Source: Chloroflexota bacterium (GTDB taxonomy: Bacteria > Chloroflexota > Limnocylindria > Limnocylindrales > CSP1-4). From it: DNA of 64,000 nt. The stretch spans positions 10,010 through 74,009 of the forward strand of contig JAJZRG010000009.1 of assembly GCA_021802825.1 (NCBI GenBank), in the 5' to 3' direction. The position numbers were made by a program, and so were the translations under genes. Below the pieces are notes generated by a model. That model did not search any database. It saw nothing but the letters and a program-made list of their open reading frames with translations, and was not told where the DNA came from. Within the stretch, counting starts at the first letter, position 1, and every line of letters begins with the position of its first letter. This document shows positions 1-64,000 of the stretch, piece by piece.

Positions 1-253
1 GGTGGGCCGCGACGTCGGGCAGGCCGTTCTGGAGCACGTAGAGCAGGCGCCCGCCGGCGAGCGCCGAGGCGCCGACCCAGATCGCGGCGTCCTCGACGAG
101 GCCCGTGGCGAGGTGCGCCCGGCGGGCCCCCGCGAGCGCGATCGCGACCGCGACGGCGATGGCGAGGGCGACGAACAGGCCGTACCAGCGGATCTCGACC
201 CCGCCGAGGGAGAAGGCGACGGGGTCGAGCCCGATGGGGAGGAGGAGGGGCAT
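1..253 (-). CDS. lgt: Prolipoprotein diacylglyceryl transferase (Lgt), N-terminal part only; gene runs off the left edge
   Basis: Not in ORF track (no stop in window). Reverse translation from ATG 253..251 gives MPLLLPIGLDPVAFSLGGVEIRWYGLFVALAIAV...GGRLLYVLQNGLPDVAAH. This is colinear with the complete Lgt at 60100..60915 (IDPVAFRVAGLDIRWYGL...GGRLLYMIQNGLPDLAADPAH). ATGA overlap with the upstream HMA gene stop. Confidence 0.8.
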   Translation of the reverse strand, partial: MPLLLPIGLDPVAFSLGGVEIRWYGLFVALAIAVAVAIALAGARRAHLATGLVEDAAIWVGASALAGGRLLYVLQNGLPDVAAH

Positions 254-549
254 CAGGGGCGGCCGAGGAGGCGGTCGACGAGGCCGCGGTCCGACCCCGG
301 CGGGAGCACCTCGGCCGCGTCGAGGTCCGCCTCGTAGCCGGCTGCGGCGACCGCCGCCGCGAGCGCCGCGTCGGGGACGACCGACGGCTCGCGGCGGACG
401 GTCGCGGTCTCGTGCCGCAGGTCCACGGACACCTTCGCGACCCCGGGCACCTTGCCGACCGCGCGCACGATCCGGTTGACGCAGGAGCCGCACGTCATCC
501 CGCGGACCGGGAAGCGGACGACCTCGAGCCCGCCGGGCTGCGCGGTCAC
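253..549 (-). CDS. Heavy-metal-associated (HMA) copper chaperone, CopZ-like
   Basis: C-terminal part of ORF 253..1194. GTG at 549 overlaps the CcdA-like stop (GTGA). Sequence VTAQPGGLEVVRFPVRGMTCGSCVNRIVRAVGKVPGVAKVSVDL carries the canonical GMTCxxC motif and HMA fold pattern. Confidence 0.85.
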   Translation of the reverse strand: MTAQPGGLEVVRFPVRGMTCGSCVNRIVRAVGKVPGVAKVSVDLRHETATVRREPSVVPDAALAAAVAAAGYEADLDAAEVLPPGSDRGLVDRLLGRP

Positions 550-1400
550 ATCGACACCATCAGGCCGAAGCTCATGGCGATGATCGCGAGCGCGATGCCG
601 GCCTTGACCCACGGCGAGTTCGCGCGGTTCCACCGACCGATCTGGCCCAGGACCCGCCGGTTGCTGACAGCGAGGAGCATCGCGACCAGCGGCACGATGA
701 ACGCGATGTTGTAGAGCGCGAGCAGGGCGTAGCCGGTGGCGCCGCCGCCCGATGCGTGGAGCACCGCGGTGATCTGGAGGTACATCGCACCGGAGCACGG
801 GACGGTGCAGATCCCGACCAGGACGCCCGCGATGAGCATCCCGGCGAGCCCGCCACGCTCCATCGCCTTGCGCATCCTCCCGTGCGTGCCCGACGGCGCC
901 ATCATCGAAGGGCCCACGCCCGGCAGGAACACGTCCTTGAGCATCCAGAGGGCCATGCCGAGGGCGATGACCGACGCGACGCGGGCGACGAGGTGGTCTC
1001 GGCCCATCCAGCCCAGGAAGGTCAGCAGGCCGAGGCCGATGATGAAGTACGTCACGAACACCGCGCCCACATACAGCGAGCCCGCGCCGAGCAGGCGCCG
1101 CCGGGCCTCGGCCGTCGGCGAGCCGCTCGCGGTCACCGCGTTGACGAGCGTGAGCGTGAAGGTCGCGAACAGGACGAGGAGCGCGAAGGCGCACGGGTTG
1201 AAGCCGTCGAGGAACCCGGCGGCGAGGACCGCCGGGATCGTCAGGCCGCCGAACGCGCCGGCCTCGAAGGGGACCGCGAGTACGTAGGCCGACGCCGTGA
1301 CGCCGACGACCGCGAGCATGGCGGCGAGGACGACCGCCGGCAGGGGCCAGCCCGCCACGAGGCGGTGCGAAGGGAGGGGCGCGGCGGGCTGGGCGGTCAT
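546..1400 (-). CDS. CcdA/DsbD-family transmembrane thiol-disulfide protein (copy 1)
   Basis: ORF 546..1643, internal ATG at 1400 (MTAQPAAPL), ATGA overlap with the upstream cupredoxin stop. Polytopic membrane protein with FLDGFNPCAF and GICTVPCSG motifs typical of the DsbD_2/CcdA transmembrane family. Paralog of 5374..6225. Confidence 0.8.
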   Translation of the reverse strand: MTAQPAAPLPSHRLVAGWPLPAVVLAAMLAVVGVTASAYVLAVPFEAGAFGGLTIPAVLAAGFLDGFNPCAFALLVLFATFTLTLVNAVTASGSPTAEARRRLLGAGSLYVGAVFVTYFIIGLGLLTFLGWMGRDHLVARVASVIALGMALWMLKDVFLPGVGPSMMAPSGTHGRMRKAMERGGLAGMLIAGVLVGICTVPCSGAMYLQITAVLHASGGGATGYALLALYNIAFIVPLVAMLLAVSNRRVLGQIGRWNRANSPWVKAGIALAIIAMSFGLMVSM

Positions 1401-1969
1401 CCGACTGCCGCTCCGACCGACGCGGAGGCCGGCTTGACGACGATCTTGCCGTGCATCTGGGGGGCGTCCTTGCCGCCGCAGCAGCTCTCGCACCACACGT
1501 CGTACGTTCCCGGCTTGTTCGGAACGGTCCAGGTGACCATCTTGGTGCTCTCGGCCGGCAGTTGCTCGTGAAGCCCGAGGTCGGGCGAGACCATCGTGTG
1601 CACGCCGCCCGTGAGGTGCGGTGCCGCGTCCTGGGTCCACCACTTGAAGGTGACGGTCTGGCCGGCGGTCACGTCGATCTCCGACGGCGTGAACCCGGCC
1701 ATGGAGCTCTGGACGTCGATGATGCCGCTTGCTGCGGCGTCCGACGGCCGCCGTAGGAAGTCGCCGAACGCCAAGTACGTCCCAACCGCCAGCACCGCGA
1801 CCACGATGCCGCCGAAGGCGAGCTTGCGCAGCATGTCCATTCGGGCGGCGTGCTGACGTTCGGCGACCCGCTGGCCGCGGCGCTCGACGACCGCCTGGTG
1901 CAGAGCTTCGCGCTCCTGCTCCCGCCGTTCGCGGCGGGGGGCCGGCTGCTGGTTGACGTGGTCAGTCAT
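1397..1969 (-). CDS. Membrane-anchored CuA-like cupredoxin with C-x2-CC-GG-x5-M motif (copy 1)
   Basis: ORF 1397..2173, ATG at 1969 (MTDHVNQQ). One N-terminal TM helix, then a COX2-like beta-sandwich pattern: HTMVSPDLGLHEQLPAESTKMVTWTVPNKPGTYDVWCESCCGGKDAPQMHGKIVV. Paralog of 6222..6707. Confidence 0.7.
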   Translation of the reverse strand: MTDHVNQQPAPRRERREQEREALHQAVVERRGQRVAERQHAARMDMLRKLAFGGIVVAVLAVGTYLAFGDFLRRPSDAAASGIIDVQSSMAGFTPSEIDVTAGQTVTFKWWTQDAAPHLTGGVHTMVSPDLGLHEQLPAESTKMVTWTVPNKPGTYDVWCESCCGGKDAPQMHGKIVVKPASASVGAAVG

Positions 1970-2243
1970 GGCGGGCCTCCTGGCCGTGGTGGGCATGGTG
2001 CGTGGCGCGGTGGCGCGCCGATGCGTGAGGAATGGGCGGGTCGTCGTCCAGCGCGGCCAAAGCGCGCCGGAGCTCCTCCTCGCTGATCTCGCCGCGGGCG
2101 AACCGATCGCGCACGATCTCGGCGGGATCGACGTGCGGGGCGTGTCGTGGCTCGCGGACGAGCAGCCAGACAACGAGGGTCATGACCAGCGCCCACGCGC
2201 CGATCCAAACCCAGGCGTCCGTACCCATTTGCCAGCCCGTCAT
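1962..2243 (-). CDS. SHOCT-domain small membrane protein with His-rich C-terminus
   Basis: ORF 1962..2330, ATG at 2243 (MTGWQMGTDAWVWIGAWALVMTLVVWLLV). One TM helix followed by IVRDRFARGEISEEELRRALAAL (SHOCT-like). Tail is HRATHHAHHGQEARHD. Confidence 0.65.
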   Translation of the reverse strand: MTGWQMGTDAWVWIGAWALVMTLVVWLLVREPRHAPHVDPAEIVRDRFARGEISEEELRRALAALDDDPPIPHASARHRATHHAHHGQEARHD

Positions 2244-2373
2244 GCCGAGCCTCCGTATCTCCGGTCGGTGGACCGCTGTGATCCCGAGCATTGGGCCACC
2301 GAAGCGGAAAAGCCATGGAGGGACGGGCAAGCGTTGGTCAAGAGTCGGTCAACGCGAGGCCCAGGGCAGCACT

Positions 2374-2400
2374 CTCACCCCTGTTTCACCTTGCGCTCAG
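2374..2400 (+). promoter_or_regulatory. Phased YTCA-N7 array (x3) upstream of LysM-M23 peptidase
   Basis: CTCA 2374, TTCA 2385, CTCA 2396: exact 11-bp spacing, sense to the gene starting at 2486. Confidence 0.5.
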
Positions 2401-2485
2401 GAGTCGGCACGAGGATCGACACGCCCGAGCCGCAGCGTCCGTTGACTGTGTCCGGCGGTGGGCGTCGAACACAGCGAGGTCGTAG

Positions 2486-3493
2486 ATGCGACAGGCACAC
2501 CCCGTGCGCGCCCGCGCGCGCCGACGACAACTGGCCGCGGCCGCGCTCCTCGGGGCTGTCGGGGCGATCTGGTCGCTGAGCGCGGTGGCCGGACGGGCGC
2601 CGTCATCGAGTAGCGCGCTCCCCCCGGAGGCGTTCCGACAGGTCGTCGCGGCGCCACGGATGGACGTGGAGGCAACGCCGTCGGGCCAGGATGCGCCGAC
2701 GTCGGCGGCTCCCTCGTTGGCCCTTGGTGTTCTGGGCATCCCGACCGTCCCGACAGTCGACGCCGTCCCCGTCGTCCCCACGGTCGGCTCAGCAGGCGCG
2801 ACCTCCGACCCCACTGCCATTCCGTCCGCCGCGCCGGCGCTTGGGCAGCCGACGGCGACGCCAACGCCCGTGGCCCCAGCCGACGCGCCGCCCCCGGGAC
2901 CCACGCACGTCGTACGCCCGGGCGACAGCCTGTGGACAATCGCGGTCATGCACGGCGTGCCCCTCGCCACCGTGGTCCGGTGGAACCCCGCGGTGGATCC
3001 GGCCAGCGTGAGGATCGGATCGAAGGTCCTCGTGCCGGGCGGCCGCACCGCCAAGGCCGCAACCGCCAGGCCCAAGGCAGCCCCCAAGCCCGCGCCCAAG
3101 CGGGTCCCGAAGCCAGTCGTGGTTCCGAGGGCGTCGGGCCACCAGTGGCCGCTCGCTGTCCGGGGCGAGGTCACCACGACCTTCTCGAGCCGCCATCCCG
3201 GCATCGACATCGCCTCTCCGGCCGGCACCCCCATCCGCGCGGTCGCGGCCGGCGTCGTCATCTGGGCCGGCTGGAAGGACAACGGGGGCGGCTTCGTCGT
3301 CGTCCTGCGCCACCCGAACGGCATGATCTCGACCTACAACCACAGCCGCAGGGTGCTCGTGTCCGTCGGCCAGCGCGTCGGCGGCGGCCAGGAGATCGCC
3401 GAGGTCGGCACGACCGGCAATTCGACGGGGCCGCACCTGGACGTGCGGATCGAGATGGGCGGCCGGTTCGTCAACCCCCTCCTGCTCTTCTGA
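2486..3493 (+). CDS. Secreted LysM-domain M23 family metallopeptidase
   Basis: Signal/TM segment, LysM (HVVRPGDSLWTIAVMHGVPLATVVRWNP...IGSKVLVPG). M23 motifs HPGIDIASPAGTPIRAVAAGVV and GNSTGPHLDVRI. AGGT SD upstream of ATG 2486. Confidence 0.9.
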   Translation: MRQAHPVRARARRRQLAAAALLGAVGAIWSLSAVAGRAPSSSSALPPEAFRQVVAAPRMDVEATPSGQDAPTSAAPSLALGVLGIPTVPTVDAVPVVPTVGSAGATSDPTAIPSAAPALGQPTATPTPVAPADAPPPGPTHVVRPGDSLWTIAVMHGVPLATVVRWNPAVDPASVRIGSKVLVPGGRTAKAATARPKAAPKPAPKRVPKPVVVPRASGHQWPLAVRGEVTTTFSSRHPGIDIASPAGTPIRAVAAGVVIWAGWKDNGGGFVVVLRHPNGMISTYNHSRRVLVSVGQRVGGGQEIAEVGTTGNSTGPHLDVRIEMGGRFVNPLLLF

Positions 3494-3538
3494 TCGTTAG
3501 GCCCGGTAGCTCTGCGTCCAAACCGTGGAGGGATCCCG

Positions 3539-4015
3539 ATGTCACTGGCGTCGTGGCTGCTCTGGGGGCACCTGCTAGCGACGGTCGTGCTGGTCGGCTA
3601 CTACGTGCTGCTCGCGGCCGTCGTGATCCCGGCCGTCACGCGCGCGGCCGGCGATCGCCGGGCTGTCGTCCTCCCGGTCGGCCAGCTGCTGGCGGCCATC
3701 GAGCGACGCGCGCTGCCGCTCCTGCTCGCGTCGGTCGGCGTCTTCCTCGCCACCGGCATCGGCCTCCAGACATCGGACCCGCAGTACCAGGGGCTGGGCC
3801 AGGTGCGGGGCGCCTGGGCGGGTCTGCTCCTGGTCAAGCACCTCGTGGTGGTCGGGATGCTCGCCGTCGGCTCGGTGCTCGACGGCTTCCTGGTCCGGGC
3901 GGGGCGAGAGGATTCCCCGTCAGCGCCGGGCGCAAGCCTCGTCTGGACCGTCCGCGTTCAGGCTGGGCTCGGGGTGCTCGTGCTCCTCATCACGGCGGCG
4001 GCGCAGGGCGCGTGA
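3539..4015 (+). CDS. CopD-like integral membrane protein
   Basis: 158 aa, 4 TM helices, GGAGGG SD. Pattern resembles the C-terminal copper-resistance-D (CopD) domain. Assignment by topology and context only. Confidence 0.5.
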   Translation: MSLASWLLWGHLLATVVLVGYYVLLAAVVIPAVTRAAGDRRAVVLPVGQLLAAIERRALPLLLASVGVFLATGIGLQTSDPQYQGLGQVRGAWAGLLLVKHLVVVGMLAVGSVLDGFLVRAGREDSPSAPGASLVWTVRVQAGLGVLVLLITAAAQGA

Positions 4016-5345
4016 CGCCTGGATCCGCGCGGACGAGCGGCGCCTTGCCGGCGGCCGTGCGCGGGATCGCGGGGACCTCGCTCAATGTCACGGGGGGCGC
4101 AACTGCCCCGACTGCCTCGATGGCCGAACGGATCTCCGTCACCACGGCCGCGCCGTCGAAGCCCGCGCCCGGTCCCGCCACCAGCAGCCGCAGCACGTCA
4201 CCCTCCTGGACGACCTGCCACTCACCGGCGGGCACGCGGTCGAGGGCGTCGTGGAAGACGAGCGGGTGGACGGCGACCAGCCCCCCGTTGCGCCCGGGCA
4301 GCTGAAGGATGTCCTCCTGGCGGCCCTGGATCGCGTCGAGCAGCGCATAGGGGCGGCCGCACGGGCATCGGCGGGACGCCAGCCGGACGCTGTCGCTCAT
4401 CTCATAGCGGATCAGCGGTTGGGTTCGGCTGAACAGCACCGTGACCAGGATCTTGGCCCCGAAGGTGCCGACGGAGACCGGGCGGTTCGCCTCGTCGACG
4501 ACCTCGGTGATCACGAGGTCCTCGAACAGGTGGAGGCCGTCGTGCTGCTCGCATTCGGACGCGATGCCCGCGGGCTCGGTGGCCGCGTACACGTTGAACG
4601 GCTGCCGGCCCCAGGCCTGCGCGACGATGCGGCGCGTGTCATCCGTGAGCACCTCGGACGCGGACAGCGCCGCGGTCGGCGAGATGCGCAGCCGGCCCGC
4701 CAGCTGCTCCTCGGCGAGCAGGCGGTGCATTGAGGCGTAGCCGATCAGCGACTGGGGCTGGAAGGCGTTGAGCCGCGCCACAATGTCCGCGACCGGGTCG
4801 GTGGCGTTGACCCGGAGCGTGCGCACGAGCGGGTTCGCGACGCTCGCACCGACGCGCGCCGACTGGTGCCAGGCCGTCGTCGTGCTCACGACCGCGAGCC
4901 GCATCCGGTGCGTCGGCGAGGCCGCGACGCCGGCCCACTCCTGCGCGCGGTTGTACGAGCCGACCACCGCCGCCCACTCGGCGGCGTCAGAGAGGAAGAC
5001 GCCCCGCACCCCGGTCGTGCCCGACGTCGACACGACGCGGTAGCGGCCGCGGAACCGGGCATCGTCGGCCATGGAGCGCAGATGGGCCTCCACGTCGGCA
5101 AGCCGGACCCCGCGGTCGGTGACGACCTCGTCGAAGCTGGCCGCGAGCTCGGCCTTGGTCACCGTGGGCAGCGCCTCGAGCGGCGCCTCCTCGAGCCCGG
5201 CGTGGAGCCGGCGGTAGAACGGCGACCGCGCGACGGCGAACCGGCGGAGCTCGCGCAGGGCCCGCTCGCGGTGCGCGTCCAGCTCCGTCCGGTCCCACTG
5301 GTCCCGCCGCCGCAACCCGCCGCGCGTGGCGAGGACGCGACCCAT
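3990..5345 (-). CDS. Adenylate-forming enzyme, phenylacetate-CoA ligase / F390 synthetase-like
   Basis: ORF 3990..5417, ATG 5345 (MGRVLATRGG). Has the STSGTTG P-loop-like AMP-binding motif (VVSTSGTTGVRGVF). Overall layout matches the PaaK family. Confidence 0.65.
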   Translation of the reverse strand: MGRVLATRGGLRRRDQWDRTELDAHRERALRELRRFAVARSPFYRRLHAGLEEAPLEALPTVTKAELAASFDEVVTDRGVRLADVEAHLRSMADDARFRGRYRVVSTSGTTGVRGVFLSDAAEWAAVVGSYNRAQEWAGVAASPTHRMRLAVVSTTTAWHQSARVGASVANPLVRTLRVNATDPVADIVARLNAFQPQSLIGYASMHRLLAEEQLAGRLRISPTAALSASEVLTDDTRRIVAQAWGRQPFNVYAATEPAGIASECEQHDGLHLFEDLVITEVVDEANRPVSVGTFGAKILVTVLFSRTQPLIRYEMSDSVRLASRRCPCGRPYALLDAIQGRQEDILQLPGRNGGLVAVHPLVFHDALDRVPAGEWQVVQEGDVLRLLVAGPGAGFDGAAVVTEIRSAIEAVGAVAPPVTLSEVPAIPRTAAGKAPLVRADPGVTRPAPPP

Positions 5346-5373
5346 GAGCGCCAAGTCCACGACGACCTCCGGA

Positions 5374-6225
5374 TCAGACTGTGAGGAGGATCGCAAACCC
5401 CATGACGAGGACGACACCCGCCAGCATGAGCTTCGTGCCGCCGGCGTGCGCGAGGTGCCAGCGGTTGATCGTGCGGATGACCCCCGGGCGGCTGGCCAGC
5501 ACCAGGAGCAGGACCAGCGGCGTGATGTAGGCGACGTTGTAGAGGATCAGCCCGCCGAGCCCGGCCGCCACGCTGCCGCCTGCCCCGAGGAGCGCCACGA
5601 CGCCGAGGTACACCGCGCCGCTGCACGGGACCGTGCACAGGCCGATGAGCACGCCTCCACCGAGCAGGGCGAGGGGGGAACTCGTGCGCACCCAAGAGCG
5701 CATCCTGCTGTGGAGGGCGTCCGGCGCGGCGAGCTGCAGCCGGGCGTCAGGCAGCAGGGCGTCGCGCAGCATCCAGATGCCCATCCCGATGGCGATCAGG
5801 GCGGCGATGCGGCTCGGCAGGTGGCTCGACCCGAAGTTGGTCGCCGTGACGATGGCCGAGAGCATGCCCAGACCGAGGAGGAAGTAGGTGACCAGGACGC
5901 CAGCCACGAACAGCGACCCCAGGCCGAGCACGCGCCTTGACGCCGCCGCTGTCGCCTGCCCGTTGCCCGACGCGACGGACTCGCGTGCCGCCAGGCCGAG
6001 CGCGAAGGTGGCGAACAGGATCAGGACGCCGAAGGCGCAGGGGTTGAAGCCGTCGAGGAATCCCGCGCCGAGGATGACCGGGACAGTCAAGCCCGGCAGG
6101 CCGTCATGGGCGGCCATCGAGGTCGCCGGCTGGGCCAGCGCAACCGCCGCCGCCGCCACCGCCAGCAGGACGCCAACCCCCGCGACTGCGGCGCCCCGCC
6201 GCGGGATTGCCGCGGCACGCGTCAT
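5374..6225 (-). CDS. CcdA/DsbD-family transmembrane thiol-disulfide protein (copy 2)
   Basis: ORF 5374..6993, internal ATG 6225 (MTRAAAIP), ATGA overlap with the cupredoxin stop at 6222. Same FLDGFNPCAF and GLCTVPCSG motifs and colinear with 546..1400. Confidence 0.8.
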   Translation of the reverse strand: MTRAAAIPRRGAAVAGVGVLLAVAAAAVALAQPATSMAAHDGLPGLTVPVILGAGFLDGFNPCAFGVLILFATFALGLAARESVASGNGQATAAASRRVLGLGSLFVAGVLVTYFLLGLGMLSAIVTATNFGSSHLPSRIAALIAIGMGIWMLRDALLPDARLQLAAPDALHSRMRSWVRTSSPLALLGGGVLIGLCTVPCSGAVYLGVVALLGAGGSVAAGLGGLILYNVAYITPLVLLLVLASRPGVIRTINRWHLAHAGGTKLMLAGVVLVMGFAILLTV

Positions 6226-6707
6226 GCCGTCACCGTGAGCTTGCCCTGCATCGACGGGTTCGCCCGGCCGCCGCAGCAGATGCCGCAGAACCAGGTGTAG
6301 GTGCCCGGCGTCGACGGAGCGGTGAACTCGAACTCCTTGCTGCTCTCGGGCCCGACCTTCCAGTCGATCCCGAGCTCGTCGATCGCCATCTCGTGCCAGC
6401 CGCCGCCGTCGCTGTGGAAGGACGAGTCCGTCGAGGTCAGCTCGACCGAGACTGCCGAGCCTGCCTTCACGCTCATCGCGGCCGGCTGGAACCCGCCCAT
6501 GCTGGCCTGGATCTGGACGACGCCGGCCGCTGCGGGCGCGGGGGGCGCGAGGCGCGTCGCCACCAAGGCGAGTGCGGCGAGCGAGATCACGAGCGCGACA
6601 GCACCGAAGACAACCGTGCGGAGGCCGCGGTGCTTGGGAGCCTGGCGATTTCGTGCCTTCATGGGCGGGCGGGGGCGGTCGGCGGTCGGGCGGTTGGGCT
6701 TGGTCAT
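6222..6707 (-). CDS. Membrane-anchored CuA-like cupredoxin with C-x2-CC-GG-x5-M motif (copy 2)
   Basis: 161 aa. N-terminal TM helix, then HEMAIDELGIDWKVGPESSKEFEFTAPSTPGTYTWFCGICCGGRANPSMQGKLTV. Colinear with 1397..1969. Confidence 0.7.
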   Translation of the reverse strand: MTKPNRPTADRPRPPMKARNRQAPKHRGLRTVVFGAVALVISLAALALVATRLAPPAPAAAGVVQIQASMGGFQPAAMSVKAGSAVSVELTSTDSSFHSDGGGWHEMAIDELGIDWKVGPESSKEFEFTAPSTPGTYTWFCGICCGGRANPSMQGKLTVTA

Positions 6708-7069
6708 CTTGGGGCTTCCTCGGACTGGGCGAAATGGGATGGTGTCGTGGGGTTGCGGGGCGCACGGGTCCGGTGCGAGGGACTTCGGCTCCTGCGGAGG
6801 ACCGGCCCCAGCAGCTGCCGCACATCCGGGTGGATGTTCTCCGCCAGGACCTGGCGGTCGACCTCCTGCTGGACGAGGCGGACGAGCAGGGCGTCGAGCG
6901 AACCCTGTGCCGCGAGCAGCTGCTGGACGATGGCGCTGAGCGGCTGGCCTGTGCGGACCATCTCGGCCACGCCAGCGGCCTGGCCGGCGGCACGGCTCGC
7001 GTGCGCCAGCGCCGACGACGCCGCCTCGTAGCGCCGGGGCTTGCGGGAAGGCGCGGCCGGGACGTTCAT
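6704..7069 (-). CDS. CsoR/RcnR (DUF156)-like protein lacking the canonical Cys/His metal ligands
   Basis: ORF 6704..7120, ATG 7069 (MNVPAAP); ATGA overlaps at both ends. ALAHASRAAGQAAGVAEMVRTGQPLSAIVQQLLAAQGSLDALLVRLVQQEV aligns by eye to the CsoR helix pattern (ALNRLKTVRGHLDGIVRML..YCVDVMKQISAVQSSLE). No Cys or His sits at the ligand positions. Confidence 0.5.
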   Translation of the reverse strand: MNVPAAPSRKPRRYEAASSALAHASRAAGQAAGVAEMVRTGQPLSAIVQQLLAAQGSLDALLVRLVQQEVDRQVLAENIHPDVRQLLGPVLRRSRSPSHRTRAPRNPTTPSHFAQSEEAPR

Positions 7070-8190
7070 GCGGCCGTGCCGTGCGCCTGGCGCGTCGCGA
7101 GGGCGTCGGCGTCCGCCCACGCCCGCATCTGCGCGATCACATCGTCCGCCTCCACCGCGCCGTACCTTGGGTCGCCGCGGACCAGCACGATCCCGGCGAT
7201 CTCGAGGTCGCCGGCGATGTCCGCGGCGCCGTCAGCGGCCTGAGCGATGCGAAGCGTTCTGACCGGCACCATCGCGTCACTGCACCGCGCGGCCGGCCGA
7301 GCTGCCGCCGCCCGCATCTGGCGCGGGCCAATGGCGCCGACGAAGAGTCCGGCACCATCGACGACGAGGGACGCGGCTGCCCGGGCTTCCCCGGTCAAGT
7401 CTGCGATCTGCTCGTCGGCGCGCCTCACGGCATTCACGGGGTGGGCGAGCTGTGACGCCGTGTGGCTCGCGAAGAACCGCTCGACGATGTCGATGCGTCG
7501 GACCGCCTCCGCCTGTGCCCAGACGGTCGCAGCGGCCAGGATCCCCAGTGCGGCGAGCATCGGGTCGCCGATCAGAGCCGCGCCCAGGGCGAGCAGGACG
7601 GCAAGGGCGACGGCCACCGCCTTCGCCGCCCGCGCCACGTGCGCCGCGTGGTGGTCACGGTTCGAGCACCTGGCCTCGGTGATTGCCTCGACAGCCTCCC
7701 ATCCCGCGAGTCCGGGCATTGGGACCATGGTGGCGAGCAGGAGTCCGAGGTTCGCGAGCACCGCCAGCGAGCCAATCGCGTGCTGGTAGCTCCGGATGTC
7801 GGTGCCGGAGGTCGCTGCCGCGGCCGCTGCCGCGAGCGCCCCGGATACGACGGCTCCGGACGCGACGGCAACCAGTCTCCGAGCGGGCGAGGCTCCCGAC
7901 GCCAGGAGGCCCGGCCGCAGGAACGGCGCGTCGGCGGCGACGCGCCGGCCCCCGAGGATCAGGACGCGCGTAACGCGGGGCAGGATGACCGCCATTCCCA
8001 CCACGTACAGGCCCGCGATCGCGCCGAGAAGGGCCTGTCCCGCTGACCCGCTGGGGTGGGTTGGCATATAGACGGTCGCGATCAGGACGAAGGCGATCGC
8101 TCCGGGAACCAGCAGCGAGCGCGCCTGTCCTGTTGTGGCGGCCGACGGATGTCCGGGGCCGGGGCCCGTCCCGCCGCGCACGCCATTCAC
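7066..8190 (-). CDS. M50 (site-2 protease)-like membrane protein with C-terminal CBS pair; catalytic motifs absent
   Basis: ORF extends to 8253, but GTG 8190 gives a GTGA overlap with the upstream stop, as elsewhere in this operon. Multi-TM core with ANLGLLLATMVPMPGLAGW in place of the NxxPxxPLDGG motif. No HExxH. C-terminal CBS-like repeats. Confidence 0.55.
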   Translation of the reverse strand: MNGVRGGTGPGPGHPSAATTGQARSLLVPGAIAFVLIATVYMPTHPSGSAGQALLGAIAGLYVVGMAVILPRVTRVLILGGRRVAADAPFLRPGLLASGASPARRLVAVASGAVVSGALAAAAAAATSGTDIRSYQHAIGSLAVLANLGLLLATMVPMPGLAGWEAVEAITEARCSNRDHHAAHVARAAKAVAVALAVLLALGAALIGDPMLAALGILAAATVWAQAEAVRRIDIVERFFASHTASQLAHPVNAVRRADEQIADLTGEARAAASLVVDGAGLFVGAIGPRQMRAAAARPAARCSDAMVPVRTLRIAQAADGAADIAGDLEIAGIVLVRGDPRYGAVEADDVIAQMRAWADADALATRQAHGTAA

Positions 8191-8726
8191 CTCAATGTCT
8201 CGCGGAGCGTCCGGGAGGCCTGGATCGTCCTGTTGAGCCGCTCGGCCTTCCACGCCACGAGGCCGCCCGCGACGGCCAGCGCGAGGATCGTCCCGAGGAA
8301 GGTGGCCGACTCGAGCCCGGAAGTCGAGCGTCCGACGGCGGCCTGGGCGGCGCTCGTCGCCCCGCCATCCCCCGCGGCGGTGCCTGCGATCTGCAGCGGG
8401 ACGGTCAGCGTCTCATCACCGACGGCGCGGAGTTCAAAGGTCCCGTTCGGGACATGGCCGGGGATGTGGAGCCCTTTGCTGAACGTCCCGGTGGCGTCGG
8501 TCTTGACGACCCCGAAGTCGATCACCATGCCGTCCCCGGCGAGCACGAGGTCGCGGTCGCTGTCGGGCGGCAGACCGGTGCCGGCGAAGACGACGGTTGC
8601 GCCGGCGTTGATTGACGCGGGTTCGGCCTGGACAGATGCCTGGCCGCTCCCGGTGTACCCGGTGACGATGCCGAGGGGGATCACGAGGGCGGCCAGCGCG
8701 CCCGCGACAATTACGGCGCGGTGCAT
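8187..8726 (-). CDS. Secreted, C-terminally anchored Ig-like beta-sandwich protein (copy 1)
   Basis: ORF extends to 8810, but third-position GC drops upstream of ATG 8726 (MHRAVIVAGALAAL), which has a GGAG SD 8 nt upstream. Signal peptide, beta-rich domain (TDATGTFSKGLHIPGHVPNGTFELRAVGDETLT), C-terminal TM helix. Paralog of 35054..35563. Confidence 0.6.
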   Translation of the reverse strand: MHRAVIVAGALAALVIPLGIVTGYTGSGQASVQAEPASINAGATVVFAGTGLPPDSDRDLVLAGDGMVIDFGVVKTDATGTFSKGLHIPGHVPNGTFELRAVGDETLTVPLQIAGTAAGDGGATSAAQAAVGRSTSGLESATFLGTILALAVAGGLVAWKAERLNRTIQASRTLRETLR

Positions 8727-8886
8727 CAGCGCTGCTCCACTCCGCGAGGATCGCCCGCGAGAGACCGCACGAACCCCCGGCGCGTTGCCTGCGGCTACGG
8801 GGCTGGCCATATCTGCCGTCTCCTGTTGCGATGCCCGGCCCTCATTGGCCCATGCCGGAGTTCACCGCTCGGGGCTGAATCCCTGA

Positions 8887-8912
8887 TGAGCGCGGTCTGA
8901 GCGATCCATGAG
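8887..8912 (-). promoter_or_regulatory. Phased YTCA-N7 array (x3) upstream of the Ig-like/M50-like/CsoR-like/cupredoxin operon
   Basis: Top-strand TGAG at 8887, 8898 and 8909 (CTCA on the coding strand of the minus-strand operon). Confidence 0.5.
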
Positions 8913-8959
8913 GAAGTGGCGGCCCGGTCGCCAAGGGCGTCGCGGGCGGGGAATAGTCA

Positions 8960-8995
8960 GCGGGCGGGATCCACACCGAGGCGGATCCCGCCCGC
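8960..8995 (-). terminator. Strong GC hairpin (13-bp perfect stem), candidate terminator or structured RNA
   Basis: GCGGGCGGGATCC-(10 nt)-GGATCCCGCCCGC, in the 470-nt gap between the Lit-like gene and the next operon. Confidence 0.35.
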
Positions 8996-9147
8996 TTGGC
9001 GGCCCATCGCAGGAGCCGCGTGGACGGCGGCCCGGGGGGAGGCCGGGCACGTCCGGGTCTACAGGCCCCGGCCGCCCAACGTGACGACTGCTCAGCGGAC
9101 CTGACGCCCTGGGGGGGAAGGGCTGTCGTGAGCGTCGGCGCGCACGC

Positions 9148-9173
9148 TGAGCGCAGCATGAGTCCATGCTGAG
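9148..9173 (-). promoter_or_regulatory. Phased YTCA-N7 array (x3) with no obvious downstream ORF
   Basis: Top-strand TGAG at 9148, 9159 and 9170. About 150 nt downstream (minus sense) lies the 13-bp-stem hairpin 8960..8995. Confidence 0.4.
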
Positions 9174-9195
9174 ACTTGCGGCCCTCGACGCTCCC

Positions 9196-9879
9196 TCAGT
9201 CGGGATGGCCCTCGATTCTCGAAGCGATGTACCGGGCGCCGGTCCACACTGCGAGCGACATCGAGACGCCCACGATGAAGACCGTCGTGGCCGCGTCCAT
9301 CCAGAACGCGGTCGGGAAGAGCTGGGTCAGGCGCTCCGACCGCGAGTCGAACAGGTAGTTGCCCCCGGGGAAGAAGATCTCGTGGAAGGCGAGCCACGCC
9401 GCGTCGAAGAAGGCAGCGAAGAGGATGCCGACACTCGTGCCGACGACCGCCATCGCGAGCGCCGCCCGCCCGACAGCTCGCCACCAGGAGCCCTCGCCCC
9501 GGCACCGGATACCCAGCGTGACGAGGGCGAGGGCTGCGAGCGCGACGATCAGATCGAACGCCCGCAGCACCCCGAACACGTCGCGCATGTGCCCGCGCTC
9601 GGCGTCATCGAGGACCGGCCTGCCTTGATCGGTGACGGCGAAGTCGGGCGGCCCGAGCGTCACGTCGCCGATCAGGGACCCGGTGATCCGGGCGACGTCG
9701 GCGTCCGAGTAGCCGGTCAGGGCCGCCACGCCCGCCCGCTGCTGGGCCGGGAAGACCCACCACGGGTTGAACAGCAGCGCGAGGCTGGCGCCCGCGATCA
9801 CGATCGGCGTGGCCACTGCCGCCAGCCGGGCGGACCGGTGGGTCGCGACCTGGCGCGACTTCGCATCGAGGTTCCTCAT
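9196..9879 (-). CDS. DUF1461 / TIGR01906 integral membrane protein (Lit, lipoprotein intramolecular transacylase-like)
   Basis: 227 aa, 4-5 TM helices. Signature FHEIFFPGGNYLFDSRSERLTQLFPTAFW matches my recollection of the DUF1461 core (FHxxFFxxxxWxF...LFP..FW). Confidence 0.65.
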   Translation of the reverse strand: MRNLDAKSRQVATHRSARLAAVATPIVIAGASLALLFNPWWVFPAQQRAGVAALTGYSDADVARITGSLIGDVTLGPPDFAVTDQGRPVLDDAERGHMRDVFGVLRAFDLIVALAALALVTLGIRCRGEGSWWRAVGRAALAMAVVGTSVGILFAAFFDAAWLAFHEIFFPGGNYLFDSRSERLTQLFPTAFWMDAATTVFIVGVSMSLAVWTGARYIASRIEGHPD

Positions 9880-9900
9880 CGCCGCCTCATGGCTGCCTAA
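9875..9900 (+). promoter_or_regulatory. Phased array (CTCA, CTCA, CTAA) upstream of the TRASH-like small protein
   Basis: CTCA 9875, CTCA 9886, CTAA 9897. Overlaps the start codon of the divergent Lit-like gene. Confidence 0.45.
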
Positions 9901-9962
9901 GCCTGCGGGACGACCCTCGAACCCCGGGGCGATGCCCCGTGCGACGCAATCGAGAGGTTCCC

Positions 9963-10235
9963 ATGCAACTGAGCGAGCTCGCCGTCATCGACTCCGACGA
10001 CCAGCCCGCGGCGGCCTGTGCCACCTGCGGCTCACCTGTGGAGGCCGGGTCGGGCGTCACGGCGCTGTTCCACGGCCGAACCCTGCGGTTCCGCTGCGCG
10101 GGGTGCTTCTCGCGCTTCGTGCTCGACCACGACCACGCCCCCGACGGGCTGACGGCGTCGTGCTGCGCGGGCGAGGCAAGCCACGAGCCGGCACCGGCGT
10201 CGAGCTCGACGCCGTACACCGAGTGGTGCCTCTGA
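9963..10235 (+). CDS. Small Cys-rich TRASH/YHS-like metal-binding protein
   Basis: ORF starts at GTG 9939, but ATG 9963 has a GAGAGG SD 6 nt upstream. C-x2-C-x22-C-x2-C (CATCGSPVEAGSGVTALFHGRTLRFRCAGC), followed by DHDH and SCCAGEASHE. Confidence 0.55.
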   Translation: MQLSELAVIDSDDQPAAACATCGSPVEAGSGVTALFHGRTLRFRCAGCFSRFVLDHDHAPDGLTASCCAGEASHEPAPASSSTPYTEWCL

Positions 10236-10256
10236 ACCGAGGTTCTCAGGACCGGG

Positions 10257-11450
10257 TCACGCGGCGGCCGGCCCGCGATCCGCACGCCGCCACGAGAACC
10301 GTCGCGACTCGGCGCGGAGCCTGAGCAGCCCCTGGCGTACGACGGCGTAGAGGACCACTGAGCCGACGAAGACCAGGCCGGTGCCCTGGGCGACCCGCCC
10401 CAGCACGAGGGCCGAGGTGAGGATGGACAGCGTCACCCCGACGGCCGACTCGATGAGTTGGGCGGGGATTCGCCGCGCGCCGACCCGCCGATCGGATGAC
10501 CAGATGCCAGGGCCTGTCGTGATGCGGCCGGCACAGCATCCGGTAAGGAAGCAGCCAACCCGCCCGACGGCGACCGCTAGGAAGATCGTCGGCGCGATCG
10601 CGTCGAGGTACCCGCCAGTCGGGACGCCGAGGAGCAGGCCCGTGACGACGGCCACGACCGGGGCGGACACGAGGAACCCGTCGACCGACCAGCCCTCGCG
10701 CAGCGTCGCGCGGCTCGGGCCCTTCAGGACCATGTACCAGGTCTTCGCGCCCGCGACGCCGATGATCATCGCCAGCACTGAGGCGAGGATGGCCGGGCCG
10801 ACGGACACGCCGTGGTGCGTGAGGAACAGCGGCTGCGCGGCGACGGCCCCCAGCAGCGCGATGGTTGCGGCGGCGAGGAAACTGCCGGTCATGACCCCGG
10901 GCGCGGCAGCCAGCGGGGCCGTGAGCGCCCAGCGCGTCTTGGCGGGGCCAGCCACCCCGACCATCGCCCAGCGGCGCCAAGACCATCCGACCGCCGACAG
11001 CGCAGTCGGATTGGCGGCGCGCGCCCGCTCGGGGCCGATGACCTCGGCGGTGACATCCCATTCGCCGGATGCGATGCCGTAGACCCACGTCGTCGTCGAC
11101 ATCGGGTCGCTGCCCGGCACGACTCCCACCACCGTTTCGGTGGTGGAGAACGCGTCTTCGGGGGTTGGCGCGCCGACGACGCCGCGTCGGCGGCCTGTGA
11201 GCCGGATCGTGGCCGTGTACGGCGGCGCGCCCCCGGGACCGGGGTCGAACCTGTGGGACACGACGAGCGCCTGCGGCTCGGCCTCGGCGGCAATGGGCAC
11301 GGCGCTGGGGCTGGTGGGCGCGGCGTCAGGGGCCGGGGACGCCGGAGCCAATTCCGGGCTCGCGACGCGAGGCCGCGCGGAATTGGCAGTCGCGACGGAC
11401 CGCGCCGGCGTTGCGTGTGAGCCCCGCTGCGGACGCCGCTTGGAGCTCAC
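10257..11450 (-). CDS. Lgt-family membrane protein with about 170-aa N-terminal extension (copy 1)
   Basis: 397 aa. The C-terminal half carries GRVGCFLTGCCAGRITTGPGIWSSDRRVGARRIPAQLIES, resembling the actinobacterial Lgt core (GRIGCF..GC..G....P.QL.E). The N-terminal soluble domain is unique. Close paralog of 58528..59703. Confidence 0.7.
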   Translation of the reverse strand: MSSKRRPQRGSHATPARSVATANSARPRVASPELAPASPAPDAAPTSPSAVPIAAEAEPQALVVSHRFDPGPGGAPPYTATIRLTGRRRGVVGAPTPEDAFSTTETVVGVVPGSDPMSTTTWVYGIASGEWDVTAEVIGPERARAANPTALSAVGWSWRRWAMVGVAGPAKTRWALTAPLAAAPGVMTGSFLAAATIALLGAVAAQPLFLTHHGVSVGPAILASVLAMIIGVAGAKTWYMVLKGPSRATLREGWSVDGFLVSAPVVAVVTGLLLGVPTGGYLDAIAPTIFLAVAVGRVGCFLTGCCAGRITTGPGIWSSDRRVGARRIPAQLIESAVGVTLSILTSALVLGRVAQGTGLVFVGSVVLYAVVRQGLLRLRAESRRFSWRRADRGPAAA

Positions 11451-11483
11451 CTCGGTACGCCTCCCGGCCGTGCCGAAGCGCTG

Positions 11484-11714
11484 CTACCCATGGTGGGCGT
11501 GGCCGGCGCGGTCGTGGTCGGCGTGGTCGTGGGTGAGCGGTTCCGACGTGGCCCAGCGATCCGGGTCCTGGCGGAAGGTCGCCGCACAGGCGGGCTCGCA
11601 GAACCAGTACGTGGTTCCTCCGTGAACGACGGATGCGGATCCTCCCCGCGCAACCTTCATCCCGCAGACGGGGTCGGTTGCGAGGTGGTCCTGGCGATGG
11701 TCGTGTGCGTGCAT
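11484..11714 (-). CDS. YHS-domain metal-binding protein with His-rich termini
   Basis: MHAHDHRQDHLATDPVCGMKVARGGSASVVHGGTTYWFCEPACAATF...HDHADHDRAGHAHHG. Canonical DPVCGM...Y.FC..C..F YHS pattern. Confidence 0.85.
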   Translation of the reverse strand: MHAHDHRQDHLATDPVCGMKVARGGSASVVHGGTTYWFCEPACAATFRQDPDRWATSEPLTHDHADHDRAGHAHHG

Positions 11715-11736
11715 GTGCTCGCTCCCAATGCTGCGC

Positions 11737-12024
11737 TCAAGCGTCGACCGGTCGGCCGGCGTGATAGCCGGCCCGGTGGATCACCCGCATCAGCGTCCAC
11801 GCGTCCACGACGCCCGCATCGCCCCGCACATACGCGGTCTCGGTGGCAGGGTTCACGTACACGCTGCGGACGCCGGGTACGGCTGCCAGCGCGCGCTCGA
11901 GCGTCGTCGCGCCGGCCCCGCCGCATCCGAGGCCGAAAACCGGGATCCTCAACTGAAGCGAACCGTCCATGGACCCGATGGTCGCCCGCCAGGCTGAGAG
12001 CCAGGTGAGCCTCTCGTGAGACAT
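11737..12024 (-). CDS. Degenerate HMA-like domain protein (GLGCGGAG in place of GMTCxxC)
   Basis: LQLRIPVFGLGCGGAGATTLERALAAVPGVRSVYVNPATETAYVRGD follows the HMA beta-alpha-beta-beta-alpha-beta pattern with only one Cys. Alternative start ATG 11970 (MDGSLQL). Confidence 0.5.
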   Translation of the reverse strand: MSHERLTWLSAWRATIGSMDGSLQLRIPVFGLGCGGAGATTLERALAAVPGVRSVYVNPATETAYVRGDAGVVDAWTLMRVIHRAGYHAGRPVDA

Positions 12025-12062
12025 TCGGCGGCGCTGTGGGCCAACTCGCCCGCGCGTCCGGC

Positions 12063-13469
12063 TCAGCTCGTTCGCGCGGGCAGGACGATCTCCGCGCGGG
12101 TGCCCCCGGCCGGTCGCGGCGACAGCGAGATCGTCGCGCCGTGGGCGTCGGCGATCCAGCGCGCGATCGCGAGGCCGAGGCCCGTCCCGGACGGGCGGAT
12201 CTGCCGAGCGCGGCGCCCGCGGTACAGGCGCTCGAACAGATGGTCAGCGTCCTCCGCGTCCACGCCGATCCCGGTGTCGTCGACGGTGACCACCGCCGCC
12301 CCGTCGCGCATCGTGAGGCGCGCCGTCACGCTGCCGCCCGGCGGGGTGTACCGGGCCGCGTTGTCCAGCACGATGCCGAACAGCTCGCGCAGGCGGTCGG
12401 CATCGCCCTCGACGACCACGGGCTCCACGGCGGCAACCGACATCCGGACGTGGGGCGCCGCCTGCCGATGCCGGCGGACGGAGTCCACGAGCAGCGCGTC
12501 GAGCTCGACGGGCTGGAAGCTGAGGCGGGCCCCGGACTCCGCCCGGGCCAACGAGAGGAGGTCGGCGATCAGGCGACCCATCCGCTCGGCCTCGTCGCGG
12601 GCGTCGTCGAGGATGGCCGACCGCTCGGCCTCGTCGAAGTCGGGCCGCGTCGCGAGGTCGAGGTTGGCGCGGATCACCGTGAGCGGGGTGCGGAGCTGGT
12701 GCGAGGCGTCGCCGAGGAACCGCTGGAGGGCCAGGTGGCTCGATTCGAGGGCGGCCAGCATCTCGTTGAAGGCCGCCGCGAGCTCGCCAACCTCGTCGGG
12801 CGTCCCAGGGCCCTCGACGCGCGCCCCGAAGTCGCCGGACAGGGCGATCGCGCGAGCCGTGTCGGTCACGTCCGCGACAGGCGCGAGGGCCCGGCGGGCC
12901 AGGAAGAGCCCCCCGATCAGGGCTAGCACCGTCACGGCCAGGCCCCCGAGCAGGAGCGCCAGGCGGACCGTGTCGAGGAGCGAGCGGAGCGGGCGCGTGC
13001 TGTCGGCCCACACGACGTATCCGAGGGTGCTCCCGTCGGGCCCGCGAACCGTCTGGACGGTGATCCGCAGCACGTCCCCGGGGACCGGATGCTCGTGGAT
13101 GGAGTGGCCGTTGTGGTCAGCCGCAGCAATGTCATCGGGGGTCACGGGCAGGGCCGGCTCCGCGGGGGGCGCCGAGTCGGCGATCTCGCGGCCCGAGGGG
13201 TCGAGCACGAGGATCCGGCCCCCGGTCGACGCGAGCTGCGAGACGAGCCTCGGCGACGGCGTCAGGCCCCCGGCAGCGTTGAGGTCCTGCGCGATCGCCC
13301 CGGCGGCGTGCTCCGCGTTCGCGACGAGGGAGGCGTCGAAGGAGGACTCGAGCTCCCGGCTCAGGACCACGTACATGCCGCCCCCGAAGGCGGCCAGCGC
13401 GGCGGCCAGCAGGCCCGTGTAGAGCAGCGCGAGCCGGACGCGGATCGTGAGCGGCGGGAGGCGGGTCAC
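12063..13469 (-). CDS. Sensor histidine kinase (HAMP-HisKA-HATPase) with His-rich extracytoplasmic loop
   Basis: GTG 13469 overlaps the RR stop (GTGA). Two TM helices flank a loop containing [17 protein letters not shown]. HisKA H-box [14 protein letters not shown]. HATPase N/G boxes ([23 protein letters not shown]). Confidence 0.9.
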
Positions 13470-14149
13470 CCGTCCTTGAGCACGTAGCCAGCGCCCCGGA
13501 CCGTGTGCAGGAGCCTAGGCTCACCGGCGGCCTCGAGCTTGCCGCGCAGGTAGCGGATGTAGACCTCGAGCACGTTGGACTCGCCCTCGAAGTCATACGA
13601 CCAGACGTGGTCCATGATCACATCGCGGGTCAGCACCTTGCGCGGGTGGCGCATGAACAGGAGCAGCAGGTTGTACTCGGTCGTGGTCAGCTCGATCCGG
13701 CGGTCGCCGCGGCGGGCCTCCCGGGCGTCCACGTCGAACTCCAGGTCGGCGAAGCGCAGGAGCTCGCCGGCCGGCGCCGACCGGCGGCGGAGCAGCGCGT
13801 GGACCCGCGCGAGCAGCTCCTCGAAGTTGAACGGCTTGACCAGGTAGTCGTCGGCGCCGGTCTCCAGGCCCTCGACGCGGTCCTTGACCTCGTCGCGGGC
13901 GGTCAGCATGAGGATGGCGACCTCGTCGCCCCCGGCGCGGAGGCGCCGCGTCACCTCGAGACCGTCGATGCCCGGCATCATGACGTCGAGGATGACCAGC
14001 TGGGGCAGATGCTCCCGGGCCTTGTCGAGGCCCTCCTCGCCCGATGCAGCCTCCACCACCCGGTACCCCTCGTAGGCGAGGCCCCGCCGGACGACGGTCC
14101 TGATCTTCGGGTCGTCGTCGACGACGAGGATGCGCGTGGGTTCGGCCAT
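13466..14149 (-). CDS. OmpR/PhoB-family response regulator
   Basis: ORF 13466..14221, ATG 14149 ([13 protein letters not shown]). Receiver domain (DVMMPGIDG, phospho-Asp context) plus winged-helix output ([30 protein letters not shown]...[11 protein letters not shown]). Confidence 0.9.
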
Positions 14150-14294
14150 GGCGTCGGGACGGCCTCCTGTGGTTCGTGCGCTTGGGCCCCGGTCCGCGCG
14201 GCGCGTCGCTGGTGCGGCCATCGTACGTTGCCGCCGCCACTGGCGACCTGCGGCCGGGCGGGTGCCGGCGCATGGGCACTGTGCCGCCCGAACC

Positions 14295-14320
14295 TTAGGA
14301 CGACATGAGAGCGGAATGAG
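14295..14320 (-). promoter_or_regulatory. Phased array upstream of the response regulator / kinase operon (possible autoregulation)
   Basis: Top-strand TTAG 14295, TGAG 14306, TGAG 14317. Lies 146-171 nt upstream of the RR start at 14149. Confidence 0.45.
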
Positions 14321-14493
14321 ACGGTCGCTGATCTCGCCGGGGGCGTCCGACGCGCCCTCGCCGGATCAGCGAAGCGACCCCCGCAGGCGTCGGCGTACGC
14401 CTGGGGGGGTCGCCCTGGCGCCAGTCGGCTCGTCCTCGCGAGCCTGGCGCCGTGGGTGCAGGTGGAAGAGCCTCCTCGGCCGGGTGGCCGTCG

Positions 14494-15132
14494 TCAGTGG
14501 GTGTGCGCCCCGGCGATCGGGCCGCCCTGGACGGACCGGCTGGGTGCGGCGCCCCCGGACGCGAGCTCGCCGACGCGGCGGGATGCCGCGCGGACCTCGC
14601 GGAGGAACCGCAGGGCGACCAGAGAGATGCCGAGCTGGATCACAGGCATGACGCTGTCGAGGTCGACGCCTTCGTCGAACGGGTCGCCGGAAATCAGCCA
14701 GGGGTGGCTGCCGTTGTTGGCGAGGTGGAAGTTGACGTTCAGGAAGATCGCGAGGAGGCCCGCGCCGATGACGATCGCCAGCAGCAGCGACTGGCGGTTG
14801 GCGCCGAGGCGATCCCAGCGTGCCCACCACAGCACGGCGACGGCGACGAGGAGCGCGCCGATGACGAGCTCGCCGACCATCACCAGTACCGCGAACAGCT
14901 GTGCGTTCGGGATGACCAGGCCGGTGAGGAAAGAGTCGTAGGGGCCGCTCAGGCCTTTCGCCGTGTCCGTGAGATTGTCGCCGAGGCCGCTCACCCAGTC
15001 AGGGCTCAGCAGCTTGGACAACCCGGACATGAACCACTCATAGCCGAGGAACGCCTGAATGGCGAGCAGGCCGGCCAGCAGGGGACGGGCCGCCCCCTGG
15101 AAGGTGACCCTTTGGGTGTCCTTGTCAGTCAT
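14494..15132 (-). CDS. DoxX-family membrane protein (copy 1)
   Basis: 212 aa, 4 TM helices. LLAIQAFLGYEWFMSGLSKL and VGELVIGALLV are typical DoxX-like patterns. Confidence 0.6.
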   Translation of the reverse strand: MTDKDTQRVTFQGAARPLLAGLLAIQAFLGYEWFMSGLSKLLSPDWVSGLGDNLTDTAKGLSGPYDSFLTGLVIPNAQLFAVLVMVGELVIGALLVAVAVLWWARWDRLGANRQSLLLAIVIGAGLLAIFLNVNFHLANNGSHPWLISGDPFDEGVDLDSVMPVIQLGISLVALRFLREVRAASRRVGELASGGAAPSRSVQGGPIAGAHTH

Positions 15133-15222
15133 CGTTATCTCCTGTCGGCTCCTCGGAGCCCGGGCAACCAGTTCGCGTTCCCGCTTGGCTCCGGCCGACA
15201 GGGTCAGTCTCGAGATCAGAGG

Positions 15223-15248
15223 TGAGGGCGGGATGAGCCCCGGCTGAG
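15223..15248 (-). promoter_or_regulatory. Phased YTCA-N7 array (x3) upstream of DoxX copy 1
   Basis: Top-strand TGAG at 15223, 15234 and 15245. Confidence 0.5.
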
Positions 15249-15588
15249 ACCTGCTGCGAGCAGTACCGACAATGCCGACCGCGGCGGTCCGCGAGCGCGG
15301 AGCCCGGCGCCGCTCGCCGCAGAGGTCCTCGTCGGTCGGGGCGCGGCTTGGTCGTCAGGCCGGCCGGGATGGGCGCCCCTGGCCGGGCACGAGGATCGTG
15401 CCCGCTGCATCGGGTCTCGCCGGGCCGCCACCTCGCACCGGGGATGAGCCTTCGCCACCCACCGCTGGCTGCGGCTTCGGCCCCTGCGGTTGGTCCGGAT
15501 CCATCGCCCCGCGCGCGGCGGCGTGCAGGTCGGCCAGGCGAATGGCGTCGCGGACGGCGTCGCGGCCCGAGTCGGGTGTCACGGGTTC

Positions 15589-17016
15589 TCAGCGCCCTGG
15601 CGTCGCCGCGGCGAACGCAGCGACGAGCGGCTGCGCAATCACGCCGGTCACGACGAGAACCGCCGCCGAGGCCGCCGTCGCGAACGCCGCCGCAGCTCCG
15701 AGCGTCCGCATCCGTCCCGCTGCCGCCGCGAAGTACACGGGCGCGAGCACCCGCACGTAATAGAAGATGGATATGACCGTGTTGGCGGCAGCGATCACCG
15801 CGAGCCAGGCGAGCCCGGCCTGGATCGCCACGACGAACAGCAGGAGCTTCGCCACGAACCCGGACAGTGGCGGGACCCCGATGAAGGACAGGAAGCTCAG
15901 TGCCAGCGATGCGGCCGCGGTCCGATGCTCGTTCGCCAGCCCCGGGTAGTCGGCGAGGGCAGTGCGCCCTCGCAGCGTCACGACGACGCCGAAGGCCGCT
16001 AGGTTCGCCGGAACATAGGCGGCGAGGAAGTAGAGGAGCGCCGCCATGGCGAGGTCGCTACGGCCGAGGGCGGCCACTGCCATCAGCCCGTAGCCCGTCT
16101 GCGAGACGGCCGACCAGCCGAGCAGCCGCCGGACGTCGTCCTGCCAGAGGCAGGCCAGGTTGCCCAGGGTCATGGTGGCAGCAGCACCGACAGCGACCAT
16201 CATCTCCCAACCGACCGTCGAGGGCGGCAGCACGAGGACGAGGCGGGCGAGGAACACGAACGCACCGACCTTCGGCACCGCCGTCAGGAAGCCTGCGATC
16301 GGGGCCGGCGCGCCTTGCGCGACGTCCGGCACCCAGACGTGGACCGGCACGGCGCCGAGCTTGAACATGAGACCGGCCATCACCAGGGCGACGGCCACGG
16401 ATGCCGCCGGCGAAGCGCTGTCCGGCAGGCCGGCGGCCAGGCGGTCGAGGGTGGTGGCCCCGGCAAGGCCATAGAGGGTGGCGACGCCCATCAGCATCGC
16501 CGCGTTGGCCAATGCCCCGACCAGGTAGTACTTGATCGCGGCCTCGGCCGCGGCCGACGACTTGCGGTGATAGGCGGCGAGGACGAACCCCGTGGCCGAG
16601 GACATCAGCATGGCCACGACGAGCTCCGTCAGCGCGGCTGCCCCCGCGAGCAGCATCGCGCCGAGCGCGCCGTACAGCAGCAGGGTGTAGTACTCGCCAT
16701 GCCGCGGGTCGCGCCGGAACCACGGGACGGAGAAGGCCACCGTCACACCCGTCGCGAGGAGGACGATGACCCGCGCGACCGCGGCGGCGGCGTCGTGGGC
16801 GTAGGTCCCGGCGAACGTCAGGCGCCCGGGCTCGCCGAGCGCGGGGATGGTGAGCGCGAGCGCCACACCCGTCGTGGCCAGCGCGAGCCAGGCAGCCCCG
16901 ACCTGGCGCCGGGGCCCGGCGGCCAGCGCATAGAGCAGCACCACGATGCCGCCGACCACCATGGCGAGCTCGGCGAGCACGTCGCCCGCCCAGCCCACCA
17001 TCGTGCCGATCGGCAT
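15589..17016 (-). CDS. nuoN: Complex-I-like antiporter subunit, NuoN homolog
   Basis: ORF 15589..17817, ATG 17016 (MPIGTMVGW) overlaps the nuoM stop by 1 nt (TGATG). 14-TM Mrp/Nuo antiporter-like pattern (KLGAVPVHVWVPDVAQGAPAPIAGFL, GWSAVSQTGY). Confidence 0.85.
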   Translation of the reverse strand: MPIGTMVGWAGDVLAELAMVVGGIVVLLYALAAGPRRQVGAAWLALATTGVALALTIPALGEPGRLTFAGTYAHDAAAAVARVIVLLATGVTVAFSVPWFRRDPRHGEYYTLLLYGALGAMLLAGAAALTELVVAMLMSSATGFVLAAYHRKSSAAAEAAIKYYLVGALANAAMLMGVATLYGLAGATTLDRLAAGLPDSASPAASVAVALVMAGLMFKLGAVPVHVWVPDVAQGAPAPIAGFLTAVPKVGAFVFLARLVLVLPPSTVGWEMMVAVGAAATMTLGNLACLWQDDVRRLLGWSAVSQTGYGLMAVAALGRSDLAMAALLYFLAAYVPANLAAFGVVVTLRGRTALADYPGLANEHRTAAASLALSFLSFIGVPPLSGFVAKLLLFVVAIQAGLAWLAVIAAANTVISIFYYVRVLAPVYFAAAAGRMRTLGAAAAFATAASAAVLVVTGVIAQPLVAAFAAATPGR

Positions 17017-18512
17017 CACCGTCGGCCCACGAACGGCCCGGCGAAGGCGTCGATGGTGCCGAGCAGCCACCCGGGCACCACGCCGATCAGGAGCACGAAG
17101 GCGCCGAGGACTCCCAGCAGCCCGGCCTCGCGCCGGCCGAGGTCGGGGAACTCGCGCCAGCGCTCGGGCAGCGCCCCCAGGAACAACCTGCCCAGCATCC
17201 GCAGGAAGAGCCCTGCGGTGATCACGATTCCCAGCAGGGCCACGGCGGCGAGCGCCGGGTAGACCGCGAGTGCCCCGACGAAGATCTGCACCTCCGCGAC
17301 GAACCCCGCGAGTCCGGGCAGGCCCAAGCTCGCGAAGGCGAGCAGGGCGGTGATCCAGGTCAGCGACCTCGCCCGCCCGAGCAGCCCCCCGTACGAGTCG
17401 AGGTCGTACGTGCCGCCGCGGGCGAGGACCGATCCGCTGACGAGGAACAGTCCCCCCGTGATCAGGCCGTGGGCGACCATCTCGACCGTCGCCCCGGTGA
17501 GGGCAAGCGCGCGGGCCGCCTCCTGGCCGGGGGCGGCGGCGCCGGCCACCGCGAGCCCGAGGATCACGTACCCCATGTGGTTGACGCTGGTGTAGGCGAT
17601 CAGCCGCTTGAGGTTGGTCTGTGCGAGCGCGACGAGCGCCCCGTACACGATCGAGATGACCGCCAGCACGGCGAGCGGCAATGACAGCTGCGCCCAGACG
17701 CCCGGGACCATGCTCATCAGGATGCGCACGAACCCGTAGGTGCCCATCTTGAGGAGGACGCCCGCGAGGATGGCAGAAGCCGGTCCTGGCGCGTCCACGT
17801 GGGCGGGCGGCAGCCATGTGTGGAACGGGACGATCGGGGTCTTGATGGCGAACCCGGCGAAGAACCCGGCGAAGACCAGTGCCGCGTAGACCCCGCCTCC
17901 GGCGAGCGGCTGCTGGCGGATGATCTCGGCCATGTCGAACGTGTGGGGGTCCGTGGCGAGATAGACGCCGAGGATGGCGAGGAGCAGGGGCAGCGAGCCT
18001 GCGAAGGTGTAGAGGAAGAACTTGAGGGCCGACCGCTGGGCGTCACCGTGGCCCCACGCGCCGATCAGGAAGTACATCGCCACCAGCGAGACGTCCCAGA
18101 AGACGAAGAACAGGAACAGGTCCAGCGCGAGGAACACCCCGACAGAGGCGCCCTCGAGGAACAGGATCAGCGCGTAGTAGGGGACCGGCCGGCCCCGCAA
18201 GTCGACGGGGTAGGCCACAGCGACTGTGAACACGAGCGCGGTCATCGCGGCGAGCGGCAGCGAGAGCCCGTCCACCCCGACTCGGTACGAGATGCCGAGC
18301 GTCGGGATCCACGGAACGGTCTCCACCTGCTGGAAGCCCGACGCGCCATCGAAGCGGAGCCAGGCCGCCGCCACCAGGACCAGCGGGACGACCGCCACGA
18401 TGGTCGCCGCAACAGCGAGCGCACGCGGACTCGCGCCGAGACCACGGCTTCTCGGGAGCAGCGCGAGCAGGGCCGCGGCAAGGATCGGGATGAAGATGGC
18501 GGCGGTGAGCAC
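17016..18512 (-). CDS. nuoM: Complex-I-like antiporter subunit, NuoM homolog
   Basis: C-terminal 498 aa of shadow-extended ORF 17016..20267. GTG 18512 (VLTAAIFIPIL) has an AGGAG SD. Motifs FFVFWDVSLVAMYFLIGAWG, KTPIVPFHTWLPPAHVDAP, YTSVNHMGY. Confidence 0.9.
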   Translation of the reverse strand: MLTAAIFIPILAAALLALLPRSRGLGASPRALAVAATIVAVVPLVLVAAAWLRFDGASGFQQVETVPWIPTLGISYRVGVDGLSLPLAAMTALVFTVAVAYPVDLRGRPVPYYALILFLEGASVGVFLALDLFLFFVFWDVSLVAMYFLIGAWGHGDAQRSALKFFLYTFAGSLPLLLAILGVYLATDPHTFDMAEIIRQQPLAGGGVYAALVFAGFFAGFAIKTPIVPFHTWLPPAHVDAPGPASAILAGVLLKMGTYGFVRILMSMVPGVWAQLSLPLAVLAVISIVYGALVALAQTNLKRLIAYTSVNHMGYVILGLAVAGAAAPGQEAARALALTGATVEMVAHGLITGGLFLVSGSVLARGGTYDLDSYGGLLGRARSLTWITALLAFASLGLPGLAGFVAEVQIFVGALAVYPALAAVALLGIVITAGLFLRMLGRLFLGALPERWREFPDLGRREAGLLGVLGAFVLLIGVVPGWLLGTIDAFAGPFVGRR

Positions 18513-18532
18513 GGGCTGGACTCCTGGGCGGT

Positions 18533-20431
18533 TTAGCGGGCCACGGCGAGGATGGCCGCGATCGCAGCCACGCCGACGGCGCCGATGACGTAGTAGTGGT
18601 GAGTGAGGCCGGTCTGGAGCCGACGGCTCTGGTGGCCGGCCATGCCGACCGCGCGCCCCGTGCCCTCGACCGAGCCGTCGACAACGGCCTCGTCCGCGCG
18701 CCGGGAGAGGCGGCCCGCCAGCATGCCGCCCGCGGCGGTCGCCATGACGAGGCGGTCGACGGACACGTCCACGCGAAGGGCCGTGACCGCGGAGGCGGCC
18801 CGCGCGATCCGCACGGCAGCCCGGACGCCCGCGTCGATGACGCGATCGTCGGCACGCGCCAAGGCGCAAGACAGGGCGAGCGTCGGCCGAACGACGAGCC
18901 GGGTCGCGAGCACCGGCAGGCCGAGCCAGTCCTCGACCATCGGCCTCGCGCGGAATGCCGCGAGCAGGCCTCGGCGCTCGAGCGCAGCAACGGTCGCCGC
19001 CCCGAGGATGAGCATCATCACCGCGGCCGCGACGCCCCACAGGGCGCCGTCGATCAGGACGCCTCCGGTCGCGGCCTCCACGATCGGCCTTGCGGGCGGC
19101 ACCCAGAGGGCGGCGAGGGCGACGCTCGCCCCCGCGAGGGCGCCGACACCGGCAAGCTCGACGCGCCCCGGCCGCCGCGCCAACTCGCCCTGGTGGCCAG
19201 GCCCATAGGCGAGGAGCAGGAAGCGGCCGGCATAGACGGCGGTGAGAAGGGCCGAGCCGAGGGCGAGCACCTCGAGTAGGGGACCGGCTGCGGCGACGAC
19301 CGAGAGGATCTCCTCCTTGCTCCACGCGGCGCCGAGCGGGGGCACGCCTGCGAGGGCGAGCGCGCCGACGGCCGCAGCGAGCGCGGGGCCCGGCAGTGCC
19401 CGGCCGAGGCGCCACCGCCGGATCTCGGACGTCCCCGCGGCGTGGATCGCGATCCCGGCGAGAAGGAAGAGCAGCGCCTTGAACGCGGCGTGGGTGACGA
19501 GCTGGGCGCCGGCCGCTGCCGTCGACCCGGCGCCGATCGCCATGAACATGAGCCCGTACTGGGCCGAGGTCGATGCGGCGAGGACGCGCTTGCCGTGCTG
19601 GTGGACCGCGGCGACGACCCCGCCGCCCAGCGCCGTCGTCAGGCCGATCGCCAGGATCGCCGGCAGGAACCAGGGCACGCCGACGAGCGACGGCGCGAGC
19701 CGGATGAGCAGGTACGCGCCGGCGGACACGAGCGTCGCGCTGTGGAGCAGGGCCGACACCGGCGTCGGGCCCGCCATGGCGGCGAACAGCCACGGGCTGA
19801 ACGGGACCTGCGCCGACTTGGCGGCAGCGGCGAGGAGCACGCCGGCCGCGATCATCTCCCTCCACGGCGACGCGGCGGCCGCCACGCCGTCGAATGCGAA
19901 CGCACCGGTCGCCGCGAAGGTCGCGCCCGCCGCGACATACAGCCCGAGGTCTCCGAGGCGCGTGGTGAGGAACGCCTGCGTGGCGCTGTCCACGTTCGTG
20001 CGGTCGCGCCAGCCGTGCCCGATCAGCGCCCAGGACGTGGCCCCGACGAGCTCCCAGCCGATGAGCAGCGAGATGAAGTCCCCGGCTGACACCAGGAGCA
20101 GCATCGCGGCGACGAACGCCACGAGCAGCGAGAGCAGCCGCGTCGGCTCGTCTTCCCCGGATGCGGCGGCGTACGCGATCACGGGCGCGGCGATGGCCGG
20201 CACGAGCACGACCATCACGCGCCCGAAACCCGCGACCGCGAGCGTGAGCCCGAAGGCCGGTCCCCACGCGATGCGCAATGTCGGCTCCGCCAGCGCCGAA
20301 GCGACGCCGAGGAGTGCGACGAGGATCAGGCCGACGACGGCCACCGGCCCGAGCGCGCGGGGACGCGAGCCGAGGCGAGCCAGCACCGCGGCGAGGAGCA
20401 GCGCGACGAGCGGCTGGGCGAGCGCGGTCAT
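18533..20431 (-). CDS. nuoL: Complex-I-like antiporter subunit, NuoL homolog with C-terminal lateral helix
   Basis: ORF 18533..20590, ATG 20431 (MTALAQPLV), ATGA overlap with the nuoK stop. Motifs IGWELVGATSWALIG and KSAQVPFSPWL. C-terminal amphipathic segment plus final TM helix (RRLQTGLTHHYYVIGAVGV). Confidence 0.9.
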   Translation of the reverse strand: MTALAQPLVALLLAAVLARLGSRPRALGPVAVVGLILVALLGVASALAEPTLRIAWGPAFGLTLAVAGFGRVMVVLVPAIAAPVIAYAAASGEDEPTRLLSLLVAFVAAMLLLVSAGDFISLLIGWELVGATSWALIGHGWRDRTNVDSATQAFLTTRLGDLGLYVAAGATFAATGAFAFDGVAAAASPWREMIAAGVLLAAAAKSAQVPFSPWLFAAMAGPTPVSALLHSATLVSAGAYLLIRLAPSLVGVPWFLPAILAIGLTTALGGGVVAAVHQHGKRVLAASTSAQYGLMFMAIGAGSTAAAGAQLVTHAAFKALLFLLAGIAIHAAGTSEIRRWRLGRALPGPALAAAVGALALAGVPPLGAAWSKEEILSVVAAAGPLLEVLALGSALLTAVYAGRFLLLAYGPGHQGELARRPGRVELAGVGALAGASVALAALWVPPARPIVEAATGGVLIDGALWGVAAAVMMLILGAATVAALERRGLLAAFRARPMVEDWLGLPVLATRLVVRPTLALSCALARADDRVIDAGVRAAVRIARAASAVTALRVDVSVDRLVMATAAGGMLAGRLSRRADEAVVDGSVEGTGRAVGMAGHQSRRLQTGLTHHYYVIGAVGVAAIAAILAVAR

Positions 20432-20733
20432 CCCTTCAGCTTCCGCAGCTTCTCGGTGATGTCCGCGCGCCTGACCCGGTAGACACCGGTGATGAGGGCG
20501 AAGCCGAGGGACATCTCGACCGCCATCACGGTCATGAACACGATGGCCAGCATCTGCCCGTCGGGGCTCCCGCCCGCAGCCCGCGCCCACATGGCGACGA
20601 GGACGAGCAGGGACCCGTTGATCATCAGCTCGATGCCCATCATCAGCATCACGAAGGACTGCTGGCTCAGCGCCCCGAAGACGCCGATGCCGAACAGCGC
20701 GGCTCCGACGACGAGGACGGCCTCAGTGGTCAC
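20428..20733 (-). CDS. nuoK: Complex-I-like subunit NuoK homolog
   Basis: GTG 20733 (VTTEAVLVVGAALFGIGVFGAL), GTGA overlap with the nuoJ stop. 101 aa, 3 TM helices. Conserved acidic residues in MGIELMING and AVEMSLG. Confidence 0.85.
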   Translation of the reverse strand: MTTEAVLVVGAALFGIGVFGALSQQSFVMLMMGIELMINGSLLVLVAMWARAAGGSPDGQMLAIVFMTVMAVEMSLGFALITGVYRVRRADITEKLRKLKG

Positions 20734-21296
20734 GCTGACGCCTCTTCGTCCGGCTGAAGCCCGGGCTCCTCGGAGCCCTCCGCGGCGTCGCCGTGCCGGC
20801 CGCGGGGCGCCGCAATCGCGATCGCCCCGACCATCGTGGCCAGGAGCGTGACGCCCGCCGTCTGGAACACCAGCATCGAGTTGCCGAGGAGCTCGCGCCC
20901 CAGCTCTGCGGTGGCCGCGGCAGGATCGGGCGCGGGTCGCGATGGCACTTCGCCCGAAAGCCCGACGCCGGCGATGGCGAGGAAGGCGATGACCCCGGCG
21001 ACGACGGCCGTGCGCGGCTGGTGGACCATCACCATCGGGTTGAGCCCGGCCGGGTTCATCATGTACATGACCATCACGATGGCCATCACGAGCATCTCGC
21101 CGGCCATCATCAGGATGAGCACCATGCCCAGGAACTCTGCCCCGAGGAGCACCATGATCCCGCCCGTGGCCGCGAAGGACGCCAGCAGGTAGAAGGCGGC
21201 GCGGACCATCGAGTCCGTCCGGAACACCCTGACGCCCGCCACGATCGCGACGAGCGAGAAGGCGGCGAAGCTGAGGTCGATCAGCGCTCCGGTCAC
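20730..21296 (-). CDS. nuoJ: Complex-I-like subunit NuoJ homolog
   Basis: GTG 21296 (VTGALIDLSF), GTGA overlap with the nuoH stop. AAFYLLASFAATGGIMVLLGAEFLGMVLILMMAGEMLVMAIVMVMYM fits the NuoJ TM pattern. Confidence 0.8.
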   Translation of the reverse strand: MTGALIDLSFAAFSLVAIVAGVRVFRTDSMVRAAFYLLASFAATGGIMVLLGAEFLGMVLILMMAGEMLVMAIVMVMYMMNPAGLNPMVMVHQPRTAVVAGVIAFLAIAGVGLSGEVPSRPAPDPAAATAELGRELLGNSMLVFQTAGVTLLATMVGAIAIAAPRGRHGDAAEGSEEPGLQPDEEASA

Positions 21297-22225
21297 AGGA
21301 GAAACGCCCCCGACACGAACACGTTGAGCAGGGCGAGGGGGACCAGCAGCACCCACGCGACGCCGACGAACCGCTCGATCCGCACCCGGGCCAGCAGGTG
21401 CTGGGCGCCGGCCATGACGGCCAGCAGCAACCCCGTCTTGAGCGCGACCCATAGCGGGCCGGGGAGGATCGGCCCAAAGTAGCCGCCGAGGAAGGCTGCG
21501 GCGCCGAGGGCGGCGACCGCCACCAGCATCGAGAGCCGCGCGACCTGCCAGAGCCATCGAGCCCAGCCCGCATCCTCCGCGGAGGTGCCTCCGGCAAGGT
21601 CATCACCGTCGGGGAGGTTGAGCGGGCCCCAGAACCCCACCGCGAGCCCCACCACGAGGTAGATCGGCAGGCCGAGCGGCTCGCGGACCACGTTCCACAG
21701 GCCGGCCTGCGCCTCGACGATTCGGACGATGGACAGCGACTGGGCCGGGAGGGCCGTCGCGAGCATCGCGAGGAGGAATGGGATCTGGAACGACAGCGCC
21801 ACGGCCCCGAACCGGTAGGCCCCGTGGAGCGGCAGGGTCGAGTTGGGCGACCAGCCGTGGAGGAACACCGCGATCATCACGAACGCCACCGCCGCCGAGT
21901 ACACGACGAAGCCGGTGTCCGGATCGGCCAGGGCGACGCCTGGACCGAGCGGCAGCAGCACCATCGCGAGCGCGGCCAGGCCCGCGAGAAGTGCGGGCGC
22001 CACGGCCCGCCCAGCCCCATCCGGGCGCTCGGTCGTAGTCGAGCCGGTGCGCGCCGCGAGCATCGCCCGGGCGACCGGCGCGGTGAGGAGCGGGAGTACC
22101 CGGATCGGGCGTCCGGCAACTACCGCCCCCGCGACACCGTCGCCGATCGCGAGCGCGAGTGCACCAACCGCGAGCAGACCGGCCACCGCGGCCGCGGCCG
22201 CGATCACCTCGAGCAGCGGGCTCAC
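21293..22225 (-). CDS. nuoH: Complex-I-like subunit NuoH homolog
   Basis: GTG 22225 (VSPLLEVIAAA), GTGA overlap with the upstream stop. 310 aa, 8 TM helices. Assigned as NuoH-like from its position between the Q-module remnant and nuoJ and from TM topology. Sequence is divergent. Confidence 0.65.
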   Translation of the reverse strand: MSPLLEVIAAAAAVAGLLAVGALALAIGDGVAGAVVAGRPIRVLPLLTAPVARAMLAARTGSTTTERPDGAGRAVAPALLAGLAALAMVLLPLGPGVALADPDTGFVVYSAAVAFVMIAVFLHGWSPNSTLPLHGAYRFGAVALSFQIPFLLAMLATALPAQSLSIVRIVEAQAGLWNVVREPLGLPIYLVVGLAVGFWGPLNLPDGDDLAGGTSAEDAGWARWLWQVARLSMLVAVAALGAAAFLGGYFGPILPGPLWVALKTGLLLAVMAGAQHLLARVRIERFVGVAWVLLVPLALLNVFVSGAFLL

Positions 22226-23508
22226 GCCGCTGTCACGCCGGCTAGCGCCGCCATCTCGTCGAGGTCGAGGTCGAGCGCCGCGATCGTCGCAAGCGCGTCC
22301 CCCCACTCGAGGCCCTCCACGAGGGCCGGGACGAACTCGAGCGCGCGCGCCGTCGGCGCGTCGCCCAAGGCGATCCGCCCTCGGGGGCTCTCGGTCGTCC
22401 CTGTGACCGTCGTCACAGCGCTGCCCGCGCGAGATGCTAGGTCGACGCTCTGCGACGCTTCGCCGAATCGCGCTCGCCAGACCGCGGCGACGCCATCTCC
22501 CACATCCGTGATCGGCGCGAAGCCGAGCGCGATATACGCGGGGTCGGCGAGCCGCTCGTCGTCGACACCGCCGCAGGCGCGCGACACCGGGCCCAGCCGG
22601 GCGTCCGCCAGCAGGGAGCGGCGGCGATCGTCGACGTTCGGCAGGGACCAGCGATAGACGCCGGTCCTCTGGACCGCGGTCGCAAAGCGGCCGACCGCCG
22701 CCGAGTCGCCGGGGGCGATCGTCCGGGCGAGCTCGAGGGCACGAAGGGAGATTGCTCGCAGGCCCTGAAGGCGGAGTGCCTCGGCGGCCCACCGGAGGTG
22801 CGCCCGGGCGCGCGCCATCTCAAGGTCCGCGATCGATTGCGGCTGCGTCAGCGCTCGCACGAACGCCGACCCCCCGGCGGCCTCTGAGGTACCCACCTCG
22901 GACCCCGTGACCCTCGCCTCAACAACGACGTCGCCGGAAACCCGCAGGTCAAGCTCGAGCCCAGCGGGGAGCGGCGCGAAGAATGGCCCGAGGCGGGTCG
23001 GCAGCACGTCGAGCCGCAGGCCGTCGCGGTCGGGCCCCAGCTCCGCCATCGGCCGCCCGTACGGGGTGCCCCCGGTCATGCCGCTGCCGCCCTGTCCGTA
23101 CGGCCCGACGCCGCGCCAGGTGGCTGGGTCCACGTCCGGCAGCAGGGCCGGCTCGGATGGCCTCCCGCCCAGAACGAGGTCGCGGAAGACAGCGCGCGTC
23201 GCGGCGACTGGGTCGGCGTCGGGGCCGATCCGCTCCGCGCCGGCCCCGGCCAGACCGTCGGGCGCCGATGCCCAGAGGACGGTCGCCCTCGGGTGGGGCA
23301 GCGCGTCGTGGACCCGAGCCGCCGCCTCGCCCAGACGCGGGCCGAGCTCACCGGCGACCAGGAGGATAGACGCCGCCCGGGGCGAGTCGACGAGCGTGAT
23401 GCCGTCGGCGAGGAGCAGGTCCTGCACCGCCCAGCGCATCCCTGCCCCCGCCAGCGCGAAGACGGGGGCATCGGCCGCTGCCGCCATCCGATGGAACACC
23501 GAGGTCAT
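22222..23508 (-). CDS. Fused NuoB-like / NuoD-like protein lacking Fe-S (N2) cysteines and quinone-site histidine
   Basis: ORF 22222..23790, ATG 23508 (MTSVFHRM), ATGA overlap with the nuoA stop. N-terminus: VFALAGAGMRW...SPRAASILLVAGE...LPHPRATVLWAS, versus NuoB FGLACCAIEM...SPRQADVMIVAG...MPEPKWVISMG. C-terminus: GPFFAPLPAGLELDLRVSGDVVVEARV, ARARAHLRWAAEAL, GPVSRACGGVDDER..DPAY, GDGVAAVWRARFGEASQS and ESPRGRI, matching NuoD blocks. Confidence 0.7.
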   Translation of the reverse strand: MTSVFHRMAAAADAPVFALAGAGMRWAVQDLLLADGITLVDSPRAASILLVAGELGPRLGEAAARVHDALPHPRATVLWASAPDGLAGAGAERIGPDADPVAATRAVFRDLVLGGRPSEPALLPDVDPATWRGVGPYGQGGSGMTGGTPYGRPMAELGPDRDGLRLDVLPTRLGPFFAPLPAGLELDLRVSGDVVVEARVTGSEVGTSEAAGGSAFVRALTQPQSIADLEMARARAHLRWAAEALRLQGLRAISLRALELARTIAPGDSAAVGRFATAVQRTGVYRWSLPNVDDRRRSLLADARLGPVSRACGGVDDERLADPAYIALGFAPITDVGDGVAAVWRARFGEASQSVDLASRAGSAVTTVTGTTESPRGRIALGDAPTARALEFVPALVEGLEWGDALATIAALDLDLDEMAALAGVTAA

Positions 23509-23861
23509 GTCCAGTCGAAGGCGCGCTCGCGCCACGCGTAGAGGACGCCCAGGAGCAGGATGGCGATGAACATGCCCATCTCGACCATCGCCACGATGCC
23601 CTCGCTGACGAACACGACGGCCCACGGGTACATGAAGACCATCTCCATGTCGAAGGCGAGGAAGAGGAGCGCCATCGGGTAGTAGCGGGCGTGGTAACGG
23701 CTCCACGCGTGGGCCGAGGGCGGGCGGCCGCCGGTGAACGGGACCCGCTCCGGCGCCGTCGCGCGAGCGTTGCGCGCCGTGCGCAGCCACGAGGCGAGCA
23801 CGGCGAGCAGGGCGGCCACCATCACCGAGAAGGCGACCGCGAGCGGGCCCAGATCCGTCAT
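23505..23861 (-). CDS. nuoA: Complex-I-like subunit NuoA homolog
   Basis: 118 aa, 3 TM helices. RYHARYYPMALLFLAFDMEMVFMYPWA matches the NuoA core (F..FD.E..F.YPWA). Confidence 0.85.
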   Translation of the reverse strand: MTDLGPLAVAFSVMVAALLAVLASWLRTARNARATAPERVPFTGGRPPSAHAWSRYHARYYPMALLFLAFDMEMVFMYPWAVVFVSEGIVAMVEMGMFIAILLLGVLYAWRERAFDWT

Positions 23862-23864
23862 GGC

Positions 23865-24023
23865 CTAGACGTAGTCGTCCGGCGACTCGCGGAAGCTGTC
23901 GGCGCAGTCCTGGCTGCAGAAGTAGTACGTGGTGCCGTTGTGCTCGATGGATGTGACCGCCTCCGACGGGCGGATCTTCATCCCGCAGACGGGGTCGGTC
24001 ACGGGCTGGTCGTTCTCAGGCAT
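23865..24023 (-). CDS. YHS-domain protein (52 aa), first gene of the complex-I-like operon
   Basis: ORF 23865..24116, ATG 24023 (MPENDQPVTDPVCGMKIRPSEAVTSIEHNGTTYYFCSQDCADSF). The stop lies 3 nt before the nuoA start. Confidence 0.8.
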   Translation of the reverse strand: MPENDQPVTDPVCGMKIRPSEAVTSIEHNGTTYYFCSQDCADSFRESPDDYV

Positions 24024-24039
24024 CGCTGTCTCCGGTGGC

Positions 24040-24059
24040 GCCCGGGCACGCGCCCGGGC
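24040..24059 (-). promoter_or_regulatory. GC hairpin in the 5' leader of the YHS/complex-I-like operon
   Basis: GCCCGGGC-ACGC-GCCCGGGC (8-bp stem, 4-nt loop), 17 nt upstream of the YHS ATG. A second small palindrome, AGGCACCGTGCCT, lies at 24073..24085. Confidence 0.3.
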
Positions 24060-24084
24060 TGGAGTCGACGTTAGGCACCGTGCC

Positions 24085-24110
24085 TGAACGCCACCTGAGC
24101 GTACGATGAG
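24085..24110 (-). promoter_or_regulatory. Phased YTCA-N7 array (x3) upstream of the YHS / complex-I-like operon
   Basis: Top-strand TGAA 24085, TGAG 24096, TGAG 24107. Lies 62-87 nt upstream of the YHS start at 24023. Confidence 0.5.
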
Positions 24111-24187
24111 CGGCAAGCCCGCGTCATCTGGCTACTCAGGCCACCTCTAGGCGACGACCGGCCGTGTGAGCTCGCCCGGCAGAAACC

Positions 24188-24928
24188 TCAGAACAGCGGT
24201 CCCGCGTGGCATGCGACGACGAACAGAAGGAATGCGGCAGCGGGCAGCCACTCATAGGGCAGGGCTGGGCGCCAGGCGTCCGCCCCCGACCGGTCGCGGC
24301 CGACCAGCCACGTGATCCGCTGATCCGCGACGCTGGCGAAAGAGGTCCCTCCGACACCGAGGCGATCCGCCTTGAGAAGGGCACGCGCGAGCGTCGACGC
24401 GCTTGACCCGGCGGCGAGGGCCGCGCGGTCTGCCTCGATCTCCAGCGCCGCGAGCCGATCCGCCACCGCGTTGCGGCCGGGCCCAACCGGCCCGAGGAGC
24501 ACGCCCCAAGCCTGCAGGGCGGCTGCCCGCAGGGGCGCCCGCGTCCTCCGATGGTGGTCCTCATGGCGTATGACTGCCCAGACCTCGTCGCCGTCGAGAT
24601 GCGTGAGGAGGGCATCGCCCACGTAGATGCGCGGCCGGAGCGCGCCAAGGACGAACGCGTGGCTCCCCCCGGCAGGCAGGACGCGTACCTGCACGCCACC
24701 AAGGTCGCTTGAGATCGCGCGTCTATCGAGTGCCCGGCCAGCCCGAGCATCGCTCAGGAGAATCCCTGTGGCTACGAAAGCCCAGACACCAAGCAGCAGC
24801 CCGCCGCCAACCTCGAGCGCCCGGACGGGGGCGCCAGAAGCATCGGGGAGGACGAACGCGCACATGGCCCACACCGCCGCGCCCAGAACCGGCAGCAGGG
24901 CGACGATATTGTGCGGACGAGGCCTCAC
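24188..24928 (-). CDS. BlaR1-like M56 membrane metalloprotease without extracellular sensor domain
   Basis: GTG 24928 overlaps the blaI-like stop (GTGA). TM helices plus IRHEDHHRR (HExxH). 246 aa, so no penicillin-binding-type sensor domain. Confidence 0.7.
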   Translation of the reverse strand: MRPRPHNIVALLPVLGAAVWAMCAFVLPDASGAPVRALEVGGGLLLGVWAFVATGILLSDARAGRALDRRAISSDLGGVQVRVLPAGGSHAFVLGALRPRIYVGDALLTHLDGDEVWAVIRHEDHHRRTRAPLRAAALQAWGVLLGPVGPGRNAVADRLAALEIEADRAALAAGSSASTLARALLKADRLGVGGTSFASVADQRITWLVGRDRSGADAWRPALPYEWLPAAAFLLFVVACHAGPLF

Positions 24929-25359
24929 GAGTCCTCGCCCTGCGCGAGACGCAGGAGTTCGGCGCGGAGCTCGGGATCGAGCGTGCTCAGCCGTTCGCCG
25001 AACTGGCGCAGGGCTGCGGCACCGTAGCGCGTGAGCACGGCGTCCACTGCCCGCCCCGCAAGGGCGTCAACCGACGAAGCCTCGTCCGCGACCGGCCAGT
25101 ATCGAAAGCCCCGCCCGGTCCGGCTGCGCTTGAGCAAGCCCCGTTCGTGGAGGCGCGACAGAATCGTCATCACCGTGGTGTAGGCAAGCTGGTGCGACTG
25201 CTGACGGTTCAGGGCGCCGGCCACCTCGGCGACGGTGGACGGACCCTGCGCCCACAGGACTCGCATGACCGCAGTTCCCAGTGGTCCGAGCATGGCCTCG
25301 ACGCCGGGCTGGCCGAGGTGCTCCTCATCCTGCTGCATCGCGCGACCATAGCACGGCAT
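24925..25359 (-). CDS. BlaI/MecI/CopY-family winged-helix repressor
   Basis: LGPLGTAVMRVLWAQGPSTVAEVAGALNRQQSHQLAYTTVMTILSRLHERGLLKR matches the BlaI N-terminal wHTH pattern. No C-terminal CxCxxxxCxC (CopY) motif. True start may be an internal ATG (25338 or 25293). Confidence 0.8.
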   Translation of the reverse strand: MPCYGRAMQQDEEHLGQPGVEAMLGPLGTAVMRVLWAQGPSTVAEVAGALNRQQSHQLAYTTVMTILSRLHERGLLKRSRTGRGFRYWPVADEASSVDALAGRAVDAVLTRYGAAALRQFGERLSTLDPELRAELLRLAQGEDS

Positions 25360-25422
25360 CTTGCCCTTGCCCGCGGTCGAGGCGGACCTCCGCCGGGACG
25401 CGGCCGCGCCATCGAGCCCATA

Positions 25423-25440
25423 TACTACTGGGGTGTCGTA
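25423..25440. promoter_or_regulatory. Candidate BlaI-type operator TACTAC-N6-GTCGTA in the blaI / ccmA divergent region
   Basis: TACTACTGGGGTGTCGTA: inverted half-sites matching 5 of 6 positions (TACTAC vs reverse complement TACGAC). It sits in an AT-richer patch 21 nt before the ccmA ATG and 64 nt before the longest blaI-like start. Confidence 0.4.
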
Positions 25441-25460
25441 ATTCGCCAGTCAAGGTCCCA

Positions 25461-26150
25461 ATGGTCACGTCCCCAGACCCATCGTGTCCTGGACAGCCGC
25501 TCGTCGGCTTGTCGGGCGCGACCAAGTTGTACGGCCCTACGGTTGCCATCTGGCGTGTGGACCTTTGGGTCTTCCGCGGCGATGCCGTAGGGATCGTCGG
25601 GGGCAACGGCTCCGGGAAGACGACGCTGCTCCGGGTGGTCGCCGGCGTCCTCGACCTCGACGCTGGCCTGCGGAGGGTGGCCGACGAGTCAGCGCTGGCC
25701 CGCCCGAGGATCGCCCTCCTCGGGCACCGGACAGGGTTGTACGGGGATCTCAGCCTTCGCGAGAACCTGCGGCTGGTCGCCCTCGCCTCCCACTCCAGGG
25801 CGGGCTGGCGAGATGAGGTGCTCGCCCGCCTGGACCTCCACGAGGTTGCGGACCTCCGCGTCTCTACGCTATCCGCCGGGACACGTCGGCGCGCAGGCCT
25901 GGCCCGGGCCCTCGTCTCGGATCCCGATCTGCTGATCGCTGACGAGCCGTTCAGTTCGGTCGACGCGCGCCATGCCGAAGCGATGGCCGACGCCATGCGC
26001 TCTTGGCATGCGTCAGGCGGATCGCTCCTCGTTGCCGGCCATGACGCGGCGACGCTGCTCCCTGTGTGCGTCCGGCTGCATCGGCTGTCCGGTGGCCGGC
26101 TCGTGTCGGCAGTAGACAGCGCCGCGCACACCGGTCGGTGCAGCGCATGA
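25461..26150 (+). CDS. ccmA: Heme exporter ATP-binding protein CcmA
   Basis: ORF 25281..26150, ATG 25461. Walker A GGNGSGKTT, signature LSAGTRRR, Walker B LLIADEP. First gene of the ccm operon. Confidence 0.85.
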   Translation: MVTSPDPSCPGQPLVGLSGATKLYGPTVAIWRVDLWVFRGDAVGIVGGNGSGKTTLLRVVAGVLDLDAGLRRVADESALARPRIALLGHRTGLYGDLSLRENLRLVALASHSRAGWRDEVLARLDLHEVADLRVSTLSAGTRRRAGLARALVSDPDLLIADEPFSSVDARHAEAMADAMRSWHASGGSLLVAGHDAATLLPVCVRLHRLSGGRLVSAVDSAAHTGRCSA

Positions 26151-26821
26151 GCATCTTTCGGGAGGCTCTTGAGCTGGCGCGCAAGGACATCGTCACCGAG
26201 ATCCGCGCACGAGATGCGCTCCCGAGCGCGATTGCGCTCGGGGCGACGGCCCTGTTGGTGGTGGCGCTCGCCATCGGACCGGACGTCGAGCGCCTCCGCT
26301 CGCTTGCCCCGGCGCTCGTCGGCGTGGTCCTCGCCTTCGCCACGATCACACTCGCCGATCGGCTCGACGCCGTCGATCGGGCCGATGACGCGTTCGTCGC
26401 CCTGTGGCTCGTTCTGGAGGACCCGCGGGCAATCCTCATCGGGCGGGTGATCAGCCTGACAGCAAGCCTCTTCGTCCTCGAGCTCGGGCTGTGGGTCTCG
26501 GCGTCGCTGCTCCTGGACGTCGAGCTCACCGCGGCGACTGTGGTTCTGGTGCCGGTCGCCCTCTTGTCGAGTCTCTCGGCGGCCTCGGTCGCAGCGCTTG
26601 TGATGACGCTCGTTGGCACGACGCCACAGCGCACGGTGCTCGCGCCGACGCTGCTGCTGCCACTTCTTGTGCCGACCCTGCTGTCGGGCGTGCAGGCGGC
26701 GAGCGCTGTGCTCGCGGGCAGCGGTCCGCTTGTCCTGTGGGCCGGCGTCAGCGGTGCGGAAGCGCTCCTGTTCGTGGGTGTTGGGTTGCTCACCTACCGC
26801 GAGGCTGCGAAGCCGGCATGA
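26147..26821 (+). CDS. ccmB: Heme exporter membrane protein CcmB
   Basis: ATG 26147 (MSIFREALELARKDIVTEIR), ATGA overlap with ccmA. 6-TM protein in the canonical position. Confidence 0.8.
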   Translation: MSIFREALELARKDIVTEIRARDALPSAIALGATALLVVALAIGPDVERLRSLAPALVGVVLAFATITLADRLDAVDRADDAFVALWLVLEDPRAILIGRVISLTASLFVLELGLWVSASLLLDVELTAATVVLVPVALLSSLSAASVAALVMTLVGTTPQRTVLAPTLLLPLLVPTLLSGVQAASAVLAGSGPLVLWAGVSGAEALLFVGVGLLTYREAAKPA

Positions 26822-27486
26822 TCCGAGGTGGTTGGATTCGTGCGCACTCCGGCATGATGGTCGCGGGGGCTGTCGCTGTTGTGCTGGTCACGGGCCTGAT
26901 GCTCGTGCCCGCGGACGCGAGCCAGGGCGACGTACAGCGGCTGATGTACGTGCACGTCCCGGCGGCATGGGTGGGCTACCTCGCGTTCCTCGTGGTCTTC
27001 CTCGCGAGCGTCGGCTACTTGTGGCGGCGCACCGCCCGCCTCGATCACCTGGCGGCGGCCTGCGCTGAGGTTGGGGTGCTGTTCACCGCAGTCGCGATCG
27101 CGTCGGGCTCGATCTGGGGCAAGGCCACCTGGGGCAAGTGGTGGGATTGGGACCCGAGGCTCACCACCACGGCGATCATGCTGCTCGCGTACGCCGCATA
27201 CCTGCTGCTGCGGCAGTCGATCGCGGACCGCCGGCGACGCGCCCGGCTGGCCGCGGTGTTCGGCGTGCTGGCGTTCGTCAACGTGCCGGTGGTGCACTTC
27301 TCGGTGTTGTGGTGGCGGAGCCTCCACCAGCCACCGACCATCCTCCGGCCAGGCGACCCCACAATCGACCACCTGCTGCTAGCCCAGCTGATCGCCAGCG
27401 TGGCCGTGTTCAGTCTCGCGTTTGTCTGGCTCGTGCGCGAGCGTGTGCGCCTCGAGCGAATTCGCGAAGCGGTTGCCGATGTCTGA
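26818..27486 (+). CDS. ccmC: Heme exporter protein CcmC
   Basis: ATG 26818, ATGA overlap. WWD motif WGKATWGKWWDWDPRL. Confidence 0.9.
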   Translation: MIRGGWIRAHSGMMVAGAVAVVLVTGLMLVPADASQGDVQRLMYVHVPAAWVGYLAFLVVFLASVGYLWRRTARLDHLAAACAEVGVLFTAVAIASGSIWGKATWGKWWDWDPRLTTTAIMLLAYAAYLLLRQSIADRRRRARLAAVFGVLAFVNVPVVHFSVLWWRSLHQPPTILRPGDPTIDHLLLAQLIASVAVFSLAFVWLVRERVRLERIREAVADV

Positions 27487-27658
27487 CCTCCAGTTCGTCC
27501 TGGCCGGGTATCTCGTCGTTGTGGGGGGCGTTGCAGCTTATGCCGTCATGCTCCGGCGCCGGCTCGCCGCGGCGCGCATCCGGAGGGCAGCCATGCGTGC
27601 GTTCTCCGAGTCCACCAGCGACGACGCGGCACCCGTGCATGACGCCAGCCCCAAGTGA
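27479..27658 (+). CDS. ccmD: CcmD-like small membrane protein
   Basis: ATG 27479 (MSDLQFVLAGYLVVVGGVAAYAVMLRRRL). Single TM helix, located between ccmC and ccmE. Confidence 0.6.
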   Translation: MSDLQFVLAGYLVVVGGVAAYAVMLRRRLAAARIRRAAMRAFSESTSDDAAPVHDASPK

Positions 27659-28086
27659 GCAGACGGGTCTCGGCGCTCGGGTTGTTGCTGGTCGGTGCGG
27701 CGCTTGTCGTGCTGGTCGGCGTCGGGCTCTCGAGCGCCGTCGTCTACTACAGAACGCCTTCGGAGCTCCTTGCAAGCCGGGACAGCGCGCCCACTCGCCT
27801 GTATGGCCTGGTCGTCCCAGGATCGGTACACGTCGACGCCGCGACGCACCGCCTTTCGTTCAGGATCACGGATGGCACTACATCGATCGGCGTCGTGTCC
27901 ACGGCGCTGCCGACGGCGCTGTTTCGTGATGGGGTCGGGGTCGTTCTGGCCGGCAGCATGGGTCCAGGGGACGTCTTCGCCGCGGACGAAGTGCTCGTGA
28001 AGCACTCCGAAGTCTATGAGGCGATCCAGCCTGGGCAGACGGTTCCGCCGGCGGTCGTGACCTCGCTGGGCGGTGGCACACCGTGA
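27655..28086 (+). CDS. ccmE: Heme chaperone CcmE
   Basis: GTG 27655 (GTGA overlap). N-terminal anchor, OB-fold pattern LYGLVVPGSV...FRITDG...V, heme-binding VLVKHSEVYEA. Confidence 0.85.
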   Translation: MSRRVSALGLLLVGAALVVLVGVGLSSAVVYYRTPSELLASRDSAPTRLYGLVVPGSVHVDAATHRLSFRITDGTTSIGVVSTALPTALFRDGVGVVLAGSMGPGDVFAADEVLVKHSEVYEAIQPGQTVPPAVVTSLGGGTP

Positions 28087-29999
28087 TCGCTGCGGGAGGG
28101 TACGCCTTCACATTCCTCGGGACCGGCAGCGCGGTGCTCGGCCTTATCGCCGCGATCCAGGCGCTGCGAGGACGCTGGCCGTCCGGGATCGCCGTCATGT
28201 GCGCCGCAGCCTCCGCCGTCGGGTTTGCGGGAGCGTCGGTGCTCATGATCGTCGCGCTCCTTGCGAGGGACTTCAGCGTTTCGTACGTCGCGCAGGTCGG
28301 CAGCCGGTCCACGCCTGCGCTCTTCACGGTGTCGTCGCTGTGGGCGGCGCTCGAGGGCTCCATCCTCCTCTGGGCGTCGCTCCTCGCAGTGGTCACCGTC
28401 GCCGCGGCGCGCTGGGTGACCAGCCGACCTCCTGACCGGAGGCCTGGGGTCCTCGCCGTCCTCCACGCGCTGCTCGCGTTCTTCGGCATCCTGCTGCTCG
28501 GCCCCGGCAACCCGTGGCGACCGGTGTTCCCGGTGCCGGCCGACGGGCCGGGCCCGAACCCTCTGCTGGCGCAGCACCCGCTCATGGTTATTCACCCGCC
28601 GCTGCTCTACTTGGGGTTCGTCGGGCTAGCAGTGCCGTTCGCCCTGACCGTCGACGCCCTGTGGCACCGGCGGCTCGATGACCGATGGATTGCGGATGCG
28701 TCGCGTTCTACGGTCGTGGCGTGGATACCGCTCACGCTCGGTCTGACCGCTGGGGCGTGGTGGTCGTACGCGGTCCTCGGGTGGGGCGGCTACTGGGCGT
28801 GGGACCCCGTGGAGAACGTCGCCCTCCTGCCGTGGCTCACGGCGACTGCCTTCCTCCACTCGGCGATGGTCGGCCGCCGCACCGGCGCGCTCCTCGGCTG
28901 GAACGTGGCGCTCGTGAGCGCGTCTTTTCTGCTGACGCTGTTCGCGACGCTGGTCACGCGGAGCGGCGTCCTACAGTCGGTGCACGCGTTCACACTGTCC
29001 GCTATCGGGCCCCTGCTGGCAGGCCTCGTGGCGGCGTCGCTGATCGGCACGGTCGGCCTCGCGGCCCTGCGGACCCCTGCTGGGCGGACAGGCTCGATCG
29101 GCGGCATCCGCGGTGCGGCGATCATGGCAAACAACCTCCTTCTGGTGGCGGTCGCCGCGACGGTGATGGCCGGAACGGTGTTCCCCCTGGTTGTCGAGGC
29201 CGTCGACGGCAGTCGGGTCAGTGTTGGCGCTCCGTATTTCGAGAGGATCGTGGGGCCCATTGGGGCGGTCCTCCTGGGTCTGATGGCCGCTGGCCCGCTC
29301 CTGCCCTGGGGGCGCTGGACCGACCGAATCGCCTGGCGGCTTGTCACGCCGCTGTTCGGCGCTGTCGTAGGGGCCGTGGCCGCGGCGGCCGCGGGACTCG
29401 GCGCGGCCGGTGTCCTCGGCACGGCGGGCGCCAGTTTCTCCCTGTTCGCGACGCTGTTATCGGTGGCGCGACGTTCCCGCCTGCGCCCGCTCTCGGTCCG
29501 CCGGCAGGGCGGATTGGTCGCGCACGCAGGCCTCGCTGTGATGGCGCTCGCGATCGTTCTCGCTGCATCCGGCCGCGCAGACGCCGAGGCGCAGTTGCGT
29601 CCCGGGCAGGTCGTTTCGGTGGCGGGCCACCGGGTCGAGTTTCTCTCGACCGCCGCCGGATCGTCGAGCACGGGCATGACCGTGGAGGCCAGCCTGGTCC
29701 TCGACGGAACCGCCTTCGAGCCGGGGCCGCGCCTGACGGTGTCGTCGCTATCGAACCAGGCCTTCGCGACGCCCGCCGTCAGGCCGGGAGTCTTGGGGGA
29801 CGTGTACGTGGCGCTCCTTGACGCCGATCCGGCGTCCGGGACGGTGACCGTGCGGGTGTCCACCTACCCATTCATCAGCTGGCTCTGGGTAGGCGGGGTC
29901 GTGCTCGCCCTGGGCGCGGCGCTCACGCTGGCCCAGAGGGGGCGCGGTTCCGAGGCAGTGATTGCGGCGGAGGCTGCCGCGGTGCGCGCTGGTGGCTGA
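28083..29999 (+). CDS. ccmF: Cytochrome c-type biogenesis protein CcmF (heme lyase)
   Basis: GTG 28083 (GTGA overlap). 638 aa polytopic protein. WWD motif WWSYAVLGWGGYWAWDPVENVALLPWL. Confidence 0.9.
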   Translation: MIAAGGYAFTFLGTGSAVLGLIAAIQALRGRWPSGIAVMCAAASAVGFAGASVLMIVALLARDFSVSYVAQVGSRSTPALFTVSSLWAALEGSILLWASLLAVVTVAAARWVTSRPPDRRPGVLAVLHALLAFFGILLLGPGNPWRPVFPVPADGPGPNPLLAQHPLMVIHPPLLYLGFVGLAVPFALTVDALWHRRLDDRWIADASRSTVVAWIPLTLGLTAGAWWSYAVLGWGGYWAWDPVENVALLPWLTATAFLHSAMVGRRTGALLGWNVALVSASFLLTLFATLVTRSGVLQSVHAFTLSAIGPLLAGLVAASLIGTVGLAALRTPAGRTGSIGGIRGAAIMANNLLLVAVAATVMAGTVFPLVVEAVDGSRVSVGAPYFERIVGPIGAVLLGLMAAGPLLPWGRWTDRIAWRLVTPLFGAVVGAVAAAAAGLGAAGVLGTAGASFSLFATLLSVARRSRLRPLSVRRQGGLVAHAGLAVMALAIVLAASGRADAEAQLRPGQVVSVAGHRVEFLSTAAGSSSTGMTVEASLVLDGTAFEPGPRLTVSSLSNQAFATPAVRPGVLGDVYVALLDADPASGTVTVRVSTYPFISWLWVGGVVLALGAALTLAQRGRGSEAVIAAEAAAVRAGG

Positions 30000-30591
30000 G
30001 CAGGCGGCCTCGACTGGTCCGGCCGATCCCGAGGCGTGGGACCCGGCACCGCCGTCTCGGCCACGTACCCGGCGCCGACTTGTCTGGATCCTCGGCGCCA
30101 TTGCCGTCGCGATCCTCGTTGAAGTGACCGTCACCTTCCGGGTCACCCCGCCATCGGGAATGGACCGGGGTCCGGGCGTCGATCGCCCGGCCGCCTCCTT
30201 CGATCTCCAGACTCTCGACGGCCGCCGCCTCGGCCTCGGGAACTATGCAGGGCGCCCCGTGATCGTGAACTTCTGGGCTTCCTGGTGCCCTCCGTGCCGC
30301 GAGGAGGCGCCGTTGCTGGTGCAGCTGGCGCGCAGGGCGCCCCAGGGTTTGGCCGTGGTCGGCATCCTGTATCAGGACACTGCAGAGAACGCTCAGAGGT
30401 TCGTGGACGAGTTCGGCGTGCCTTACGCCACCCTGCTCGACCCGCAGGGGACCGCCGCGATCGACTATGGCCTCACCGGCATCCCCGAGACCTTCTTCAT
30501 AGACCGCACGGGGATGATCCGGGCCCACCAGGTCGGGGTGCTCTCGCAGGCCGACATCGACGCCAAGCTCCGCACGATCGCCGGGCCATGA
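29992..30591 (+). CDS. ccmG: Thiol:disulfide oxidoreductase CcmG/DsbE (thioredoxin fold)
   Basis: Track ORF starts at TTG 29962; GTG 29992 overlaps the ccmF end. TM anchor, [13 protein letters not shown] active site, [12 protein letters not shown]. Confidence 0.85.
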
Positions 30592-31613
30592 GTCGTTCTC
30601 GCATGAGAGCAGCGATCCTCCTTGCCCTGGCAGGCAGCGCGCTGGTCATCGCTGCTGCCGTGCTGCTGGCATCGTCGCGGCCTCGAGATCTCTCGGCGCG
30701 AGCACGGGCGATTGAGTCGACGCTCCGCTGCCCCACCTGCCAGGCGACGTCGGTTGCCGATTCCCCTGCCCAGGCTGCGAGACAGATCCGACAGGTTGTG
30801 GAGCAGCAGGTCCGGGACGGCCGCACGGATGAGCAGATCAGGGGCTTCTTCGCCGACAGATACGGAACTTGGATCCTCCTCGACCCCCCGACGACCGGCC
30901 CGGACATCGTGGTCTGGATTCTCCCAGCCGTCGTCGTGGTCGGTGGAGTGATCGTCCTGGTGCGCCATGCCCGCCATGCCCGACAGGCCAACCACGACTC
31001 TGGTACGGCCGATCTGGCAACGCGGCAAGGCGGCCCACGGCTGGCCGAGAGCGCGGTGTTCGGAGCGATGGTGTTGGCGCTCCTCGCGCCGATCCCAGCA
31101 GCGCTCGGCCTCCGGCCCGCAGGCGCGCCGGCGAGTGGCGGCGCGCCCTCGACGACCCCGACGATCGCGCAGCTAGAGGCGTGGGTTGCCGCCGATCCGT
31201 CTGACGCCAGGATTCTGACCCAACTCGGCGACGCTCTTCTGGGTGCCGGAGACCTGCCCGAGGCGGCCTCGCGCTATCGTGCTGCCCTGACGGTCGACCC
31301 AGCGGCCGACGCCCCGAAGCTCGGCTTGGCTGCGATCCTGATCGAATCGGGACGCCCTGACGTCGCTGTCACGCTGCTCGACGGCATTCTGGGCACGAAC
31401 GGCGCGAGTGCGGACGCCCTGTTCATGCGAATGGTGGCCAACCAGCAACTGTTCGGCCGGGCCGACGCCCGCGTGCGGGCCGACGCCGCCCGCTTCCTGG
31501 AAGTCGCGGCGGGCGACGACGTGCGCCGCACGACGGTCGAGTCGCTGCTCGCCGCGAGTGACGCGAATCAGTCGTCCGCCGCCAGCGCCAGCCCGGGATC
31601 GCCCGCTCCCTGA
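30588..31613 (+). CDS. ccmH: CcmH (CxxC) fused to CcmI-like TPR region
   Basis: ATG 30588 (ATGA overlap). LRCPTCQATSVADSPAQAARQIRQVV is the CcmH motif. TM helix, then a TPR-like Ala/Leu-rich C-terminal half. Confidence 0.8.
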   Translation: MSRSRMRAAILLALAGSALVIAAAVLLASSRPRDLSARARAIESTLRCPTCQATSVADSPAQAARQIRQVVEQQVRDGRTDEQIRGFFADRYGTWILLDPPTTGPDIVVWILPAVVVVGGVIVLVRHARHARQANHDSGTADLATRQGGPRLAESAVFGAMVLALLAPIPAALGLRPAGAPASGGAPSTTPTIAQLEAWVAADPSDARILTQLGDALLGAGDLPEAASRYRAALTVDPAADAPKLGLAAILIESGRPDVAVTLLDGILGTNGASADALFMRMVANQQLFGRADARVRADAARFLEVAAGDDVRRTTVESLLAASDANQSSAASASPGSPAP

Positions 31614-31628
31614 TCGAACGCCCATCCC

Positions 31629-31701
31629 GCGCGGTGATTGCCGCGCCCCCGAGCCGACGGGCCGATCAGGTGGGGGCGTGGCGCCGGCTCGCGAAGCGAG
31701 C
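31629..31701. terminator. Two short hairpins between convergent ccmH and the multicopper oxidase gene
   Basis: GCGCGG-tgattg-CCGCGC (31629..31646) and GCTCGC-gaa-GCGAGC (31687..31701). No U-tract, which is common in high-GC genomes. Confidence 0.3.
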
Positions 31702-31711
31702 GAGGCCAGCC

Positions 31712-32896
31712 CTACATCCCCGGCATGGCGGTCATGCCCGGCACCGCCGTGTGCTCGGGGGTCGTCGACGCAGGCGCCGTCGGATCCGAAGAAAGGCTGG
31801 GCGACGCTGAGGGCGCGGCACTCGACGCAGCCGGGATCGCCGATGCGGACGGCGATGGCGAAGGCCCGTCGGACGCCGTCACGACGATGGGCACGATCAG
31901 CCCGCCGGGCTCCACGCCGTTGTTGGTCACGTGGTGGAGGTCGTGGCAGTGGAACAGCCACGTGCCGGGGGCCGAGGCGAGGATGACCACGTCGTACGTG
32001 TCGCCTGGGGCGACGTCGAGCGTGTTGAGTCGCTGGGGCTGCGGTAGGGCCTCGCCGTCCTTGGCCACAACGGCCATGTCCAACCCGTGGAGGTGCATCG
32101 GGTGGAGGGTCTGGCTGGGGTTGACGATCCGCAGCCGCACCAGCTGTCCCTGGCGCACCGCGATCGGGGTCGTCGCCGGGTACGACTTGCCGTTCATGGT
32201 GAAGTAGTTGTAGTCCATGCTCATGGCGCCCATCGTCGCCATGTCGCTGCCGACCATCCAGTTGCCGATCGCGAGCACCTGCTCCACATCTGCGGCGATC
32301 TGGTCCGGCCCGGCTGGGTCGATGATTAGGGGCGCATAGAGCCCGCGGTCAATCTGCTCACGGCTCTTCGGGCCGTGAGCGTGGTACATGAAGGTGCCGG
32401 CGTGCGATGCCGTGAAGCGGTAGGTGTAGGAGCCGCCCGCCGGGATCGGATCCTGCGTCACGCCGGAGACGCCATCCTGGTCGTTGGGGACGTGGACGCC
32501 GTGCCAGTGGATCGAAGTCGGCTCCGTGAGTTGGTTGCGCACGTTGACCACGACCGCGTCGCCCTCCGTCACGCGGATGGTCGGGCCAGGCACCGTGCGG
32601 TTTACGGCGACAGCCTGCGTCGTGACGCCGGGCACAAGCTCCCAGGTGGTCTCGCCGATCGCGAGGTCGAACGTCTTCGTCCTGCCAGTCGGCGTGATGG
32701 GCTTGGTGGCGAGCAGCTGCTCGAGCGACGTGCGGCTGGCGAGGGCCAGGCCTGCATCGGTGCCGGTCGCGACGCCGGCGCTGCCCGCCCTGGCCCCCGC
32801 CAGGGCGTAGCCGCCGATCGCACTCGCCACAATCGCCGCGACGACCGCGGCCACGCTGACAACTCCAGGGACGCGCAACGACATGCGGGGCTCCAA
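31712..32896 (-). CDS. Two-domain multicopper oxidase with Met-rich C-terminus
   Basis: Copper ligand motifs HWHG, HAHG, HPMHLHG, HCHDLHH. Only 394 aa, so a 2-domain MCO. Tail is TPEHTAVPGMTAMPGM. Confidence 0.9.
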   Translation of the reverse strand: MEPRMSLRVPGVVSVAAVVAAIVASAIGGYALAGARAGSAGVATGTDAGLALASRTSLEQLLATKPITPTGRTKTFDLAIGETTWELVPGVTTQAVAVNRTVPGPTIRVTEGDAVVVNVRNQLTEPTSIHWHGVHVPNDQDGVSGVTQDPIPAGGSYTYRFTASHAGTFMYHAHGPKSREQIDRGLYAPLIIDPAGPDQIAADVEQVLAIGNWMVGSDMATMGAMSMDYNYFTMNGKSYPATTPIAVRQGQLVRLRIVNPSQTLHPMHLHGLDMAVVAKDGEALPQPQRLNTLDVAPGDTYDVVILASAPGTWLFHCHDLHHVTNNGVEPGGLIVPIVVTASDGPSPSPSASAIPAASSAAPSASPSLSSDPTAPASTTPEHTAVPGMTAMPGM

Positions 32897-32947
32897 CTGC
32901 AGGCGGCAGCGCTTGCTGCCGCTCGCGGGAAGGGTGGCCCGTGCGGA

Positions 32948-32973
32948 TGAGCCCGGGCTGAACGTGTGCTGAG
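32948..32973 (-). promoter_or_regulatory. Phased YTCA-N7 array (x3) upstream of the multicopper oxidase
   Basis: Top-strand TGAG 32948, TGAA 32959, TGAG 32970. Lies 52-77 nt upstream of ATG 32896. Confidence 0.5.
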
Positions 32974-33070
32974 AGGAGTGCCGGAGGGCATGGGTTCGCG
33001 GAGTCGCCCCCGCGCCGTTAGTTGTCTGGCTGCGGCCGACGCGCGGCCGCTGCCAGACTCCCCCTTCCCG

Positions 33071-33589
33071 TCAGGCGGGTACGGCCGCCTCCAGGGCGAT
33101 GGCCACCGGGGTCTCGCTGCGCAGCAGGTCGAGCACCGGGCAGTGGGCATCCACGTGGGCTTTCAGCCGCTCGAGCTCGGACCTCGGTGCCGGGCTGTCG
33201 AGGCGGACAGAGCCGCGGATCTCGCGGAAGCCGGGGCGTACTGCGCTGTCCACGGCGAAGAACCCGCGCAGGTCGACGTCGCCCTCGAGCGACACCGCCA
33301 CCCCGTCGAGCGGGATGCCCAGGTGGTCGGCGTGAAGCCGGTACGTGATCTCCTGGCAGGCGGCGAGGGCCAGCAGGGCGTACTCGACGGGGTTGGGCGC
33401 CGTGTCGCTGCCGCCGAGCAGCGGCGGCTCGTCCACCGCGAGCTCGAACGAGCGGATGCGCGCGTCGCTGCGGAGGCCGGACGTCTGCCGACTAGCGACG
33501 CGGAATGTGTGGACGGCGGCGCCGTGGGGGGCGGCCGCTAGGGCCTCGCGAGTGGCGGACACGAGCGGGGCGAAGGCGAACTCGGTCAT
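33071..33589 (-). CDS. OsmC/Ohr-family peroxiredoxin-like protein
   Basis: APNPVEYALLALAACQEITY and AHCPVLDLL provide the two conserved Cys contexts of the OsmC family. Confidence 0.8.
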   Translation of the reverse strand: MTEFAFAPLVSATREALAAAPHGAAVHTFRVASRQTSGLRSDARIRSFELAVDEPPLLGGSDTAPNPVEYALLALAACQEITYRLHADHLGIPLDGVAVSLEGDVDLRGFFAVDSAVRPGFREIRGSVRLDSPAPRSELERLKAHVDAHCPVLDLLRSETPVAIALEAAVPA

Positions 33590-33955
33590 GACATGATCTC
33601 CCAGGGGGTGCGTCGTGAATGGCGTACGAGTGGGAGGTCCCGGCCGGGGCGTGGTTCCGGCGGCTGGCCGTCGCGTTCGTCCTGAGGAGCGATGGGCCGC
33701 AGCGTGGGCTGCGTTCCCGGGACCTCGGCCCGAGGTCCCGTCCGGCGTCAGCCGGTCGCGGCACCCAGAGCCCCGTCCTCAGCGCGGCGGGGCCGCCGGC
33801 GCATACACATCATCCCCATGGGTCGGACGGGCGAGGTCATGGACGAACGGTATCGGCGCGCTCGGTTGCGGGGCAAGGGACGGCCCAGTGCCGATCTGGT
33901 GTCACAGCGACGCCGGCCCACCACGGCACGCCCCGCTCCGATCCCAGCGGCGGAG

Positions 33956-34603
33956 TCACGACGCGGTGCTGCGCTTGGATCGCCGCGGGACGAATCCCGG
34001 GGTAGTGGCAGCGTAGGCGTCGTACTTCGCCCCGAACTGGGCGCGCATCTCGCGCTCCTCGGTGCGTGCCAGCCGACGGTACGCGACGGCGAGGACCGGG
34101 AACATCACCAGCGTGACGAGCGTGGGCCACTGGACGAGCAGCCCCACCATCAGCAGGAGGAAGGCGACGTACTGCGGGTGGCGGACATGGGCGTAGGGTC
34201 CCGTCACCGCCAGCTCTCCTGCACGTTGCGCACGCCAGAGCACCGGCCAGGATCGGGCGAGGAGGAAGAACGCGGCGCCCATGAGGATGTAGCTCACGAG
34301 GTGGAATGGGCTCACGTGCGGGTCGCCGGTCCAGCCGATCAGGTCGTTGAGCAGGTGGCCTCCCGCGTGCGTGGCGGCGAGCTGCGGGAAGGCAGCACCC
34401 AGCAGTCCGGAGAGGACGTAGATGGTCAACGGGAACCCATACATCTCCGCAAAGAGCGCCACGACAAACGCGGAGAACGAGCCCATCACCCGCCAGTCGC
34501 GGCGTGTCTGGGGACGAAACAGCGTTGCGGCAAAGCCGATGAGAAGCGCGGAGTCCAGGACGACGATCACCCAGAGCCCGCCACCGAAGTCGGACACGGT
34601 CAC
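33956..34603 (-). CDS. Membrane methyltransferase, ICMT/PEMT (isoprenylcysteine carboxyl methyltransferase-like) family
   Basis: ORF 33956..34858, GTG 34603 (VTVSDFGGGLW) at the start of the hydrophobic region. LAVTGPYAHVRHPQYVAFLL plus EEREMRAQFGAKYDAY are typical ICMT/PEMT C-terminal motifs. Confidence 0.7.
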   Translation of the reverse strand: MTVSDFGGGLWVIVVLDSALLIGFAATLFRPQTRRDWRVMGSFSAFVVALFAEMYGFPLTIYVLSGLLGAAFPQLAATHAGGHLLNDLIGWTGDPHVSPFHLVSYILMGAAFFLLARSWPVLWRAQRAGELAVTGPYAHVRHPQYVAFLLLMVGLLVQWPTLVTLVMFPVLAVAYRRLARTEEREMRAQFGAKYDAYAATTPGFVPRRSKRSTAS

Positions 34604-34668
34604 CTTTCGAGCGCCCGCGGCCGATCCCGGCCGCCACACAAGCGCAGCCGAAGGATCCAGACGGCGGC

Positions 34669-34694
34669 TGAGATCCGAATGAGTCGCGGCTGAG
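34669..34694 (-). promoter_or_regulatory. Phased YTCA-N7 array (x3) upstream of the ICMT-like methyltransferase
   Basis: Top-strand TGAG at 34669, 34680 and 34691. Confidence 0.5.
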
Positions 34695-35053
34695 ATGTCC
34701 GCCAGGGGATACTGGGTTGCCTCGCATACCGCGCGCTTGCGAAGCGGGCGGCGGCGCCTACGCCCGTCATGCTGGATCGTGGCGGGGTCGCGCCGCGGTC
34801 CCACGAGGTCCTCGGCCGGGTCGAACCGGCCCGCGCGGCCCTGGCTGCGGTTCGCCACGCCCCGCGCAGTCTCAGCATCGAGTCAGGGCCGACGCTACCA
34901 GCCTTCCGTCCCGCGCAAGCGCTCCGAGACGTTGCGGCCCACAAGTGCCTCGGACCCGCCGCAGGTGCCGGACCCGATGTCGGTCTCGGCCGGGGGACAC
35001 TGGACGAGGCAGAGGGCACAGACTCATCGGGCCACTCTGCCCTCGGCCTCGGC

Positions 35054-35563
35054 TCAGGCCTCGCCGGCGCCGCCGAACCGTTCGGGACCGAGGATCAGCG
35101 CGAGCCCAGCCAGCAGGGCGATGCCGGCGGCCATCACGATCAGGACCGTTTCGATCGTCGACCGAGTGCGTGCGTCGGGCACCGCCTGCGCTGGCGCAGC
35201 CTGGGCGGCGATACCGCCCGCCGCGGCCATCACGTCAACCTCGCCGGTGAGCGTCTCGTCACCGATCGCCTCGAACCGGTAGGTTCCTCCGGGGAGCCGT
35301 GACGGGATCGTGACCTCGCTCGTGAAGGACCCAGACGCGTCCGTTTGGACGGTGGGGAACTGGACGACGATGCCCTGCCCGATGAGCACGATGGCGCGCT
35401 GCGAGTTGGGCTCGACGCCGCTCACGCTCAGCGTGACCTTGTCGCCGGCCGCGACCGGGTTCGGCGTGATCGTCACGGTCGTGATGTTGTGGGCCCAGGC
35501 CGACGGAGCCAACGCCAGCGCCAAAAGCGCAGCCACCGGAAAGCCGACGAGTCGTCTAGTCAT
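35054..35563 (-). CDS. Secreted, C-terminally anchored Ig-like beta-sandwich protein (copy 2), mature N-terminus predicted His
   Basis: ATG 35563 (MTRRLVGFPVAALLALALAPSAWA/HNITTV) with a GGTGG SD. TDASGSFTSEVTIPSRLPGGTYRFEAIGDETLT parallels 8187..8726. C-terminal TM helix. Confidence 0.65.
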   Translation of the reverse strand: MTRRLVGFPVAALLALALAPSAWAHNITTVTITPNPVAAGDKVTLSVSGVEPNSQRAIVLIGQGIVVQFPTVQTDASGSFTSEVTIPSRLPGGTYRFEAIGDETLTGEVDVMAAAGGIAAQAAPAQAVPDARTRSTIETVLIVMAAGIALLAGLALILGPERFGGAGEA

Positions 35564-35795
35564 GATCGGGTCCACCTATCGGAGCGTCAGTAATCGGAGC
35601 GTCAGTCGGGGAGTGCTGGGCCGAAAGCAGCGGCCCAATCATCGCGGCAGTGCCAGCCACGACGAGCAGCGAACCGATGAGGAGCTCCAGCGCAGAGACC
35701 GGCTCCAGCCCTTGGCCGAGCATGTTGGTCAGCCCGATCTCAAGAATCCCCAAGCCCAGCGTGAGGAGGCCAAGACGGACCAGCAGGGGCACCAC
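35556..35795 (-). CDS. Small 2-TM hypothetical membrane protein
   Basis: GTG 35795 lies 1 nt after the cytochrome b stop. VVPLLVRLGLLTLGLGILEIGLTNML...LLIGSLLVVAGTAAMIGPLL. Called on position and hydrophobicity only. Confidence 0.35.
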   Translation of the reverse strand: MVPLLVRLGLLTLGLGILEIGLTNMLGQGLEPVSALELLIGSLLVVAGTAAMIGPLLSAQHSPTDAPITDAPIGGPDHD

Positions 35796-35796
35796 G

Positions 35797-36900
35797 TCAC
35801 ATCGCTCCGACGTGGCTCTTGACGGGCTCGACCAGGGCGTACCCAACCAAGGCCACCAGGACGATGACCACGATCGCGCCGATGATGATGAGGGCGCGGC
35901 GTCGGCTGGGCGAGCGATACGGGTTTCGATCAATGAACGGCACGAGGGCCAGAGCGGCGATCAGGAGACCTGGCGCCCAGATGAGCGCCGGCAATCCGAA
36001 CCAGTCCTCGAACGGGTAGAAGGGCAGGAACATCCACCAAGGCTTGGAAACTTCGATGCTCGGGTCGGGCGGCCCACCGAGTGGTGTCCGGATGACGAGC
36101 GACAGGACCGTGGCGACCGCCAGGATGACAAGCCCGAAGCCGACCATCCTGACCAGGTGTGCGGCGAACGTCGAGCCGCCCTTCGAGGCCGCCGGGCCTC
36201 CGTCGACCGCCGCATCGAAATCGGAGGGCCGCGACGAGATCCCGTGACGCTTGACGAGCAGGAAGTGGGCGATGAGGAGGAACGTGCCGAGCGCGGGCAG
36301 GATGACCACGTGGGCGATGTACAGCCGTCCGACGATCGGCAGGCTGGTCGTGAACGTTGGCGAGAACCAGAACCCGAAGGCTCCGATCAGCTCGCCGATC
36401 TCGACGTTGTGACCGAGGGCCTCGAAGCCTTCCTGATCCCACTTCAGGACGGTACCCGTGAAGATCAGGCCAATGGTGATCGACAGGAGACCGAGGCCGA
36501 TCAGCCAGTTCACCTCGCGCGGGCGCTTGTAGGAGCCCGTCACAAACACGCGGCCCATGTGCAGCAGGATGGTCGCCATGACCAGGTTGGCAGTCCAGAA
36601 ATGGATGCCCCGGGCGACGTCGCCGAGCGGGGCGACGTTCATGATGTACGCGACGCTCTCGCGGGCCCCTTCCGGCGTCGAGTGATAGAACTGCGCCAGC
36701 CACACGCCGGTGGCGGCGAGCACCAGGAAGCCAAAGAACGAGATGCCGCCAAGGATGTACGGGATGCCATTCGCGTGTTTCGGCACGGGATACGCGAGGC
36801 CGCTCAGGCCGAGTCGCTCGTCGACGGCCGCCCAGATCCGCCAGAGCCGTCCGCTGGCGCGACCGTCGTGCACGTCCTCAATAGCCGTGCCTGAACTCAT
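35797..36900 (-). CDS. Cytochrome b (bc-complex/b6-type N-terminal domain with extra C-terminal TM helices), orphan
   Basis: ATG 36900 (MSSGTAIEDV) with a GGGAGA SD 6 nt upstream. GGISFFGFLVLAATGVWLAQFY, RGIHFWTANLVMATILLHMGRVF, WLIGLGLL...FTGTVLKWDQ and LYIAHVVILPAL give the four-His bis-heme pattern of cytochrome b. Confidence 0.8.
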   Translation of the reverse strand: MSSGTAIEDVHDGRASGRLWRIWAAVDERLGLSGLAYPVPKHANGIPYILGGISFFGFLVLAATGVWLAQFYHSTPEGARESVAYIMNVAPLGDVARGIHFWTANLVMATILLHMGRVFVTGSYKRPREVNWLIGLGLLSITIGLIFTGTVLKWDQEGFEALGHNVEIGELIGAFGFWFSPTFTTSLPIVGRLYIAHVVILPALGTFLLIAHFLLVKRHGISSRPSDFDAAVDGGPAASKGGSTFAAHLVRMVGFGLVILAVATVLSLVIRTPLGGPPDPSIEVSKPWWMFLPFYPFEDWFGLPALIWAPGLLIAALALVPFIDRNPYRSPSRRRALIIIGAIVVIVLVALVGYALVEPVKSHVGAM

Positions 36901-36975
36901 GTCCATTCTCCCGTTCACAGCGGAGCGGCCGACCCGGATCGATCCCGGAGGTCCGCCAGTTTCGCGCTTGCGAAA

Positions 36976-37023
36976 TGAGTGCGAGGTGAGAGCCGAATGG
37001 GAGCCCGCTGAAGATTACCTGTG
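36976..37023 (-). promoter_or_regulatory. Phased array (x5) upstream of the orphan cytochrome b operon
   Basis: Top-strand TGAG 36976, TGAG 36987, TGGG 36998, TGAA 37009, TGTG 37020. Includes TGAAGATTA. Confidence 0.5.
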
Positions 37024-37075
37024 AGCCCAAGCGACGATCACCTCGGACAGCCGTCGACGCGAGGAGGAACTGTGC

Positions 37076-37432
37076 GTGGACAACATCCACTACCTGTTGG
37101 CGTATCTCGTCGCTGTCGCGGTCGCGGTCGGCCTCGCTTGGTCAGCCGCGCCGCTCCTCACGCGACGATTCGCGGGGTTGGCGACTGAGCGACTCCACGC
37201 CGCGGTCGTGGCGATCATCGTGCTGGCCTCGGTGAGCGGCATCACGATGCTCGCGGCCGGATCATCGCCGCGCGATGGGATGCACTTCTTCTACGCTGCG
37301 GTCGCTGTTCTCGTTCTTCCCCTTGCGCGTTCATTCGGCGGCCAGGCTCCCGGCCGACGGCGTGATCTGTTGTTGTTCGCCGGCTTCGCGACTCTTGCCG
37401 CCGTTGTCTATCGCCTCTTCGCCACCGGTTGA
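37076..37432 (+). CDS. Hypothetical 4-TM membrane protein
   Basis: GTG 37076, 118 aa, hydrophobic throughout. No recognisable motif. Confidence 0.45.
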   Translation: MDNIHYLLAYLVAVAVAVGLAWSAAPLLTRRFAGLATERLHAAVVAIIVLASVSGITMLAAGSSPRDGMHFFYAAVAVLVLPLARSFGGQAPGRRRDLLLFAGFATLAAVVYRLFATG

Positions 37433-37520
37433 ACGCTTGAGCTTGTGGTCCGTCTGCCGCCGGTCACCGGTGTTCGCCCAGGGATGCACGTGGAGGAGGC
37501 TCACCCCTTCCGGGGTCGCC

Positions 37521-37697
37521 TCACCGAGTTCCCAGGAACCCGAAAAGGAGTAACAGAACGAGCACAACCATCGGCGCGCAGCAGGCGACCATCCACCAGA
37601 TGGAGTGGTCGCTCCCCGTGTGAGCTCCGTTGGCCCTTCCGGGGGCGGCGCTCGTTTCGAGTGGCGTGCCAGGTGTGCGGTCGTGGTCGTGGGCCAT
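37521..37697 (-). CDS. Unannotated small ORF (58 aa): His-rich N-terminus plus Cys-containing TM helix (DUF2933-like?)
   Basis: Below the ORF-track size cutoff. GGAGG SD 6 nt before ATG 37697. MAHDHDRTPGTPLETSAAPGRANGAHTGSDHSIWWMVACCAPMVVLVLLLLFGFLGTR, stop at 37521. Confidence 0.45.
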   Translation of the reverse strand: MAHDHDRTPGTPLETSAAPGRANGAHTGSDHSIWWMVACCAPMVVLVLLLLFGFLGTR

Positions 37698-37747
37698 TCG
37701 GAACCTCCTGTCACCGTCGAGTTGCCGTTCAACATGAGGACGACTTG

Positions 37748-37784
37748 TTAGGGGCAGTCGAGGATCCGGTGAGTCGCGGCTGAG
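37748..37784 (-). promoter_or_regulatory. Phased array (x4, two degenerate) upstream of the 58-aa small ORF
   Basis: Top-strand TTAG 37748, CGAG 37759, TGAG 37770, TGAG 37781. Confidence 0.45.
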
Positions 37785-37911
37785 AACTCACCCGGGCCGG
37801 AGGGTGTGGTGCTTGTATCTCTCGCGTCGGACCACCGTGGCAATCTGGGCGGCTACAGGGAGACGGGTGGAAGCGATTGCCGCTCGCCCCGTTCAGCCGA
37901 CGTCCGTCAGT

Positions 37912-37948
37912 CTCAGGTGTTGCTCACGCTGGCTTCAGGGTGGGCTCC
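37912..37948 (+). promoter_or_regulatory. Phased array (x4) upstream of the htpX-psp operon
   Basis: CTCA 37912, CTCA 37923, TTCA 37934, CTCC 37945. Lies 45-81 nt upstream of ATG 37993. Confidence 0.5.
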
Positions 37949-37992
37949 AAGGATGCCCACCATGCGCTCCCTTCCTGCAATCCCTCCGCTCC

Positions 37993-38913
37993 ATGTCTGA
38001 CCGGCGACAGCGTCTCGCTTACGGCGTGCTCCCCGGCGACGCCGGCCTCACTGCGAGGATGGCCGTCACCGTGCTCCTCCTCGCAGCCGTGTATGCGCTC
38101 CTCGTGGCCGTCCTCTGGGCGGCAGGCGGGAGCTTCGTGCTGATCGGCATGGTGGTCGCCGGGCTCGCCCTGGCGCAGTACTTCTACTCGGACCGCCTCG
38201 TGCTCGCCGCAATGGGCGCGCGCGTGGTGTCGCGCGCCGAGGCGCCCGACCTCGTCGACCGGGTAAGCCGGCTCGCCGTGCAGTTCGACCTCCCGATCCC
38301 CCGCGTTGCGATCATCGACTCAGACGTCCCCAATGCGCTCGCGACGGGCCGCGACCCCGCCCACTCAGTTGTGGCTGTCACCACAGGCATCCTGCGCCGG
38401 CTCGACGGCCCCGAGCTCGACGCGGTCCTCGCCCACGAGTTCAGCCATGTCCTCCACCGCGATGCGGCGGTTCTGACCATGGCCGCGGTCTTCGCGACCG
38501 TCGCCTCGTTCATCGTCCAGATGGGGTTCTGGCTCGGGCTCGGGCGCGGCGAGGACCGCGAGGGCGAGGGTCGGCCGAGCGTGGTGGTCGTCTACCTCGT
38601 CTCGCTCGGCGTATGGCTTATCAGCTTCGTTCTGATCCGCGCGCTGTCGCGCTACCGCGAGTTGGCCGCCGACCGCGGCTCGGCCGCCGTGACGGGCGCA
38701 CCGTCCCAGTTGGCTTCCGCGCTGGTCAAGATCAGCGGCTCAATGGGGCGGATCCCGGACGCCGACCTGCGTACCGTCGAGCCCGGCTCCGCGCTCCTTA
38801 TCGTGCCTGCGTTCAGCCGTCAGTCGCTCGTGGGCCTGCTGGCCACGCACCCGTCGCTGGAGACCCGCCTCGAGCAGCTCCGGCGCCTCGAGGCTGCGGA
38901 GCTCTCGCGATGA
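37993..38913 (+). CDS. htpX: M48 family membrane protease HtpX
   Basis: ORF 37804..38913, ATG 37993 (MSDRRQRLAYG). HEFSHVLHRD (HExxH), NALATGRDP, ELAADRGSA, THPSLETRLEQL. Confidence 0.9.
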   Translation: MSDRRQRLAYGVLPGDAGLTARMAVTVLLLAAVYALLVAVLWAAGGSFVLIGMVVAGLALAQYFYSDRLVLAAMGARVVSRAEAPDLVDRVSRLAVQFDLPIPRVAIIDSDVPNALATGRDPAHSVVAVTTGILRRLDGPELDAVLAHEFSHVLHRDAAVLTMAAVFATVASFIVQMGFWLGLGRGEDREGEGRPSVVVVYLVSLGVWLISFVLIRALSRYRELAADRGSAAVTGAPSQLASALVKISGSMGRIPDADLRTVEPGSALLIVPAFSRQSLVGLLATHPSLETRLEQLRRLEAAELSR

Positions 38914-39641
38914 GCCTTCTCGATGCCCTCCTTGGCCGCACGCGCCCCGCCCGGTCGCGCGACGAGCAGCTGATTGCGCTCTCTTCGGCTGCGGTCACCC
39001 TAAACGCCGAACTCGGACTGCAGGCGAGCGGGCAGGCCGCGATCGTGATCCGGCCCCTCGACTCGCAGGCGTACCGCGACGCCGACGCCGACCTGTCTCG
39101 GCTTCTCGAGTTGGCGGGCCGCGAGACGGGCGCGACCGTCACGAGGCAAGCTGACCCCTACGGGTATGCATGGGTCGTGATCGCCGACCCAGATCTCGCC
39201 GACCTCGTCGCCAATGCCTACCAGGTGAGCATTGAACTGCGCGACGCGGGCTTCGGCGACGCGGTGCTCGCCGCGGCATTCGGCTTCCGCGACGCGGCCG
39301 GGCGGCCGGCCTTCCTGCTCTACAGCTTCAAGCGTGCTGCGTTCTACCCGTTCGTCCCCGGCTCGGGCGACGGCGTGCGGGACAACGCCCGCGAGCTCCA
39401 GCTTGCCGCGGCTGCCGGCCGCGAGATCCCCGTCGAGCCGGACCAGGCACGTTGGTACCCGATGTGGGCTATGCCGCTCGACGGCGCCCCCGGAGCCTCA
39501 ATGCCCGCGGTCCGCCCGCACGGCGAGCCTCAGGGGAACGACGCGCCATCCACTTCGTCGGGCCACCAACGGCAGGCAGACGACCCGCCGGCCGACGGCC
39601 ATGAACACGCCGAGCAGCGCCGCAACGGCGGCTGTTGCTGA
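38910..39641 (+). CDS. PspA-associated protein (PspAB-like)
   Basis: ATG 38910 (ATGA overlap with htpX). MSLLDALLGRTRP...YGYAWVVI...FLLYSFKRAAFYPFVP. The position between htpX and pspA matches my recollection of the actinobacterial PspAB family. Confidence 0.55.
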   Translation: MSLLDALLGRTRPARSRDEQLIALSSAAVTLNAELGLQASGQAAIVIRPLDSQAYRDADADLSRLLELAGRETGATVTRQADPYGYAWVVIADPDLADLVANAYQVSIELRDAGFGDAVLAAAFGFRDAAGRPAFLLYSFKRAAFYPFVPGSGDGVRDNARELQLAAAAGREIPVEPDQARWYPMWAMPLDGAPGASMPAVRPHGEPQGNDAPSTSSGHQRQADDPPADGHEHAEQRRNGGCC

Positions 39642-39661
39642 CCGCAGACGAAAGGAAAGCA

Positions 39662-40384
39662 ATGGGACTCTTCAACCGTACCAAGACCATCGTGGAGGCC
39701 AAGCTGAACGCCATCGTCGGCGCCGCGGAAGACCCCCGCGAGACGCTCGACCTCTCCTACGAGAAGCAGCGAGACATGCTGCGCCAGGTGCAGCGTGGCC
39801 TGATCGAGGTGACGACAGCCAAGCGGCGTCTCCAGCTGCAGCTTGCCCAGCTCGAGGCGAGCATCAAGACCGCGGACGACCAGGCCCGCCAGTCGGTGCT
39901 AGCTGGCCGCGATGACCTTGCCCGAGCCGCGTTGGAGCGCAAGCAGCTCCTCGCCGGCCAGGAGGCAGCCCTCGAGCAACAGGTGGCGGACGTCCAGGCA
40001 CAGCAGGAGAAGCTGACGACAGCCGAGGCGCGCCTGTCGGCAAAGATCGAGGCGTTCCGCAACCAGAAGGAGGTCATCAAGGCCCAGTACTCCGCTTCGG
40101 AAGCCGAGGTCAAGATCGGCGAGGCGTTCACGGGCGTCTCCGAGGAGATGGCCGACGTCGGCCTGGCTGTCGACCGCGCCACGGCGAAGACCCAGGAGAT
40201 GCAGGCGAGGGCAGGCGCCATCGACGAGCTGGTCGCCTCGGGCGCCCTCGACGACGTCTCGGCAGCGGCCGATCCGATCCAGGGTGAGCTTGAGCGTGCG
40301 ACGAGGAATGCCTCGGTCGAGGCGGAGCTCGCCGCCCTCAAGGGCGGCGCCGTCCTGGCGCCGGTGGTGGGGACCGGACGATGA
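39662..40384 (+). CDS. pspA: PspA/IM30 family protein
   Basis: ATG 39662 (MGLFNRTKTIVEAKLNAIV) with a GAAAGGAAAG SD. Long coiled coil (LDLSYEKQRDMLRQVQRGLIEV...), typical PspA/Vipp1. Confidence 0.9.
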   Translation: MGLFNRTKTIVEAKLNAIVGAAEDPRETLDLSYEKQRDMLRQVQRGLIEVTTAKRRLQLQLAQLEASIKTADDQARQSVLAGRDDLARAALERKQLLAGQEAALEQQVADVQAQQEKLTTAEARLSAKIEAFRNQKEVIKAQYSASEAEVKIGEAFTGVSEEMADVGLAVDRATAKTQEMQARAGAIDELVASGALDDVSAAADPIQGELERATRNASVEAELAALKGGAVLAPVVGTGR

Positions 40385-40662
40385 TCGTGCGCATCCTCAA
40401 CGACGGCCAGTACCAGGTCGACGATCAGCACGTGGCTCATCTCAACACGATCGACGAGCGGCTCGGCGAGGCCATCGACCGCGGCGATGGTGCGGGCTTC
40501 GCAGAAGATCTCGCGACGCTGGTCCGCCTGGTTCGCGTCCACGGCACGAAGCTCGCGCCCGAGGAACTCCGACGCTCCGATGCCGTCTTGCCGCCCGCCG
40601 ATGCTTCGATGGAGGAGGTCCGTACCTTGCTCGGGGCCGAGGGCCTCGTACCGGGAACGTGA
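40381..40662 (+). CDS. PspA-associated small protein (PspAA-like)
   Basis: ATGA overlap with pspA. MIVRILNDGQYQVDDQHVAHLNTIDERL...LPPADASMEEVRTLLGAEGLVPG matches the family I recall following actinobacterial pspA. Confidence 0.6.
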   Translation: MIVRILNDGQYQVDDQHVAHLNTIDERLGEAIDRGDGAGFAEDLATLVRLVRVHGTKLAPEELRRSDAVLPPADASMEEVRTLLGAEGLVPGT

Positions 40663-41000
40663 TGTTGCCGCGACGCTCCGGCGTGCTGATCGCCGGCGGT
40701 CTTGTGCTAGGGCTGGCCGCGGCAGGGATCGTGTGGAGTGCCATCGTGAGCGTCGCCGCCCTGCTGATCGCCCTGCTGGCGTCGGGCGTGGCCGGCCAGC
40801 TGCTGCTGGGCGGTCGAGTGGACCCTCGGCGGATCCTTGTCGCAGGGGCCGTCGGCGCCATCCTTGGGACGGCTGTGTCGCGGTTCGTTGGTTGGCCGGC
40901 CCTGGTGAGCATTGGCGGCATTCCGTTGATCTGGGCCGTCGCCGGTGCCGTGGTCATCCTCGGCGCACTCCGGTTGGGGCCGGGGGCGCAGAGCCGGTGA
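40662..41000 (+). CDS. GlsB/YeaQ/YmgE-like small membrane protein
   Basis: ATG 40662 overlaps the preceding stop by 1 nt. 112 aa, 3-4 Gly/Ala-rich TM helices. Confidence 0.45.
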   Translation: MLPRRSGVLIAGGLVLGLAAAGIVWSAIVSVAALLIALLASGVAGQLLLGGRVDPRRILVAGAVGAILGTAVSRFVGWPALVSIGGIPLIWAVAGAVVILGALRLGPGAQSR

Positions 41001-41132
41001 CGCGCACGGGTTGACCCCTTCCTCCGCGGTTCGCCCTGAGCCTCGGTCATCCCGCTCGGGGCCCTCCTGGCATCATCCGCGCCCTCCAGCCCGCGCTGCG
41101 TCATGCTGGTGCGGGCGAATTACTACAGTAGA

Positions 41133-41138
41133 TATAGT
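41133..41138 (+). promoter_or_regulatory. Candidate -10 hexamer TATAGT placed for a leaderless APC permease transcript
   Basis: TATAGT ends 7 nt before ATG 41146. No SD-like sequence lies between them. Local AT-rich patch aattactacagtagatatagttggttag. Confidence 0.35.
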
Positions 41139-41145
41139 TGGTTAG

Positions 41146-43128
41146 ATGAGCACGGAGGACCCAAGCAGGGCACGCCGGAGGCGGGCTGACAGGCGCGTGC
41201 GCGTGGAGCGGCCGATGGCCGAGTACTTCCGCTACACGGCGCCCGGTGTGGTGCGCGCCCGGCCGAAAGCCAGCGAGCCGACAAGCCGCCGCGGTCGACT
41301 ATGGGCCTCCGTGCGCAGGATTCTCATCGGTCAGCCACTCACCAGCGAGCAGGAGATCGGCGAGCGCCTGTCGAAGAAGAAGGCGCTTGCGATCTTCAGC
41401 TCCGACGCCATCAGCTCCAGCGCCTATGCCACCGAGGAGATCCTCCGTGTCCTGGTGGTCGCTGGTTCGGCTGCCCTCTCGGCCAGCATCTGGGTCTCTC
41501 TCGCGATCGCCGGACTTCTCGCCGCGGTCGCCACGAGCTATCGCCAGATCGGGTACGCCTTTCCTTCGGGCGGTGGCGCCTACGCCGTAGCTCGAGCGAA
41601 CTTCGGGCTCGTCGCCTCGGTCGTCGCGGCGGCGGCGCTCCTGGTCGACTACGTCCTCACTGTCGCCGTGTCAACGTCCTCTGCCGTTGAGCAGATCGCG
41701 TCGGCGGCCCCGGCGCTCGCTCCGGAGAGGGTCCTGATCGGGGTCGCGGCCATTGCGCTCATCACGCTCGCGAATCTCCGCGGCGTCCGCGAGTCGGGCA
41801 ACATCTTCGCCATCCCCACGTACCTCTTCATCGGCGGCGCCCTGCTCATGATCGGCCTCGGCGCGGCCCGCGTCCTGGCCTTCGGCGGCGTGGCGGCCAC
41901 CACTGGCACGCCATCTCCCAGACCCCTCGAAACCCTCGGCATCGTGCTGCTCGTTCGCGCGTTCGCGGCCGGCTCGGTGGCGCTCACGGGCACCGAGGCC
42001 ATCGCAAACGGCGTTCAGACCTTCCAGCCGCCTGAGCCCAGAAACGCTGCCCGGACCCTTACGGCCATGGCGATCCTGCTCGGCATCCTCTTCGTGGGGA
42101 TCACGTTCCTGGCCAACCGCTACGGGATTGGGCCGGCCGACGGGCCCCAGGGCCAGACCGTGATCGCACAGCTCGCCGCGGCCGTGTTCGGGCCCGACTC
42201 GGCAGGCTTCTACGCCTTCCAGGTTGTCGCGGCGCTGATCCTGTTCCTGGCCGCGAACACGAGTTTCAACGCGTTTCCGCGCCTCGCCGCCATCCTGGCC
42301 CAGGACGGCCTGATGCCGAGGCACTTCTCGTTCCGGGGCGATCGCCTCGCGTACACCGTGGGCATTGTCCTGCTCGGGCTCGTCGCGTCGATGCTGGTGA
42401 TCGTGTTCGGCGGGAGCACGACCGCGCTGATCCCCCTGTACTCCGTCGGGGTGTTCATTGCGTTCACCATCAGCCAGGCAGGCATGGTGCGTCATTGGCT
42501 GGCGGAGCGTGGGCCGGGCTGGGTCTCGAGGCTCGCCGTCAACGGGCTTGGCGCCGCGCTGACCGGCGTCGTCGCCGTCGTGGTGGCCGCTGCGAAAGCG
42601 CCGGCGTCACTCCTGATCCTCGTCATGGTGCCCGCCCTCGCCGGGGTCATGCTCCTGATCCGTCGGGAGTACGCCGTCCAGCTGACGGAACTCGCGGTTC
42701 GACCGGATGCCGTCATCGGACCGCCACGCCGCGGTGAGCGCGTGATTGTCCCGGTGCCGCAGATGAACCGGGCCGTGGTCCAAGCGGTGAACTTCGGGAG
42801 GTCGATCTCCGACAACGTCGTGGCCGTCCACGTGACGGACGACATCGCGGCCGGCGAGTCCCTGCGTGCCGCATTCAGCCGCCAACTGCCGGGTGTGCCG
42901 CTCGTCATCGTGGAGTCGCCCTACCGAGCGCTGGTCGAGCCCCTCGTCGCCTATCTCGACCATACGTGGCAGGAGCCGGACCTGATCACGATTGTGGTCC
43001 TGCCCGAGTACGTGGCTCGCCACTGGTGGGACCAACTCCTCTTCAACCAGACGGCGAACAGGCTCAAGCGGGCGCTCATCGGGCATCCGAACACCGTGGT
43101 GAGCATCGTCCCGTATCGACGTGAGTGA
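41146..43128 (+). CDS. APC-superfamily permease with C-terminal cytoplasmic domain
   Basis: 660 aa. LSKKKALAIFSSDAISSSAYATEEIL and GGGAYAVARANFG are typical of actinobacterial APC family permeases. 12 TM helices plus a roughly 150-aa tail. Confidence 0.75.
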   Translation: MSTEDPSRARRRRADRRVRVERPMAEYFRYTAPGVVRARPKASEPTSRRGRLWASVRRILIGQPLTSEQEIGERLSKKKALAIFSSDAISSSAYATEEILRVLVVAGSAALSASIWVSLAIAGLLAAVATSYRQIGYAFPSGGGAYAVARANFGLVASVVAAAALLVDYVLTVAVSTSSAVEQIASAAPALAPERVLIGVAAIALITLANLRGVRESGNIFAIPTYLFIGGALLMIGLGAARVLAFGGVAATTGTPSPRPLETLGIVLLVRAFAAGSVALTGTEAIANGVQTFQPPEPRNAARTLTAMAILLGILFVGITFLANRYGIGPADGPQGQTVIAQLAAAVFGPDSAGFYAFQVVAALILFLAANTSFNAFPRLAAILAQDGLMPRHFSFRGDRLAYTVGIVLLGLVASMLVIVFGGSTTALIPLYSVGVFIAFTISQAGMVRHWLAERGPGWVSRLAVNGLGAALTGVVAVVVAAAKAPASLLILVMVPALAGVMLLIRREYAVQLTELAVRPDAVIGPPRRGERVIVPVPQMNRAVVQAVNFGRSISDNVVAVHVTDDIAAGESLRAAFSRQLPGVPLVIVESPYRALVEPLVAYLDHTWQEPDLITIVVLPEYVARHWWDQLLFNQTANRLKRALIGHPNTVVSIVPYRRE

Positions 43129-43152
43129 GGCACAGCACAGGAGCACGTCCAC

Positions 43153-43935
43153 GTGATTGACTCGAAGGCGGGCGGGCTTGACCGATCCATCTCGATCCGG
43201 GCCCGCTGGGACGACTGCGACCGGTTCGGGCACCTCAACAACGCCGCGTACGTGGCATTGGCCAGGGAGGCGCACGACGCGCTGGCCGTTCCCGGCGCGC
43301 GCCTCGTCGAGTTCGAGATCTCGCATCGAGCGCCCGTGATGCACGGCGGATCGGTGGAGGTGCGCATCTCTGCATGGTCCGGCAATCACGGCCTGATCGC
43401 CACCTACCTGGAGTTCACGGACAGCGGCCGCTCCGCGGCGACCGCTCGTGCCCTATGGACCGACCAGTCTGACCTGCCACCCCGACCCTTGTCGTGCCCT
43501 GAGCCCGATGCAGGCGGCCGGTGGTTCGACTTTGAGGAGCCCGTCCGGACCTATCACCTAGGCCCGGACGGTCGGCTCCGGCCACAGGTGGCGCTTCAGT
43601 CCTTCGAGCACGCCGTCTTCAGGGCCGCCGCGGTGGCGGGATGGCCGCTCCGGCGGATGGACGAGGCCGGCTTCGTCAGCTTGGTGGTCAGTCACCATCT
43701 CGTCCTCGGTTGGGCGGTCGAACAGGGTGAAGCACTCCACGTCGCGAGCAGGCTTGTCGAAGTCCGTCGGGTCTCCGGAACGTGGCTGCATGAGTTGCGC
43801 CGGGGGGACGGTGCCCTCGTGGCCGCCGATCTCGCACGCGGCGCATTCCTGGATCGCGCTGGCCGGATTCGCCCCGCGCCTATGGGCCTGATCGACGACC
43901 TTCTGCTCGGCGAGCCTCAGCCGTCCGACGGCTAG
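43153..43935 (+). CDS. Tandem hotdog-fold acyl thioesterase
   Basis: RARWDDCDRFGHLNNAAYVALAREAH (4HBT-like motif), repeated weakly in the second half. Confidence 0.55.
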   Translation: MIDSKAGGLDRSISIRARWDDCDRFGHLNNAAYVALAREAHDALAVPGARLVEFEISHRAPVMHGGSVEVRISAWSGNHGLIATYLEFTDSGRSAATARALWTDQSDLPPRPLSCPEPDAGGRWFDFEEPVRTYHLGPDGRLRPQVALQSFEHAVFRAAAVAGWPLRRMDEAGFVSLVVSHHLVLGWAVEQGEALHVASRLVEVRRVSGTWLHELRRGDGALVAADLARGAFLDRAGRIRPAPMGLIDDLLLGEPQPSDG

Positions 43936-43982
43936 GGATGAAGGCTGTCGGGATTCAGCCTGACGAGGATTCACACCGCTGA

Positions 43983-43997
43983 CTCACCTCCTCCTCA
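43983..43997 (+). promoter_or_regulatory. Two phased CTCAC repeats upstream of the geranylgeranyl reductase gene (weak)
   Basis: CTCA at 43983 and 43994. Only two repeats, about 175 nt from the start. Confidence 0.25.
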
Positions 43998-44168
43998 CGG
44001 CACGATCCGAGGATGGGCCCGTGGGTGACGCTGGGGTCCACGCCTGGACGTCATCCACGCCAGTCCGGGAGAGCAGTGACCGATGCCTTCTCGCCAGCGA
44101 ACGCAGCTGTCGTCGGGCGCTCTGCCGCTCCGCAATCGCCGTGCCAGGCGCGAAGGGTAGCGTCTCCG

Positions 44169-45380
44169 ATGACGCGTCCTCGAGTCGCTGTTGTGGGCGC
44201 TGGTCCCGCGGGGAGCACTGCCGCTCGGCTCCTCGCGTCCAGAGGGGCGTCCGTGGTGCTGTTCGAAGGGCGGCCATTGCCCCGACCGAAGCTGTGCGGC
44301 GGAGGCCTTACCCCGAAAGCCCAGCGGCTCGTGCCGCGAGAAGCGCTTGACGTCGTCGAACGCCGCGTCGATCGGGTCGAGATCCGCACGCCTCATCTCG
44401 GGTCCTTCAGGATCGAGGTCCCTGGTGCCACGATCGCGATGGTCGAGCGGAGGCGGTTCGACCACGCCCTCGTGGCAGCGGCAGCACGCGCTGGGGCAGA
44501 CGTTCGCGACGCCACCCCAGTGACCGACATCGTCGAACGCCCCGACGGCGTGACAGTCAGGACCGCAACAGGACGTTACGAGGCCGACTGCGTCGTGATT
44601 GCGGACGGCGAGCCGAGCAGGCTCTCACGGGCAGTTGGACTGGGCAGCCCGGCGAACCGCCTGGCGCTGGCCCTCGAGATCGATGTGCCGCCGTCGCCAC
44701 TGGCCGCCCCGGACACCTCGGTCCTCTCGTTTGGGCTTCGAGGCGGGTACGGCTGGTACTTCCCGAAGAACGATCACGCCAGCTTGGGCGTGGGCTCCTA
44801 CCGCCATTCCCAGCACCGGCGGCTGCGGAACGACCTCGTCCACCTCGGTCGCGATCTCGGTCTGGAGGTGGACGCGAGGCGTGTGCGCGGCCACTGGATC
44901 CCGATGGGGCTCCGGGTGGGCTCTGTCGCCTCAGAGCGCATCGTATCGGCGGGTGACGCCGCTGCGACGGCCGACGCTCTGTTCGGAGAGGGGATCGCGT
45001 ACGCCCTGCTGTCCGGTGTCGTTGCTGCCCAGGCCATCAGCGACTGGTCCGTGGGTGCCATGCCCTCGCTCCGGGGCTATGACGGCCGACTTCGGCGCGC
45101 GCTGGGCCCGCCTCTCGGCCGACTGGGCCTCATCGCGGCGGCCACCGAGGTGTCGACGAGCGCGGCACTTCTCGCCGTGCGCCTGAGCGGCGCGGTGCGG
45201 GAGCGCGCTGTCGACGCGATCGGCGGGTGGTCGGCGCCATTCGACATTGACCGCCACTGCGAGGTGGCGTGCGCCTGCGACTTGCACGAGGACGAGCCGG
45301 CATCGGCATCCATAGCCAATGCGCACCAGAGGGCGGACAGACGCCACTGCGCAGGTTGCACGATGGCCTGCGCCGCCTGA
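44169..45380 (+). CDS. Geranylgeranyl reductase-family FAD-dependent oxidoreductase with Cys-rich C-terminal tail
   Basis: ORF 44013..45380, ATG 44169. VAVVGAGPAGSTAARLLA (GxGxxG), KLCGGGL, GDAAATADALFGEGI. Tail is DRHCEVACACDLHEDE...HCAGCTMACAA. Confidence 0.8.
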   Translation: MTRPRVAVVGAGPAGSTAARLLASRGASVVLFEGRPLPRPKLCGGGLTPKAQRLVPREALDVVERRVDRVEIRTPHLGSFRIEVPGATIAMVERRRFDHALVAAAARAGADVRDATPVTDIVERPDGVTVRTATGRYEADCVVIADGEPSRLSRAVGLGSPANRLALALEIDVPPSPLAAPDTSVLSFGLRGGYGWYFPKNDHASLGVGSYRHSQHRRLRNDLVHLGRDLGLEVDARRVRGHWIPMGLRVGSVASERIVSAGDAAATADALFGEGIAYALLSGVVAAQAISDWSVGAMPSLRGYDGRLRRALGPPLGRLGLIAAATEVSTSAALLAVRLSGAVRERAVDAIGGWSAPFDIDRHCEVACACDLHEDEPASASIANAHQRADRRHCAGCTMACAA

Positions 45381-45472
45381 ATCGCCCCTCGACTCAGGCA
45401 GCACGGTGGTCATCTTCCGCCCGCGCCGGGAAGTGCCGTGGCCACGTTTCAGGCGGGCTGCCAGATGAATAT

Positions 45473-45498
45473 CTCAGGTAACTCCCAGCAGCCGTTCA
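45473..45498 (+). promoter_or_regulatory. Phased array (CTCA, CCCA, TTCA) upstream of the LuxR-type regulator
   Basis: Repeats at 45473, 45484 and 45495. Lies 58-83 nt upstream of ATG 45556. Confidence 0.4.
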
Positions 45499-45555
45499 TT
45501 ATCGAGCGGGATGGTGGACCGTGCGGCGAGCCTACGCTGGCACGGAGTTCATCGG

Positions 45556-46290
45556 ATGTTTGACCTGAAGCCCGGGCCTAACGATTGCGCGGCCAACCGC
45601 CGCGAGCCGATCGTCGTCGCGGTCGAGGCGATCCCGCTGGTCAAGTCCGCCTTCGAGTCGCTCGTGGCGACGCTGCCCGGTGTTCGGCTGGCGGACCGTG
45701 CGGCAGGTGGTCCGATCGCGCCATCGGTGGTGCTGGAGGTCGACCTCGGGGATAGCCGAGGATCCGGCCGCCCAGCCATGCTTGCCATTTCGCGCTCGAG
45801 CAACGTCCTGCGGCTTGCGCCGACCTGGGAACCGGGCGACGCGAAGGGAGCGCTCCTCGACGGCGTCCTCGGTTGCCTGTCAACGAGCGCTTCGCTTGCC
45901 GAACTTGCGGCAGCGATTCGACAGGTCGCGCTCGGCGAGGTGACGCTGCCCCACGATGTGGCTCGCGCCCTGATCATGGGGAACGCAGGCGGCGCGCCCC
46001 CCGAGCGTCGCATGGACTCGGTCCTCAGCCCGCGCGAGAGAGAGGTTCTGCGATTGGTGTGCGATGGCCTGGGCAACAAGGAGATCGCCCAGCGGCTCTA
46101 CCTCAGCCTGCGCACGGTGGAGAACCACCTGGCTGCCGTCTACGCGAAGCTCGGGGTTGCGTCGCGCACGGAAGCGGCGGTGCTCGCCGTCCGGCGCGGC
46201 TGGTTCGCCGACATGCCAGACTCCATGTCGACCGGCCCAGAACAGGCAAAGGCTCAAGTCCCCGGAGACGCGGCGGTGGCCGGCCGCTAG
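45556..46290 (+). CDS. LuxR/NarL-type regulator with degenerate receiver domain
   Basis: ORF from 45511; ATG 45556 has a GGAG SD 8 nt upstream. C-terminal HTH LSPREREVLRLVCDGLGNKEIAQRLYLSLRTVENHLAAVYAKLGV. The N-terminal receiver-like fold lacks the acidic pocket (IVVAVEA). Confidence 0.75.
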   Translation: MFDLKPGPNDCAANRREPIVVAVEAIPLVKSAFESLVATLPGVRLADRAAGGPIAPSVVLEVDLGDSRGSGRPAMLAISRSSNVLRLAPTWEPGDAKGALLDGVLGCLSTSASLAELAAAIRQVALGEVTLPHDVARALIMGNAGGAPPERRMDSVLSPREREVLRLVCDGLGNKEIAQRLYLSLRTVENHLAAVYAKLGVASRTEAAVLAVRRGWFADMPDSMSTGPEQAKAQVPGDAAVAGR

Positions 46291-46537
46291 CCTCGTGAGG
46301 GGGAGTGAGCGGTCACCTCTCGCCTGGCGCGTCTCGCCCTGCCTGACCGCAGCAACGGCCGCTGCCGATGCCCCTCCGCTCGCTGGTTCCACCCCGGAAG
46401 GCGTTACCCCGGTCGAGGAGAGGACTTCGCGACCCACCCGCCGAGCCCATCGATTCTCGGACTGCCGCTCGTGAAGCGGGAAGGTGCCGAGAGGCGAGCG
46501 CCGGCGCGGAGTCCGACGCTCGCCCGTCTGTTGGCGC

Positions 46538-48211
46538 TCAGCGGAACATGGTCCGCGTCGCCCGAGCCATCACACGCGGGTCCTTCTCGTAGTGGTGAAG
46601 CGGGGTGAGCCGCTCCTCCGGGATCCCCAGGAAATGGTAGACGGCGATCTGCGCCGCGCGCACCGAGTACTGCTCGGTGAAGACCATGTCGAACGGCATC
46701 TCGCACCACTGGCTGATGAAGGCCAGGTTCTTCGAGTTCGCGGGCACGACCGCCGGCCGGTCGCCCACCGCGCGGCGGTTGAACATGGCGCTCGCGTAGG
46801 GCATGTGGCAGGGGATCACGTTGACGATCGAGGCGAGGATCTCGTCGGTCTTGCCGGCGATCCCGGTGGCGCTCTTGTCCGCCGTCGCCAGGTGGCCCAG
46901 CAGTTCGGTCAGGATCTCCCGGCCGGTCATCTCGATGGCCGGCTTCTTGACGAAGTCGCCTGAGCGCCGCGGGTAGAGGAAGTAGCCCCAGAGGACCCCC
47001 TCGTTGGGCTTCTGCGCCCGGTAGTGCGGCTGGTGGTGGACCACGATCGAGAGGCAAGCCGTCGAGTCGACGAACGTGTTGAGCGCGTTGCCCGGCAGCT
47101 GCTTGGTGATCCGCGAGATCTCGTTGATGAGCAGATGGCTGTCGGTGGTGATCGTGAAGCTGAGCCACTCGCTCTGCGAGCGGTCGCCGAAGAACTTCTC
47201 GGGATGGCCGAGGCCGTAGAAGTGCTCGGTCGCCTGCTGCCACAGCTCGGCGCTCGGTCCGAACCGGTGGTCCTCGGTGATGGCGGTGTCGAAGTCGCCG
47301 ATCGCCGCGCTGTCGGTGATCGAGCCGTTGGTGTCGAAGACGAAGTCGTCCTCGTCGACCGCGATGACACCGGTCTCGCACGTGGCCGTGTCCTCGTAGC
47401 GAAGTCCGGTCACGACGATCTCGTCCCGGAGTGGCGTGTCCCGAAACTCGAAGGCCGTGACCTTGCGGTTGTTCACGAACTTCACGCCCTTGCCTGCGAG
47501 CCAGGCGCGCATCGGCAGGATGACCGACTCGTACTGGTTGTACGGCGTGCGGGTCACGCCCTCTAGGGTGTTGATCCGGCTGAACTCGAGGATCATCCGG
47601 TTCATGTAGCGGCGCAGCTCCATGACGGAGTCCACCTCGAGGAACGCGAAGGTCGTCTTCCACATGAACCAGAAGTTGGTCGTGAAGAAATGCGGGCTGC
47701 TCGCGAACCACTCGGTGATGCTGACGTCGTCGAGCTCGCGCTCGCGGGACTCGGGCATCAGCATGAGCTTGCTCAGCAGGAAGCGGTCTCGCTGGGTGAA
47801 CTGCATGTGCTTGTAGTCGTTGGGCCCGTGGTCGCGGACGCCGATGGTGGCGTCGATCAGCCGGCCGACGTCGTGCGTCGGGTGGGCGTGGTCGAACTCG
47901 AAGATCTCCTCGGTCACCGACAGGCCCGGGCGCTCGAGCGACGGGATGCTGCCGAGGATGTCCCACAGGTTCTCGTAGGTCTCCTCGTTGAGCATCCGGC
48001 CGCCGCGGTTGAGGAAGCCGCGGCTGTTGCCCAGCCGGCCGTACCCGTACTCGGTCTCGAACTCGCTGGCCGCCTGCCCGTCGTTCGCGCCGTGGGAGTC
48101 AATCCCCATCAGCGTGATGTCCGAGCCGGACCACTTGCCGTCCCGGATGAGGTAGACGGCCGCGCTCAGGTTGCCGAGGCCGGCGCCGATCATGTAGGCC
48201 TTGTGCGTCAC
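46538..48211 (-). CDS. Oleate hydratase (MCRA family, FAD-dependent)
   Basis: ORF 46538..48538. GTG 48211 has a GGAG SD, and third-position GC collapses upstream of it. KAYMIGAGLGNLSAAVYLIRDG (FAD fold), NRGGRMLNEETYENLWDILGSIPS, FTTNFWFMWKTTFAF. Confidence 0.85.
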   Translation of the reverse strand: MTHKAYMIGAGLGNLSAAVYLIRDGKWSGSDITLMGIDSHGANDGQAASEFETEYGYGRLGNSRGFLNRGGRMLNEETYENLWDILGSIPSLERPGLSVTEEIFEFDHAHPTHDVGRLIDATIGVRDHGPNDYKHMQFTQRDRFLLSKLMLMPESRERELDDVSITEWFASSPHFFTTNFWFMWKTTFAFLEVDSVMELRRYMNRMILEFSRINTLEGVTRTPYNQYESVILPMRAWLAGKGVKFVNNRKVTAFEFRDTPLRDEIVVTGLRYEDTATCETGVIAVDEDDFVFDTNGSITDSAAIGDFDTAITEDHRFGPSAELWQQATEHFYGLGHPEKFFGDRSQSEWLSFTITTDSHLLINEISRITKQLPGNALNTFVDSTACLSIVVHHQPHYRAQKPNEGVLWGYFLYPRRSGDFVKKPAIEMTGREILTELLGHLATADKSATGIAGKTDEILASIVNVIPCHMPYASAMFNRRAVGDRPAVVPANSKNLAFISQWCEMPFDMVFTEQYSVRAAQIAVYHFLGIPEERLTPLHHYEKDPRVMARATRTMFR

Positions 48212-48385
48212 GTCTTGCTCCGCTTGTCGAGGTTTGGTGTGCTCTTGTGAGAGCAGAAGGTTGGGTGGGCGCGGTCGCCCGGCTACGCTGACCGGGAGGA
48301 CCATCTGCCCGCTCTGGCCGCGGATCGGCCCCGGATATCGCCCGGGTGGATCCCAGCGGATAGGTCGAAGTCTGCCGACCTGGGC

Positions 48386-48411
48386 TGAGTGGCGGCTGAG
48401 CCGAACCTGAG
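48386..48411 (-). promoter_or_regulatory. Phased YTCA-N7 array (x3) upstream of oleate hydratase
   Basis: Top-strand TGAG at 48386, 48397 and 48408. Confidence 0.5.
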
Positions 48412-48647
48412 GAGTGGAGATCGGGCTCGCCCGGCGGATTTCCTTGCAGTCGATCGTCAATCCGACGCGCTCAGGGGAGGAAGGCGCGCGAAGGCAGGAC
48501 CCCAGTCCCGATTTTGGGTTCTTCGAACCATCGCCCACGACCTTGTATGAGGAAATGCGACAGTCGGACGGGGGCCGCGCTCCTCGCGGGTGGCCACGGG
48601 ACTCGCGACACCACTCGAGTAGGGGTAATCACTCACCAGGGTCCTGA

Positions 48648-49400
48648 GTGATCACCCGCTTCCGGACCGCCGGCGATCCGGCTGTACTTGGAGGCATGGC
48701 ACCGCTATCGCCGTCATCCCAACAACGCCCTCCCTGCAGCCGCGTCGCGCTCCTGGGCACCATCGGCCACCTGCACGCCGAGGCTGTCAGGTATGACCTC
48801 GAGCGCCTGCGCAGGCTCGTCGAGACCCTCGAGCCCGATCTCCTCGCGGTCGAGGTCGAGCCCGACGCCTGGGAATCGGGCGACCCCGACCAACTGCCGC
48901 TCGAGGTCCGCGAGGCGCTGGCGCCGGCCAGCCGGCTGACCGACACCGTCGTCGTTCCCCTCGGAGCCCAGGCGCGCCTTGAGCCGGCGACCGATGACGG
49001 CGGGCTGCTTCGCCTTCGGACGGCCCTCATTCGGGGGGCCGACGACCTGCTGAACGCCATCGCCCGGGCCGTCGACAGTCCGGCCGTGGTGAGCCGGGGT
49101 GCCTACGCCCATTTCTGCGGTCAGGTGTGCAGCTTGGAGGCCGCCGCGGCCGGCAACACGAGCCGCGCCGCCTGGGCGCGCGCCAACGATCGGATCATCG
49201 AGCGGCTGCGCGAGGTCGTGTCCGCGAACCCCGGAAGCCGAGTGCTCCTCGCGGTCAACTGCCGACGGGTCCACCTGCTGACGCGCAGGTTGCAGGGCCT
49301 GGCCGACGAGATCGAGCTCGTCCGCTTCGAAGATCTCAACCCCCTCAACCCGATGCCGTCTCTGCGTTCCGCGCGAGCGGAGGAAGGAGCGACTCGATGA
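48648..49400 (+). CDS. Hypothetical protein (possible TraB/GumN-like fold)
   Basis: GTG 48648 or ATG 48696. VALLGTIGHLHAE resembles the LGT.H motif of the TraB/GumN family. Otherwise unassigned. Confidence 0.4.
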   Translation: MITRFRTAGDPAVLGGMAPLSPSSQQRPPCSRVALLGTIGHLHAEAVRYDLERLRRLVETLEPDLLAVEVEPDAWESGDPDQLPLEVREALAPASRLTDTVVVPLGAQARLEPATDDGGLLRLRTALIRGADDLLNAIARAVDSPAVVSRGAYAHFCGQVCSLEAAAAGNTSRAAWARANDRIIERLREVVSANPGSRVLLAVNCRRVHLLTRRLQGLADEIELVRFEDLNPLNPMPSLRSARAEEGATR

Positions 49401-50998
49401 CAGTGAACCGAATCCCTGACGTGGTGCCCAACGCAGGCGTCACGGCCGCGACGCTCCGGCGCCGGTGGTGGGCACTCGGCGCCCTTTCGCTCGCCATGCT
49501 CGTGCTGACCCTGGACGTGACGGTGCTCACGGTCGCGCTGCCCACCCTGGCTGGTGCGCTCGACGCATCCGAGTCGGACATGCAGTGGTTCTTCACGGCC
49601 TACCTTGTGGCCCTCGTGGCTGCGGTACTGCCGATAGGTCTCGTTGGCGATCGCTTCGGGCGCAAGCCGCTGCTCGTCGCGGGCCTCATCGCGTTCGGGG
49701 CGGGCTCGGCGGCCCTGGCCTACGCCCCGAGCGCGGCGGCGTTCATCGGCCTGCGCGTCGGGCTGGGGCTCGCCGCCGCGGCGATCATCGTCATGACGAT
49801 CTCGTTCATCACTGTGCTCTTCGACGAGGCCGAGCGGCCCCGGGCGATCGGGATCTGGGGGGCCGCCAACTTCCTGGGCCTGCCCCTCGGCCCCATCCTC
49901 GGCGGCTGGATCCTGTCCAACGCCTGGTGGGGCTGGATCTTCCTCATCAACGTCCCGATCGCGCTCGTCGCGCTTGCGGCGGTCCTGTCGTTCATGCCCG
50001 GGTCGCGGGCGGATCGTGCACCCGGCCTCGACATCGGCGGGGTCCTCCTCTCGGCAGGAGGTCTGGCAGCCCTGATGTACGGCATCATCGAGGCGGGCGA
50101 CAACGGCTGGGGCGACCCGACCGCGATCGGGTTCATGGCGGGCGGCCTGGTCGTGCTGGTCCTGTTCGCGCTGTGGGAGGCGTGGCTCACCGCCCGCTCT
50201 GGCGCCTCGGCGCTCGTCGACCTGTCGCTGTTCCGGTCGCCCAGCTTCACCTGGGGGACGCTCCTCACTGCGTTCGGACTCTTCGGCCTCTACGGCGTCC
50301 TCTTCGTGCTGCCCCAGTACACCCAGGCGATCATGGGGCTCGACCCCCAGGGCTCCGGCCTCCGGCTGCTGCCGGCCATCGGCGGGCTGGTCGTGGGCGC
50401 CGTGACGGCCCACCGCGTGGCTGCCCGGATCGGCGCCAAGCTCAGCGTCGCTGCCGGCTTCGCCGTACTCGCCGCTGGCCTGGCGCTGGGCGCGACGATG
50501 ACGGCCTCGAGCGGCGACGGGCCCATGGCGGCCTGGTCGTTCGTCGCTGGACTTGGCGGCGGCTTGGGTTTCGCCACCGCCGCGTCGGCCGCCCTGGTCG
50601 AGCTGTCGGCCGAGCGCAGCGGCGTCGGCTCGGCCGTCCTCCAGGCGATCAACAAGCTCGCCCCCGCGCTTGGGGCGGCCATCCTGGGTAGCGTCCTCAA
50701 TGCCACCTATCAGGCTCAGGTGCACGTGGCTGGGCTGCCGGCGCAGGCGGTTGACGCCACCCAGAGCAGCGTGTTCGGCGGGCTGTCGGTCGCCCAGCGG
50801 CTGGGCTCTGCCACCCACCTCGCGTCGGTCCAGGCGGCGTTCGTGGCCGGGCTCGACGACGCCCTCCGCGTTGGTGCGCTCGTGGTCCTGATTGGCGTCC
50901 TGGTGGCACTGGCGCTCCTTCCGGCAGGCGAGTCTGAGCGCCGGAGAGTCGCGCAGCCGGGTCGGAACGAAGCCGCATCAGCGAACCCGCCCGGATGA
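49397..50998 (+). CDS. MFS transporter, DHA2 (EmrB/QacA, 14-TM) type
   Basis: ATG 49397 (ATGA overlap). LPIGLVGDRFGRKPLL (motif A), GWIFLINVPIALVALAAV, 14 predicted TM helices. Confidence 0.85.
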   Translation: MTVNRIPDVVPNAGVTAATLRRRWWALGALSLAMLVLTLDVTVLTVALPTLAGALDASESDMQWFFTAYLVALVAAVLPIGLVGDRFGRKPLLVAGLIAFGAGSAALAYAPSAAAFIGLRVGLGLAAAAIIVMTISFITVLFDEAERPRAIGIWGAANFLGLPLGPILGGWILSNAWWGWIFLINVPIALVALAAVLSFMPGSRADRAPGLDIGGVLLSAGGLAALMYGIIEAGDNGWGDPTAIGFMAGGLVVLVLFALWEAWLTARSGASALVDLSLFRSPSFTWGTLLTAFGLFGLYGVLFVLPQYTQAIMGLDPQGSGLRLLPAIGGLVVGAVTAHRVAARIGAKLSVAAGFAVLAAGLALGATMTASSGDGPMAAWSFVAGLGGGLGFATAASAALVELSAERSGVGSAVLQAINKLAPALGAAILGSVLNATYQAQVHVAGLPAQAVDATQSSVFGGLSVAQRLGSATHLASVQAAFVAGLDDALRVGALVVLIGVLVALALLPAGESERRRVAQPGRNEAASANPPG

Positions 50999-51238
50999 GC
51001 GCCCCAGGGCCGTGTCGCGTTGAAGGCCTTGCGACGGCCGGAACGGCCGGCTCGCCGACCGCGTTTTCCTGGATTGAGCGGGCCCACCACCGCTACTACC
51101 GCGCCCTCGCGCACCGACCCCCGAGCTCGTCGGCTCCCGTTTGCGCTAGCCGGGTCGACGAGGATCACTGGGGCACATGCCCTGTCGCAGCGATGCCGCG
51201 CGCCTCGGGCTCGCCGTGACGTAGGAACCGGCTCGAGT

Positions 51239-51253
51239 CTCATCTGCGGCTCA
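51239..51253 (+). promoter_or_regulatory. Two phased CTCAT repeats upstream of the P1B-ATPase
   Basis: CTCAT at 51239 and 51250. About 105 nt upstream of GTG 51358. Confidence 0.35.
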
Positions 51254-51357
51254 TCGCGCGGCCAGCTGAGCGCGCCATGATCTCCCCGACCGCCCCGATT
51301 CGTAACACCTGTTCAAGGGACGGACAATCTCCCCACAGAGAGCCAGTGGAGCACGCC

Positions 51358-53892
51358 GTGACCAGCCGTGTGTTTGAGGCCGGAGGCCTCCTGCGAGCGA
51401 GCAGCAGCGGAGGGCTCGAGGCATACCTGAAGCGCCAGAGCGGCATTGCGGAGGCGGAGGCGAACCCCGTCTCGCAGACGGTGACCGTCCGCTACGACGA
51501 ATCGATCCTGGAGGCCGACGATGTCCGGGCGCTGATCGAACGCTTCGGATGCTCGTGCGGTGGCGAGGTCGTCCCGTGCCACATCTGCCGCAATGAGCAG
51601 CCCGCGGTCATCGGAAGCGCCGTGCCTCGCGGCGCGACGCAGGTGCCGGCGGCGGGGCACGCGGGCCACGTGATGCCGACGTCGGTCGCTCCAGCACCGC
51701 CGCTCGATCGAGCAGTTGGGCACGACGGTCACGACATGATGGTCGCGCCCGCCGTCGAGCAGGCGGCTCACGCGATGGCGGTCCCGGCCGCCACCGAGCA
51801 CGCCGGTCACGCGATGCAGGTGCCAGGAGCCGCCGCACCGGCCCGGGGCGAGATGGCGCAGATGGCCCACGCGATGGGTCACGGCGGCGGGATGTCAATG
51901 GACGACATGGTGCGCGACATGCGGAAGCGGTTCCTCGTCGCGCTCGTCCTCGCGATCCCCATCTTCCTCTACTCGCCACTGGCGACCGAGGTCTTCGGCA
52001 TCCGACTCGCGACGCCATTCGGCATCGATCCGAACGTTCTGATGTTCCTCCTCGCGACGCCCGCCGTCGCCTGGAGCGGCCAGATCTTCTTCGTGGGGGC
52101 CTGGCGGGCGCTGCGCAACCGGACGCTCGACATGTCCGTCCTCGTCGCCCTCTCGGTCGGCAGCGGCTACCTGTTCAGCGTGGCCGCCACGTTCCTGTTC
52201 GCAGGCGAGGTGTTCTACGAGGCCTCGGTCGTGCTGCTGGCCTTCGTCCTGTTCGGCCACTGGCTCGAGATGCGGGCGCGGGCCGGCGCGTCCGATGCGA
52301 TCCGGGCCCTGCTCGACCTCGCGCCGCCCAAGGCGACCGTCATCCGGAACGGCGAGCCAGTCGAGGTCCCAACCGCCGAAGTCGTCCTCGACGACACAGT
52401 GTTGATCCGCCCCGGCGACAAGGTTCCCGTCGATGGCATCGTCCTCGAGGGTGCCTCGGCCGTCGACGAGTCGATGATCACCGGCGAGAGCGTCCCAGTC
52501 GAGAAGACGGTCGGCTCCAATGTGATCGGGGCGACGATCAACAAGACCGGCACCTTCCGGTTCCGGGCGACCAAGGTCGGCTCCGACACGGCCCTCGCCC
52601 AGATCGTCAAGCTCGTCCAGCTGGCCCAGAACTCCAAGGCACCTGCCCAGCGCCTGGCCGATCGGGCCGCGCAATGGCTCGTGGCCGCGGCTGTCGCCTT
52701 CGGCCTTCTGACCTTCGCCGGCTGGTACTGGCTCGGCGGCGCGACGTTCGTCTTCGCCCTGACCCTCGCGATCACGGTCGTCATCATCGCCTGCCCGGAT
52801 GCGCTGGGCCTGGCGACCCCGACCGCGATCATGGTCGGGACCGGCCTCGGCGCCCTCAACGGGATCCTGTTCAAGAACGCGACCGCGCTTGAGCAGGCGT
52901 CGAAGGTCGGCGCGGTGATCTTCGACAAGACGGGCACGCTCACGGTTGGCCAGCCAAGGGTTGTCGACGTCGTGGCCAGCTCCAGCCGGGTCATCGAGGA
53001 AGAGCTTCTCCGGCTCGCCGCGTCCGCCGAGGCGTCCAGCGAGCATCCGCTCGCGTCGGCCGTCGTCGACGCCGCGAAGGAGCGCGGGCTCGCCGTCGTC
53101 GATGCGCGCGACTTCAACGCCGTCCCTGGCCATGGGCTCGAGGCGAAGGTCGACGGCCGAGTCGTGGTTGTCGGGAACACCAAGCTGATGCGCGACCGCG
53201 CGATCGACTTCGGAGAACTCGGGGCCCGGGCGGATGAACTCGAGGGCGCCGGGCGCACGGTGGTCCGGGTCGCCGTCGACGGTGTGGCCGCCGGACTCGT
53301 CGCGATCGCCGACTCGCTGCGGCCCACCGCGAAGGAGACGATCGAGCGTCTCCACAACCTCGGCATTCAGGTCGCGATGCTGACCGGCGACAACCGGGCC
53401 ACCGCCGATCGGATCGCCGCGGAGCTCGGGCTCGACACGGTCTTCGCCGAGGTCCTGCCCGGCCAGAAGGCCGACAAGGTCAAGGAGCTGCAGAGGGCTG
53501 GGAAGCTCGTGGCGATGGTCGGCGACGGCATCAACGACGCGCCTGCGCTCGCCCAGGCGGACGTCGGCATCGCGATCGGCGCCGGGACCGACGTCGCCGT
53601 CGAGACCGCCGACGTCGTGCTCATGAAGAGCGACCCGGTCGACGTCCTGGGTGCGATCGCGCTGTCCCGCGCGACGGTCCGGAAGATGCGCCAGAACCTG
53701 TGGTGGGCCGTCGGCTACAACACGATCGCCTTTCCCATCGCTGCCGGGCTCTTCTATCCGTCGCTCGGCCTGCTCCTGCGGCCCGAGATCGCGGCGATCA
53801 GCATGGCCGGCAGCTCGTTCCTCGTCGCGGTCAACGCGCTGCTCCTCAAGCGCACGAGGCTCGAAGGGATCCGCCGCTATGGCAAGCAGTGA
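51358..53892 (+). CDS. P1B-type heavy-metal ATPase with Cys-less HMA, His/Met-rich linker and CPD transmembrane motif
   Basis: ORF from 51277, but third-position GC is low until GTG 51346/51358 (GGAG SD before 51358). [25 protein letters not shown]....P and MAGSS motifs. TM4 reads IIACPDALG (codons tgc ccg gat). N-terminal [22 protein letters not shown] is HMA-like without CxxC. Confidence 0.9.
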
Positions 53893-55210
53893 CACGATCG
53901 AACCCGCCCCGGTTCCGGTCCGCCGCCGGAAAGCCAGGCTCGCGGCTGCCCGCGCGGTCGTCGCCATCCTCGGTCAAGCGCTCCCTTCCGACGGGCAGCT
54001 CGAGCTGGTCCTGGCGGAGGACGCGCCGGTGCTGCGGACCGCGCTCGTGCGCGTCGTCGTCAACGGCCCCGATGCACTCGCCCGCCTCGTCTGGCCGCCT
54101 TCACCGGACGCCTTCGGCGAGGCGTATCTGCGGGGCGACATCGACATCGAGGGCGACATCTGGACGGCGATCGCGGCCGGGCGCTCGCTCGACCTGCGGC
54201 GTCTCACGCGCTCGCTCCCCCGTCTCGCCCGCCTGACCCTCCAGCTCCGAAGCGGAGCGGGTCCGGCGCCCACCCTCCGACGCCGAGCGCGTCTCGACGG
54301 ACGCCGGCATTCTCGGGCGCGGGACATGGCCGCCGTCCGCTTCCACTACGACGTCGGCAACGAGTTCTACGCCCTGTGGCTCGACGAGCGGCTCGCATAC
54401 TCGTGCGCCTACTTCGAGACGCCTGAGACCACGCTCGACGCCGCGCAGGAGGCGAAGCTCGACCTCATCTGTCGCAAGCTGCGACTGCAGCCGGGCATGC
54501 GCCTGCTCGACATCGGCTGCGGGTGGGGCTCGCTCGTCGCGTTCGCGGCGGAGCGGTACGGCGTCGACGCGTCCGGGGTGACCCTGAGCCAGGCCCAGGC
54601 GAACTGGGCCGGCGAGGACCTCCGGCGGCGCGGGCTGGACGGACGGGCGCGCATCCTCGTCCGCGATTACCGCGACCTCGACGGCCTCGGGCCGTTCGAC
54701 GCCGTCGCCTCGGTCGGGATGTTCGAGCATGTCGGCCGCGAGCACTTGGCCGACTACTTCGGCGCCGCCCTCCGGTCGCTCCGGCCGGGCGGCCTGTTCG
54801 TCAACCACGGCATCGCCACGACCGAGACCGGCGGGGCCCTTCGGCCTCGCTGGCTGCGCTTCGGCGATGGCGGCTTCGTCGGCCGCTACGTCTTCCCCGA
54901 CGGCGAGCTCGTGACGGTCGAAGAGGCGATCGCCGTCGCCCGCCGGGCCGGGTTCGAGCTCCTGGGCGTGCAGCGCCTGCGGCCCCACTACGCGCTGACG
55001 CTCAAGGCCTGGGTCGGTCGGCTCGAGGCAAACGCCGACCGGGCCCGCGAACTGGTGGGCGAGGAGGTCTTCCGGACCTGGCGACTCTACATGGCCGCGG
55101 CCCGGACGGGCTTCGAGGACGGCTCGCTCGACGTCGCCCAGCTCCTCCTTGCCCGGCCTGACCATCGCGGCCCGGCTCAGCTTCCCCTGAGACCGTGGTG
55201 GCCGGGCTGA
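53879..55210 (+). CDS. Cyclopropane-fatty-acyl-phospholipid synthase-family SAM methyltransferase
   Basis: ATG 53879 (MASSDTIEP) overlaps the ATPase end by 14 nt. [43 protein letters not shown]. Confidence 0.85.
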
Positions 55211-55926
55211 CACCCAGGGACAGGCCTGGCTTCACGCCGACGGCCGTCGCTGTCGTCGCGTTCGGCGTCGCCTTCGGCTACGTCGAGGCGGCCGTGGTCG
55301 TCTACCTCCGCGCCGCCCTCGAGCTCGCTCCCGGGGCGGTCATGGCACAGAGTGTCGGCAGCTTCGGGACGTTCGAGGCCGTCGAGATCGCGCGCGAGCT
55401 GGCGACGCTGGCCATGATCGCGGCCGTCGGCACGCTCGCCGGGCGGACCCGGCTCGAGCGCCTCGCCTGGGCGGCGGTCGTCTTCGGCGCATGGGACATC
55501 GTCTACTACGTCGGCCTGCGCCTGGCCATCGGCTGGCCGCTGACCTTGGACTCGTGGGACGTCCTGTTCCTGGTCCCGACCCGCTGGGTCGGTCCCGTGT
55601 GGGCGCCGCTCGTCGTCACCGCGGCGCTCGTCGGGGCCGGGCTCGCGGCAGCCCGGCGCCTGCGGGCCGGGAGCCAGATTGCCGTGGGGCCTGTCCGGGC
55701 GACCGGCGCCCTCGCGGGCGGCCTCCTCGTCATCCTGAGCTTCCTGCTTCCCAACCAGGGCGGCTCGGGGCAATGGACCGCCTGGCCGGTCTTCTGGGTG
55801 GGCATGGCGCTCGCGGTTGTCGCAACGACGAGCGCGCTCACCGCTCGGCCGGGTGTTCCTTCGGATGGGGGCATGCCCTCCCAGCACGGATCCGGGCGCC
55901 GGCCGCTGGCCGGCTCCCCGGACTGA
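55195..55926 (+). CDS. Hypothetical polytopic membrane protein
   Basis: GTG 55195 overlaps the cfa-like end. 243 aa, 6-7 TM helices. No recognised motif. Confidence 0.45.
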   Translation: MVAGLTPRDRPGFTPTAVAVVAFGVAFGYVEAAVVVYLRAALELAPGAVMAQSVGSFGTFEAVEIARELATLAMIAAVGTLAGRTRLERLAWAAVVFGAWDIVYYVGLRLAIGWPLTLDSWDVLFLVPTRWVGPVWAPLVVTAALVGAGLAAARRLRAGSQIAVGPVRATGALAGGLLVILSFLLPNQGGSGQWTAWPVFWVGMALAVVATTSALTARPGVPSDGGMPSQHGSGRRPLAGSPD

Positions 55927-56089
55927 TCTCAATCCACCCGGCAAGGAGGTTGTCGACACGGCCTGGCGTCGGAGCGCCCGCATCCGTCCGATCGCGATCG
56001 CGATGACCGGGGTCATAACCGCGGTCGCGGTGGGCGTCATCACAGGGCGACAGGCGGCCCGGCTGTCCGCCTACGCCACGGTACGCCAG

Positions 56090-57025
56090 TCAGCCTCGGC
56101 CCGTGAACTCGACCGCGGGGCTCGCCTCGCGGCGAAGTGAGAGGAGCCCGATCCCGGCAAGCATGGCCGCGATCCCGGCATATTCGATTGGCTGCGGACG
56201 GTCGCCGGTCAGGATCCCGGACACGACGCCGACCACGGGAACCAGAAAGAGCGCGGCCCCCAGGCCTACCAGCGAGACCTGCTTCAGCAGCCAGAACCAG
56301 ACAACATAGGCGACACCCGTTCCGAGGACACCGAGGACGAGCAGCCCGAGAAGGGTCGCTGGCGACCAGTCCAGACTCGCCCATGGTTCGAGCAGCGCAC
56401 TGACCCCGAGGAGGATCGCGCCACCGAGCAGGAACTGGACGCTCGTCGTCAGGAGCAGGTCGACGCTCGACCCGAGCCGGCGCATGAGGAGCGTTCCGCC
56501 GGCTGGCGCTGCCGTCGCGAGCAGGGCCAGGGCTACGCCGTCCGGACTCGTGGCGCCTGAGCTCGTCGTTGCGACCATGACGACGCCCGCCATCGCGATG
56601 GCCAGGCCCGTCGCCGAGCGCCCCGAGATTCGTTCCCCGAAGAAGGCCCAGCCCGCTGCCGCGAGGACGACCGGTTGGCCTCCGGCCAGGATCGACGCGA
56701 CCGCTGCCTCCGCCCGCCCGGCCGCAAGGTACATCGCGCCGAACGCCACGGTGGCGTTCGCCAGGGCCAGGGGGATCACCAGACGCGTTGAAGGCAGACC
56801 CGATCTCCAGGGCCTCCAACCGAACGACCCTATCCCCGATCGTCTGGCTCGCTCGGGCCGCCGGGTGAGGAGGGCCCAGGAAGCGAGAACCGCGCCACCG
56901 ATCAGTGCCCGCAGCCCCGCCAGCAACAGAGGAGCCGGGGCCGGCAGTGACGCCTGGATGATCACGAAGCACAGCCCCCAGATGGCCGCCACGAACGCGG
57001 CCAGTCCTGCCGATCGAGCGGTCAT
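56090..57025 (-). CDS. EamA/DMT-family transporter
   Basis: ORF 56090..57115, ATG 57025 (MTARSAGLAAF), ATGA overlap with the YHS-EAL stop. 10 TM helices, duplicated EamA-like halves. Confidence 0.75.
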   Translation of the reverse strand: MTARSAGLAAFVAAIWGLCFVIIQASLPAPAPLLLAGLRALIGGAVLASWALLTRRPERARRSGIGSFGWRPWRSGLPSTRLVIPLALANATVAFGAMYLAAGRAEAAVASILAGGQPVVLAAAGWAFFGERISGRSATGLAIAMAGVVMVATTSSGATSPDGVALALLATAAPAGGTLLMRRLGSSVDLLLTTSVQFLLGGAILLGVSALLEPWASLDWSPATLLGLLVLGVLGTGVAYVVWFWLLKQVSLVGLGAALFLVPVVGVVSGILTGDRPQPIEYAGIAAMLAGIGLLSLRREASPAVEFTGRG

Positions 57026-58014
57026 TCCCTCGGGGCTCGCGGGGGCCGCTCTCCATTGAGGCCGAATGACCGGGCGCGGACGCGGTCGATGCCAGGGGCG
57101 GTGGCCAATGGCCATGGTCGACCGGGACGACCGACGGCATGCCCCTGGACGAGCATGTCCCGGCCGGCCCGAATCAGCAGATCCAGGTCGTCGAGGCGTT
57201 CGACGCCCTCGGCCACGAGCTGGGCACCGATCTCACCGACGAACGTCGCCATCGCCCGGACGAGCGCCTGGCGGGCATTGTCCCCGGTGAGGCCGCGGAT
57301 GATGCGCGCGTCGAGCTTGACGAAGTCCGGCGCAAGCTCCGTGATGTGGCGCATTGACGCGTACCCAGCGCCAGCGTCGTCGATCGCGATCCGGAAGCCT
57401 CGCGTTCGGTAAGGCTCGACCGCGGCGCGCAGGGCCTCGTAGTCAGCGACCTCGTCGCGTTCCGTCAGCTCCAGAACGAGCCGACGTGGCGTCACCGGAG
57501 TGGCAGCGAGCACAGCGGCGATCCTGGGATCCGCAAGCAGCAGCGGGCTCACGTTGAGCGACATGAAAGCGTCCGCCTCCGGAAGCCGACGCCCCGCGAC
57601 CTCGAGCTCCGTCGCGAGCGCGAGCGCCTCGAGCTCCGGCGCCAGGCCCGCCCGGGCTGCGAGCTGGAACCAGGCCTCCGGAGATTGGAGCGGGATGGGC
57701 GCGAACCTCGCCAGCGCCTCGTACCCGACGACCGCGCGGGTCTCGAGTGACACGATCGGCTGAAACGCGGGTCGGAGCAAATCCGGTCCGTCGAGCACGC
57801 GGCGGACGAGCTCCTCCGCCCGAGCCTCCTCATGCTGGGGGCCGCCGCCGAGGAACTCGTCGCGGTAGCCGCGCGAACAGAAGAAACGGAGCCGACCCTC
57901 GTCCTCAAGCGTGACCGAGCGCTCTCGATCGACTGCCATCCCGCAGACGGGATCGATGGCGATTGCTTCACCCTTGAAGGGCGATGGCTCGGTGGCTGGA
58001 GGAGGAGTCTTCAT
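57022..58014 (-). CDS. YHS-domain / EAL-domain fusion protein (putative metal-responsive c-di-GMP phosphodiesterase)
   Basis: ORF 57022..58260, ATG 58014 (MKTPPPATEP). N-terminus IDPVCGMAVDRERSVTLEDEGRLRFFCSRGY (YHS). EAL motifs then follow: GYEALARF, SLNVSP, LELTE, IDDAGAGYAS, VKLD, AEGVE, VQGHAVGRP. Confidence 0.8.
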   Translation of the reverse strand: MKTPPPATEPSPFKGEAIAIDPVCGMAVDRERSVTLEDEGRLRFFCSRGYRDEFLGGGPQHEEARAEELVRRVLDGPDLLRPAFQPIVSLETRAVVGYEALARFAPIPLQSPEAWFQLAARAGLAPELEALALATELEVAGRRLPEADAFMSLNVSPLLLADPRIAAVLAATPVTPRRLVLELTERDEVADYEALRAAVEPYRTRGFRIAIDDAGAGYASMRHITELAPDFVKLDARIIRGLTGDNARQALVRAMATFVGEIGAQLVAEGVERLDDLDLLIRAGRDMLVQGHAVGRPGRPWPLATAPGIDRVRARSFGLNGERPPRAPRE

Positions 58015-58064
58015 CGAGGCGCCTGAGGAGAACGGGTGACTGGATCCACGATCGGCCGACCGCC

Positions 58065-58090
58065 TGAGATGCACCTGAACGCCCCATGAG
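58065..58090 (-). promoter_or_regulatory. Phased YTCA-N7 array (x3) upstream of the YHS-EAL / EamA operon
   Basis: Top-strand TGAG 58065, TGAA 58076, TGAG 58087. Lies 51-76 nt upstream of ATG 58014. Confidence 0.5.
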
Positions 58091-58265
58091 GACGGGCCAA
58101 CGCCCAGGCCGGTGGTTGGCGGCGCCGTCCCGGTCGGCGCGGGACCGGCCCATGCCGATGAACGACAGGCTGTGTAGTATAGGCACGCACGGCCCGTCGC
58201 TCTTGTTCTCGGCGGGCCGCCGAATTCTGAAGCCCGCCCACCAGCCCCGGATGGAGGCACTTACC

Positions 58266-58472
58266 ATGATCCGATTTCTTCGGTTGAGCTCCGTCGTACT
58301 GACTATTGTCGTTTCGCTCGTCGTTCCGGCAGCCGTCGCAGCATCGGATTCCGGGGCCTCGTACGGCGCCTGCGTGTCGATGCATGCGACGACGATGGGC
58401 GGCTTCAGCGGCGATCACAACCCCGGTATGCACCAGGGCTTCTCAAACTGGCCGGGCTGCACTGGTGCCTAA
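58266..58472 (+). CDS. Small secreted Met/His-rich protein (68 aa)
   Basis: ATG 58266 with a GGAGG SD 8 nt upstream. Signal peptide MIRFLRLSSVVLTIVVSLVVPAAVAA. Mature part SDSGASYGACVSMHATTMGGFSGDHNPGMHQGFSNWPGCTGA. Confidence 0.5.
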   Translation: MIRFLRLSSVVLTIVVSLVVPAAVAASDSGASYGACVSMHATTMGGFSGDHNPGMHQGFSNWPGCTGA

Positions 58473-58527
58473 CGCGATCTTCGGCGCGGCGATCCGCTGA
58501 CCATGCTCGCACCCGAGACGGTCGACG

Positions 58528-59703
58528 GTGTCCTCCCGACAGACTAGAGGCTCCCGGCGGGGTCGTGGTCGAACGGGGAGTCAGGTCGGGACCAAGCCGC
58601 ACGCACCGATCCTGCCCGCGGCCTCGGCCGCGGACGGAGACGGTGCCCCCCAAGCTGGCGTCGACCCGGATCCGGAACCGGCCGCCATCGTCGTCTCGTA
58701 CTGCTTCGAGGCCGGGCCGGCAGACGGCCCTCGGTACGACGCGACAATCCGTATCACGGGTCAGCGCCGAGGCGTCGATCCAAGGCGATCCGGCATCGGC
58801 GACAGTTTCGTTCGGTCTGAGATGGTCACCGGCGTGGCTCCCGGTTCCGGGCGCGTCTCCGTGACCAGTTGGGTCTACGGGATCGCTCCGGGCGACTGGG
58901 ACGTCAGCGCGGAGCTCGTTGGGCCCGAGCGCGCCCGCCAGGCGAACGCCGGCGGGCGACTGCCGCGCGCACGTTGGTCGTGGCGGCGCTGGGCGGTGGA
59001 ACCGGGGCCTGAGACCCCTGTCCCGACGCGGTGGGCGCTCGTCGCACCACTGGCGGCCAGTCCTGGCGTCGTGCCGGGCAGCTTCACCGTCCTCGCGGCG
59101 GTGGCGCTGGCGACGGCGGTTGGGCTGCAGCCAGCGTTCCTGGCGCATCACGGCATTGACGTCGGGCGCGCCCTCCTGGCCTCGCTCGCCGGTGTTGCCC
59201 TGGGGCTGATCGGGGCGAAGGCGTGGTACGTGGCCCTGAAGGGCCTCAGCCGACAGAACTTGCGTGAGGGCTGGTCGGTTGACGGCTTCCTGGTCACGGC
59301 GCCCCTGGCTGCATCGGCCATCGCCCTGTTGATTGGCGAGCCGCTTGGCGCGTTCCTGGACGCCGTGGCACCGGGTCTGTTCGTCGCGGTTGCGATCGGC
59401 AGGATCGGCTGCTTCCTGACCGGCTGCTGCGCTGGGCGAACGACATGTGGCCTGGGCATCTGGTCGTCGGACCGGCGCGTGGGGGCTCGCCGGATCCCGA
59501 CACAACTGATGGAGTCCGTGGTCGGGGCCGGCCTCGCGACCGCTGCTGGGGTAGTCGTGGCTGCTCACGTGGCGTTCGGAATGGGCCTTGTGTTCGTGAC
59601 GACGGTTCTGCTGTACGCCATGGCGCGCCAAGGGCTCCTACGCCTGCGCGCGGAGTCACGGCCGTTCTCTTGGAAACGCGCTGCGTCAGCTGCCCGACCG
59701 TGA
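58528..59703 (+). CDS. Lgt-family membrane protein with about 170-aa N-terminal extension (copy 2)
   Basis: 391 aa, colinear with 10257..11450 over its full length (for example IVVSYCFEAGPADGPRYDATIRITGQRRG vs LVVSHRFDPGPGGAPPYTATIRLTGRRRG). Also GRIGCFLTGCCAGRTTCGLGIWSSDRRVGARRIPTQLMES. Confidence 0.7.
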   Translation: MSSRQTRGSRRGRGRTGSQVGTKPHAPILPAASAADGDGAPQAGVDPDPEPAAIVVSYCFEAGPADGPRYDATIRITGQRRGVDPRRSGIGDSFVRSEMVTGVAPGSGRVSVTSWVYGIAPGDWDVSAELVGPERARQANAGGRLPRARWSWRRWAVEPGPETPVPTRWALVAPLAASPGVVPGSFTVLAAVALATAVGLQPAFLAHHGIDVGRALLASLAGVALGLIGAKAWYVALKGLSRQNLREGWSVDGFLVTAPLAASAIALLIGEPLGAFLDAVAPGLFVAVAIGRIGCFLTGCCAGRTTCGLGIWSSDRRVGARRIPTQLMESVVGAGLATAAGVVVAAHVAFGMGLVFVTTVLLYAMARQGLLRLRAESRPFSWKRAASAARP

Positions 59704-59791
59704 GGAGCGACACGGACGGTGTCACTCCAAGGCCTTGACGCGGATGGAGCCGGCGCGAGGCCGACACGCCGGCCGATCCGGCGACCACGAC

Positions 59792-60103
59792 TCAGTGGCA
59801 GCCCCCGCGATGCCCTGTCGACTGGTCGGTTGCGGGGGTCGCCTGGTCGGCTTCGGCGCCGGTCGCCTGGCTCTCGGACGCCACGTCCTCACCCCCGTGG
59901 GCCTGGTGGCCGCCGTGGCCACCGTGACCGAACAGGTGCATGCCGATCATGCCCCCGAAGAGCCCAATCGACAGCAGTGTCGACGGCGTCACGATGCCGA
60001 GGTACAGGAGGGCGGCTGCGATCGCGGCTACGGCGAGCGCCGGGTACATCCAGCGTGGGCGGTTCGCGGCGCGCTGGCCCGTGTGATCTGCGTGCGTGAT
60101 CAT
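59792..60103 (-). CDS. Small His-rich membrane protein (DUF2933-like)
   Basis: ATG 60103 (MITHADHTGQ), ATGA overlap with the lgt stop. Two TM helices, then GMIGMHLFGHGGHGGHQAHGG and C-terminal HRGGCH. Confidence 0.6.
   Translation of the reverse strand: MITHADHTGQRAANRPRWMYPALAVAAIAAALLYLGIVTPSTLLSIGLFGGMIGMHLFGHGGHGGHQAHGGEDVASESQATGAEADQATPATDQSTGHRGGCH

Positions 60104-64000: not shown

What the first reader, a model, noticed from the sequence alone, without database searches (positions are those of the whole stretch)
22222..23508. NuoB-NuoD fusion protein that has lost the N2 cluster cysteines and the quinone-site residues
The N-terminal roughly 110 aa align by eye to NuoB. The tandem Cys of FGLACCAIEM reads FALAGAGMRW, the SPRQADVMIVAG block is kept as SPRAASILLVAG, and the MPEPKWVISMGxC block reads LPHPRATVLWASAP. 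No cysteine is left in this region to bind a 4Fe-4S cluster.

The C-terminal roughly 260 aa retain several NuoD blocks:
- GP....G.L.L.L..G.VV.A
- the ER..HL.WL-like helix ARARAHLRWAAEAL
- GPVSRACGGVDDER..DPAY
- GD..A....R..E..QS
- ESPRG

The GPQHPxxHG segment, which carries the quinone-coordinating His, reads GPFFAPLPAG, and a large part of the middle of NuoD is missing.

The ORF is uninterrupted, has high third-position GC, and is translationally coupled on both sides (ATGA and GTGA overlaps). It therefore looks maintained rather than decayed.
Basis: partly seen in the sequence, partly recalled or inferred. Interest (0 to 1): 0.8.

Follow-up and report, generated by a model that had tools for sequence, protein, structure and literature searches.

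The report
Iron-sulfur-free complex I relative for copper
The gene is a real, well-conserved fusion of two respiratory complex I subunits that has lost every redox site, and it caps a nine-gene complex-I-like membrane machine that sits in copper-resistance islands across many bacterial phyla and most likely pumps copper rather than transferring electrons.

Summary
Window 22222-23508 (-) is an uninterrupted 428-aa ORF. Its N-terminus is NuoB-like and its C-terminus is a shortened NuoD. It has one cysteine (C312), no N2 ligands and no quinone-site His/Tyr. It is under purifying selection (dN/dS 0.17-0.30).

It is the third gene of a strictly conserved cassette: YHS metal-binding protein, NuoA, the fusion, then NuoH-J-K-L-M-N. 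NuoC, NuoI and NuoEFG are absent. At least 367 GTDB species genomes encode a relative of the fusion (Chloroflexota, Actinomycetota, Gemmatimonadota and others). Thirteen plasmids of cultured bacteria also match.

The cassette lies among copper genes (CsoR, CueR, CopZ/CopA, multicopper oxidases, CopCD, DUF305) in 6 of 8 plasmids inspected, in 23 of 48 genome loci with enough flank, and in this window. NuoA, NuoJ and NuoK are 3-4 times enriched in methionine around their retained channel carboxylates. NuoL/M/N keep most of their proton-path residues. In relatives the B-D linker carries HMBD domains or His/Met-rich repeats.

Best reading, inferred and untested: a proton-motive-force-driven Cu(I) exporter built on the complex I chassis. 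The operon was already noted as a "partial nuo operon" of marine actinomycetes. The papers I found and read treat its middle gene as a hypothetical protein and mention no copper link.

The parts
23865..24023 (-). YHS/TRASH-type small metal-binding protein (52 aa from the ATG: MPENDQPVTDPVCGMKIRPSEAVTSIEHNGTTYYFCSQDCADSFRESPDDYV). It is the first gene of the cassette.
   Evidence: Pfam YHS E 3.9e-15. A homolog lies directly upstream of nuoA in 76 of the related loci, with an invariant Cys triad DPVC(G/Q)M...(Y/F)(Y/H/S/F)FCSxxC.
23505..23861 (-). NuoA-like subunit (118 aa), Met-rich (FDMEMVFMYPWAVVF)
   Evidence: Pfam Oxidored_q4 E 1e-27. The positions of E. coli D79 and E81 are kept in 51/51 sequences. 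Family median Met is 6.0%, against 1.8% for the window's ORFs.
22222..23508 (-). The finding: a NuoB-like/NuoD-like fusion protein (428 aa) with no Fe-S ligands and no quinone-site residues
23164..23508 (-). NuoB-like flavodoxin-type domain (about aa 1-115). SPRxA and HDxxPxPR motifs are kept and all four N2 cysteines are absent.
   Evidence: The AF2 secondary structure shows a beta-alpha-beta pattern.
23008..23142 (-). B-D linker (aa 123-167) holding the most conserved motif of the family, W-R-G-x-G-P-x-G-Q-G-G-x-G-M-x-G-G-x-P-Y-G-R-P-M-A....D-R-D-G-L-x-L-D. AF2 predicts it disordered in the isolated protein.
   Evidence: Invariant and near-invariant columns W131 to D167. pLDDT is below 50 for residues 129-160. 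Relatives carry 2-5 HMBD domains or His/Met-rich repeats between the B-like and D-like parts.
22225..23007 (-). Truncated NuoD-like domain (aa 168-428): N-terminal beta-hairpin, E..R...H helix, GP..RA.G...D.R...Y block and C-terminal ESPRG/LEWGD blocks
21293..22225 (-). NuoH-like subunit (310 aa). The canonical TM1-2 quinone-cavity loop is not conserved.
   Evidence: Pfam NADHdh E 9e-35. Alignment with E. coli NuoH is.
20730..21296 (-). NuoJ-like subunit (188 aa). TM3 is a run of methionines with a new glutamate (LILMMAGEMLVMAIVMVMYMMNPAGLNPMVMVHQPR).
   Evidence: PDB NuoJ hits at E 3e-13. Four canonical NuoJ sequences read VY(A/V)GA..VLFLFV.M at the same place. The position of E. coli Y59 is Met in 60/61 sequences. 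Family Met is 7.7%. The motif is kept in Proteobacteria and Actinomycetota plasmids.
20428..20733 (-). NuoK-like subunit (101 aa), Met-rich around the two retained channel glutamates
   Evidence: Pfam Oxidored_q2. The positions of E36 and E72 are kept in 61/61 sequences. Met is 7-9%.
18533..20431 (-). NuoL-like antiporter subunit (632 aa)
   Evidence: NCBIfam NuoL E 9e-91. E144, D178, K229, H254, H338, K342 and K399 are all kept.
17016..18512 (-). NuoM-like antiporter subunit (498 aa)
   Evidence: NCBIfam NDH_I_M, 465 bits, above the cut-off. K234, K265, H322, H348 and E407 are kept and E144 is Asp.
15589..17019 (-). NuoN-like antiporter subunit (476 aa)
   Evidence: NCBIfam NDH_I_N E 9e-92. 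K217, K247, K395 and E154 are kept. The TM5 Glu (E. coli E133) is replaced by L/V/M.
24925..25449 (-). Context: BlaI/CopY-family repressor gene, same strand, upstream of the cassette
   Evidence: Pfam Penicillinase_R E 9e-22. The best NCBIfam hit is CopY/TcrY, E 2e-11, below the cut-off.
24188..24928 (-). Context: M48/M56 (BlaR1-like) membrane peptidase gene
   Evidence: Weak Pfam hits, E 1e-4. The same BlaI and M56 pair recurs beside the cassette in L028 and L070.
12063..14221 (-). Context: two-component system downstream of the cassette (histidine kinase 12063-13514, response regulator 13466-14221)
   Evidence: The kinase's best NCBIfam hit is heavy-metal sensor kinase cztS_silS_copS, E 3e-58. 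The regulator's second-best hit is cztR_silR_copR, E 6e-70. Both are below the curated cut-off. Orthologs at 85-90% identity flank the cassette in several related Limnocylindria-type loci.
31712..33070 (-). Context: multicopper oxidase
   Evidence: Pfam Cu-oxidase_3, _2 and Cu-oxidase. The best NCBIfam hit is copper_res_A.
51220..53892 (+). Context: copper-translocating P1B-type ATPase
   Evidence: TIGR01511, 615 bits, above the cut-off of 397.
1397..4015 (.). Context: cupredoxin-like protein (1397-2179, -), M23 peptidase (2486-3493, +) and CopD-like protein (3494-4015, +)
11484..11780 (-). Context: second YHS-domain protein with His-rich tails
   Evidence: Pfam YHS E 3.7e-10.

Best explanation
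What it is (shown). The ORF is a genuine, selectively maintained fusion of a NuoB-like domain and a shortened NuoD-like domain. It cannot bind cluster N2 and lacks the quinone-head-group ligands. It is the only peripheral-arm subunit of a nine-gene cassette: a YHS Cys3 metal-binding protein, NuoA, the fusion, then NuoH, J, K, L, M and N. NuoC, NuoI and any electron-input module are absent.

What it is associated with (shown by association). The cassette is embedded in copper-homeostasis gene clusters, on chromosomes and on plasmids, in several phyla.

How it most likely works (inferred). It is a complex-I-derived, non-redox machine that exports Cu(I), and possibly Ag(I), at the expense of the proton-motive force.
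1. The cytoplasmic YHS protein captures Cu(I).
2. It hands the metal to the B-D module. In relatives the B-D linker instead carries HMBD domains or His/Met-rich repeats. In this protein the linker is the invariant Gly/Met loop.
3. The remodelled former quinone chamber on NuoH passes the ion into the NuoA/J/K bundle. There a run of methionines surrounds the retained channel carboxylates and one new NuoJ glutamate.
4. The near-intact Lys/Glu/His chains of NuoL, M and N couple the movement to proton influx. This is complex I run backwards, with a metal ion replacing quinone chemistry.
For: Identity and loss of redox sites.

Purifying selection and breadth. dN/dS is 0.17-0.30. 1454 clusters at 50% identity score E < 1e-3. 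367 GTDB species genomes encode a relative.

Synteny. The order YHS-A-BD-H-J-K-L-M-N holds wherever the contig reaches in the 80 loci fetched by that scan and in L002. The YHS Cys triad is invariant in 76 loci.

Copper context.
- In this window: cupredoxin, CopD, a second YHS protein, a heavy-metal-type HK/RR pair, a CopY-like repressor, a multicopper oxidase and a Cu-ATPase.
- In genome loci: 23 of 48 loci with at least 6 kb of flank carry a P1B-ATPase, CsoR, multicopper oxidase, DUF305, RND pump, HMA or cupredoxin gene.
- On complete plasmids of isolates: Halomonas (copCD, azurin, copAB), Rubrobacter (CsoR, P-ATPase, multicopper oxidase, DUF305), Roseivivax (cueR, P-ATPase, HMA, multicopper oxidase), Acuticoccus (HMA, P-ATPase, cueR immediately upstream, copper oxidase), Curtobacterium (CsoR, copZ, P-ATPase 82 bp upstream of nuoA) and Sulfitobacter (P-ATPase, multicopper oxidase).

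Domain-fusion evidence. The Rubrobacter homolog is NuoB-like + 2 HMBD (PF19335, E 2e-27) + His/Met repeats + NuoD-like. Sulfitobacter has 5 HMBD copies ahead of the D-like part. The Curtobacterium linker reads DHDMTMGGHDHMSMDHMSMSG.

Methionine enrichment confined to NuoA, J and K. These hold 6.0, 7.7 and 7.0% Met, against 1.3-2.4% in H, L, M, N and the fusion, and 1.8% for the window's ORFs. E. coli shows no such contrast. The methionines flank the conserved D79/E81, E36/E72 positions and fill NuoJ TM3. They are absent from four canonical NuoJ sequences. They are kept across phyla.

Proton-path residues of L, M and N are retained.
Against: - No experiment links the cassette to copper. All functional evidence is gene neighbourhood, composition and domain architecture.
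- About half of the genome loci with enough flank show no recognisable copper gene within 10 kb, and I had no matched control loci. The claim of enrichment rests on my estimate that such genes are rare in a genome.
- I could not check whether the methionines face a channel rather than lipid, because no multimer model or coordinates were available.
- The BD protein itself has few soft ligands. Only M144 and H67 are near-invariant.
- The published view of the operon is Na+/H+ handling for marine life (PMC3314556).
- The direction of transport, and whether the ion or a thiol-Cu complex moves, is unknown.
- NuoN has lost its TM5 glutamate and NuoH its E157 equivalent, so coupling may differ from complex I.
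Confidence: 0.5

Rival explanations
1. It is a generic monovalent-cation (Na+ or K+)/proton antiporter or proton pump, serving salt or alkaline adaptation. This is what was proposed for the 'partial NDH-1 operon' of marine actinomycetes. On this view the fusion is only a structural cap.
For: Published interpretation (PMC3314556; PMC6002675; PMC6676996). Mrp shows that complex-I-type membrane modules can work as redox-free cation/proton antiporters. The proton-path residues of L, M and N are intact. Several plasmid hosts are marine.
Against: The window's own lineage and most of the closest homologs are Limnocylindria-type Chloroflexota and other environmental MAGs, including a groundwater one. 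I did not survey their habitats. Na+ or K+ transport does not explain the obligatory YHS Cys3 protein, the HMBD and His/Met inserts in the fusion, the methionine-lined A/J/K subunits, or the CsoR/CueR/CopZ/CopA/multicopper-oxidase neighbourhoods. Hard cations are not bound by thioethers.
Confidence: 0.15
2. It moves copper, but for supply rather than detoxification. It would deliver Cu(I) across the membrane to periplasmic or extracytoplasmic cuproenzymes (multicopper oxidase, cupredoxins, haem-copper oxidases), or it would import copper.
For: Multicopper oxidases, cupredoxins, cytochrome b and, in this window, a ccm cytochrome-c maturation cluster lie nearby. DsbA/DsbD genes flank the cassette on plasmids.
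Against: The regulators found next to it (CsoR, CueR, CopY-like, CopRS-like) and its partners (CopA-type ATPases, CopCD, CopB, DUF305, HME-type RND pumps) are typical of resistance islands, often on plasmids with transposases. The sequence data cannot separate export for metallation from export for detoxification.
Confidence: 0.15
3. It is still a redox enzyme that uses an unrecognised cofactor or partner. For example, a metal centre on the YHS protein or a neighbouring cytochrome b/DoxX protein might pass electrons to quinone or to Cu(II).
For: A DoxX-like gene follows nuoN in the window, and cytochrome b genes occur in 7 related loci and at 35797-37014. The YHS Cys triad could in principle hold a redox-active metal.
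Against: The fusion has no conserved Cys or His set for any cluster. NuoI and NuoC are absent. The quinone-site His/Tyr and the NuoH quinone-loop motif are lost. The DoxX and cytochrome b neighbours are not conserved across loci.
Confidence: 0.06
4. It is a decaying remnant of a duplicated complex I operon with no function of its own.
For: Loss of every catalytic residue is what decay would also produce. Pfam finds nothing in the protein.
Against: The reading frame is intact and translationally coupled. dN/dS is 0.17-0.30. There are invariant motifs across at least four phyla and 260 or more clusters. The nine-gene order is strictly conserved. The cassette has spread on plasmids.
Confidence: 0.01

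Closest known systems
Respiratory complex I Q-module subunits NuoB (Nqo6/PSST/NDUFS7) and NuoD (Nqo4/49 kDa/NDUFS2)
   Same: Both halves are homologous to these subunits by sequence profile and by predicted fold. The gene sits between nuoA and nuoH. The SPRxA, PxPR, E..R...H and GP..RA.G..D.R blocks are kept.
   Different: The two are fused in one chain. All four N2 cysteines are missing. The beta1-beta2 loop His and the Tyr87 segment are missing. About 150 residues of NuoD are deleted. A new invariant Gly/Met loop sits at the junction. There is no NuoC or NuoI partner.
'Partial NDH-1 operon 2' / nuoA-hypothetical-nuoHJKLMN 'marine adaptation genes' of Salinispora, marine Streptomyces and Kocuria (Penn & Jensen 2012, PMC3314556; PMC6002675; PMC6676996)
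   Same: The gene order is the same: nuoA, an unannotated gene, then nuoH, J, K, L, M, N. The Curtobacterium middle gene is a homolog of the window protein (hhalign 99%, E 5e-18). Its own homologs include Micromonospora, Gordonia, Janibacter and Mycobacterium proteins.
   Different: Those papers treat the middle gene as a hypothetical protein without homologs and interpret the operon as a Na+/H+ pump for salt adaptation. None of them mentions NuoB/NuoD ancestry, loss of redox sites, the YHS partner or copper. I did not examine the Salinispora sequence itself.
Mrp (Mnh/Pha/Sha) multisubunit cation/proton antiporter
   Same: [quoted passage not shown] This is the closest analogue for how the cassette is proposed to work.
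   Different: Mrp has MrpA-G. It has no NuoH, NuoA or NuoB/D-like cap (my knowledge of the family). Here every membrane subunit scores best as a bona fide Nuo subunit. The proposed ion here is a soft metal, with a dedicated cytoplasmic metal-binding protein.
Energy-converting hydrogenase-related (Ehr) complexes, and MBH/MBS/FHL
   Same: They are complex-I relatives whose NuoD-like subunit has lost its ancestral catalytic ligands (PMC6349859).
   Different: Ehr complexes are described as relatives of group 4 hydrogenases and are assumed to be redox-driven. Here the best matches are NuoD/NdhH (E 1e-7), not MbhL (5e-4) or HycE (Foldseek rank 14). The B-like part has no cluster ligands at all. No Ehr reference sequences were available for a direct test.
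CusCBA (HME-RND) copper/silver efflux pump
   Same: It is a proton-motive-force-driven Cu(I)/Ag(I) exporter in which methionine clusters relay the ion, fed by a small metallochaperone (review PMC7558416 and my knowledge of the CusA structures). It is the functional analogue of the proposed methionine run and YHS hand-off.
   Different: There is no homology. CusA is an RND trimer. RND genes sometimes lie next to the cassette rather than replacing it.
Known fused or repurposed complex I variants (NuoCD, NuoBCD fusions; cyanobacterial NDH-1MS with CupA)
   Same: They are precedents for subunit fusion (PMC12361115) and for bolting a non-respiratory chemistry onto the complex I chassis (my knowledge).
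   Different: Those variants keep N2, NuoI and the quinone site, and they remain electron-driven.

Membership tests
NuoB / PSST (Pfam PF01058, NCBIfam TIGR01957) | Sequence and fold homology to the flavodoxin-like small subunit, including the SPRQAD and MPEPK blocks | tested here: met
   PDB profile search E 2e-5 over residues 38-83, with hits only to NuoB-type chains. Single-sequence E 0.003. NCBIfam E 0.01, far below the curated cut-off. The A2 HMM aligns Nqo6 residues 54-129.
NuoB / PSST (Pfam PF01058, NCBIfam TIGR01957) | Four cysteines ligating the [4Fe-4S] cluster N2 (Nqo6 C45, C46, C111, C140) | tested here: not met
   Residues 1-311 contain no Cys. C111 aligns to Ala83. The C140 segment is absent. 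No Cys column is conserved in 61 diverse homologs and many have zero Cys.
NuoD / 49 kDa (Pfam PF00346) | Homology to the [NiFe]-hydrogenase-large-subunit-like fold | tested here: met
   PDB profile E 1e-7. The Foldseek top 50 are all NuoD/49-kDa/NdhH or HycE chains, probability 1.00. PF00346 is recorded for many homologs, although the window protein itself gets no Pfam hit.
NuoD / 49 kDa (Pfam PF00346) | Quinone head-group ligands: the beta1-beta2 loop His (Nqo4 H38) and Tyr87 | tested here: not met
   GPQHPSTHG aligns to GPFFAPLPAG. The Tyr87-bearing segment (Nqo4 56-113) is reduced to about 25 residues with no conserved Tyr or His.
Respiratory complex I (NDH-1) | Membrane arm NuoA, H, J, K, L, M, N with conserved charged residues | tested here: met
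   Pfam and NCBIfam hits. Key residues are kept, except NuoN E133, NuoH E157 and NuoJ Y59.
Respiratory complex I (NDH-1) | Electron path: NuoI and NuoC in the Q-module plus an input module (NuoEFG or equivalent) | tested here: not met
   No such genes lie in the cassette in the window or in the related loci, nor on the plasmids. I could not check whether they are encoded elsewhere in these genomes.
Partial nuo operon of marine actinomycetes (nuoA-hyp-nuoHJKLMN) | Gene order with an unannotated gene between nuoA and nuoH, and homology of that gene | tested here: inconclusive
   The order is identical. Homology is shown for Curtobacterium, and Micromonospora and other actinomycete proteins appear among that protein's homologs. 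The Salinispora, Kocuria and Streptomyces SM17 proteins themselves were not retrievable.
Mrp antiporter | MrpA-G subunit set with no NuoH or NuoB/D homologs | tested here: not met
   NuoH, NuoA and the fusion are present. The L, M and N genes score best as NuoL/M/N, with Mrp models lower.
Ehr (hydrogenase-related) complexes | Closest kinship to group 4 [NiFe]-hydrogenase subunits, with loss of the Ni-Fe cysteines | not tested
   No Ehr reference sequences were at hand. Indirectly, NuoD/NdhH chains score better than MbhL or HycE.
Copper-resistance determinant (functional class) | Genomic association with copper sensors, chaperones, pumps and oxidases | tested here: met
Copper-resistance determinant (functional class) | Copper-dependent expression, copper binding and a copper phenotype | not testable with these tools
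   This needs experiments. See the decisive next steps.

The most novel reading that the evidence does not exclude
The complex I chassis has been converted, once and anciently, into a secondary-active heavy-metal pump. The dead NuoB-NuoD module serves as a cytoplasmic metal-receiving funnel, fed by a YHS or HMBD chaperone. The former quinone chamber and E-channel have become a methionine-lined Cu(I)/Ag(I) conduit. The antiporter-like subunits run in reverse on the proton-motive force. This would be a new class of metal transporter. It would also be the first complex I relative in which the coupling site is occupied by a transported ion instead of redox chemistry.
Probability: 0.4. Interest if true: 0.95.

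Novelty: new variant of a known kind. Interest (0 to 1): 0.85.

Why it matters
**For bioenergetics.** How events at the quinone site drive the distant antiporter-like subunits is the central open question of complex I. This looks like a natural version of the machine with every redox centre removed but the proton-path residues kept. If a bound metal ion replaces quinone chemistry at the coupling site, it offers a redox-free system for studying that coupling. It occurs in culturable hosts (Halomonas, Curtobacterium, Micromonospora, mycobacteria).

**For metal biology.** It would add a fourth kind of copper exporter beside P1B-ATPases, RND pumps and CopCD-type systems. It is widespread in soil and freshwater Chloroflexota, Actinomycetota and Gemmatimonadota, and it is mobile on plasmids.

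**For annotation.** In the RefSeq plasmid records I inspected, these operons are labelled NADH-quinone oxidoreductase subunits with a "hypothetical protein" in the middle. They have been read as salt-adaptation genes. Metabolic reconstructions that count them as complex I are probably wrong.

Tried and rejected
- Pfam on the window protein gave no hit. Profile comparison against single E. coli NuoB and NuoCD sequences gave only low-probability partial alignments. I replaced these with family-profile searches against PDB and with verified T. thermophilus sequences.
- I considered that this was the Streptomyces-type second nuo operon with intact NuoB2/D2/I2. I dropped the idea because there is no NuoI and no Cys.
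- I considered an Ehr/hydrogenase-related origin. I could not test it directly, and the better NuoD/NdhH scores speak against it.
- I looked for a CopY/BlaI 'cop box' (TACANNTGTA) in the window and found none. I did not pursue operator analysis further.
- The first dN/dS script timed out. I re-ran it on pre-filtered pairs.
- The Vreelandella sulfidaeris plasmid hit is annotated only as fragmented hypothetical proteins and was uninformative. The Paracoccus plasmid shows no neighbouring copper genes apart from the HMBD domains inside the protein itself.
- Eight literature searches and a 2020 review of bacterial copper homeostasis gave no description of a NuoB-NuoD fusion without cluster ligands, or of a Nuo-like copper system. 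They yielded only the 'partial nuo operon' papers.
- I could not build a multimer model, because the structure tool takes single chains only. I had no access to model coordinates either, so the position of the invariant loop and the orientation of the methionines remain untested.

Full report
**1. The observation**

The window has about 72% G+C. On the minus strand, 22222-23508 is an uninterrupted 428-codon ORF. GC by codon position is 0.79/0.58/0.88. Its ATG overlaps the TGA of an upstream NuoA-like gene, and its TGA overlaps the GTG of a downstream NuoH-like gene.

Pfam sees nothing in the protein. phmmer against all PDB chains returns only NuoB-type subunits (NDUFS7, PSST, Nqo6, MbhJ) over residues 36-85. 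In those alignments SPRAASILLVAG pairs with SPRQADVMIVAG and HDALPHPRATVLW pairs with YDQMPEPRYVVSMG. A profile of 27 homologs hits NuoB-type chains at E 2e-5 and NuoD/NdhH/49-kDa chains at E 1e-7.

An AlphaFold2 model built on that alignment is confident (pLDDT 84.9, pTM 0.85). Its Foldseek hits in the PDB are 49-kDa/NuoD/NdhH chains throughout the top 50.

I aligned a profile of 61 diverse homologs to T. thermophilus Nqo4 and Nqo6. I first checked that my copies of those sequences are identical to 2fug_4 and 2fug_6. The alignment shows the following.
- The quinone-loop sequence GPQHPSTH38G lies over GPFFAPLP181AG.
- The 58-residue stretch carrying Tyr87 has shrunk to about 25 residues.
- The third N2 cysteine lies over Ala83.
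- The segment holding the fourth N2 cysteine is gone.

The protein has a single cysteine, C312. Homologs have no conserved cysteine and often none at all.

**2. It is maintained**

The word-indexed protein search found more than 700 homologs, all 410-445 aa. Most come from Candidatus Limnocylindria-type Chloroflexota. The exhaustive search of 50%-identity representatives found 1454 clusters at E < 1e-3 and 260 at E < 1e-30.

Twenty-two columns stay invariant down to 30% identity. dN/dS between 30 ortholog pairs is 0.17-0.30. This is somewhat higher than for the neighbouring membrane subunits (about 0.02-0.28) but clearly under purifying selection.

**3. The gene belongs to a fixed nine-gene cassette**

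In the window the order on the minus strand is as follows.

| Gene | Coordinates |
|---|---|
| YHS-domain protein | 23865-24023 |
| NuoA | 23505-23861 |
| Fusion (BD) | 22222-23508 |
| NuoH | 21293-22225 |
| NuoJ | 20730-21296 |
| NuoK | 20428-20733 |
| NuoL | 18533-20431 |
| NuoM | 17016-18512 |
| NuoN | 15589-17019 |

The junctions from NuoA through NuoL overlap by 4 bases. There is no NuoC, NuoI or NuoE/F/G.

A scan of one genome per GTDB species found 367 genomes encoding a relative. The 80 loci kept come from Chloroflexota, Actinomycetota, Gemmatimonadota, Acidobacteriota and others. In those loci the order YHS-A-BD-H-J-K-L-M-N is kept wherever the contig reaches.

The YHS product is a protein of about 50 aa. 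It has an invariant cysteine triad, DPVC(G/Q)M...(Y/F)(Y/H/S/F)FCSxxC, in 76 loci. That pattern is the TRASH/YHS metal-binding signature (my knowledge of the domain).

**4. The surroundings point to copper**

*In the window itself*:
- a cupredoxin-like protein and a CopD-like protein (1397-4015);
- a second YHS protein with His-rich tails (11484-11780);
- a two-component pair whose best or near-best models are the heavy-metal CopS/CopR type (12063-14221);
- a BlaI/CopY-family repressor with an M56-like peptidase directly upstream of the cassette (24188-25449);
- a multicopper oxidase (31712-33070);
- a P-type ATPase that passes the curated threshold for copper-translocating ATPases (51220-53892).

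*In related genome loci.* I clustered the flanking ORFs of the related loci and checked representatives with Pfam. The recurrent neighbours are P-type ATPases with Met/His-rich N-termini, CsoR-family repressors, multicopper oxidases, DUF305 proteins, RND pumps, HMA and cupredoxin proteins. Of 48 loci with at least 6 kb of flank, 23 have one or more of these. That count is a lower bound, because detection used only a few BLAST queries. I had no matched control loci. My estimate is that a handful of such genes per genome would give a few percent by chance.

*On complete plasmids of cultured bacteria* the picture is clearest.

| Host | Neighbours of the cassette |
|---|---|
| Halomonas sp. KO116 | copC, copD, azurin, copRS-like pair, copA-type multicopper oxidase, copB |
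| Rubrobacter marinus | CsoR, P-ATPase, multicopper oxidase, DUF305 |
| Roseivivax marinus | cueR, P-ATPase, HMA, multicopper oxidase |
| Acuticoccus sp. | HMA, P-ATPase, cueR, copper oxidase |
| Curtobacterium sp. C1 | CsoR, copZ, P-ATPase ending 82 bp before nuoA |
| Sulfitobacter dubius | P-ATPase, multicopper oxidase, transposition genes |

Two other plasmids were uninformative or lacked neighbouring copper genes.

**5. The proteins themselves carry the same signal**

*The B-D linker is the metal-handling region.* In the Rubrobacter cassette there is no separate YHS gene. Instead the fusion protein is 746 aa long: a NuoB-like domain, two HMBD heavy-metal-binding domains (PF19335, E 2e-27), long His/Met-rich repeats, then the NuoD-like domain. 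In Sulfitobacter the B-like part is a separate 137-aa protein, and the D-like protein begins with five HMBD copies. The Curtobacterium homolog (hhalign probability 99%, E 5e-18 against the family profile) has DHDMTMGGHDHMSMDHMSMSG at the same junction.

In the window's family the junction instead holds the most conserved motif of the whole protein: WRGxGPxGQGGxGMxGGxPYGRPMA....DRDGLxLD. AlphaFold leaves this motif disordered in the isolated chain (residues 129-160, pLDDT < 50). An invariant yet unstructured loop fits a segment that becomes ordered only against a partner. That is an inference.

*The three small membrane subunits are methionine-rich, and only they are*.

| Subunit or set | Met content |
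|---|---|
| Family NuoA / NuoJ / NuoK (medians) | 6.0 / 7.7 / 7.0% |
| Family NuoH, L, M, N and the fusion | 1.3-2.4% |
| All called ORFs in the window | 1.8% |
| E. coli NuoA / NuoJ / NuoK | 2.7 / 2.7 / 4.0% |
| E. coli NuoH, L, M, N | 3.7-4.9% |

The methionines flank the retained channel carboxylates. NuoA reads FDMEMVFMYPWA, with the E. coli D79 and E81 positions kept in 51/51 sequences. NuoK reads SFVMxMMGLELM and VFMTVMAVE, with the E36 and E72 positions kept in 61/61. They also fill NuoJ TM3, which reads LILMMAGEMLVMAIVMVMYMMNPAGLNPMVMVHQPR. Paracoccus, Thermosynechococcus, Thermus and E. coli read VY(A/V)GA..VLFLFV.M at the same place. The E. coli Tyr59 position is Met in 60 of 61 sequences, and a new invariant Glu appears three residues later. 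The same NuoJ motif is present in the proteobacterial, Rubrobacter and Curtobacterium cassettes.

*The antiporter-like subunits keep most of their proton path*.
- NuoL keeps E144, D178, K229, H254, H338, K342 and K399.
- NuoM keeps K234, K265, H322, H348 and E407, with E144 changed to Asp.
- NuoN keeps K217, K247, K395 and E154, but its TM5 Glu is replaced by L/V/M.
- NuoH has lost the canonical TM1-2 loop motif that lines the quinone chamber, and its E157 equivalent.

**6. Most likely mechanism**

*Shown:* a cofactor-less NuoB-NuoD cap, a Cys3 metal-binding partner, methionine-rich A/J/K subunits, near-intact L/M/N subunits, and copper-island context.

*Inferred:* the cassette is a redox-dead derivative of complex I that exports Cu(I), perhaps Ag(I), using the proton-motive force. 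The YHS protein (or the built-in HMBD or His/Met segments in relatives) would deliver the ion to the B-D junction above NuoH. The remodelled quinone chamber and the methionine- and carboxylate-lined A/J/K bundle would conduct it. Proton influx through L/M/N would drive the cycle.

The nearest working analogues are Mrp, a redox-free cation/proton antiporter of the same superfamily, and CusA, a proton-motive-force-driven methionine relay for Cu(I). Neither is the same family.

I put about 0.95 on the structural description, about 0.7 on a role in copper homeostasis, and about 0.4-0.5 on the specific exporter mechanism. Rivals are listed separately. The published Na+/H+ 'marine adaptation' idea does not explain the YHS/HMBD parts, the methionines or the regulators. 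Copper supply rather than detoxification cannot be separated by sequence.

**7. What is known already**

The operon has been seen before. Penn and Jensen (2012, PMC3314556) listed a 'second partial NDH-1 operon' encoding the membranous part of complex I among marine-adaptation genes of Salinispora. Later papers on Kocuria flava S43 and sponge Streptomyces describe nuoA, 'a hypothetical protein', then nuoH-N. They say the hypothetical protein has no homologs in UniProt or PDB (PMC6002675; PMC6676996).

None of these papers recognises the middle gene as a NuoB-NuoD derivative, the loss of redox sites, the YHS partner or any link to copper. A 2020 review of bacterial copper homeostasis does not mention such a system. 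Eight full-text searches found nothing further. A 2025 survey of complex I variants records fused CD and BCD forms but not this one.

I have shown homology only to the Curtobacterium protein, whose own homologs include Micromonospora and other actinomycete proteins. I have not shown it to the Salinispora protein itself.

**8. Verdict**

The wider picture is more interesting than a single odd protein. It is a widespread, mobile, conserved complex-I-derived machine with no redox centres, most probably working in copper handling. It is routinely mis-annotated as NADH-quinone oxidoreductase. The function is untested, but it can be tested directly in cultured hosts.

Noticed in passing
window 26045-31613 (+): A cytochrome c maturation cluster (CcmB, CcmC-like, CcmF, thioredoxin-like CcmG, CcmH with TPR) lies divergently next to the CopY-like/M56/YHS/Nuo-like genes. 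DsbA/DsbD and c-type cytochrome genes also flank the cassette on some plasmids.
   Followed up: partly
window 9196-11780 (-): A second YHS protein with His-rich N- and C-termini (HAHDHRQDH......HDHADHDRAGHAHHG) sits next to lipoprotein-modification genes, Lgt-like (10257-11483) and Lit-like (9196-9984). An Lgt gene also recurs beside the cassette, together with an RND pump, in L032, L061, L063 and L064.
   Followed up: partly
window 15589-17019 (-), NuoN-like: The TM5 glutamate of NuoN (E. coli E133) is replaced by Leu/Val/Met in all 43 family members, while the lysines are kept. NuoM has Asp instead of Glu at the equivalent site. NuoN is the antiporter-like subunit next to the Met-rich A/J/K bundle in canonical complex I (my knowledge).
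   Followed up: no
window 23008-23142 (-), residues 123-167 of the fusion: The most conserved stretch of the protein, invariant across phyla, is the only part AlphaFold cannot place (pLDDT 32-42). This suggests it folds only against another subunit or a ligand.
   Followed up: partly
L084 22027-24299 (Halomonas sp. KO116 plasmid): The ergothioneine biosynthesis genes egtB and egtD follow nuoN directly. This hints that a thiol-copper complex, rather than the free ion, might be handled. An IS element sits where the YHS gene would be.
   Followed up: no
L002 18150-18431 and 9 other loci: A small SHOCT-domain membrane protein follows nuoN in 10 related loci. In three of them cupredoxin and HMA genes are also present.
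   Followed up: no
P0234-P0270; L086 11917-12825; L088 11935-13056: Shorter forms of the fusion exist (about 300-390 aa). The NuoD-like part is cut down further and the GP..RA.G..D.R..Y block is lost. These occur in actinomycetes and in Roseivivax/Acuticoccus. So the D-like domain is progressively dispensable, while the B-like domain and the linker stay.
   Followed up: partly
window 14494-15132 (-): A DoxX-like membrane protein (weak Pfam hit, E 8e-4) is encoded directly after nuoN in the window. With that query, tblastn found no counterpart in the other loci.
   Followed up: partly
window 35797-37014 (-); L024, L045, L055, L060, L069, L071, L080: A cytochrome b gene occurs within 10 kb of the cassette in 7 related loci, and one lies about 12 kb away in the window. 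Its relevance is unknown.
   Followed up: no
window 37738-40384 (+) and 46538-48628 (-): An M48 peptidase, a PspA/IM30 membrane-stress protein and an MCRA-family protein are also in the window. They are unrelated to the finding as far as I can tell.
   Followed up: no

Follow-up and report, generated by a model that had tools for sequence, protein, structure and literature searches.

P1B ATPases are assigned a metal specificity chiefly by one sequence marker, the CPx motif of membrane helix M4, and a preliminary description of the DNA studied here had drawn attention to a gene in which this motif reads Cys-Pro-Asp (CPD). Is this aspartate real, to which branch of the family does the pump belong, and does it move copper or some other ion? 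We addressed these questions within a stretch of 64,000 nucleotides (hereafter the window) from a Chloroflexota metagenome-assembled genome; all coordinates given below are positions in the window, and all features lie on its + strand.

The ATPase gene, delimited with the ORF list, family profiles and an AlphaFold2 model, occupies positions 51358-53892 (844 aa plus the stop codon). The frame is open from 51277 to 53892 (871 aa), with an upstream ATG at 51277, and translation likely starts at the GTG at 51358 already chosen in the preliminary description, giving a product of 844 aa. A Shine-Dalgarno sequence, GGAG (51348-51351), stands 6 nt ahead of this GTG; the same layout of GGAG, spacer and start is kept across 5-6 upstream regions of orthologues and paralogues, and a homologue with 97% identity (P0002) is also 844 aa long.

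The product is a P1B-type ATPase in which the TGES dephosphorylation loop of the A domain (52480-52491), the DKTGT phosphorylation site (52924-52938), the SEHPL nucleotide-binding motif of P1B ATPases (53038-53052) and the GDGINDAP hinge motif (53521-53544) are all present and invariant in the family alignment; with every catalytic motif kept and the frame open over 844 aa, the gene is intact. Family profiles point the same way: the protein scores 629 bits with TIGR01525 (cut-off 346) and 615 bits with the Cu-ATPase profile TIGR01511 (cut-off 397), while the CopA equivalog model gives 556 bits, far under its cut-off of 1316, and the match to A. fulgidus CopA (AfCopA) has an E-value of 5e-173. 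The AlphaFold2 model (pLDDT 82) finds its top structural matches among copper P1B ATPases, and its helices, together with the Foldseek matches 4BBJ, 7R0G and 3RFU, outline an eight-helix membrane domain (MA, MB, M1-M6) carrying the xPx motif in M4. Two motifs of the copper type complete this picture, YNTIAFP in M5 (53716-53736; YN(x)4P, aligned with Y688 and N689 of L. pneumophila CopA, LpCopA) and MAGSS in M6 (53803-53817; aligned with LpCopA M717 and S721); the M6 motif is MSGSS in 55 and MAGSS in 3 of 82 family members. The preliminary description, which had listed TGES, DKTGT, GDGINDAP, YN....P and M..SS, was thus accurate on all of these motifs.

It was equally right about the M4 metal site, which reads TGC CCG GAT at 52792-52800, outside the classical CPC/CPH/SPC/PCP scheme; in the alignment with A. 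fulgidus and L. pneumophila CopA, CPD matches, column for column, the CPC of the solved structures. The motif is found in 121 of 121 close sequences, including all 120 close homologues at 79-97% identity, in all eight of the nearest 50%-identity cluster representatives, in 2-3 paralogues of the same genome and in the genomes of at least 120 species spread over many phyla (within an ATPase ORF in 117 of these). It is invariant from 48% to 97% identity, with no mixing of Cys, His and Asp inside the clade, and both Asp codons, GAT and GAC, are used among CPD pumps. For contigs of independent metagenome runs aligned over the site, no difference is listed at 52798-52800; the runs compared contain relatives and not the source sample (best word share 0.44), so this agreement is weak evidence. 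The preliminary description had asked whether the base call was wrong or whether orthologues uniformly carry CPH or CPC: conservation among homologues excludes the former, and the orthologues are uniformly CPD. A sequencing or assembly error behind CPD, or a gene in decay, is extremely improbable and can be dismissed, as we found no point in its favour, two paralogues and 120 independent close homologues drawn from several sources carry the same CPD, and the 844-aa frame is open with its catalytic motifs untouched. The source is a metagenome-assembled genome with an estimated contamination of 4.4%. The CPD change is real and conserved, and it marks a large and widespread branch of CopB pumps.

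The motif itself has been described before: Cubillas et al. reported it in 2017 in Rhizobiales pumps, which they placed in group VIc on purely bioinformatic grounds (PMC5552934); the present gene is a further member of this known, understudied kind.

The Cys-less HMA-like fold and the His/Met-rich linker repeats proposed from the first inspection of the sequence are both supported, by AlphaFold2 and TRF, respectively. The HMA-like (ferredoxin-fold) domain (51361-51570) scores 20.7 bits with Pfam HMA, under the 24.8-bit cut-off, and AlphaFold2 predicts for it a beta-alpha-beta-beta-alpha fold (strand 2-7, helix 14-25, strand 30-36, strand 41-46, helix 53-63; pLDDT 67-94), with GGLLRASS in the loop expected to hold GMTCxxC; only 1 of 82 CPD pumps has a CxxC in this domain. 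Directly after the fold comes a conserved Cys/His cluster that the preliminary description overlooked. This cluster of 15 residues (51544-51588), delimited in the family alignment, is a candidate cytoplasmic metal site and departs, as a lineage variant, from the family consensus CGxHCxGxxxPxHxC, which is present in 41 of 82 full-length family members. Its Cys and His residues include C92, C94, C101, H102 and C104 in the numbering of the 871-aa frame; across 60 diverse CPD pumps, C67 (844-aa numbering, as below) reaches a conservation of at least 90%. There follows a linker rich in Ala, Gly, Met, Pro and His (51589-51846), with (E)HAGHAM-type repeats: residues 72-163 have a pLDDT under 50 and are predicted to be disordered, TRF detects 2.5 copies of a 39-nt unit at 51720-51816, and the number of repeats differs between close homologues. 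The N-terminal region holds 12 His and 9 Met in all.

A conserved pre-membrane motif of 29 residues (51847-51933), also recognised in the family alignment, leads into helix MA. Its pattern is 'MGHG..MSM..MV.DMR.RF', in which H175, M184, D187, M188, R189, R191 and F192 are invariant or at least 90% conserved; among 82 family members, MGH[GAS] occurs in 53 and M..DMR.RF in 76. The Cys-less HMA fold, the Cys/His cluster, the His/Met-rich linker and the MGHG motif are family traits. The N-terminal architecture shared by CPD pumps was defined in this analysis and does not appear in the paper of Cubillas et al.; all three of its elements, the HMA-like fold without Cys, the Cys/His cluster and the MGHG..DMRxRF motif, are present here.

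In the tree, CPD pumps form a single clade with the CPH pumps (CopB, the former P1B-3), the latter sampled by five sequences only, with an SH-aLRT of 100, and CPC pumps are the sister group. CPD had been described as one nucleotide away from CPH, and CPH CopB pumps do come out as the nearest relatives of CPD pumps. Eleven alignment columns are common to CPD and CPH pumps and not to CPC pumps. Among them is the M2 signature GHWLEM (52255-52272) around the entry-site Glu, itself aligned with LpCopA E205: in the GHWxEM columns, His and Met are each found in 100% of CPD pumps, all five CPH sequences match, and CPC pumps have them in 0% and 2% of cases. Several M3 residues are likewise common to CPD and CPH pumps and lacking in CopA. 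As for the residues that line the transport path, the equivalents of LpCopA M148, E205, D337, E189, C382, Y688, N689, M717 and S721 are conserved, and only C384 is changed, to Asp. Neither the M5 Lys and M6 Asp of ZntA-type pumps nor the HEGxT motif of P1B-4 is seen in the aligned M5 and M6.

Comparison with named pumps gives the same position in finer detail. The Rhizobiales pumps of group VIc (PMC5552934) resemble the present one in CPD, in the YN(x)4P of M5, in an M6 of the M(x)2SS type and in their place beside CPH pumps, and a homologue on a plasmid of Bradyrhizobium BTAi1 is 57% identical from the HMA-like domain through the C-terminus. The present pump differs from them in its M6 (MAGSS, against MSGSS in the paper), in a Cys/His cluster that departs from CGxHCxGxxxPxHxC, in a linker richer in His and Met, where the paper states 'poor His content' (PMC5552934), in its Chloroflexota (Limnocylindria-like) host and in an operon that includes a gene for a methyltransferase resembling cyclopropane-fatty-acid (CFA) synthase.

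With the CopB/CPH pumps of Enterococcus hirae, Archaeoglobus fulgidus and Sphaerobacter thermophilus it shares the clade, the signature columns and a His-rich cytoplasmic N-terminus without CxxC; unlike them, it has Asp where CPH has His, a folded Cys-less HMA-like domain and a Cys/His cluster ahead of the His/Met-rich region, and ALGLATPTA after the CPx, as in CopA, where CopB has ALGLA(I/V)P(L/V)V. In the Arguello scheme, the M6 of CopB (former P1B-3) is MSxST, and MAGSS is read here. CopA pumps (CPC, P1B-1), represented by A. fulgidus 3J09/7R0G and L. pneumophila 3RFU, are the best solved matches, with 45-48% identity over the core, and are alike in the eight-helix architecture and in the entry, exit, M5 and M6 residues; here, however, Asp replaces the second Cys of CPC, a GMTCxxC domain is lacking, and the protein falls outside the CPC clade.

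Which ion does such a pump move? Part of the answer comes from the loci of relatives. Genes for a CsoR-type regulator and a copper oxidase, as well as copC and copD, are found no more than about 9 kb from the homologue on pBBta01 of Bradyrhizobium BTAi1; in Rhodococcus, the homologue comes after the genes of an HMA chaperone and a second ATPase. A regular-expression search for CsoR proved insensitive (6 true hits in the loci) and was replaced by an HMM search of whole genomes, which placed a CsoR-family gene at 10 kb or less from a CPD pump in at least 9 of 50 genomes, a count restricted to cases with coordinates inside or next to the locus, several more being uncertain. The rate expected by chance within that distance is presumably about 1%, a rough estimate. 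The C-H-C fingerprint of Cu(I) sensing was present in 4 of 5 CsoR genes inspected. A homologue also occurs in Rubrobacter tropicus, and the cultured hosts of orthologues include Rhodococcus erythropolis, Bradyrhizobium sp. BTAi1 and Xanthobacter autotrophicus.

We thus propose that the gene encodes a predicted active P1B ATPase of the CPD branch of the CopB lineage, one that probably exports copper from the cytoplasm. Copper export is favoured because the copper-type M5 and M6 and the entry and exit residues of CopA are kept, and because CsoR and cop genes stand near relatives; it is the best-supported function. The intactness of the gene, the conservation of its motifs, its place in the clade and its fold are shown; the ion, the role of the Asp and that of the N-terminus are inferred. 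The metal would reach a cytoplasmic entry platform to which helix MB contributes the Met of 'LDMSV', M2 the Glu of 'GHWLEM' and M3 the Asp of 'RLAD', and would then be occluded in a membrane site formed by Cys506 and Asp508 of the CPD (M4) together with Tyr and Asn from M5 and Met and Ser from M6. ATP would phosphorylate the Asp of DKTGT, the E1P-to-E2P change would open the site outward, and the metal would leave past the conserved M2 Glu of 'FYEA', with TGES catalysing dephosphorylation. Asp508 may serve as third ligand or as a gating residue, where CopA has its second Cys and CopB its His, and the N-terminus probably captures metal and regulates the pump, by analogy with the His-rich head of CopB. 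The preliminary description had suggested that the direction of transport might differ from that of classical CopA/CopB; we found no evidence for this, the entry residues (LpCopA M148, E205 and D337) and the exit Glu (E189) being conserved. Our literature search returned no report of an assay of any CPD pump, and one paper on the CPD motif in P1B ATPases (PMC5552934).

The surroundings of the gene in the window are less specific. A gene for a CFA-synthase-like methyltransferase (53879-55210; Pfam CMAS, E-value 5e-93; NCBIfam CfaB-like, 348 bits, under the equivalog cut-off) overlaps the ATPase stop by 14 nt, and the two genes are probably co-transcribed; the same order recurs in loci L011-L013 and at the paralogue on C68. 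Overlapping the end of the methyltransferase gene, a third gene of the apparent operon (55195-55926) encodes a hydrophobic protein of 243 aa, for which we sought a family match and found none; in L011-L013, an unannotated gene for 239-240 aa sits at the corresponding position. The immediate neighbours, which also include a DHA2-family MFS efflux gene upstream, are not copper-specific, and neither the 243-aa protein nor the upstream MFS gene was found beside distant CPD pumps. No metal sensor gene adjoins the ATPase in the window, the nearest CsoR-like match being weak (34 bits) and about 44 kb away. Sigma-70-like promoters and terminators were not detected in 50900-51420, and some orthologues show, roughly 40-70 nt ahead of the start codon, a partly conserved 'ACGACAG...GACAAT' element. 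A 30-nt imperfect palindrome at 51251-51280, considered as a regulatory clue, was rejected, as it is not conserved in orthologous upstream regions. The source genome is unusually rich in metal pumps. It also contains 12 matches to the YHS domain (putatively metal-binding), several of which adjoin P1B pump genes; one lies within the operon that includes the CPD paralogue on C68.

Copper could also be pumped for a purpose other than detoxification, at a low rate, to supply membrane or extracytoplasmic cuproenzymes as the CopA2/CcoI/FixI class does. On one orthologous contig, a gene for COX1 (haem-copper oxidase subunit I) lies directly upstream of the pump with cytochrome b genes nearby, and the several CPC CopA genes of the source genome could cover detoxification. 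We nevertheless regard this role as distinctly unlikely: the COX1 neighbour was seen in only one inspected context, relatives are often plasmid-borne next to resistance genes, near-identical sequences occur in mine-drainage and sludge metagenomes, and the distribution is patchy (28 of 201 genomes of the class, 0 of 7 other genomes of the same genus), as one would expect of an accessory resistance gene more than of a housekeeping assembly factor.

A somewhat better case, still an unlikely one in our judgement, can be made for an aspartate that alters the chemistry and defines a distinct P1B subgroup, the pump carrying either a harder or divalent ion (Cu(II), Zn, Co, Pb, Fe or Mn) or Cu(I) with another stoichiometry or an obligatory proton counter-transport. 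The strict invariance of the Asp across a deep clade, without mixing with Cys or His, points to a specific function more than to a substitution that is simply tolerated. Ca and Na/K pumps carry a carboxylate directly behind the M4 Pro, the Glu of PEGL, and the Asp of CPD stands at this very place; a carboxylate being a harder ligand than a thiolate or an imidazole, Cu(II) or another divalent ion is conceivable. Beside the pumps of some Proteobacteria one finds ppk2, MFS, LemA and TPM genes instead of cop genes (ppk2, LemA, TPM, MBL and DUF305 neighbours being limited to a few loci each across the CPD family), and with four CPC CopA genes already present in the source genome, additional CPD copies might bring another capability. 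Against this, Cu(I) pumps have the same M5 YN(x)4P, M6 M(x)2SS and entry and exit residues, the ZntA-type and P1B-4 residues are missing from the aligned M5 and M6, and Cu-type CsoR and cop genes accompany many relatives. A 2020 review (PMC7558416), moreover, states that the sister CPH pumps were re-assigned to Cu(I). The earlier suggestion of a different substrate thus stands as a possibility and is not the favoured one.

Pushed further, the same line of thought would make CPD pumps a subgroup in which the M4 carboxylate and a CGxHC...HxC cluster replacing CxxC give a 'thiol-sparing' path that selects Cu(II) or another divalent ion, or couples Cu(I) export to proton counter-transport; the Limnocylindria-like pump and its co-transcribed CFA-synthase-like lipid methyltransferase would then act as a membrane-protection module. 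We offer this as a speculative proposal, to be held with considerable doubt beside copper export.

The present copy brings no new principle and adds one more member to the CPD pumps. One has to keep in mind, however, how common these are: CPD is a third strictly conserved variant of the M4 marker, carried by at least 120 species of many phyla and by many plasmids. The question at stake is whether an oxygen ligand in M4 changes ion selectivity, oxidation-state preference or coupling, and the characterisation of a single CPD pump would allow thousands of genes that currently bear the label 'heavy metal translocating P-type ATPase' to be annotated correctly.

The P1B-type ATPase gene occupies a long open frame of 871 aa (51277..53892, +), of which GTG at 51358 is most likely the start codon, for a predicted 844-aa product (51358..53892). 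This start, already proposed in the preliminary description, agrees with a GGAG located 6 nt upstream and with the length of P0002, a homologue 97% identical to the window pump and also 844 aa long; the same order of GGAG, spacer, and start precedes five orthologues and paralogues. A partly conserved ACGACAG...GACAAT element (51290-51335) sits some 25-70 nt ahead of the start codon, with equivalents in L011 (an orthologous contig), in L032 (a relative's locus, where it has dyad symmetry), and on contig C68 of the source genome (G000); a role as promoter or operator is possible. The 30-nt imperfect palindrome at 51251-51280 does not recur upstream of orthologues. The product contains the Pfam E1-E2_ATPase and HAD hydrolase domains and scores above the cut-off for two NCBIfam models, the heavy-metal P1B family TIGR01525 (629 bits) and the “copper-translocating” TIGR01511 (615 bits), while falling far short of the E. 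coli-type CopA equivalog model (556 bits vs. a cut-off of 1316). Its top relatives of solved structure are copper pumps, namely A. fulgidus CopA (E 5e-173), L. pneumophila CopA, plant HMA4, and ATP7B.

The Cys-Pro-Asp (CPD) motif announced for M4 is indeed encoded by TGC CCG GAT (52792-52800) and in the alignment falls exactly on the CPC position of CopA; the remaining motifs are also found: [29 protein letters not shown] (M5) and MAGSS (M6). Aligned with L. pneumophila CopA, the window pump keeps the equivalents of the entry residues M148, E205, and D337, of the exit residue E189, and of the membrane-site residues C382, Y688, N689, M717, and S721, the sole change in the membrane site being the replacement of the C384 equivalent by Asp.

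Sequencing error as the source of CPD is ruled out by the conservation of the motif in homologues, cluster representatives, and species genomes. CPD is read in all 120 close homologues (79-97% identity; NCBI, ENA, JGI, and Logan assemblies). When 1.84 billion cluster representatives were searched exhaustively with HMMER, the eight nearest (52-78% identity) all had CPD, and CPC (137) and CPH (5) representatives came after them. We also scanned one genome per species with back-translated [10 protein letters not shown] and found the motif in at least 120 species genomes, within an ORF also bearing DKTGT in 117 of the 120 listed; these belong to Actinomycetota, Pseudomonadota, Chloroflexota, Patescibacteria, Gemmatimonadota, Acidobacteriota, Bacteroidota, Myxococcota, Armatimonadota, and Dormiibacterota. 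Both GAT and GAC are used for the Asp. Independent metagenome contigs (mine drainage, sludge, bioreactors) have no listed difference at the CPD codon, an agreement that lends weak support, since all of them derive from relatives.

We rooted a maximum-likelihood tree of 160 pump cores on the P1B-4-like pumps of the source genome; in it, the 15 CPD and 5 CPH sequences together form one clade (SH-aLRT 100) whose sister group is the CPC pumps, in line with the earlier remark that CPD is one nucleotide away from CPH. The five CPH sequences are monophyletic (support 99), and the support bearing on a possible paraphyly of CPD relative to CPH is low (58%). Compared column by column, CPD pumps and CopB (CPH) share features that CPC pumps do not have: the His, Trp, and Met that surround the entry Glu in the M2 “GHWLEM”, four M3 residues that are small or aliphatic, and several more residues elsewhere. 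In the metal site, Asp alone distinguishes CPD pumps from CopB. From the tree and these common columns, we infer that the window pump is a member of the CopB lineage and not a CopA variant.

The N-terminus was examined with an AlphaFold2 model (60-sequence alignment, mean pLDDT 82, pTM 0.75). Residues 1-71 adopt the beta-alpha-beta-beta-alpha HMA ferredoxin fold, with GGLLRASS in the loop position of GMTCxxC, so that the HMA fold is Cys-less as first described; residues 72-163 are disordered, and a short helix spans “MAQMAHAM” ahead of helix MA. The His/Met repeats were likewise recovered, as 2.5 copies of a 39-nt unit whose copy number differs between close homologues. Of the 82 CPD pumps that the genome scan yielded in full length, 1 has CxxC, 53 have MGH[GAS], and 76 have M..DMR.RF, and judging from these sequences the N-terminal features are a trait of the CPD family. 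A Cys cluster, absent from the preliminary description, immediately follows the HMA fold in 49 of the 82 pumps (41 of these 49 fit CGxHCxGxxxPxHxC); the window pump and its Limnocylindria-like relatives carry the variant [15 protein letters not shown]. This cluster is the obvious candidate for a cytoplasmic metal site replacing CxxC.

As for the substrate, copper is favoured because the pump has Cu-type M5/M6 signatures and Cu-type entry and exit residues, and because the pump is sister to CopB, which has been re-assigned to Cu(I) according to a 2020 review (PMC7558416). The gene neighbours of relatives point the same way: Bradyrhizobium BTAi1 pBBta01 carries a CsoR-type regulator, a copper oxidase, copC, and copD no more than about 9 kb from the CPD pump, and on Rhodococcus plasmids the pump is preceded by genes for an HMA chaperone and a further ATPase. 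At least 9 of the 50 genomes examined have a CsoR-family gene at most 10 kb from the pump, and four of five such genes inspected have the C-H-C Cu(I) fingerprint. Against copper, Asp is a harder ligand, no metal sensor adjoins the pump within the window (the closest CsoR-like match, a weak one, is some 44 kb away), and in some proteobacterial relatives the neighbours are ppk2, MFS, LemA, and TPM genes. In some Betaproteobacteria, on Acidovorax sp. T1 plasmid p1-T1 (L136, 289-13977) and at loci L047, L051, and L114, the CPD pump sits inside a block of MerR, ppk2, ATPase, MFS, LemA, two TPM-domain, MBL-fold hydrolase, thymidine-phosphorylase-like, PRPP-synthetase-like, and trypsin-like peptidase genes, a putative mobile stress or metal island.

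The source genome (metagenome-assembled, 3.9 Mb) has ten P1B pumps (contigs C11, C20, C48, C49, C63, C66, C68, and C78): four CPC CopA pumps with GMTCASC, three CPD paralogues of 78-82% mutual identity, and three APC/SPC P1B-4-like pumps. Its YHS-domain matches number 12, several of them immediately next to pump genes. Metagenomes from mine drainage, sludge, and bioreactors contain near-identical DNA. The CPD pump gene is probably accessory and horizontally acquired, since 28 of 201 genomes of the class carry the motif but none of the seven other genomes of the genus does.

The ATPase stop is overlapped by 14 nt by the start of a cyclopropane-fatty-acid (CFA)-synthase-like methyltransferase gene (53879-55210, +; Pfam CMAS, E 5e-93), whose end overlaps the gene of a 243-aa multi-pass hydrophobic protein (55195-55926, +) with no Pfam or NCBIfam match. 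The latter is kept as third gene in Limnocylindria-like contigs and was not found beside distant CPD pumps. On orthologous contigs L011-L013, two small YHS genes and a Lit gene come after the three genes, and those seen on L011 are missing from the window; the C68 paralogue is followed by a methyltransferase gene (C68: 11221-12462) and a YHS gene. Further along the window, an EAL-domain gene (c-di-GMP phosphodiesterase; 57022-58260, −) located downstream of an EamA transporter gene matches YHS weakly at its N-terminal end (21.9 bits), and the same YHS-EAL gene is present on L011. On the other side, a 250-aa ORF without Pfam or NCBIfam match (48648-49400, +) lies upstream of a DHA2-family MFS efflux gene. 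A CMAS-like gene adjoins the CPD pump in 6 of the 117 distant loci listed (L022, L030, L042, L047, L105, and L106), against a rough chance expectation of about 0.5 in 117. In Vulcaniibacterium gelatinicum (L106), both share one open frame, an apparent ATPase-methyltransferase fusion, and the gene overlap in the window lineage suggests translational coupling.

A “novel CPD motif” was reported in three rhizobial Cu-ATPases and placed beside CPH pumps (Cubillas et al. 2017, PMC5552934); going by its sequence, the window pump is a further member of this kind. To that description we add the lineage-specific Cys cluster, the M2 and M3 signature common to CPD pumps and CopB, and the recurring association with a CFA-synthase-like gene, an adjacency that possibly ties metal export to membrane-lipid modification.

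What the first reader, a model, noticed from the sequence alone, without database searches (positions are those of the whole stretch)
57022..58014. YHS-EAL fusion: a metal-binding domain directly attached to a c-di-GMP phosphodiesterase
The N-terminal 50 aa contain IDPVCGMAV...RLRFFCSRGY, a YHS pattern in which the last Cys of CxxC is replaced by Tyr. The rest has all the EAL catalytic motifs I can recall: EAL, N, ExTE, DDxGxGYxS, KxD, EGVE, QG.

The gene is coupled by an ATGA overlap to an EamA transporter and is preceded by a phased YTCA array. I am not aware of a characterised YHS-EAL architecture. It would link copper or metal status to second-messenger turnover.
Basis: partly seen in the sequence, partly recalled or inferred. 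Interest (0 to 1): 0.65.

Follow-up and report, generated by a model that had tools for sequence, protein, structure and literature searches.

The report
Metal-finger (YHS) fused c-di-GMP phosphodiesterase
This gene encodes a c-di-GMP-degrading enzyme with a small cysteine-based metal-binding finger on its front end. The fusion is conserved in one group of uncultured soil Chloroflexota and probably couples copper status to second-messenger signalling, but this copy has lost one of the metal-binding cysteines.

Summary
Window 57022-58014 (minus strand) encodes a 330-aa cytoplasmic protein: a YHS/TRASH treble-clef module (aa 18-55), a short linker, and an EAL domain (aa 80-297) with every catalytic motif intact. 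About 37 orthologues (60-93% identity) exist. All that could be placed come from Candidatus Limnocylindria / Chloroflexota metagenomes. The gene is followed by an EamA transporter in all 9 loci, and the neighbourhoods are rich in metal genes.

- The Tyr is not a family trait. All 36 full-length orthologues have D-x2-C-x21-C-x3-C. Only this window has C50Y, a single TGC>TAC change, and that change alone pushes the Pfam YHS score below threshold.
- The architecture is already auto-annotated in public databases. It also has a characterised analogue, the Cu2+-activated YHS-adenylyl cyclase of Mycobacterium phlei. I found no paper on YHS-EAL.
- The phased YTCA array is real but not specific to this gene. 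It is a lineage-wide, promoter-like 3 x 11-bp CTCA element: 15 copies in the window against about 0 expected.

Best reading: a one-component metal (probably copper) sensor phosphodiesterase. Metal binding and regulation are inferred, not shown. It is a new variant of a known kind, of moderate interest.

The parts
57022..58014 (-). YHS-EAL gene, 330 aa plus stop
   Evidence: ORF and translation. Pfam finds EAL and a sub-threshold YHS. About 37 orthologues exist.
57850..57963 (-). YHS/TRASH treble-clef module (aa 18-55), with predicted ligands D21, C24, C46 and position 50
   Evidence: Pfam YHS matches aa 20-55. The AF2 N-terminal model has pLDDT 86, with strands, a hairpin and a helix. Foldseek top hits are L24e and the YHS region of toluene/o-xylene monooxygenase hydroxylase. 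Ligand assignment is by analogy to PMC4626032.
57865..57867 (-). Codon 50, TAC (Tyr), where all relatives have TGC (Cys): the third Cys of the TRASH motif
   Evidence: In alignment A1, C50 is Cys in 36 of 36 full-length relatives. DNA alignment with L088 shows a single G>A change. In-silico Y50C raises the YHS score from 23.5 to 31.7 bits.
57124..57777 (-). EAL domain (aa 80-297) with a complete catalytic set
   Evidence: Pfam 161.4 bits. It aligns to active EAL phosphodiesterases in the PDB. Foldseek gives E = 1e-16 to PA0575, MorA, YkuI, MucR and others.
56090..57025 (-). EamA/DMT transporter gene; its start overlaps the EAL stop (ATGA)
   Evidence: Pfam EamA, E = 1.7e-28. NCBIfam 2A78/YedA-like matches fall below their cut-offs. 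The pairing is conserved in all 9 loci examined.
58065..58090 (-). Three 11-bp-phased YTCA units (CTCA-N7-TTCA-N7-CTCA), a lineage-wide promoter-like upstream element
   Evidence: Conserved upstream of orthologues in L001-L004 and L088. Consensus and statistics.
58048..58053 (-). Inferred -10 hexamer GATCGT, with A and T at +13 and +17 after the third CTCA. The predicted 5' UTR is about 27 nt.
   Evidence: A-N3-T at this fixed distance occurs in 11 of 15 arrays in the window and is conserved across 36 sites. This is an inference; no transcription start was mapped.
58266..58472 (+). Divergent 68-aa gene: signal peptide plus a Met/His/Cys-rich mature part (context)
   Evidence: ORF translation. 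No Pfam or NCBIfam hit. A 68-aa gene sits at the same position in L088.
51277..53892 (+). P1B-type heavy-metal ATPase with a His-rich N-terminus and an unusual CPD (not CPC) motif in TM4 (context)
   Evidence: Pfam E1-E2_ATPase, Hydrolase and a weak HMA. NCBIfam TIGR01511, copper type, 615 bits against a cut-off of 397. Motifs.
60928..61542 (-). Cupredoxin_1-domain protein (context)
   Evidence: Pfam PF13473, E = 4e-13. Also present in L088.

Best explanation
The gene encodes a soluble one-component signalling enzyme. An N-terminal YHS/TRASH treble-clef module is joined by about 6-8 residues to the first helix of a catalytically competent EAL c-di-GMP phosphodiesterase.

In the family, the YHS module offers the ligand set D21-x2-C24-x21-C46-x3-C50. 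I infer that it binds a soft metal, most likely copper. I further infer that binding changes the EAL domain's conformation or dimer geometry, and so its rate of c-di-GMP hydrolysis. The direction of that effect is unknown.

The enzyme is co-translated with an EamA-type exporter from a promoter of the lineage's usual type. In this window's copy the third cysteine is Tyr, which should weaken or retune metal binding. This allele may therefore be metal-blind or altered in specificity.

- **Shown:** domain identities, intact catalytic residues, conservation, gene order and the C50Y change.
- **Inferred:** metal binding, the identity of the metal, and regulation of phosphodiesterase activity.
For: - **EAL domain.** Pfam gives 161.4 bits. 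All catalytic residues are present and conserved. The domain aligns motif-for-motif with solved active EALs. Foldseek gives E = 1e-16.
- **YHS module.** All 15 family N-termini match PF04945. The four orthologues scored individually give 31.6-34.5 bits against a cut-off of 30.3. The AF2 model is confident (pLDDT 86). Its best structural neighbours are L24e (the TRASH prototype) and the YHS region of toluene/o-xylene monooxygenase.
- **Selection.** 104 columns are at least 95% conserved among relatives, including D21, C24, C46 and C50. The window deviates only at position 50.
- **Context.** EamA follows in all 9 loci examined. The neighbourhoods repeatedly hold small YHS proteins, an ABC ATPase with a C-terminal YHS, HMA, Nramp, a copper-type P1B ATPase, cupredoxin and cytochrome oxidase.
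- **Shared module.** The ABC ATPase's YHS is the same subtype as the EAL's (...DPVCGMAVERERAVS...FFCSRGCREEFLG). This points to a module shared between the two proteins, and possibly a shared ligand.
- **Domain position.** The nearest non-YHS EAL relatives carry GAF, PAS or REC sensor domains at the same position.
- **Precedent.** In the M. phlei adenylyl cyclase, a YHS domain joined by an 8-aa linker gives Cu2+-specific, EDTA-reversible activation. Its proposed ligands are D178, C181, C204 and C208 (PMC4626032).
Against: - No metal-binding or enzymatic data exist for any member.
- The window copy lacks one predicted ligand, and its YHS match is below Pfam's cut-off.
- Foldseek E-values for the 48-aa module are not significant (0.16-1).
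- YHS in toluene monooxygenase binds no metal in crystals (PMC4626032), so a YHS fold does not guarantee metal binding.
- The metal is not defined by context. Nramp and the atypical CPD-motif ATPase leave Mn, Fe or other metals open.
- No GGDEF cyclase was seen in the window or the Limnocylindria loci examined, so c-di-GMP synthesis in this organism is unverified.
Confidence: 0.55

Rival explanations
1. The YHS module is a structural zinc ribbon or a protein-protein docking module. It could dock to other YHS proteins, the EamA transporter or a metallochaperone. On this reading it is not an allosteric sensor, and the phosphodiesterase is constitutive or controlled only at transcription.
For: TRASH-clan members such as L24e and MYM/zf-FCS fingers use the fold structurally or for interactions (hits; PMC4047054 title and abstract). 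YHS in toluene monooxygenase has no bound metal or known regulatory role (PMC4626032). The window allele tolerates C50Y while every other conserved position stays intact.
Against: The module sits where GAF, PAS and REC sensors sit in the nearest EAL relatives. The D/C/C/C set is conserved in 36 of 36 full-length orthologues. The only biochemically tested YHS fused to a nucleotide-signalling enzyme behaves as a Cu2+ switch (PMC4626032).
Confidence: 0.25
2. The three cysteines act as a thiol redox switch. Disulfide formation, or metal release on oxidation, reports oxidative or thiol stress rather than metal level.
For: Three conserved, closely spaced cysteines. The neighbourhood includes DoxX, FAD oxidoreductases and cytochrome oxidase.
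Against: In the M. phlei enzyme, Cu2+ activation was reversed by EDTA, which argues for binding rather than oxidation. The metal-gene context here is much stronger than any redox context.
Confidence: 0.1
3. The Tyr50 codon is a sequencing or assembly error, or a rare, mildly deleterious polymorphism. It has no functional meaning, and the organism really has the canonical Cys.
For: It is a single G>A transition relative to the 98%-identical stretch of L088. All 36 full-length relatives have Cys. Other metagenomic members show isolated odd residues in the same motif: DPGCGM in P0009, DLVCGM in P0017, DPVCRM in P0027.
Against: Nothing in the window suggests poor sequence quality here. The reading frame is intact, and the rest of the protein matches all 103 other conserved columns.
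Confidence: 0.2
4. The EAL domain is a catalytically inactive c-di-GMP receptor, or it acts on another substrate.
For: No diguanylate cyclase was found in the sequence examined. Some stand-alone EALs in the PDB hit list are described as broader cyclic-dinucleotide phosphodiesterases (6ifq).
Against: All residues that distinguish active from degenerate EALs are present and conserved: EAL, R, N, ExxE, DD, K, E and Q, plus a DDAGAGYAS loop 6.
Confidence: 0.05

Closest known systems
YHS-domain class IIIc adenylyl cyclase of Mycobacterium phlei (MpAC; Linder 2015, PMC4626032)
   Same: A roughly 50-aa YHS module with D-x2-C-x22-C-x3-C is fused by a very short linker (8 aa) to a nucleotide second-messenger enzyme that works as a dimer. 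Cu2+ at 1-10 uM switches the enzyme on. Zn, Fe, Cr, Co and Ni do not. The YHS domain is required.
   Different: In MpAC the YHS is C-terminal and the enzyme makes cAMP. Here the YHS is N-terminal and the enzyme degrades c-di-GMP. The hosts are Actinobacteria versus Chloroflexota. The window copy lacks the last Cys.
Sensor-domain EAL phosphodiesterases (GAF-EAL, PAS-EAL, REC-EAL such as RocR/PvrR, BLUF-EAL BlrP1)
   Same: The layout is the same: an N-terminal sensor followed by a stand-alone active EAL. These are the nearest sequence relatives of the EAL part, at 45-58% identity, and they share the EAL fold.
   Different: The sensor is a 38-residue Cys-based treble clef rather than a ligand-binding or phospho-acceptor domain. 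I found no YHS-EAL characterised in the literature.
TRASH-domain metal regulators (archaeal CopR and Lrp-TRASH) and YHS domains of Cu-ATPases
   Same: The same clan and Cys motif, and the same association with copper resistance genes (papers listed; PMC4626032).
   Different: In those proteins the output is DNA binding or transport, not second-messenger turnover.
Other metal-linked c-di-GMP enzymes: the CZB zinc-regulated cyclase DgcZ (my own knowledge, not checked here), the copper-recognising CHASE4 protein PA14_37690 (PMC13277305), and the metal-induced EAL Mrp/Urf2 of mer transposons (PMC6629876)
   Same: Metal status feeds into c-di-GMP levels.
   Different: The sensing modules differ (CZB four-helix bundle, periplasmic CHASE4), or regulation is purely transcriptional (Mrp). 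None uses a cytoplasmic YHS/TRASH finger.

Membership tests
EAL domain c-di-GMP phosphodiesterase (PF00563) | Profile match above Pfam's gathering score | tested here: met
   161.4 bits against a cut-off of 31.3, aa 80-297
EAL domain c-di-GMP phosphodiesterase (PF00563) | Catalytic and metal-binding residues of active EALs: Q, E(AL), R, N, ExxE, DD, K, E(GVE), Q(G) and loop 6 | tested here: met
   Q85, E99, R103, N154, E182, E185, D212, D213, K233, E269, E272 and Q290 are present. All are at least 90% conserved in A1 and align to the same motifs in PA0575 and a V. cholerae EAL. The residue list itself comes from established knowledge of RocR and TBD1265.
EAL domain c-di-GMP phosphodiesterase (PF00563) | EAL (TIM-barrel-like) fold | tested here: met
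   AF2 pLDDT is mostly 85-97 in the domain. Foldseek gives E = 1e-16 to 1e-13 against more than 40 EAL structures.
EAL domain c-di-GMP phosphodiesterase (PF00563) | Hydrolysis of c-di-GMP to pGpG | not testable with these tools
   Needs an enzyme assay.
YHS domain (PF04945) / TRASH clan | Profile match above Pfam's gathering score (30.3 bits) | tested here: not met
   The window protein scores 18.4 bits full-length and 23.5 bits as an isolated segment. Orthologous segments score 31.6, 33.5 and 34.5 bits, and the in-silico Y50C window segment scores 31.7 bits, so all of those pass. The family is a member; this copy falls short by one residue.
YHS domain (PF04945) / TRASH clan | Ligand motif D/C-x2-C-x19-22-C-x3-C | tested here: not met
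   The window has D21, C24 and C46 but Y50. All 36 full-length relatives have C50.
YHS domain (PF04945) / TRASH clan | Treble-clef fold: knuckle, beta-hairpin and a short helix | tested here: inconclusive
   The model has strands 4-6, 13-15, 20-24 and 27-31 and helix 34-40, with pLDDT 86. Top Foldseek hits are L24e (probability 0.87-0.93, TM 0.57-0.66) and the toluene/o-xylene monooxygenase YHS region. E-values are only 0.16-1 for so short a query.
YHS domain (PF04945) / TRASH clan | Binds a transition metal | not testable with these tools
   Needs ICP-MS or spectroscopy.
Copper-switched YHS second-messenger enzymes (MpAC type) | Enzyme activity changes on metal binding to YHS | not testable with these tools
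   The support is analogy to PMC4626032.

The most novel reading that the evidence does not exclude
The Limnocylindria YHS-EAL is a direct cytoplasmic copper-gated c-di-GMP phosphodiesterase, which would make it the first YHS/TRASH-controlled c-di-GMP enzyme. It shares one YHS subtype, and therefore one metal signal, with a MacB-type ABC exporter ATPase. The same metal would then tune export and second-messenger level post-translationally and in parallel. The window's C50Y allele would be a naturally retuned or desensitised sensor.
Probability: 0.3. Interest if true: 0.6.

Novelty: new variant of a known kind. Interest (0 to 1): 0.42.

Why it matters
c-di-GMP enzymes are known for their range of sensor domains, yet direct cytoplasmic metal inputs are few. 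YHS/TRASH domains are very common but almost untested: one biochemical study is held in the library. A YHS-EAL would give a simple enzymatic read-out for what YHS domains bind. It would also show how a 40-residue finger can control a neighbouring catalytic domain. And it would show that abundant, uncultured soil Chloroflexota couple metal stress to second-messenger signalling. The natural C50Y allele and its 93%-identical Cys counterpart form a ready-made ligand-mutant pair for that test.

Tried and rejected
- **Rfam.** A scan of 55900-58600 at E <= 1 gave no RNA family, so the conserved upstream element is not a known riboswitch or leader.
- **Apparent N-terminal coverage in Proteobacteria.** Several genome hits from Stutzerimonas, Azoarcus and others seemed to cover query residues 23-24 onward. 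Translation showed they are GAF-EAL proteins aligned through a chance CCF motif, not YHS-EAL. L007 and L015 are long PAS/GAF-type proteins, also not YHS.
- **L006.** The tblastn match had joined the C-terminal YHS of an ABC ATPase to the next gene. Separately, L006 does hold a divergent true YHS-EAL.
- **N-terminal profile search.** Searching the large protein database with the N-terminal profile returned only 32 small stand-alone YHS proteins. It could not list other YHS architectures.
- **Exhaustive representative search.** Only 2 of the top 150 EAL relatives cover the YHS part. More distant YHS-EALs would rank below the listed hits, so their absence elsewhere is not proven.
- **PDB sequence search.** Nothing matched the N-terminal 65 residues.
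- **GGDEF motif scans.** No cyclase turned up in the window or the Limnocylindria loci. The only hit was in a Chloroflexia MAG, L080.
- **OmpR/PhoB-type box.** I first considered the YTCA array a gene-specific OmpR/PhoB-type response-regulator box. I rejected it as gene-specific because the same array precedes about 15 unrelated genes in the window.
Full report
**1. What is at the coordinates**

The minus strand of window 57022-58014 carries an ORF of 330 codons plus a stop, starting MKTPPPATEPS.... Four orthologues start at the same MKT, which supports the ATG at 58014 over the longer GTG-initiated ORF.

Pfam gives a strong EAL match: PF00563, 161.4 bits, cut-off 31.3, aa 80-297. It also gives a weak YHS match: PF04945, 18.4 bits, cut-off 30.3, aa 20-55.

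An AlphaFold model built on the family alignment has mean pLDDT 82 and pTM 0.79. It matches more than 40 EAL structures at Foldseek E = 1e-16 to 1e-13.

The downstream gene starts at the ATG at 57025-57023, which overlaps the TGA at 57024-57022. It encodes a 311-aa EamA/DMT transporter. The factual part of the finding is therefore confirmed. One small correction: the cysteine spacing is C-x3-C, not CxxC.

**2. The family, and what is special about this copy**

A search of the 5.8-billion-protein collection found about 37 proteins of 60-93% identity that cover both parts. Almost all have precomputed Pfam YHS+EAL. All come from metagenomes or MAGs.

In one genome per GTDB species, only two loci carry the YHS part: L005, a Candidatus Limnocylindria MAG, and L006, a 'Chloroflexi bacterium' MAG. 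Apparent N-terminal coverage in Proteobacteria proved to be GAF-EAL proteins. In an exhaustive HMM search of 1.84 billion 50%-identity representatives, only 2 of the best 150 EAL relatives extend over the YHS part. Within the reach of these searches, the fusion is one tight family confined to Limnocylindria/Chloroflexota.

In the alignment, D21, C24, C46 and C50 are conserved. Position 50 is Cys in all 36 full-length relatives and Tyr only in the window.

Of the 104 columns that are at least 95% conserved among relatives, the window deviates at that one position alone. The gene is not decaying.

At DNA level the difference from the closest relative is a single TGC>TAC transition. That relative is L088, which has the same gene order and is 98% identical over the 271 nt compared.

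Reverting Y50 to C in silico raises the Pfam YHS score of the isolated segment from 23.5 to 31.7 bits, above the 30.3 cut-off. Orthologous segments score 31.6-34.5 bits.

The 'Tyr variant of the YHS pattern' is therefore an allele-specific loss of one predicted ligand, not a property of the architecture.

**3. Is the N-terminal module YHS/TRASH?**

All 15 representative N-termini hit PF04945, with a best E of 1e-9. Weaker hits go to other TRASH-clan families: TRASH_HVO_1752_C, zf-FCS and ATPase-cat_bd.

A model of the 48-aa segment is confident, with pLDDT 86. It shows short strands, a beta-hairpin and a helix that begins at the C-x3-C.

Its best structural neighbours in the PDB are ribosomal protein L24e, the TRASH prototype, at probability 0.87-0.93 and TM 0.57-0.66. 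Next comes the YHS region of toluene/o-xylene monooxygenase hydroxylase at 28-30% identity. E-values are only 0.16-1, as expected for so short a query. Sequence search of the PDB found nothing for this part.

I file the family's module as YHS/TRASH. The window copy is a member by descent that fails two formal criteria, the Pfam score and the full Cys motif.

**4. Genomic context**

The YHS-EAL gene is followed by EamA in all 9 loci examined: the window, L001, L002 (contig cut shortly after the start of the downstream gene), L003, L004, L085, L086, L087 and L088. The starts and stops overlap by 4 nt in 6 of the 8 related loci and in the window.

The surroundings vary but are repeatedly metal-related:
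- small stand-alone YHS proteins;
- a MacB/FtsX-type ABC system whose ATPase ends in a YHS domain, preceded by an HMA protein;
- Nramp and MerR;
- a P1B ATPase with a cyclopropane-fatty-acid-synthase-like gene;
- Lgt, a cupredoxin-like protein, and in one case cytochrome oxidase subunits.

In the window itself the set is:
- the P1B ATPase at 51277-53892 (NCBIfam copper subfamily TIGR01511, 615 bits against 397);
- CMAS;
- an uncharacterised 243-aa ORF;
- EamA and YHS-EAL;
- a divergent 68-aa secreted Met/His/Cys-rich protein;
- two Lgt paralogues;
- a Cupredoxin_1 protein.

The YHS of the ABC ATPase is the closest relative of the EAL's YHS:
- ABC ATPase: ATDPVCGMAVERERAVSAERNGETFFFCSRGCREEFLG
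- YHS-EAL: AIDPVCGMAVERPRSVSLEHKGRLQFFCSRGCRDEFLG

The stand-alone YHS proteins in the same loci are clearly more distant. This suggests one module subtype was shuffled between two effectors in this lineage. The two effectors may then share a ligand.

**5. How it most likely works**

*Shown*
- The protein is soluble, with no signal peptide or membrane segment visible in the sequence.
- A Cys-based treble-clef module sits where GAF, PAS or REC sensors sit in the nearest EAL relatives.
- About 6-8 residues (LG-x-G-P-x-x-E) connect it to the conserved first helix of the EAL domain.
- The catalytic site is intact.

*Precedent*
The M. phlei class IIIc adenylyl cyclase carries a YHS domain on an 8-aa linker. 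Cu2+ at 1-10 uM switches it on. Zn, Fe, Cr, Co and Ni do not. EDTA reverses the effect, and the isolated catalytic domain does not respond. The proposed ligands are one Asp and three Cys at the positions conserved here (PMC4626032).

*Inferred*
In the Limnocylindria enzyme the YHS finger binds a soft metal, most likely copper. That binding alters EAL dimer geometry or activity, so metal load changes c-di-GMP. The direction of the effect cannot be predicted.

The co-translated EamA exporter is part of the same response, but its substrate is unknown. It is only distantly similar to the YedA and cysteine/O-acetylserine exporter families.

In the window's allele, Tyr50 removes a thiolate. Two Cys plus Asp could still hold Cu(I), but affinity or selectivity should change.

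**6. Rivals**

- The finger may be structural or a docking module, with no allosteric sensing.
- It may act as a thiol redox switch.
- The Tyr codon may be a sequencing error or a rare polymorphism.
- The EAL may be a receptor rather than an enzyme. This is unlikely given the intact site.

None of these is excluded by computation. Each is listed with its refuting experiment.

**7. The 'phased YTCA array'**

The array is real: CTCA-N7-TTCA-N7-CTCA at 58090-58065 (minus strand), about 50-75 nt upstream of the ATG. It is conserved upstream of orthologues that are only about 70% identical at protein level. But it is not specific to this gene.

- *Abundance.* The triple pattern occurs 15 times in the window against 0.01 expected.
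- *Phasing.* Pairs at 11-bp spacing occur 36 times against 2.7 expected. Pairs at 10 or 12 bp are at background, 4 and 3.
- *Lineage.* The pattern occurs in L001-L006, which are Limnocylindria/Chloroflexota loci, and in none of 78 other loci fetched.
- *Consensus.* Over 36 sites it is tCTCAGg-N4-gCTCA-N7-CTCAG, followed at +13 and +17 by a conserved A-N3-T. That is the spacing of A(-11) and T(-7) in a -10 hexamer. Eleven of the 15 window arrays have it.
- *Leaderless cases.* In several sites an ATG or GTG lies exactly 23-24 nt after the array, 6-7 nt after that T, which is the geometry of leaderless mRNAs. One of these coincides with an independently called gene start, at L001 3674.

I read the array as a lineage-typical promoter architecture, or as the site of a global factor. 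The CTCA units are centred near -48, -37 and -26. This does not match the usual -35 hexamer register. It says nothing specific about metal control of the YHS-EAL operon, but it may be the more unusual feature of this window. No Rfam family matches the region.

**8. Comparison with what is known, and novelty**

The EAL part is an ordinary member of the EAL family. The YHS part is an ordinary member of the YHS/TRASH family.

The fusion is already auto-annotated: Pfam domain lists carry it, and JGI product names mention it. No paper in the held library mentions YHS together with EAL or c-di-GMP in a relevant way.

Metal inputs into c-di-GMP signalling are known through other modules: a copper-recognising CHASE4 domain (PMC13277305), the transcriptionally metal-induced EAL Mrp (PMC6629876), and the zinc-sensing CZB domain (my own knowledge, not checked here). 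A YHS-controlled cAMP enzyme is known as well. I therefore rate this a new variant of a known kind. It is a sensible and testable prediction rather than a surprise.

**9. Verdict**

- Interest is moderate, 0.42.
- The finding gains most from three results: the Tyr is a unique allele at a predicted ligand, the same YHS subtype is reused on an ABC ATPase, and the upstream array belongs to a lineage-wide promoter-like signal.

Noticed in passing
window 2374-2399(+), 8876-8912(-), 9148-9173(-), 11995-12020(-), 15223-15248(-), 24085-24110(-), 32948-32973(-), 34669-34694(-), 37912-37937(+), 48386-48411(-), 58065-58090(-), 62668-62693(-), 62739-62764(+), 63470-63495(+); also L001-L006, L085-L087: Three 11-bp-phased YTCA units recur upstream of many unrelated genes, co-oriented with them: 15 in the window against 0.01 expected. 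The 11-bp spacing is specific (36 pairs against 2.7 expected; 10 and 12 bp are at background). A conserved A-N3-T follows at +13 and +17, like a -10 element. The pattern occurs only in the Limnocylindria/Chloroflexota loci, with zero copies in 78 other loci. It looks like a lineage-specific promoter architecture or a global factor site, with units near -48, -37 and -26, off the usual -35 register.
   Followed up: partly
window 37962(+), 63519(+), 62645(-), 11971(-), about 61628(-); L001 3674: At several arrays an ATG or GTG lies exactly 23-24 nt after the third CTCA, 6-7 nt after the inferred -10 T. That geometry implies leaderless mRNAs. One case matches an independently called gene start, the HMA protein in L001.
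   Followed up: partly
window 51277-53892(+); L001 15264-17765; L087 6185-8779: The P1B-type ATPase has a His-rich N-terminus and the copper-type YN(x4)P and MxxSS motifs. Its TM4 reads [11 protein letters not shown] (CPD instead of CPC or CPH), and this is conserved in three loci. A second ATPase in L006 has the normal CPC. This may be an undescribed P1B subtype. It is always adjacent to a CMAS-like methyltransferase gene.
   Followed up: partly
window 23865-24023(-) and about 11484-11714(-): Two further small YHS proteins with the full D-x2-C...C-x3-C motif. One is 52 aa. The other is about 76 aa with His-rich ends (MHAHDHRQDH... and ...HDHADHDRAGHAHHG). A CTCA array lies upstream of each; for the second, another short ORF lies between the array and the gene.
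   Followed up: partly
L001 6133-7026, L004 1852-2820, L086 2298-3215, L006 around 8013: In related loci, a MacB/FtsX-type ABC system (preceded by an HMA protein in L001 and L002) has an ATPase ending in a YHS domain of the same subtype as the EAL's, about 70% identical over 38 aa. This suggests one metal-sensing module is shared by two effectors.
   Followed up: partly
window 58266-58472(+): A divergently transcribed 68-aa ORF has a signal-peptide-like N-terminus and a Met/His/Cys-rich mature part (...GACVSMHATTMGGFSGDHNPGMHQGFSNWPGC...). It has no family match, and a 68-aa gene sits at the same place in L088. It may be an extracytoplasmic metal-binding peptide.
   Followed up: no
window 58528-59703(+) and 60100-60915(-): Two Lgt (prolipoprotein diacylglyceryl transferase) paralogues lie next to the operon. 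One carries an extra N-terminal region of about 185 aa with no family match. Lgt recurs near YHS-EAL in L086, L087 and L088.
   Followed up: no
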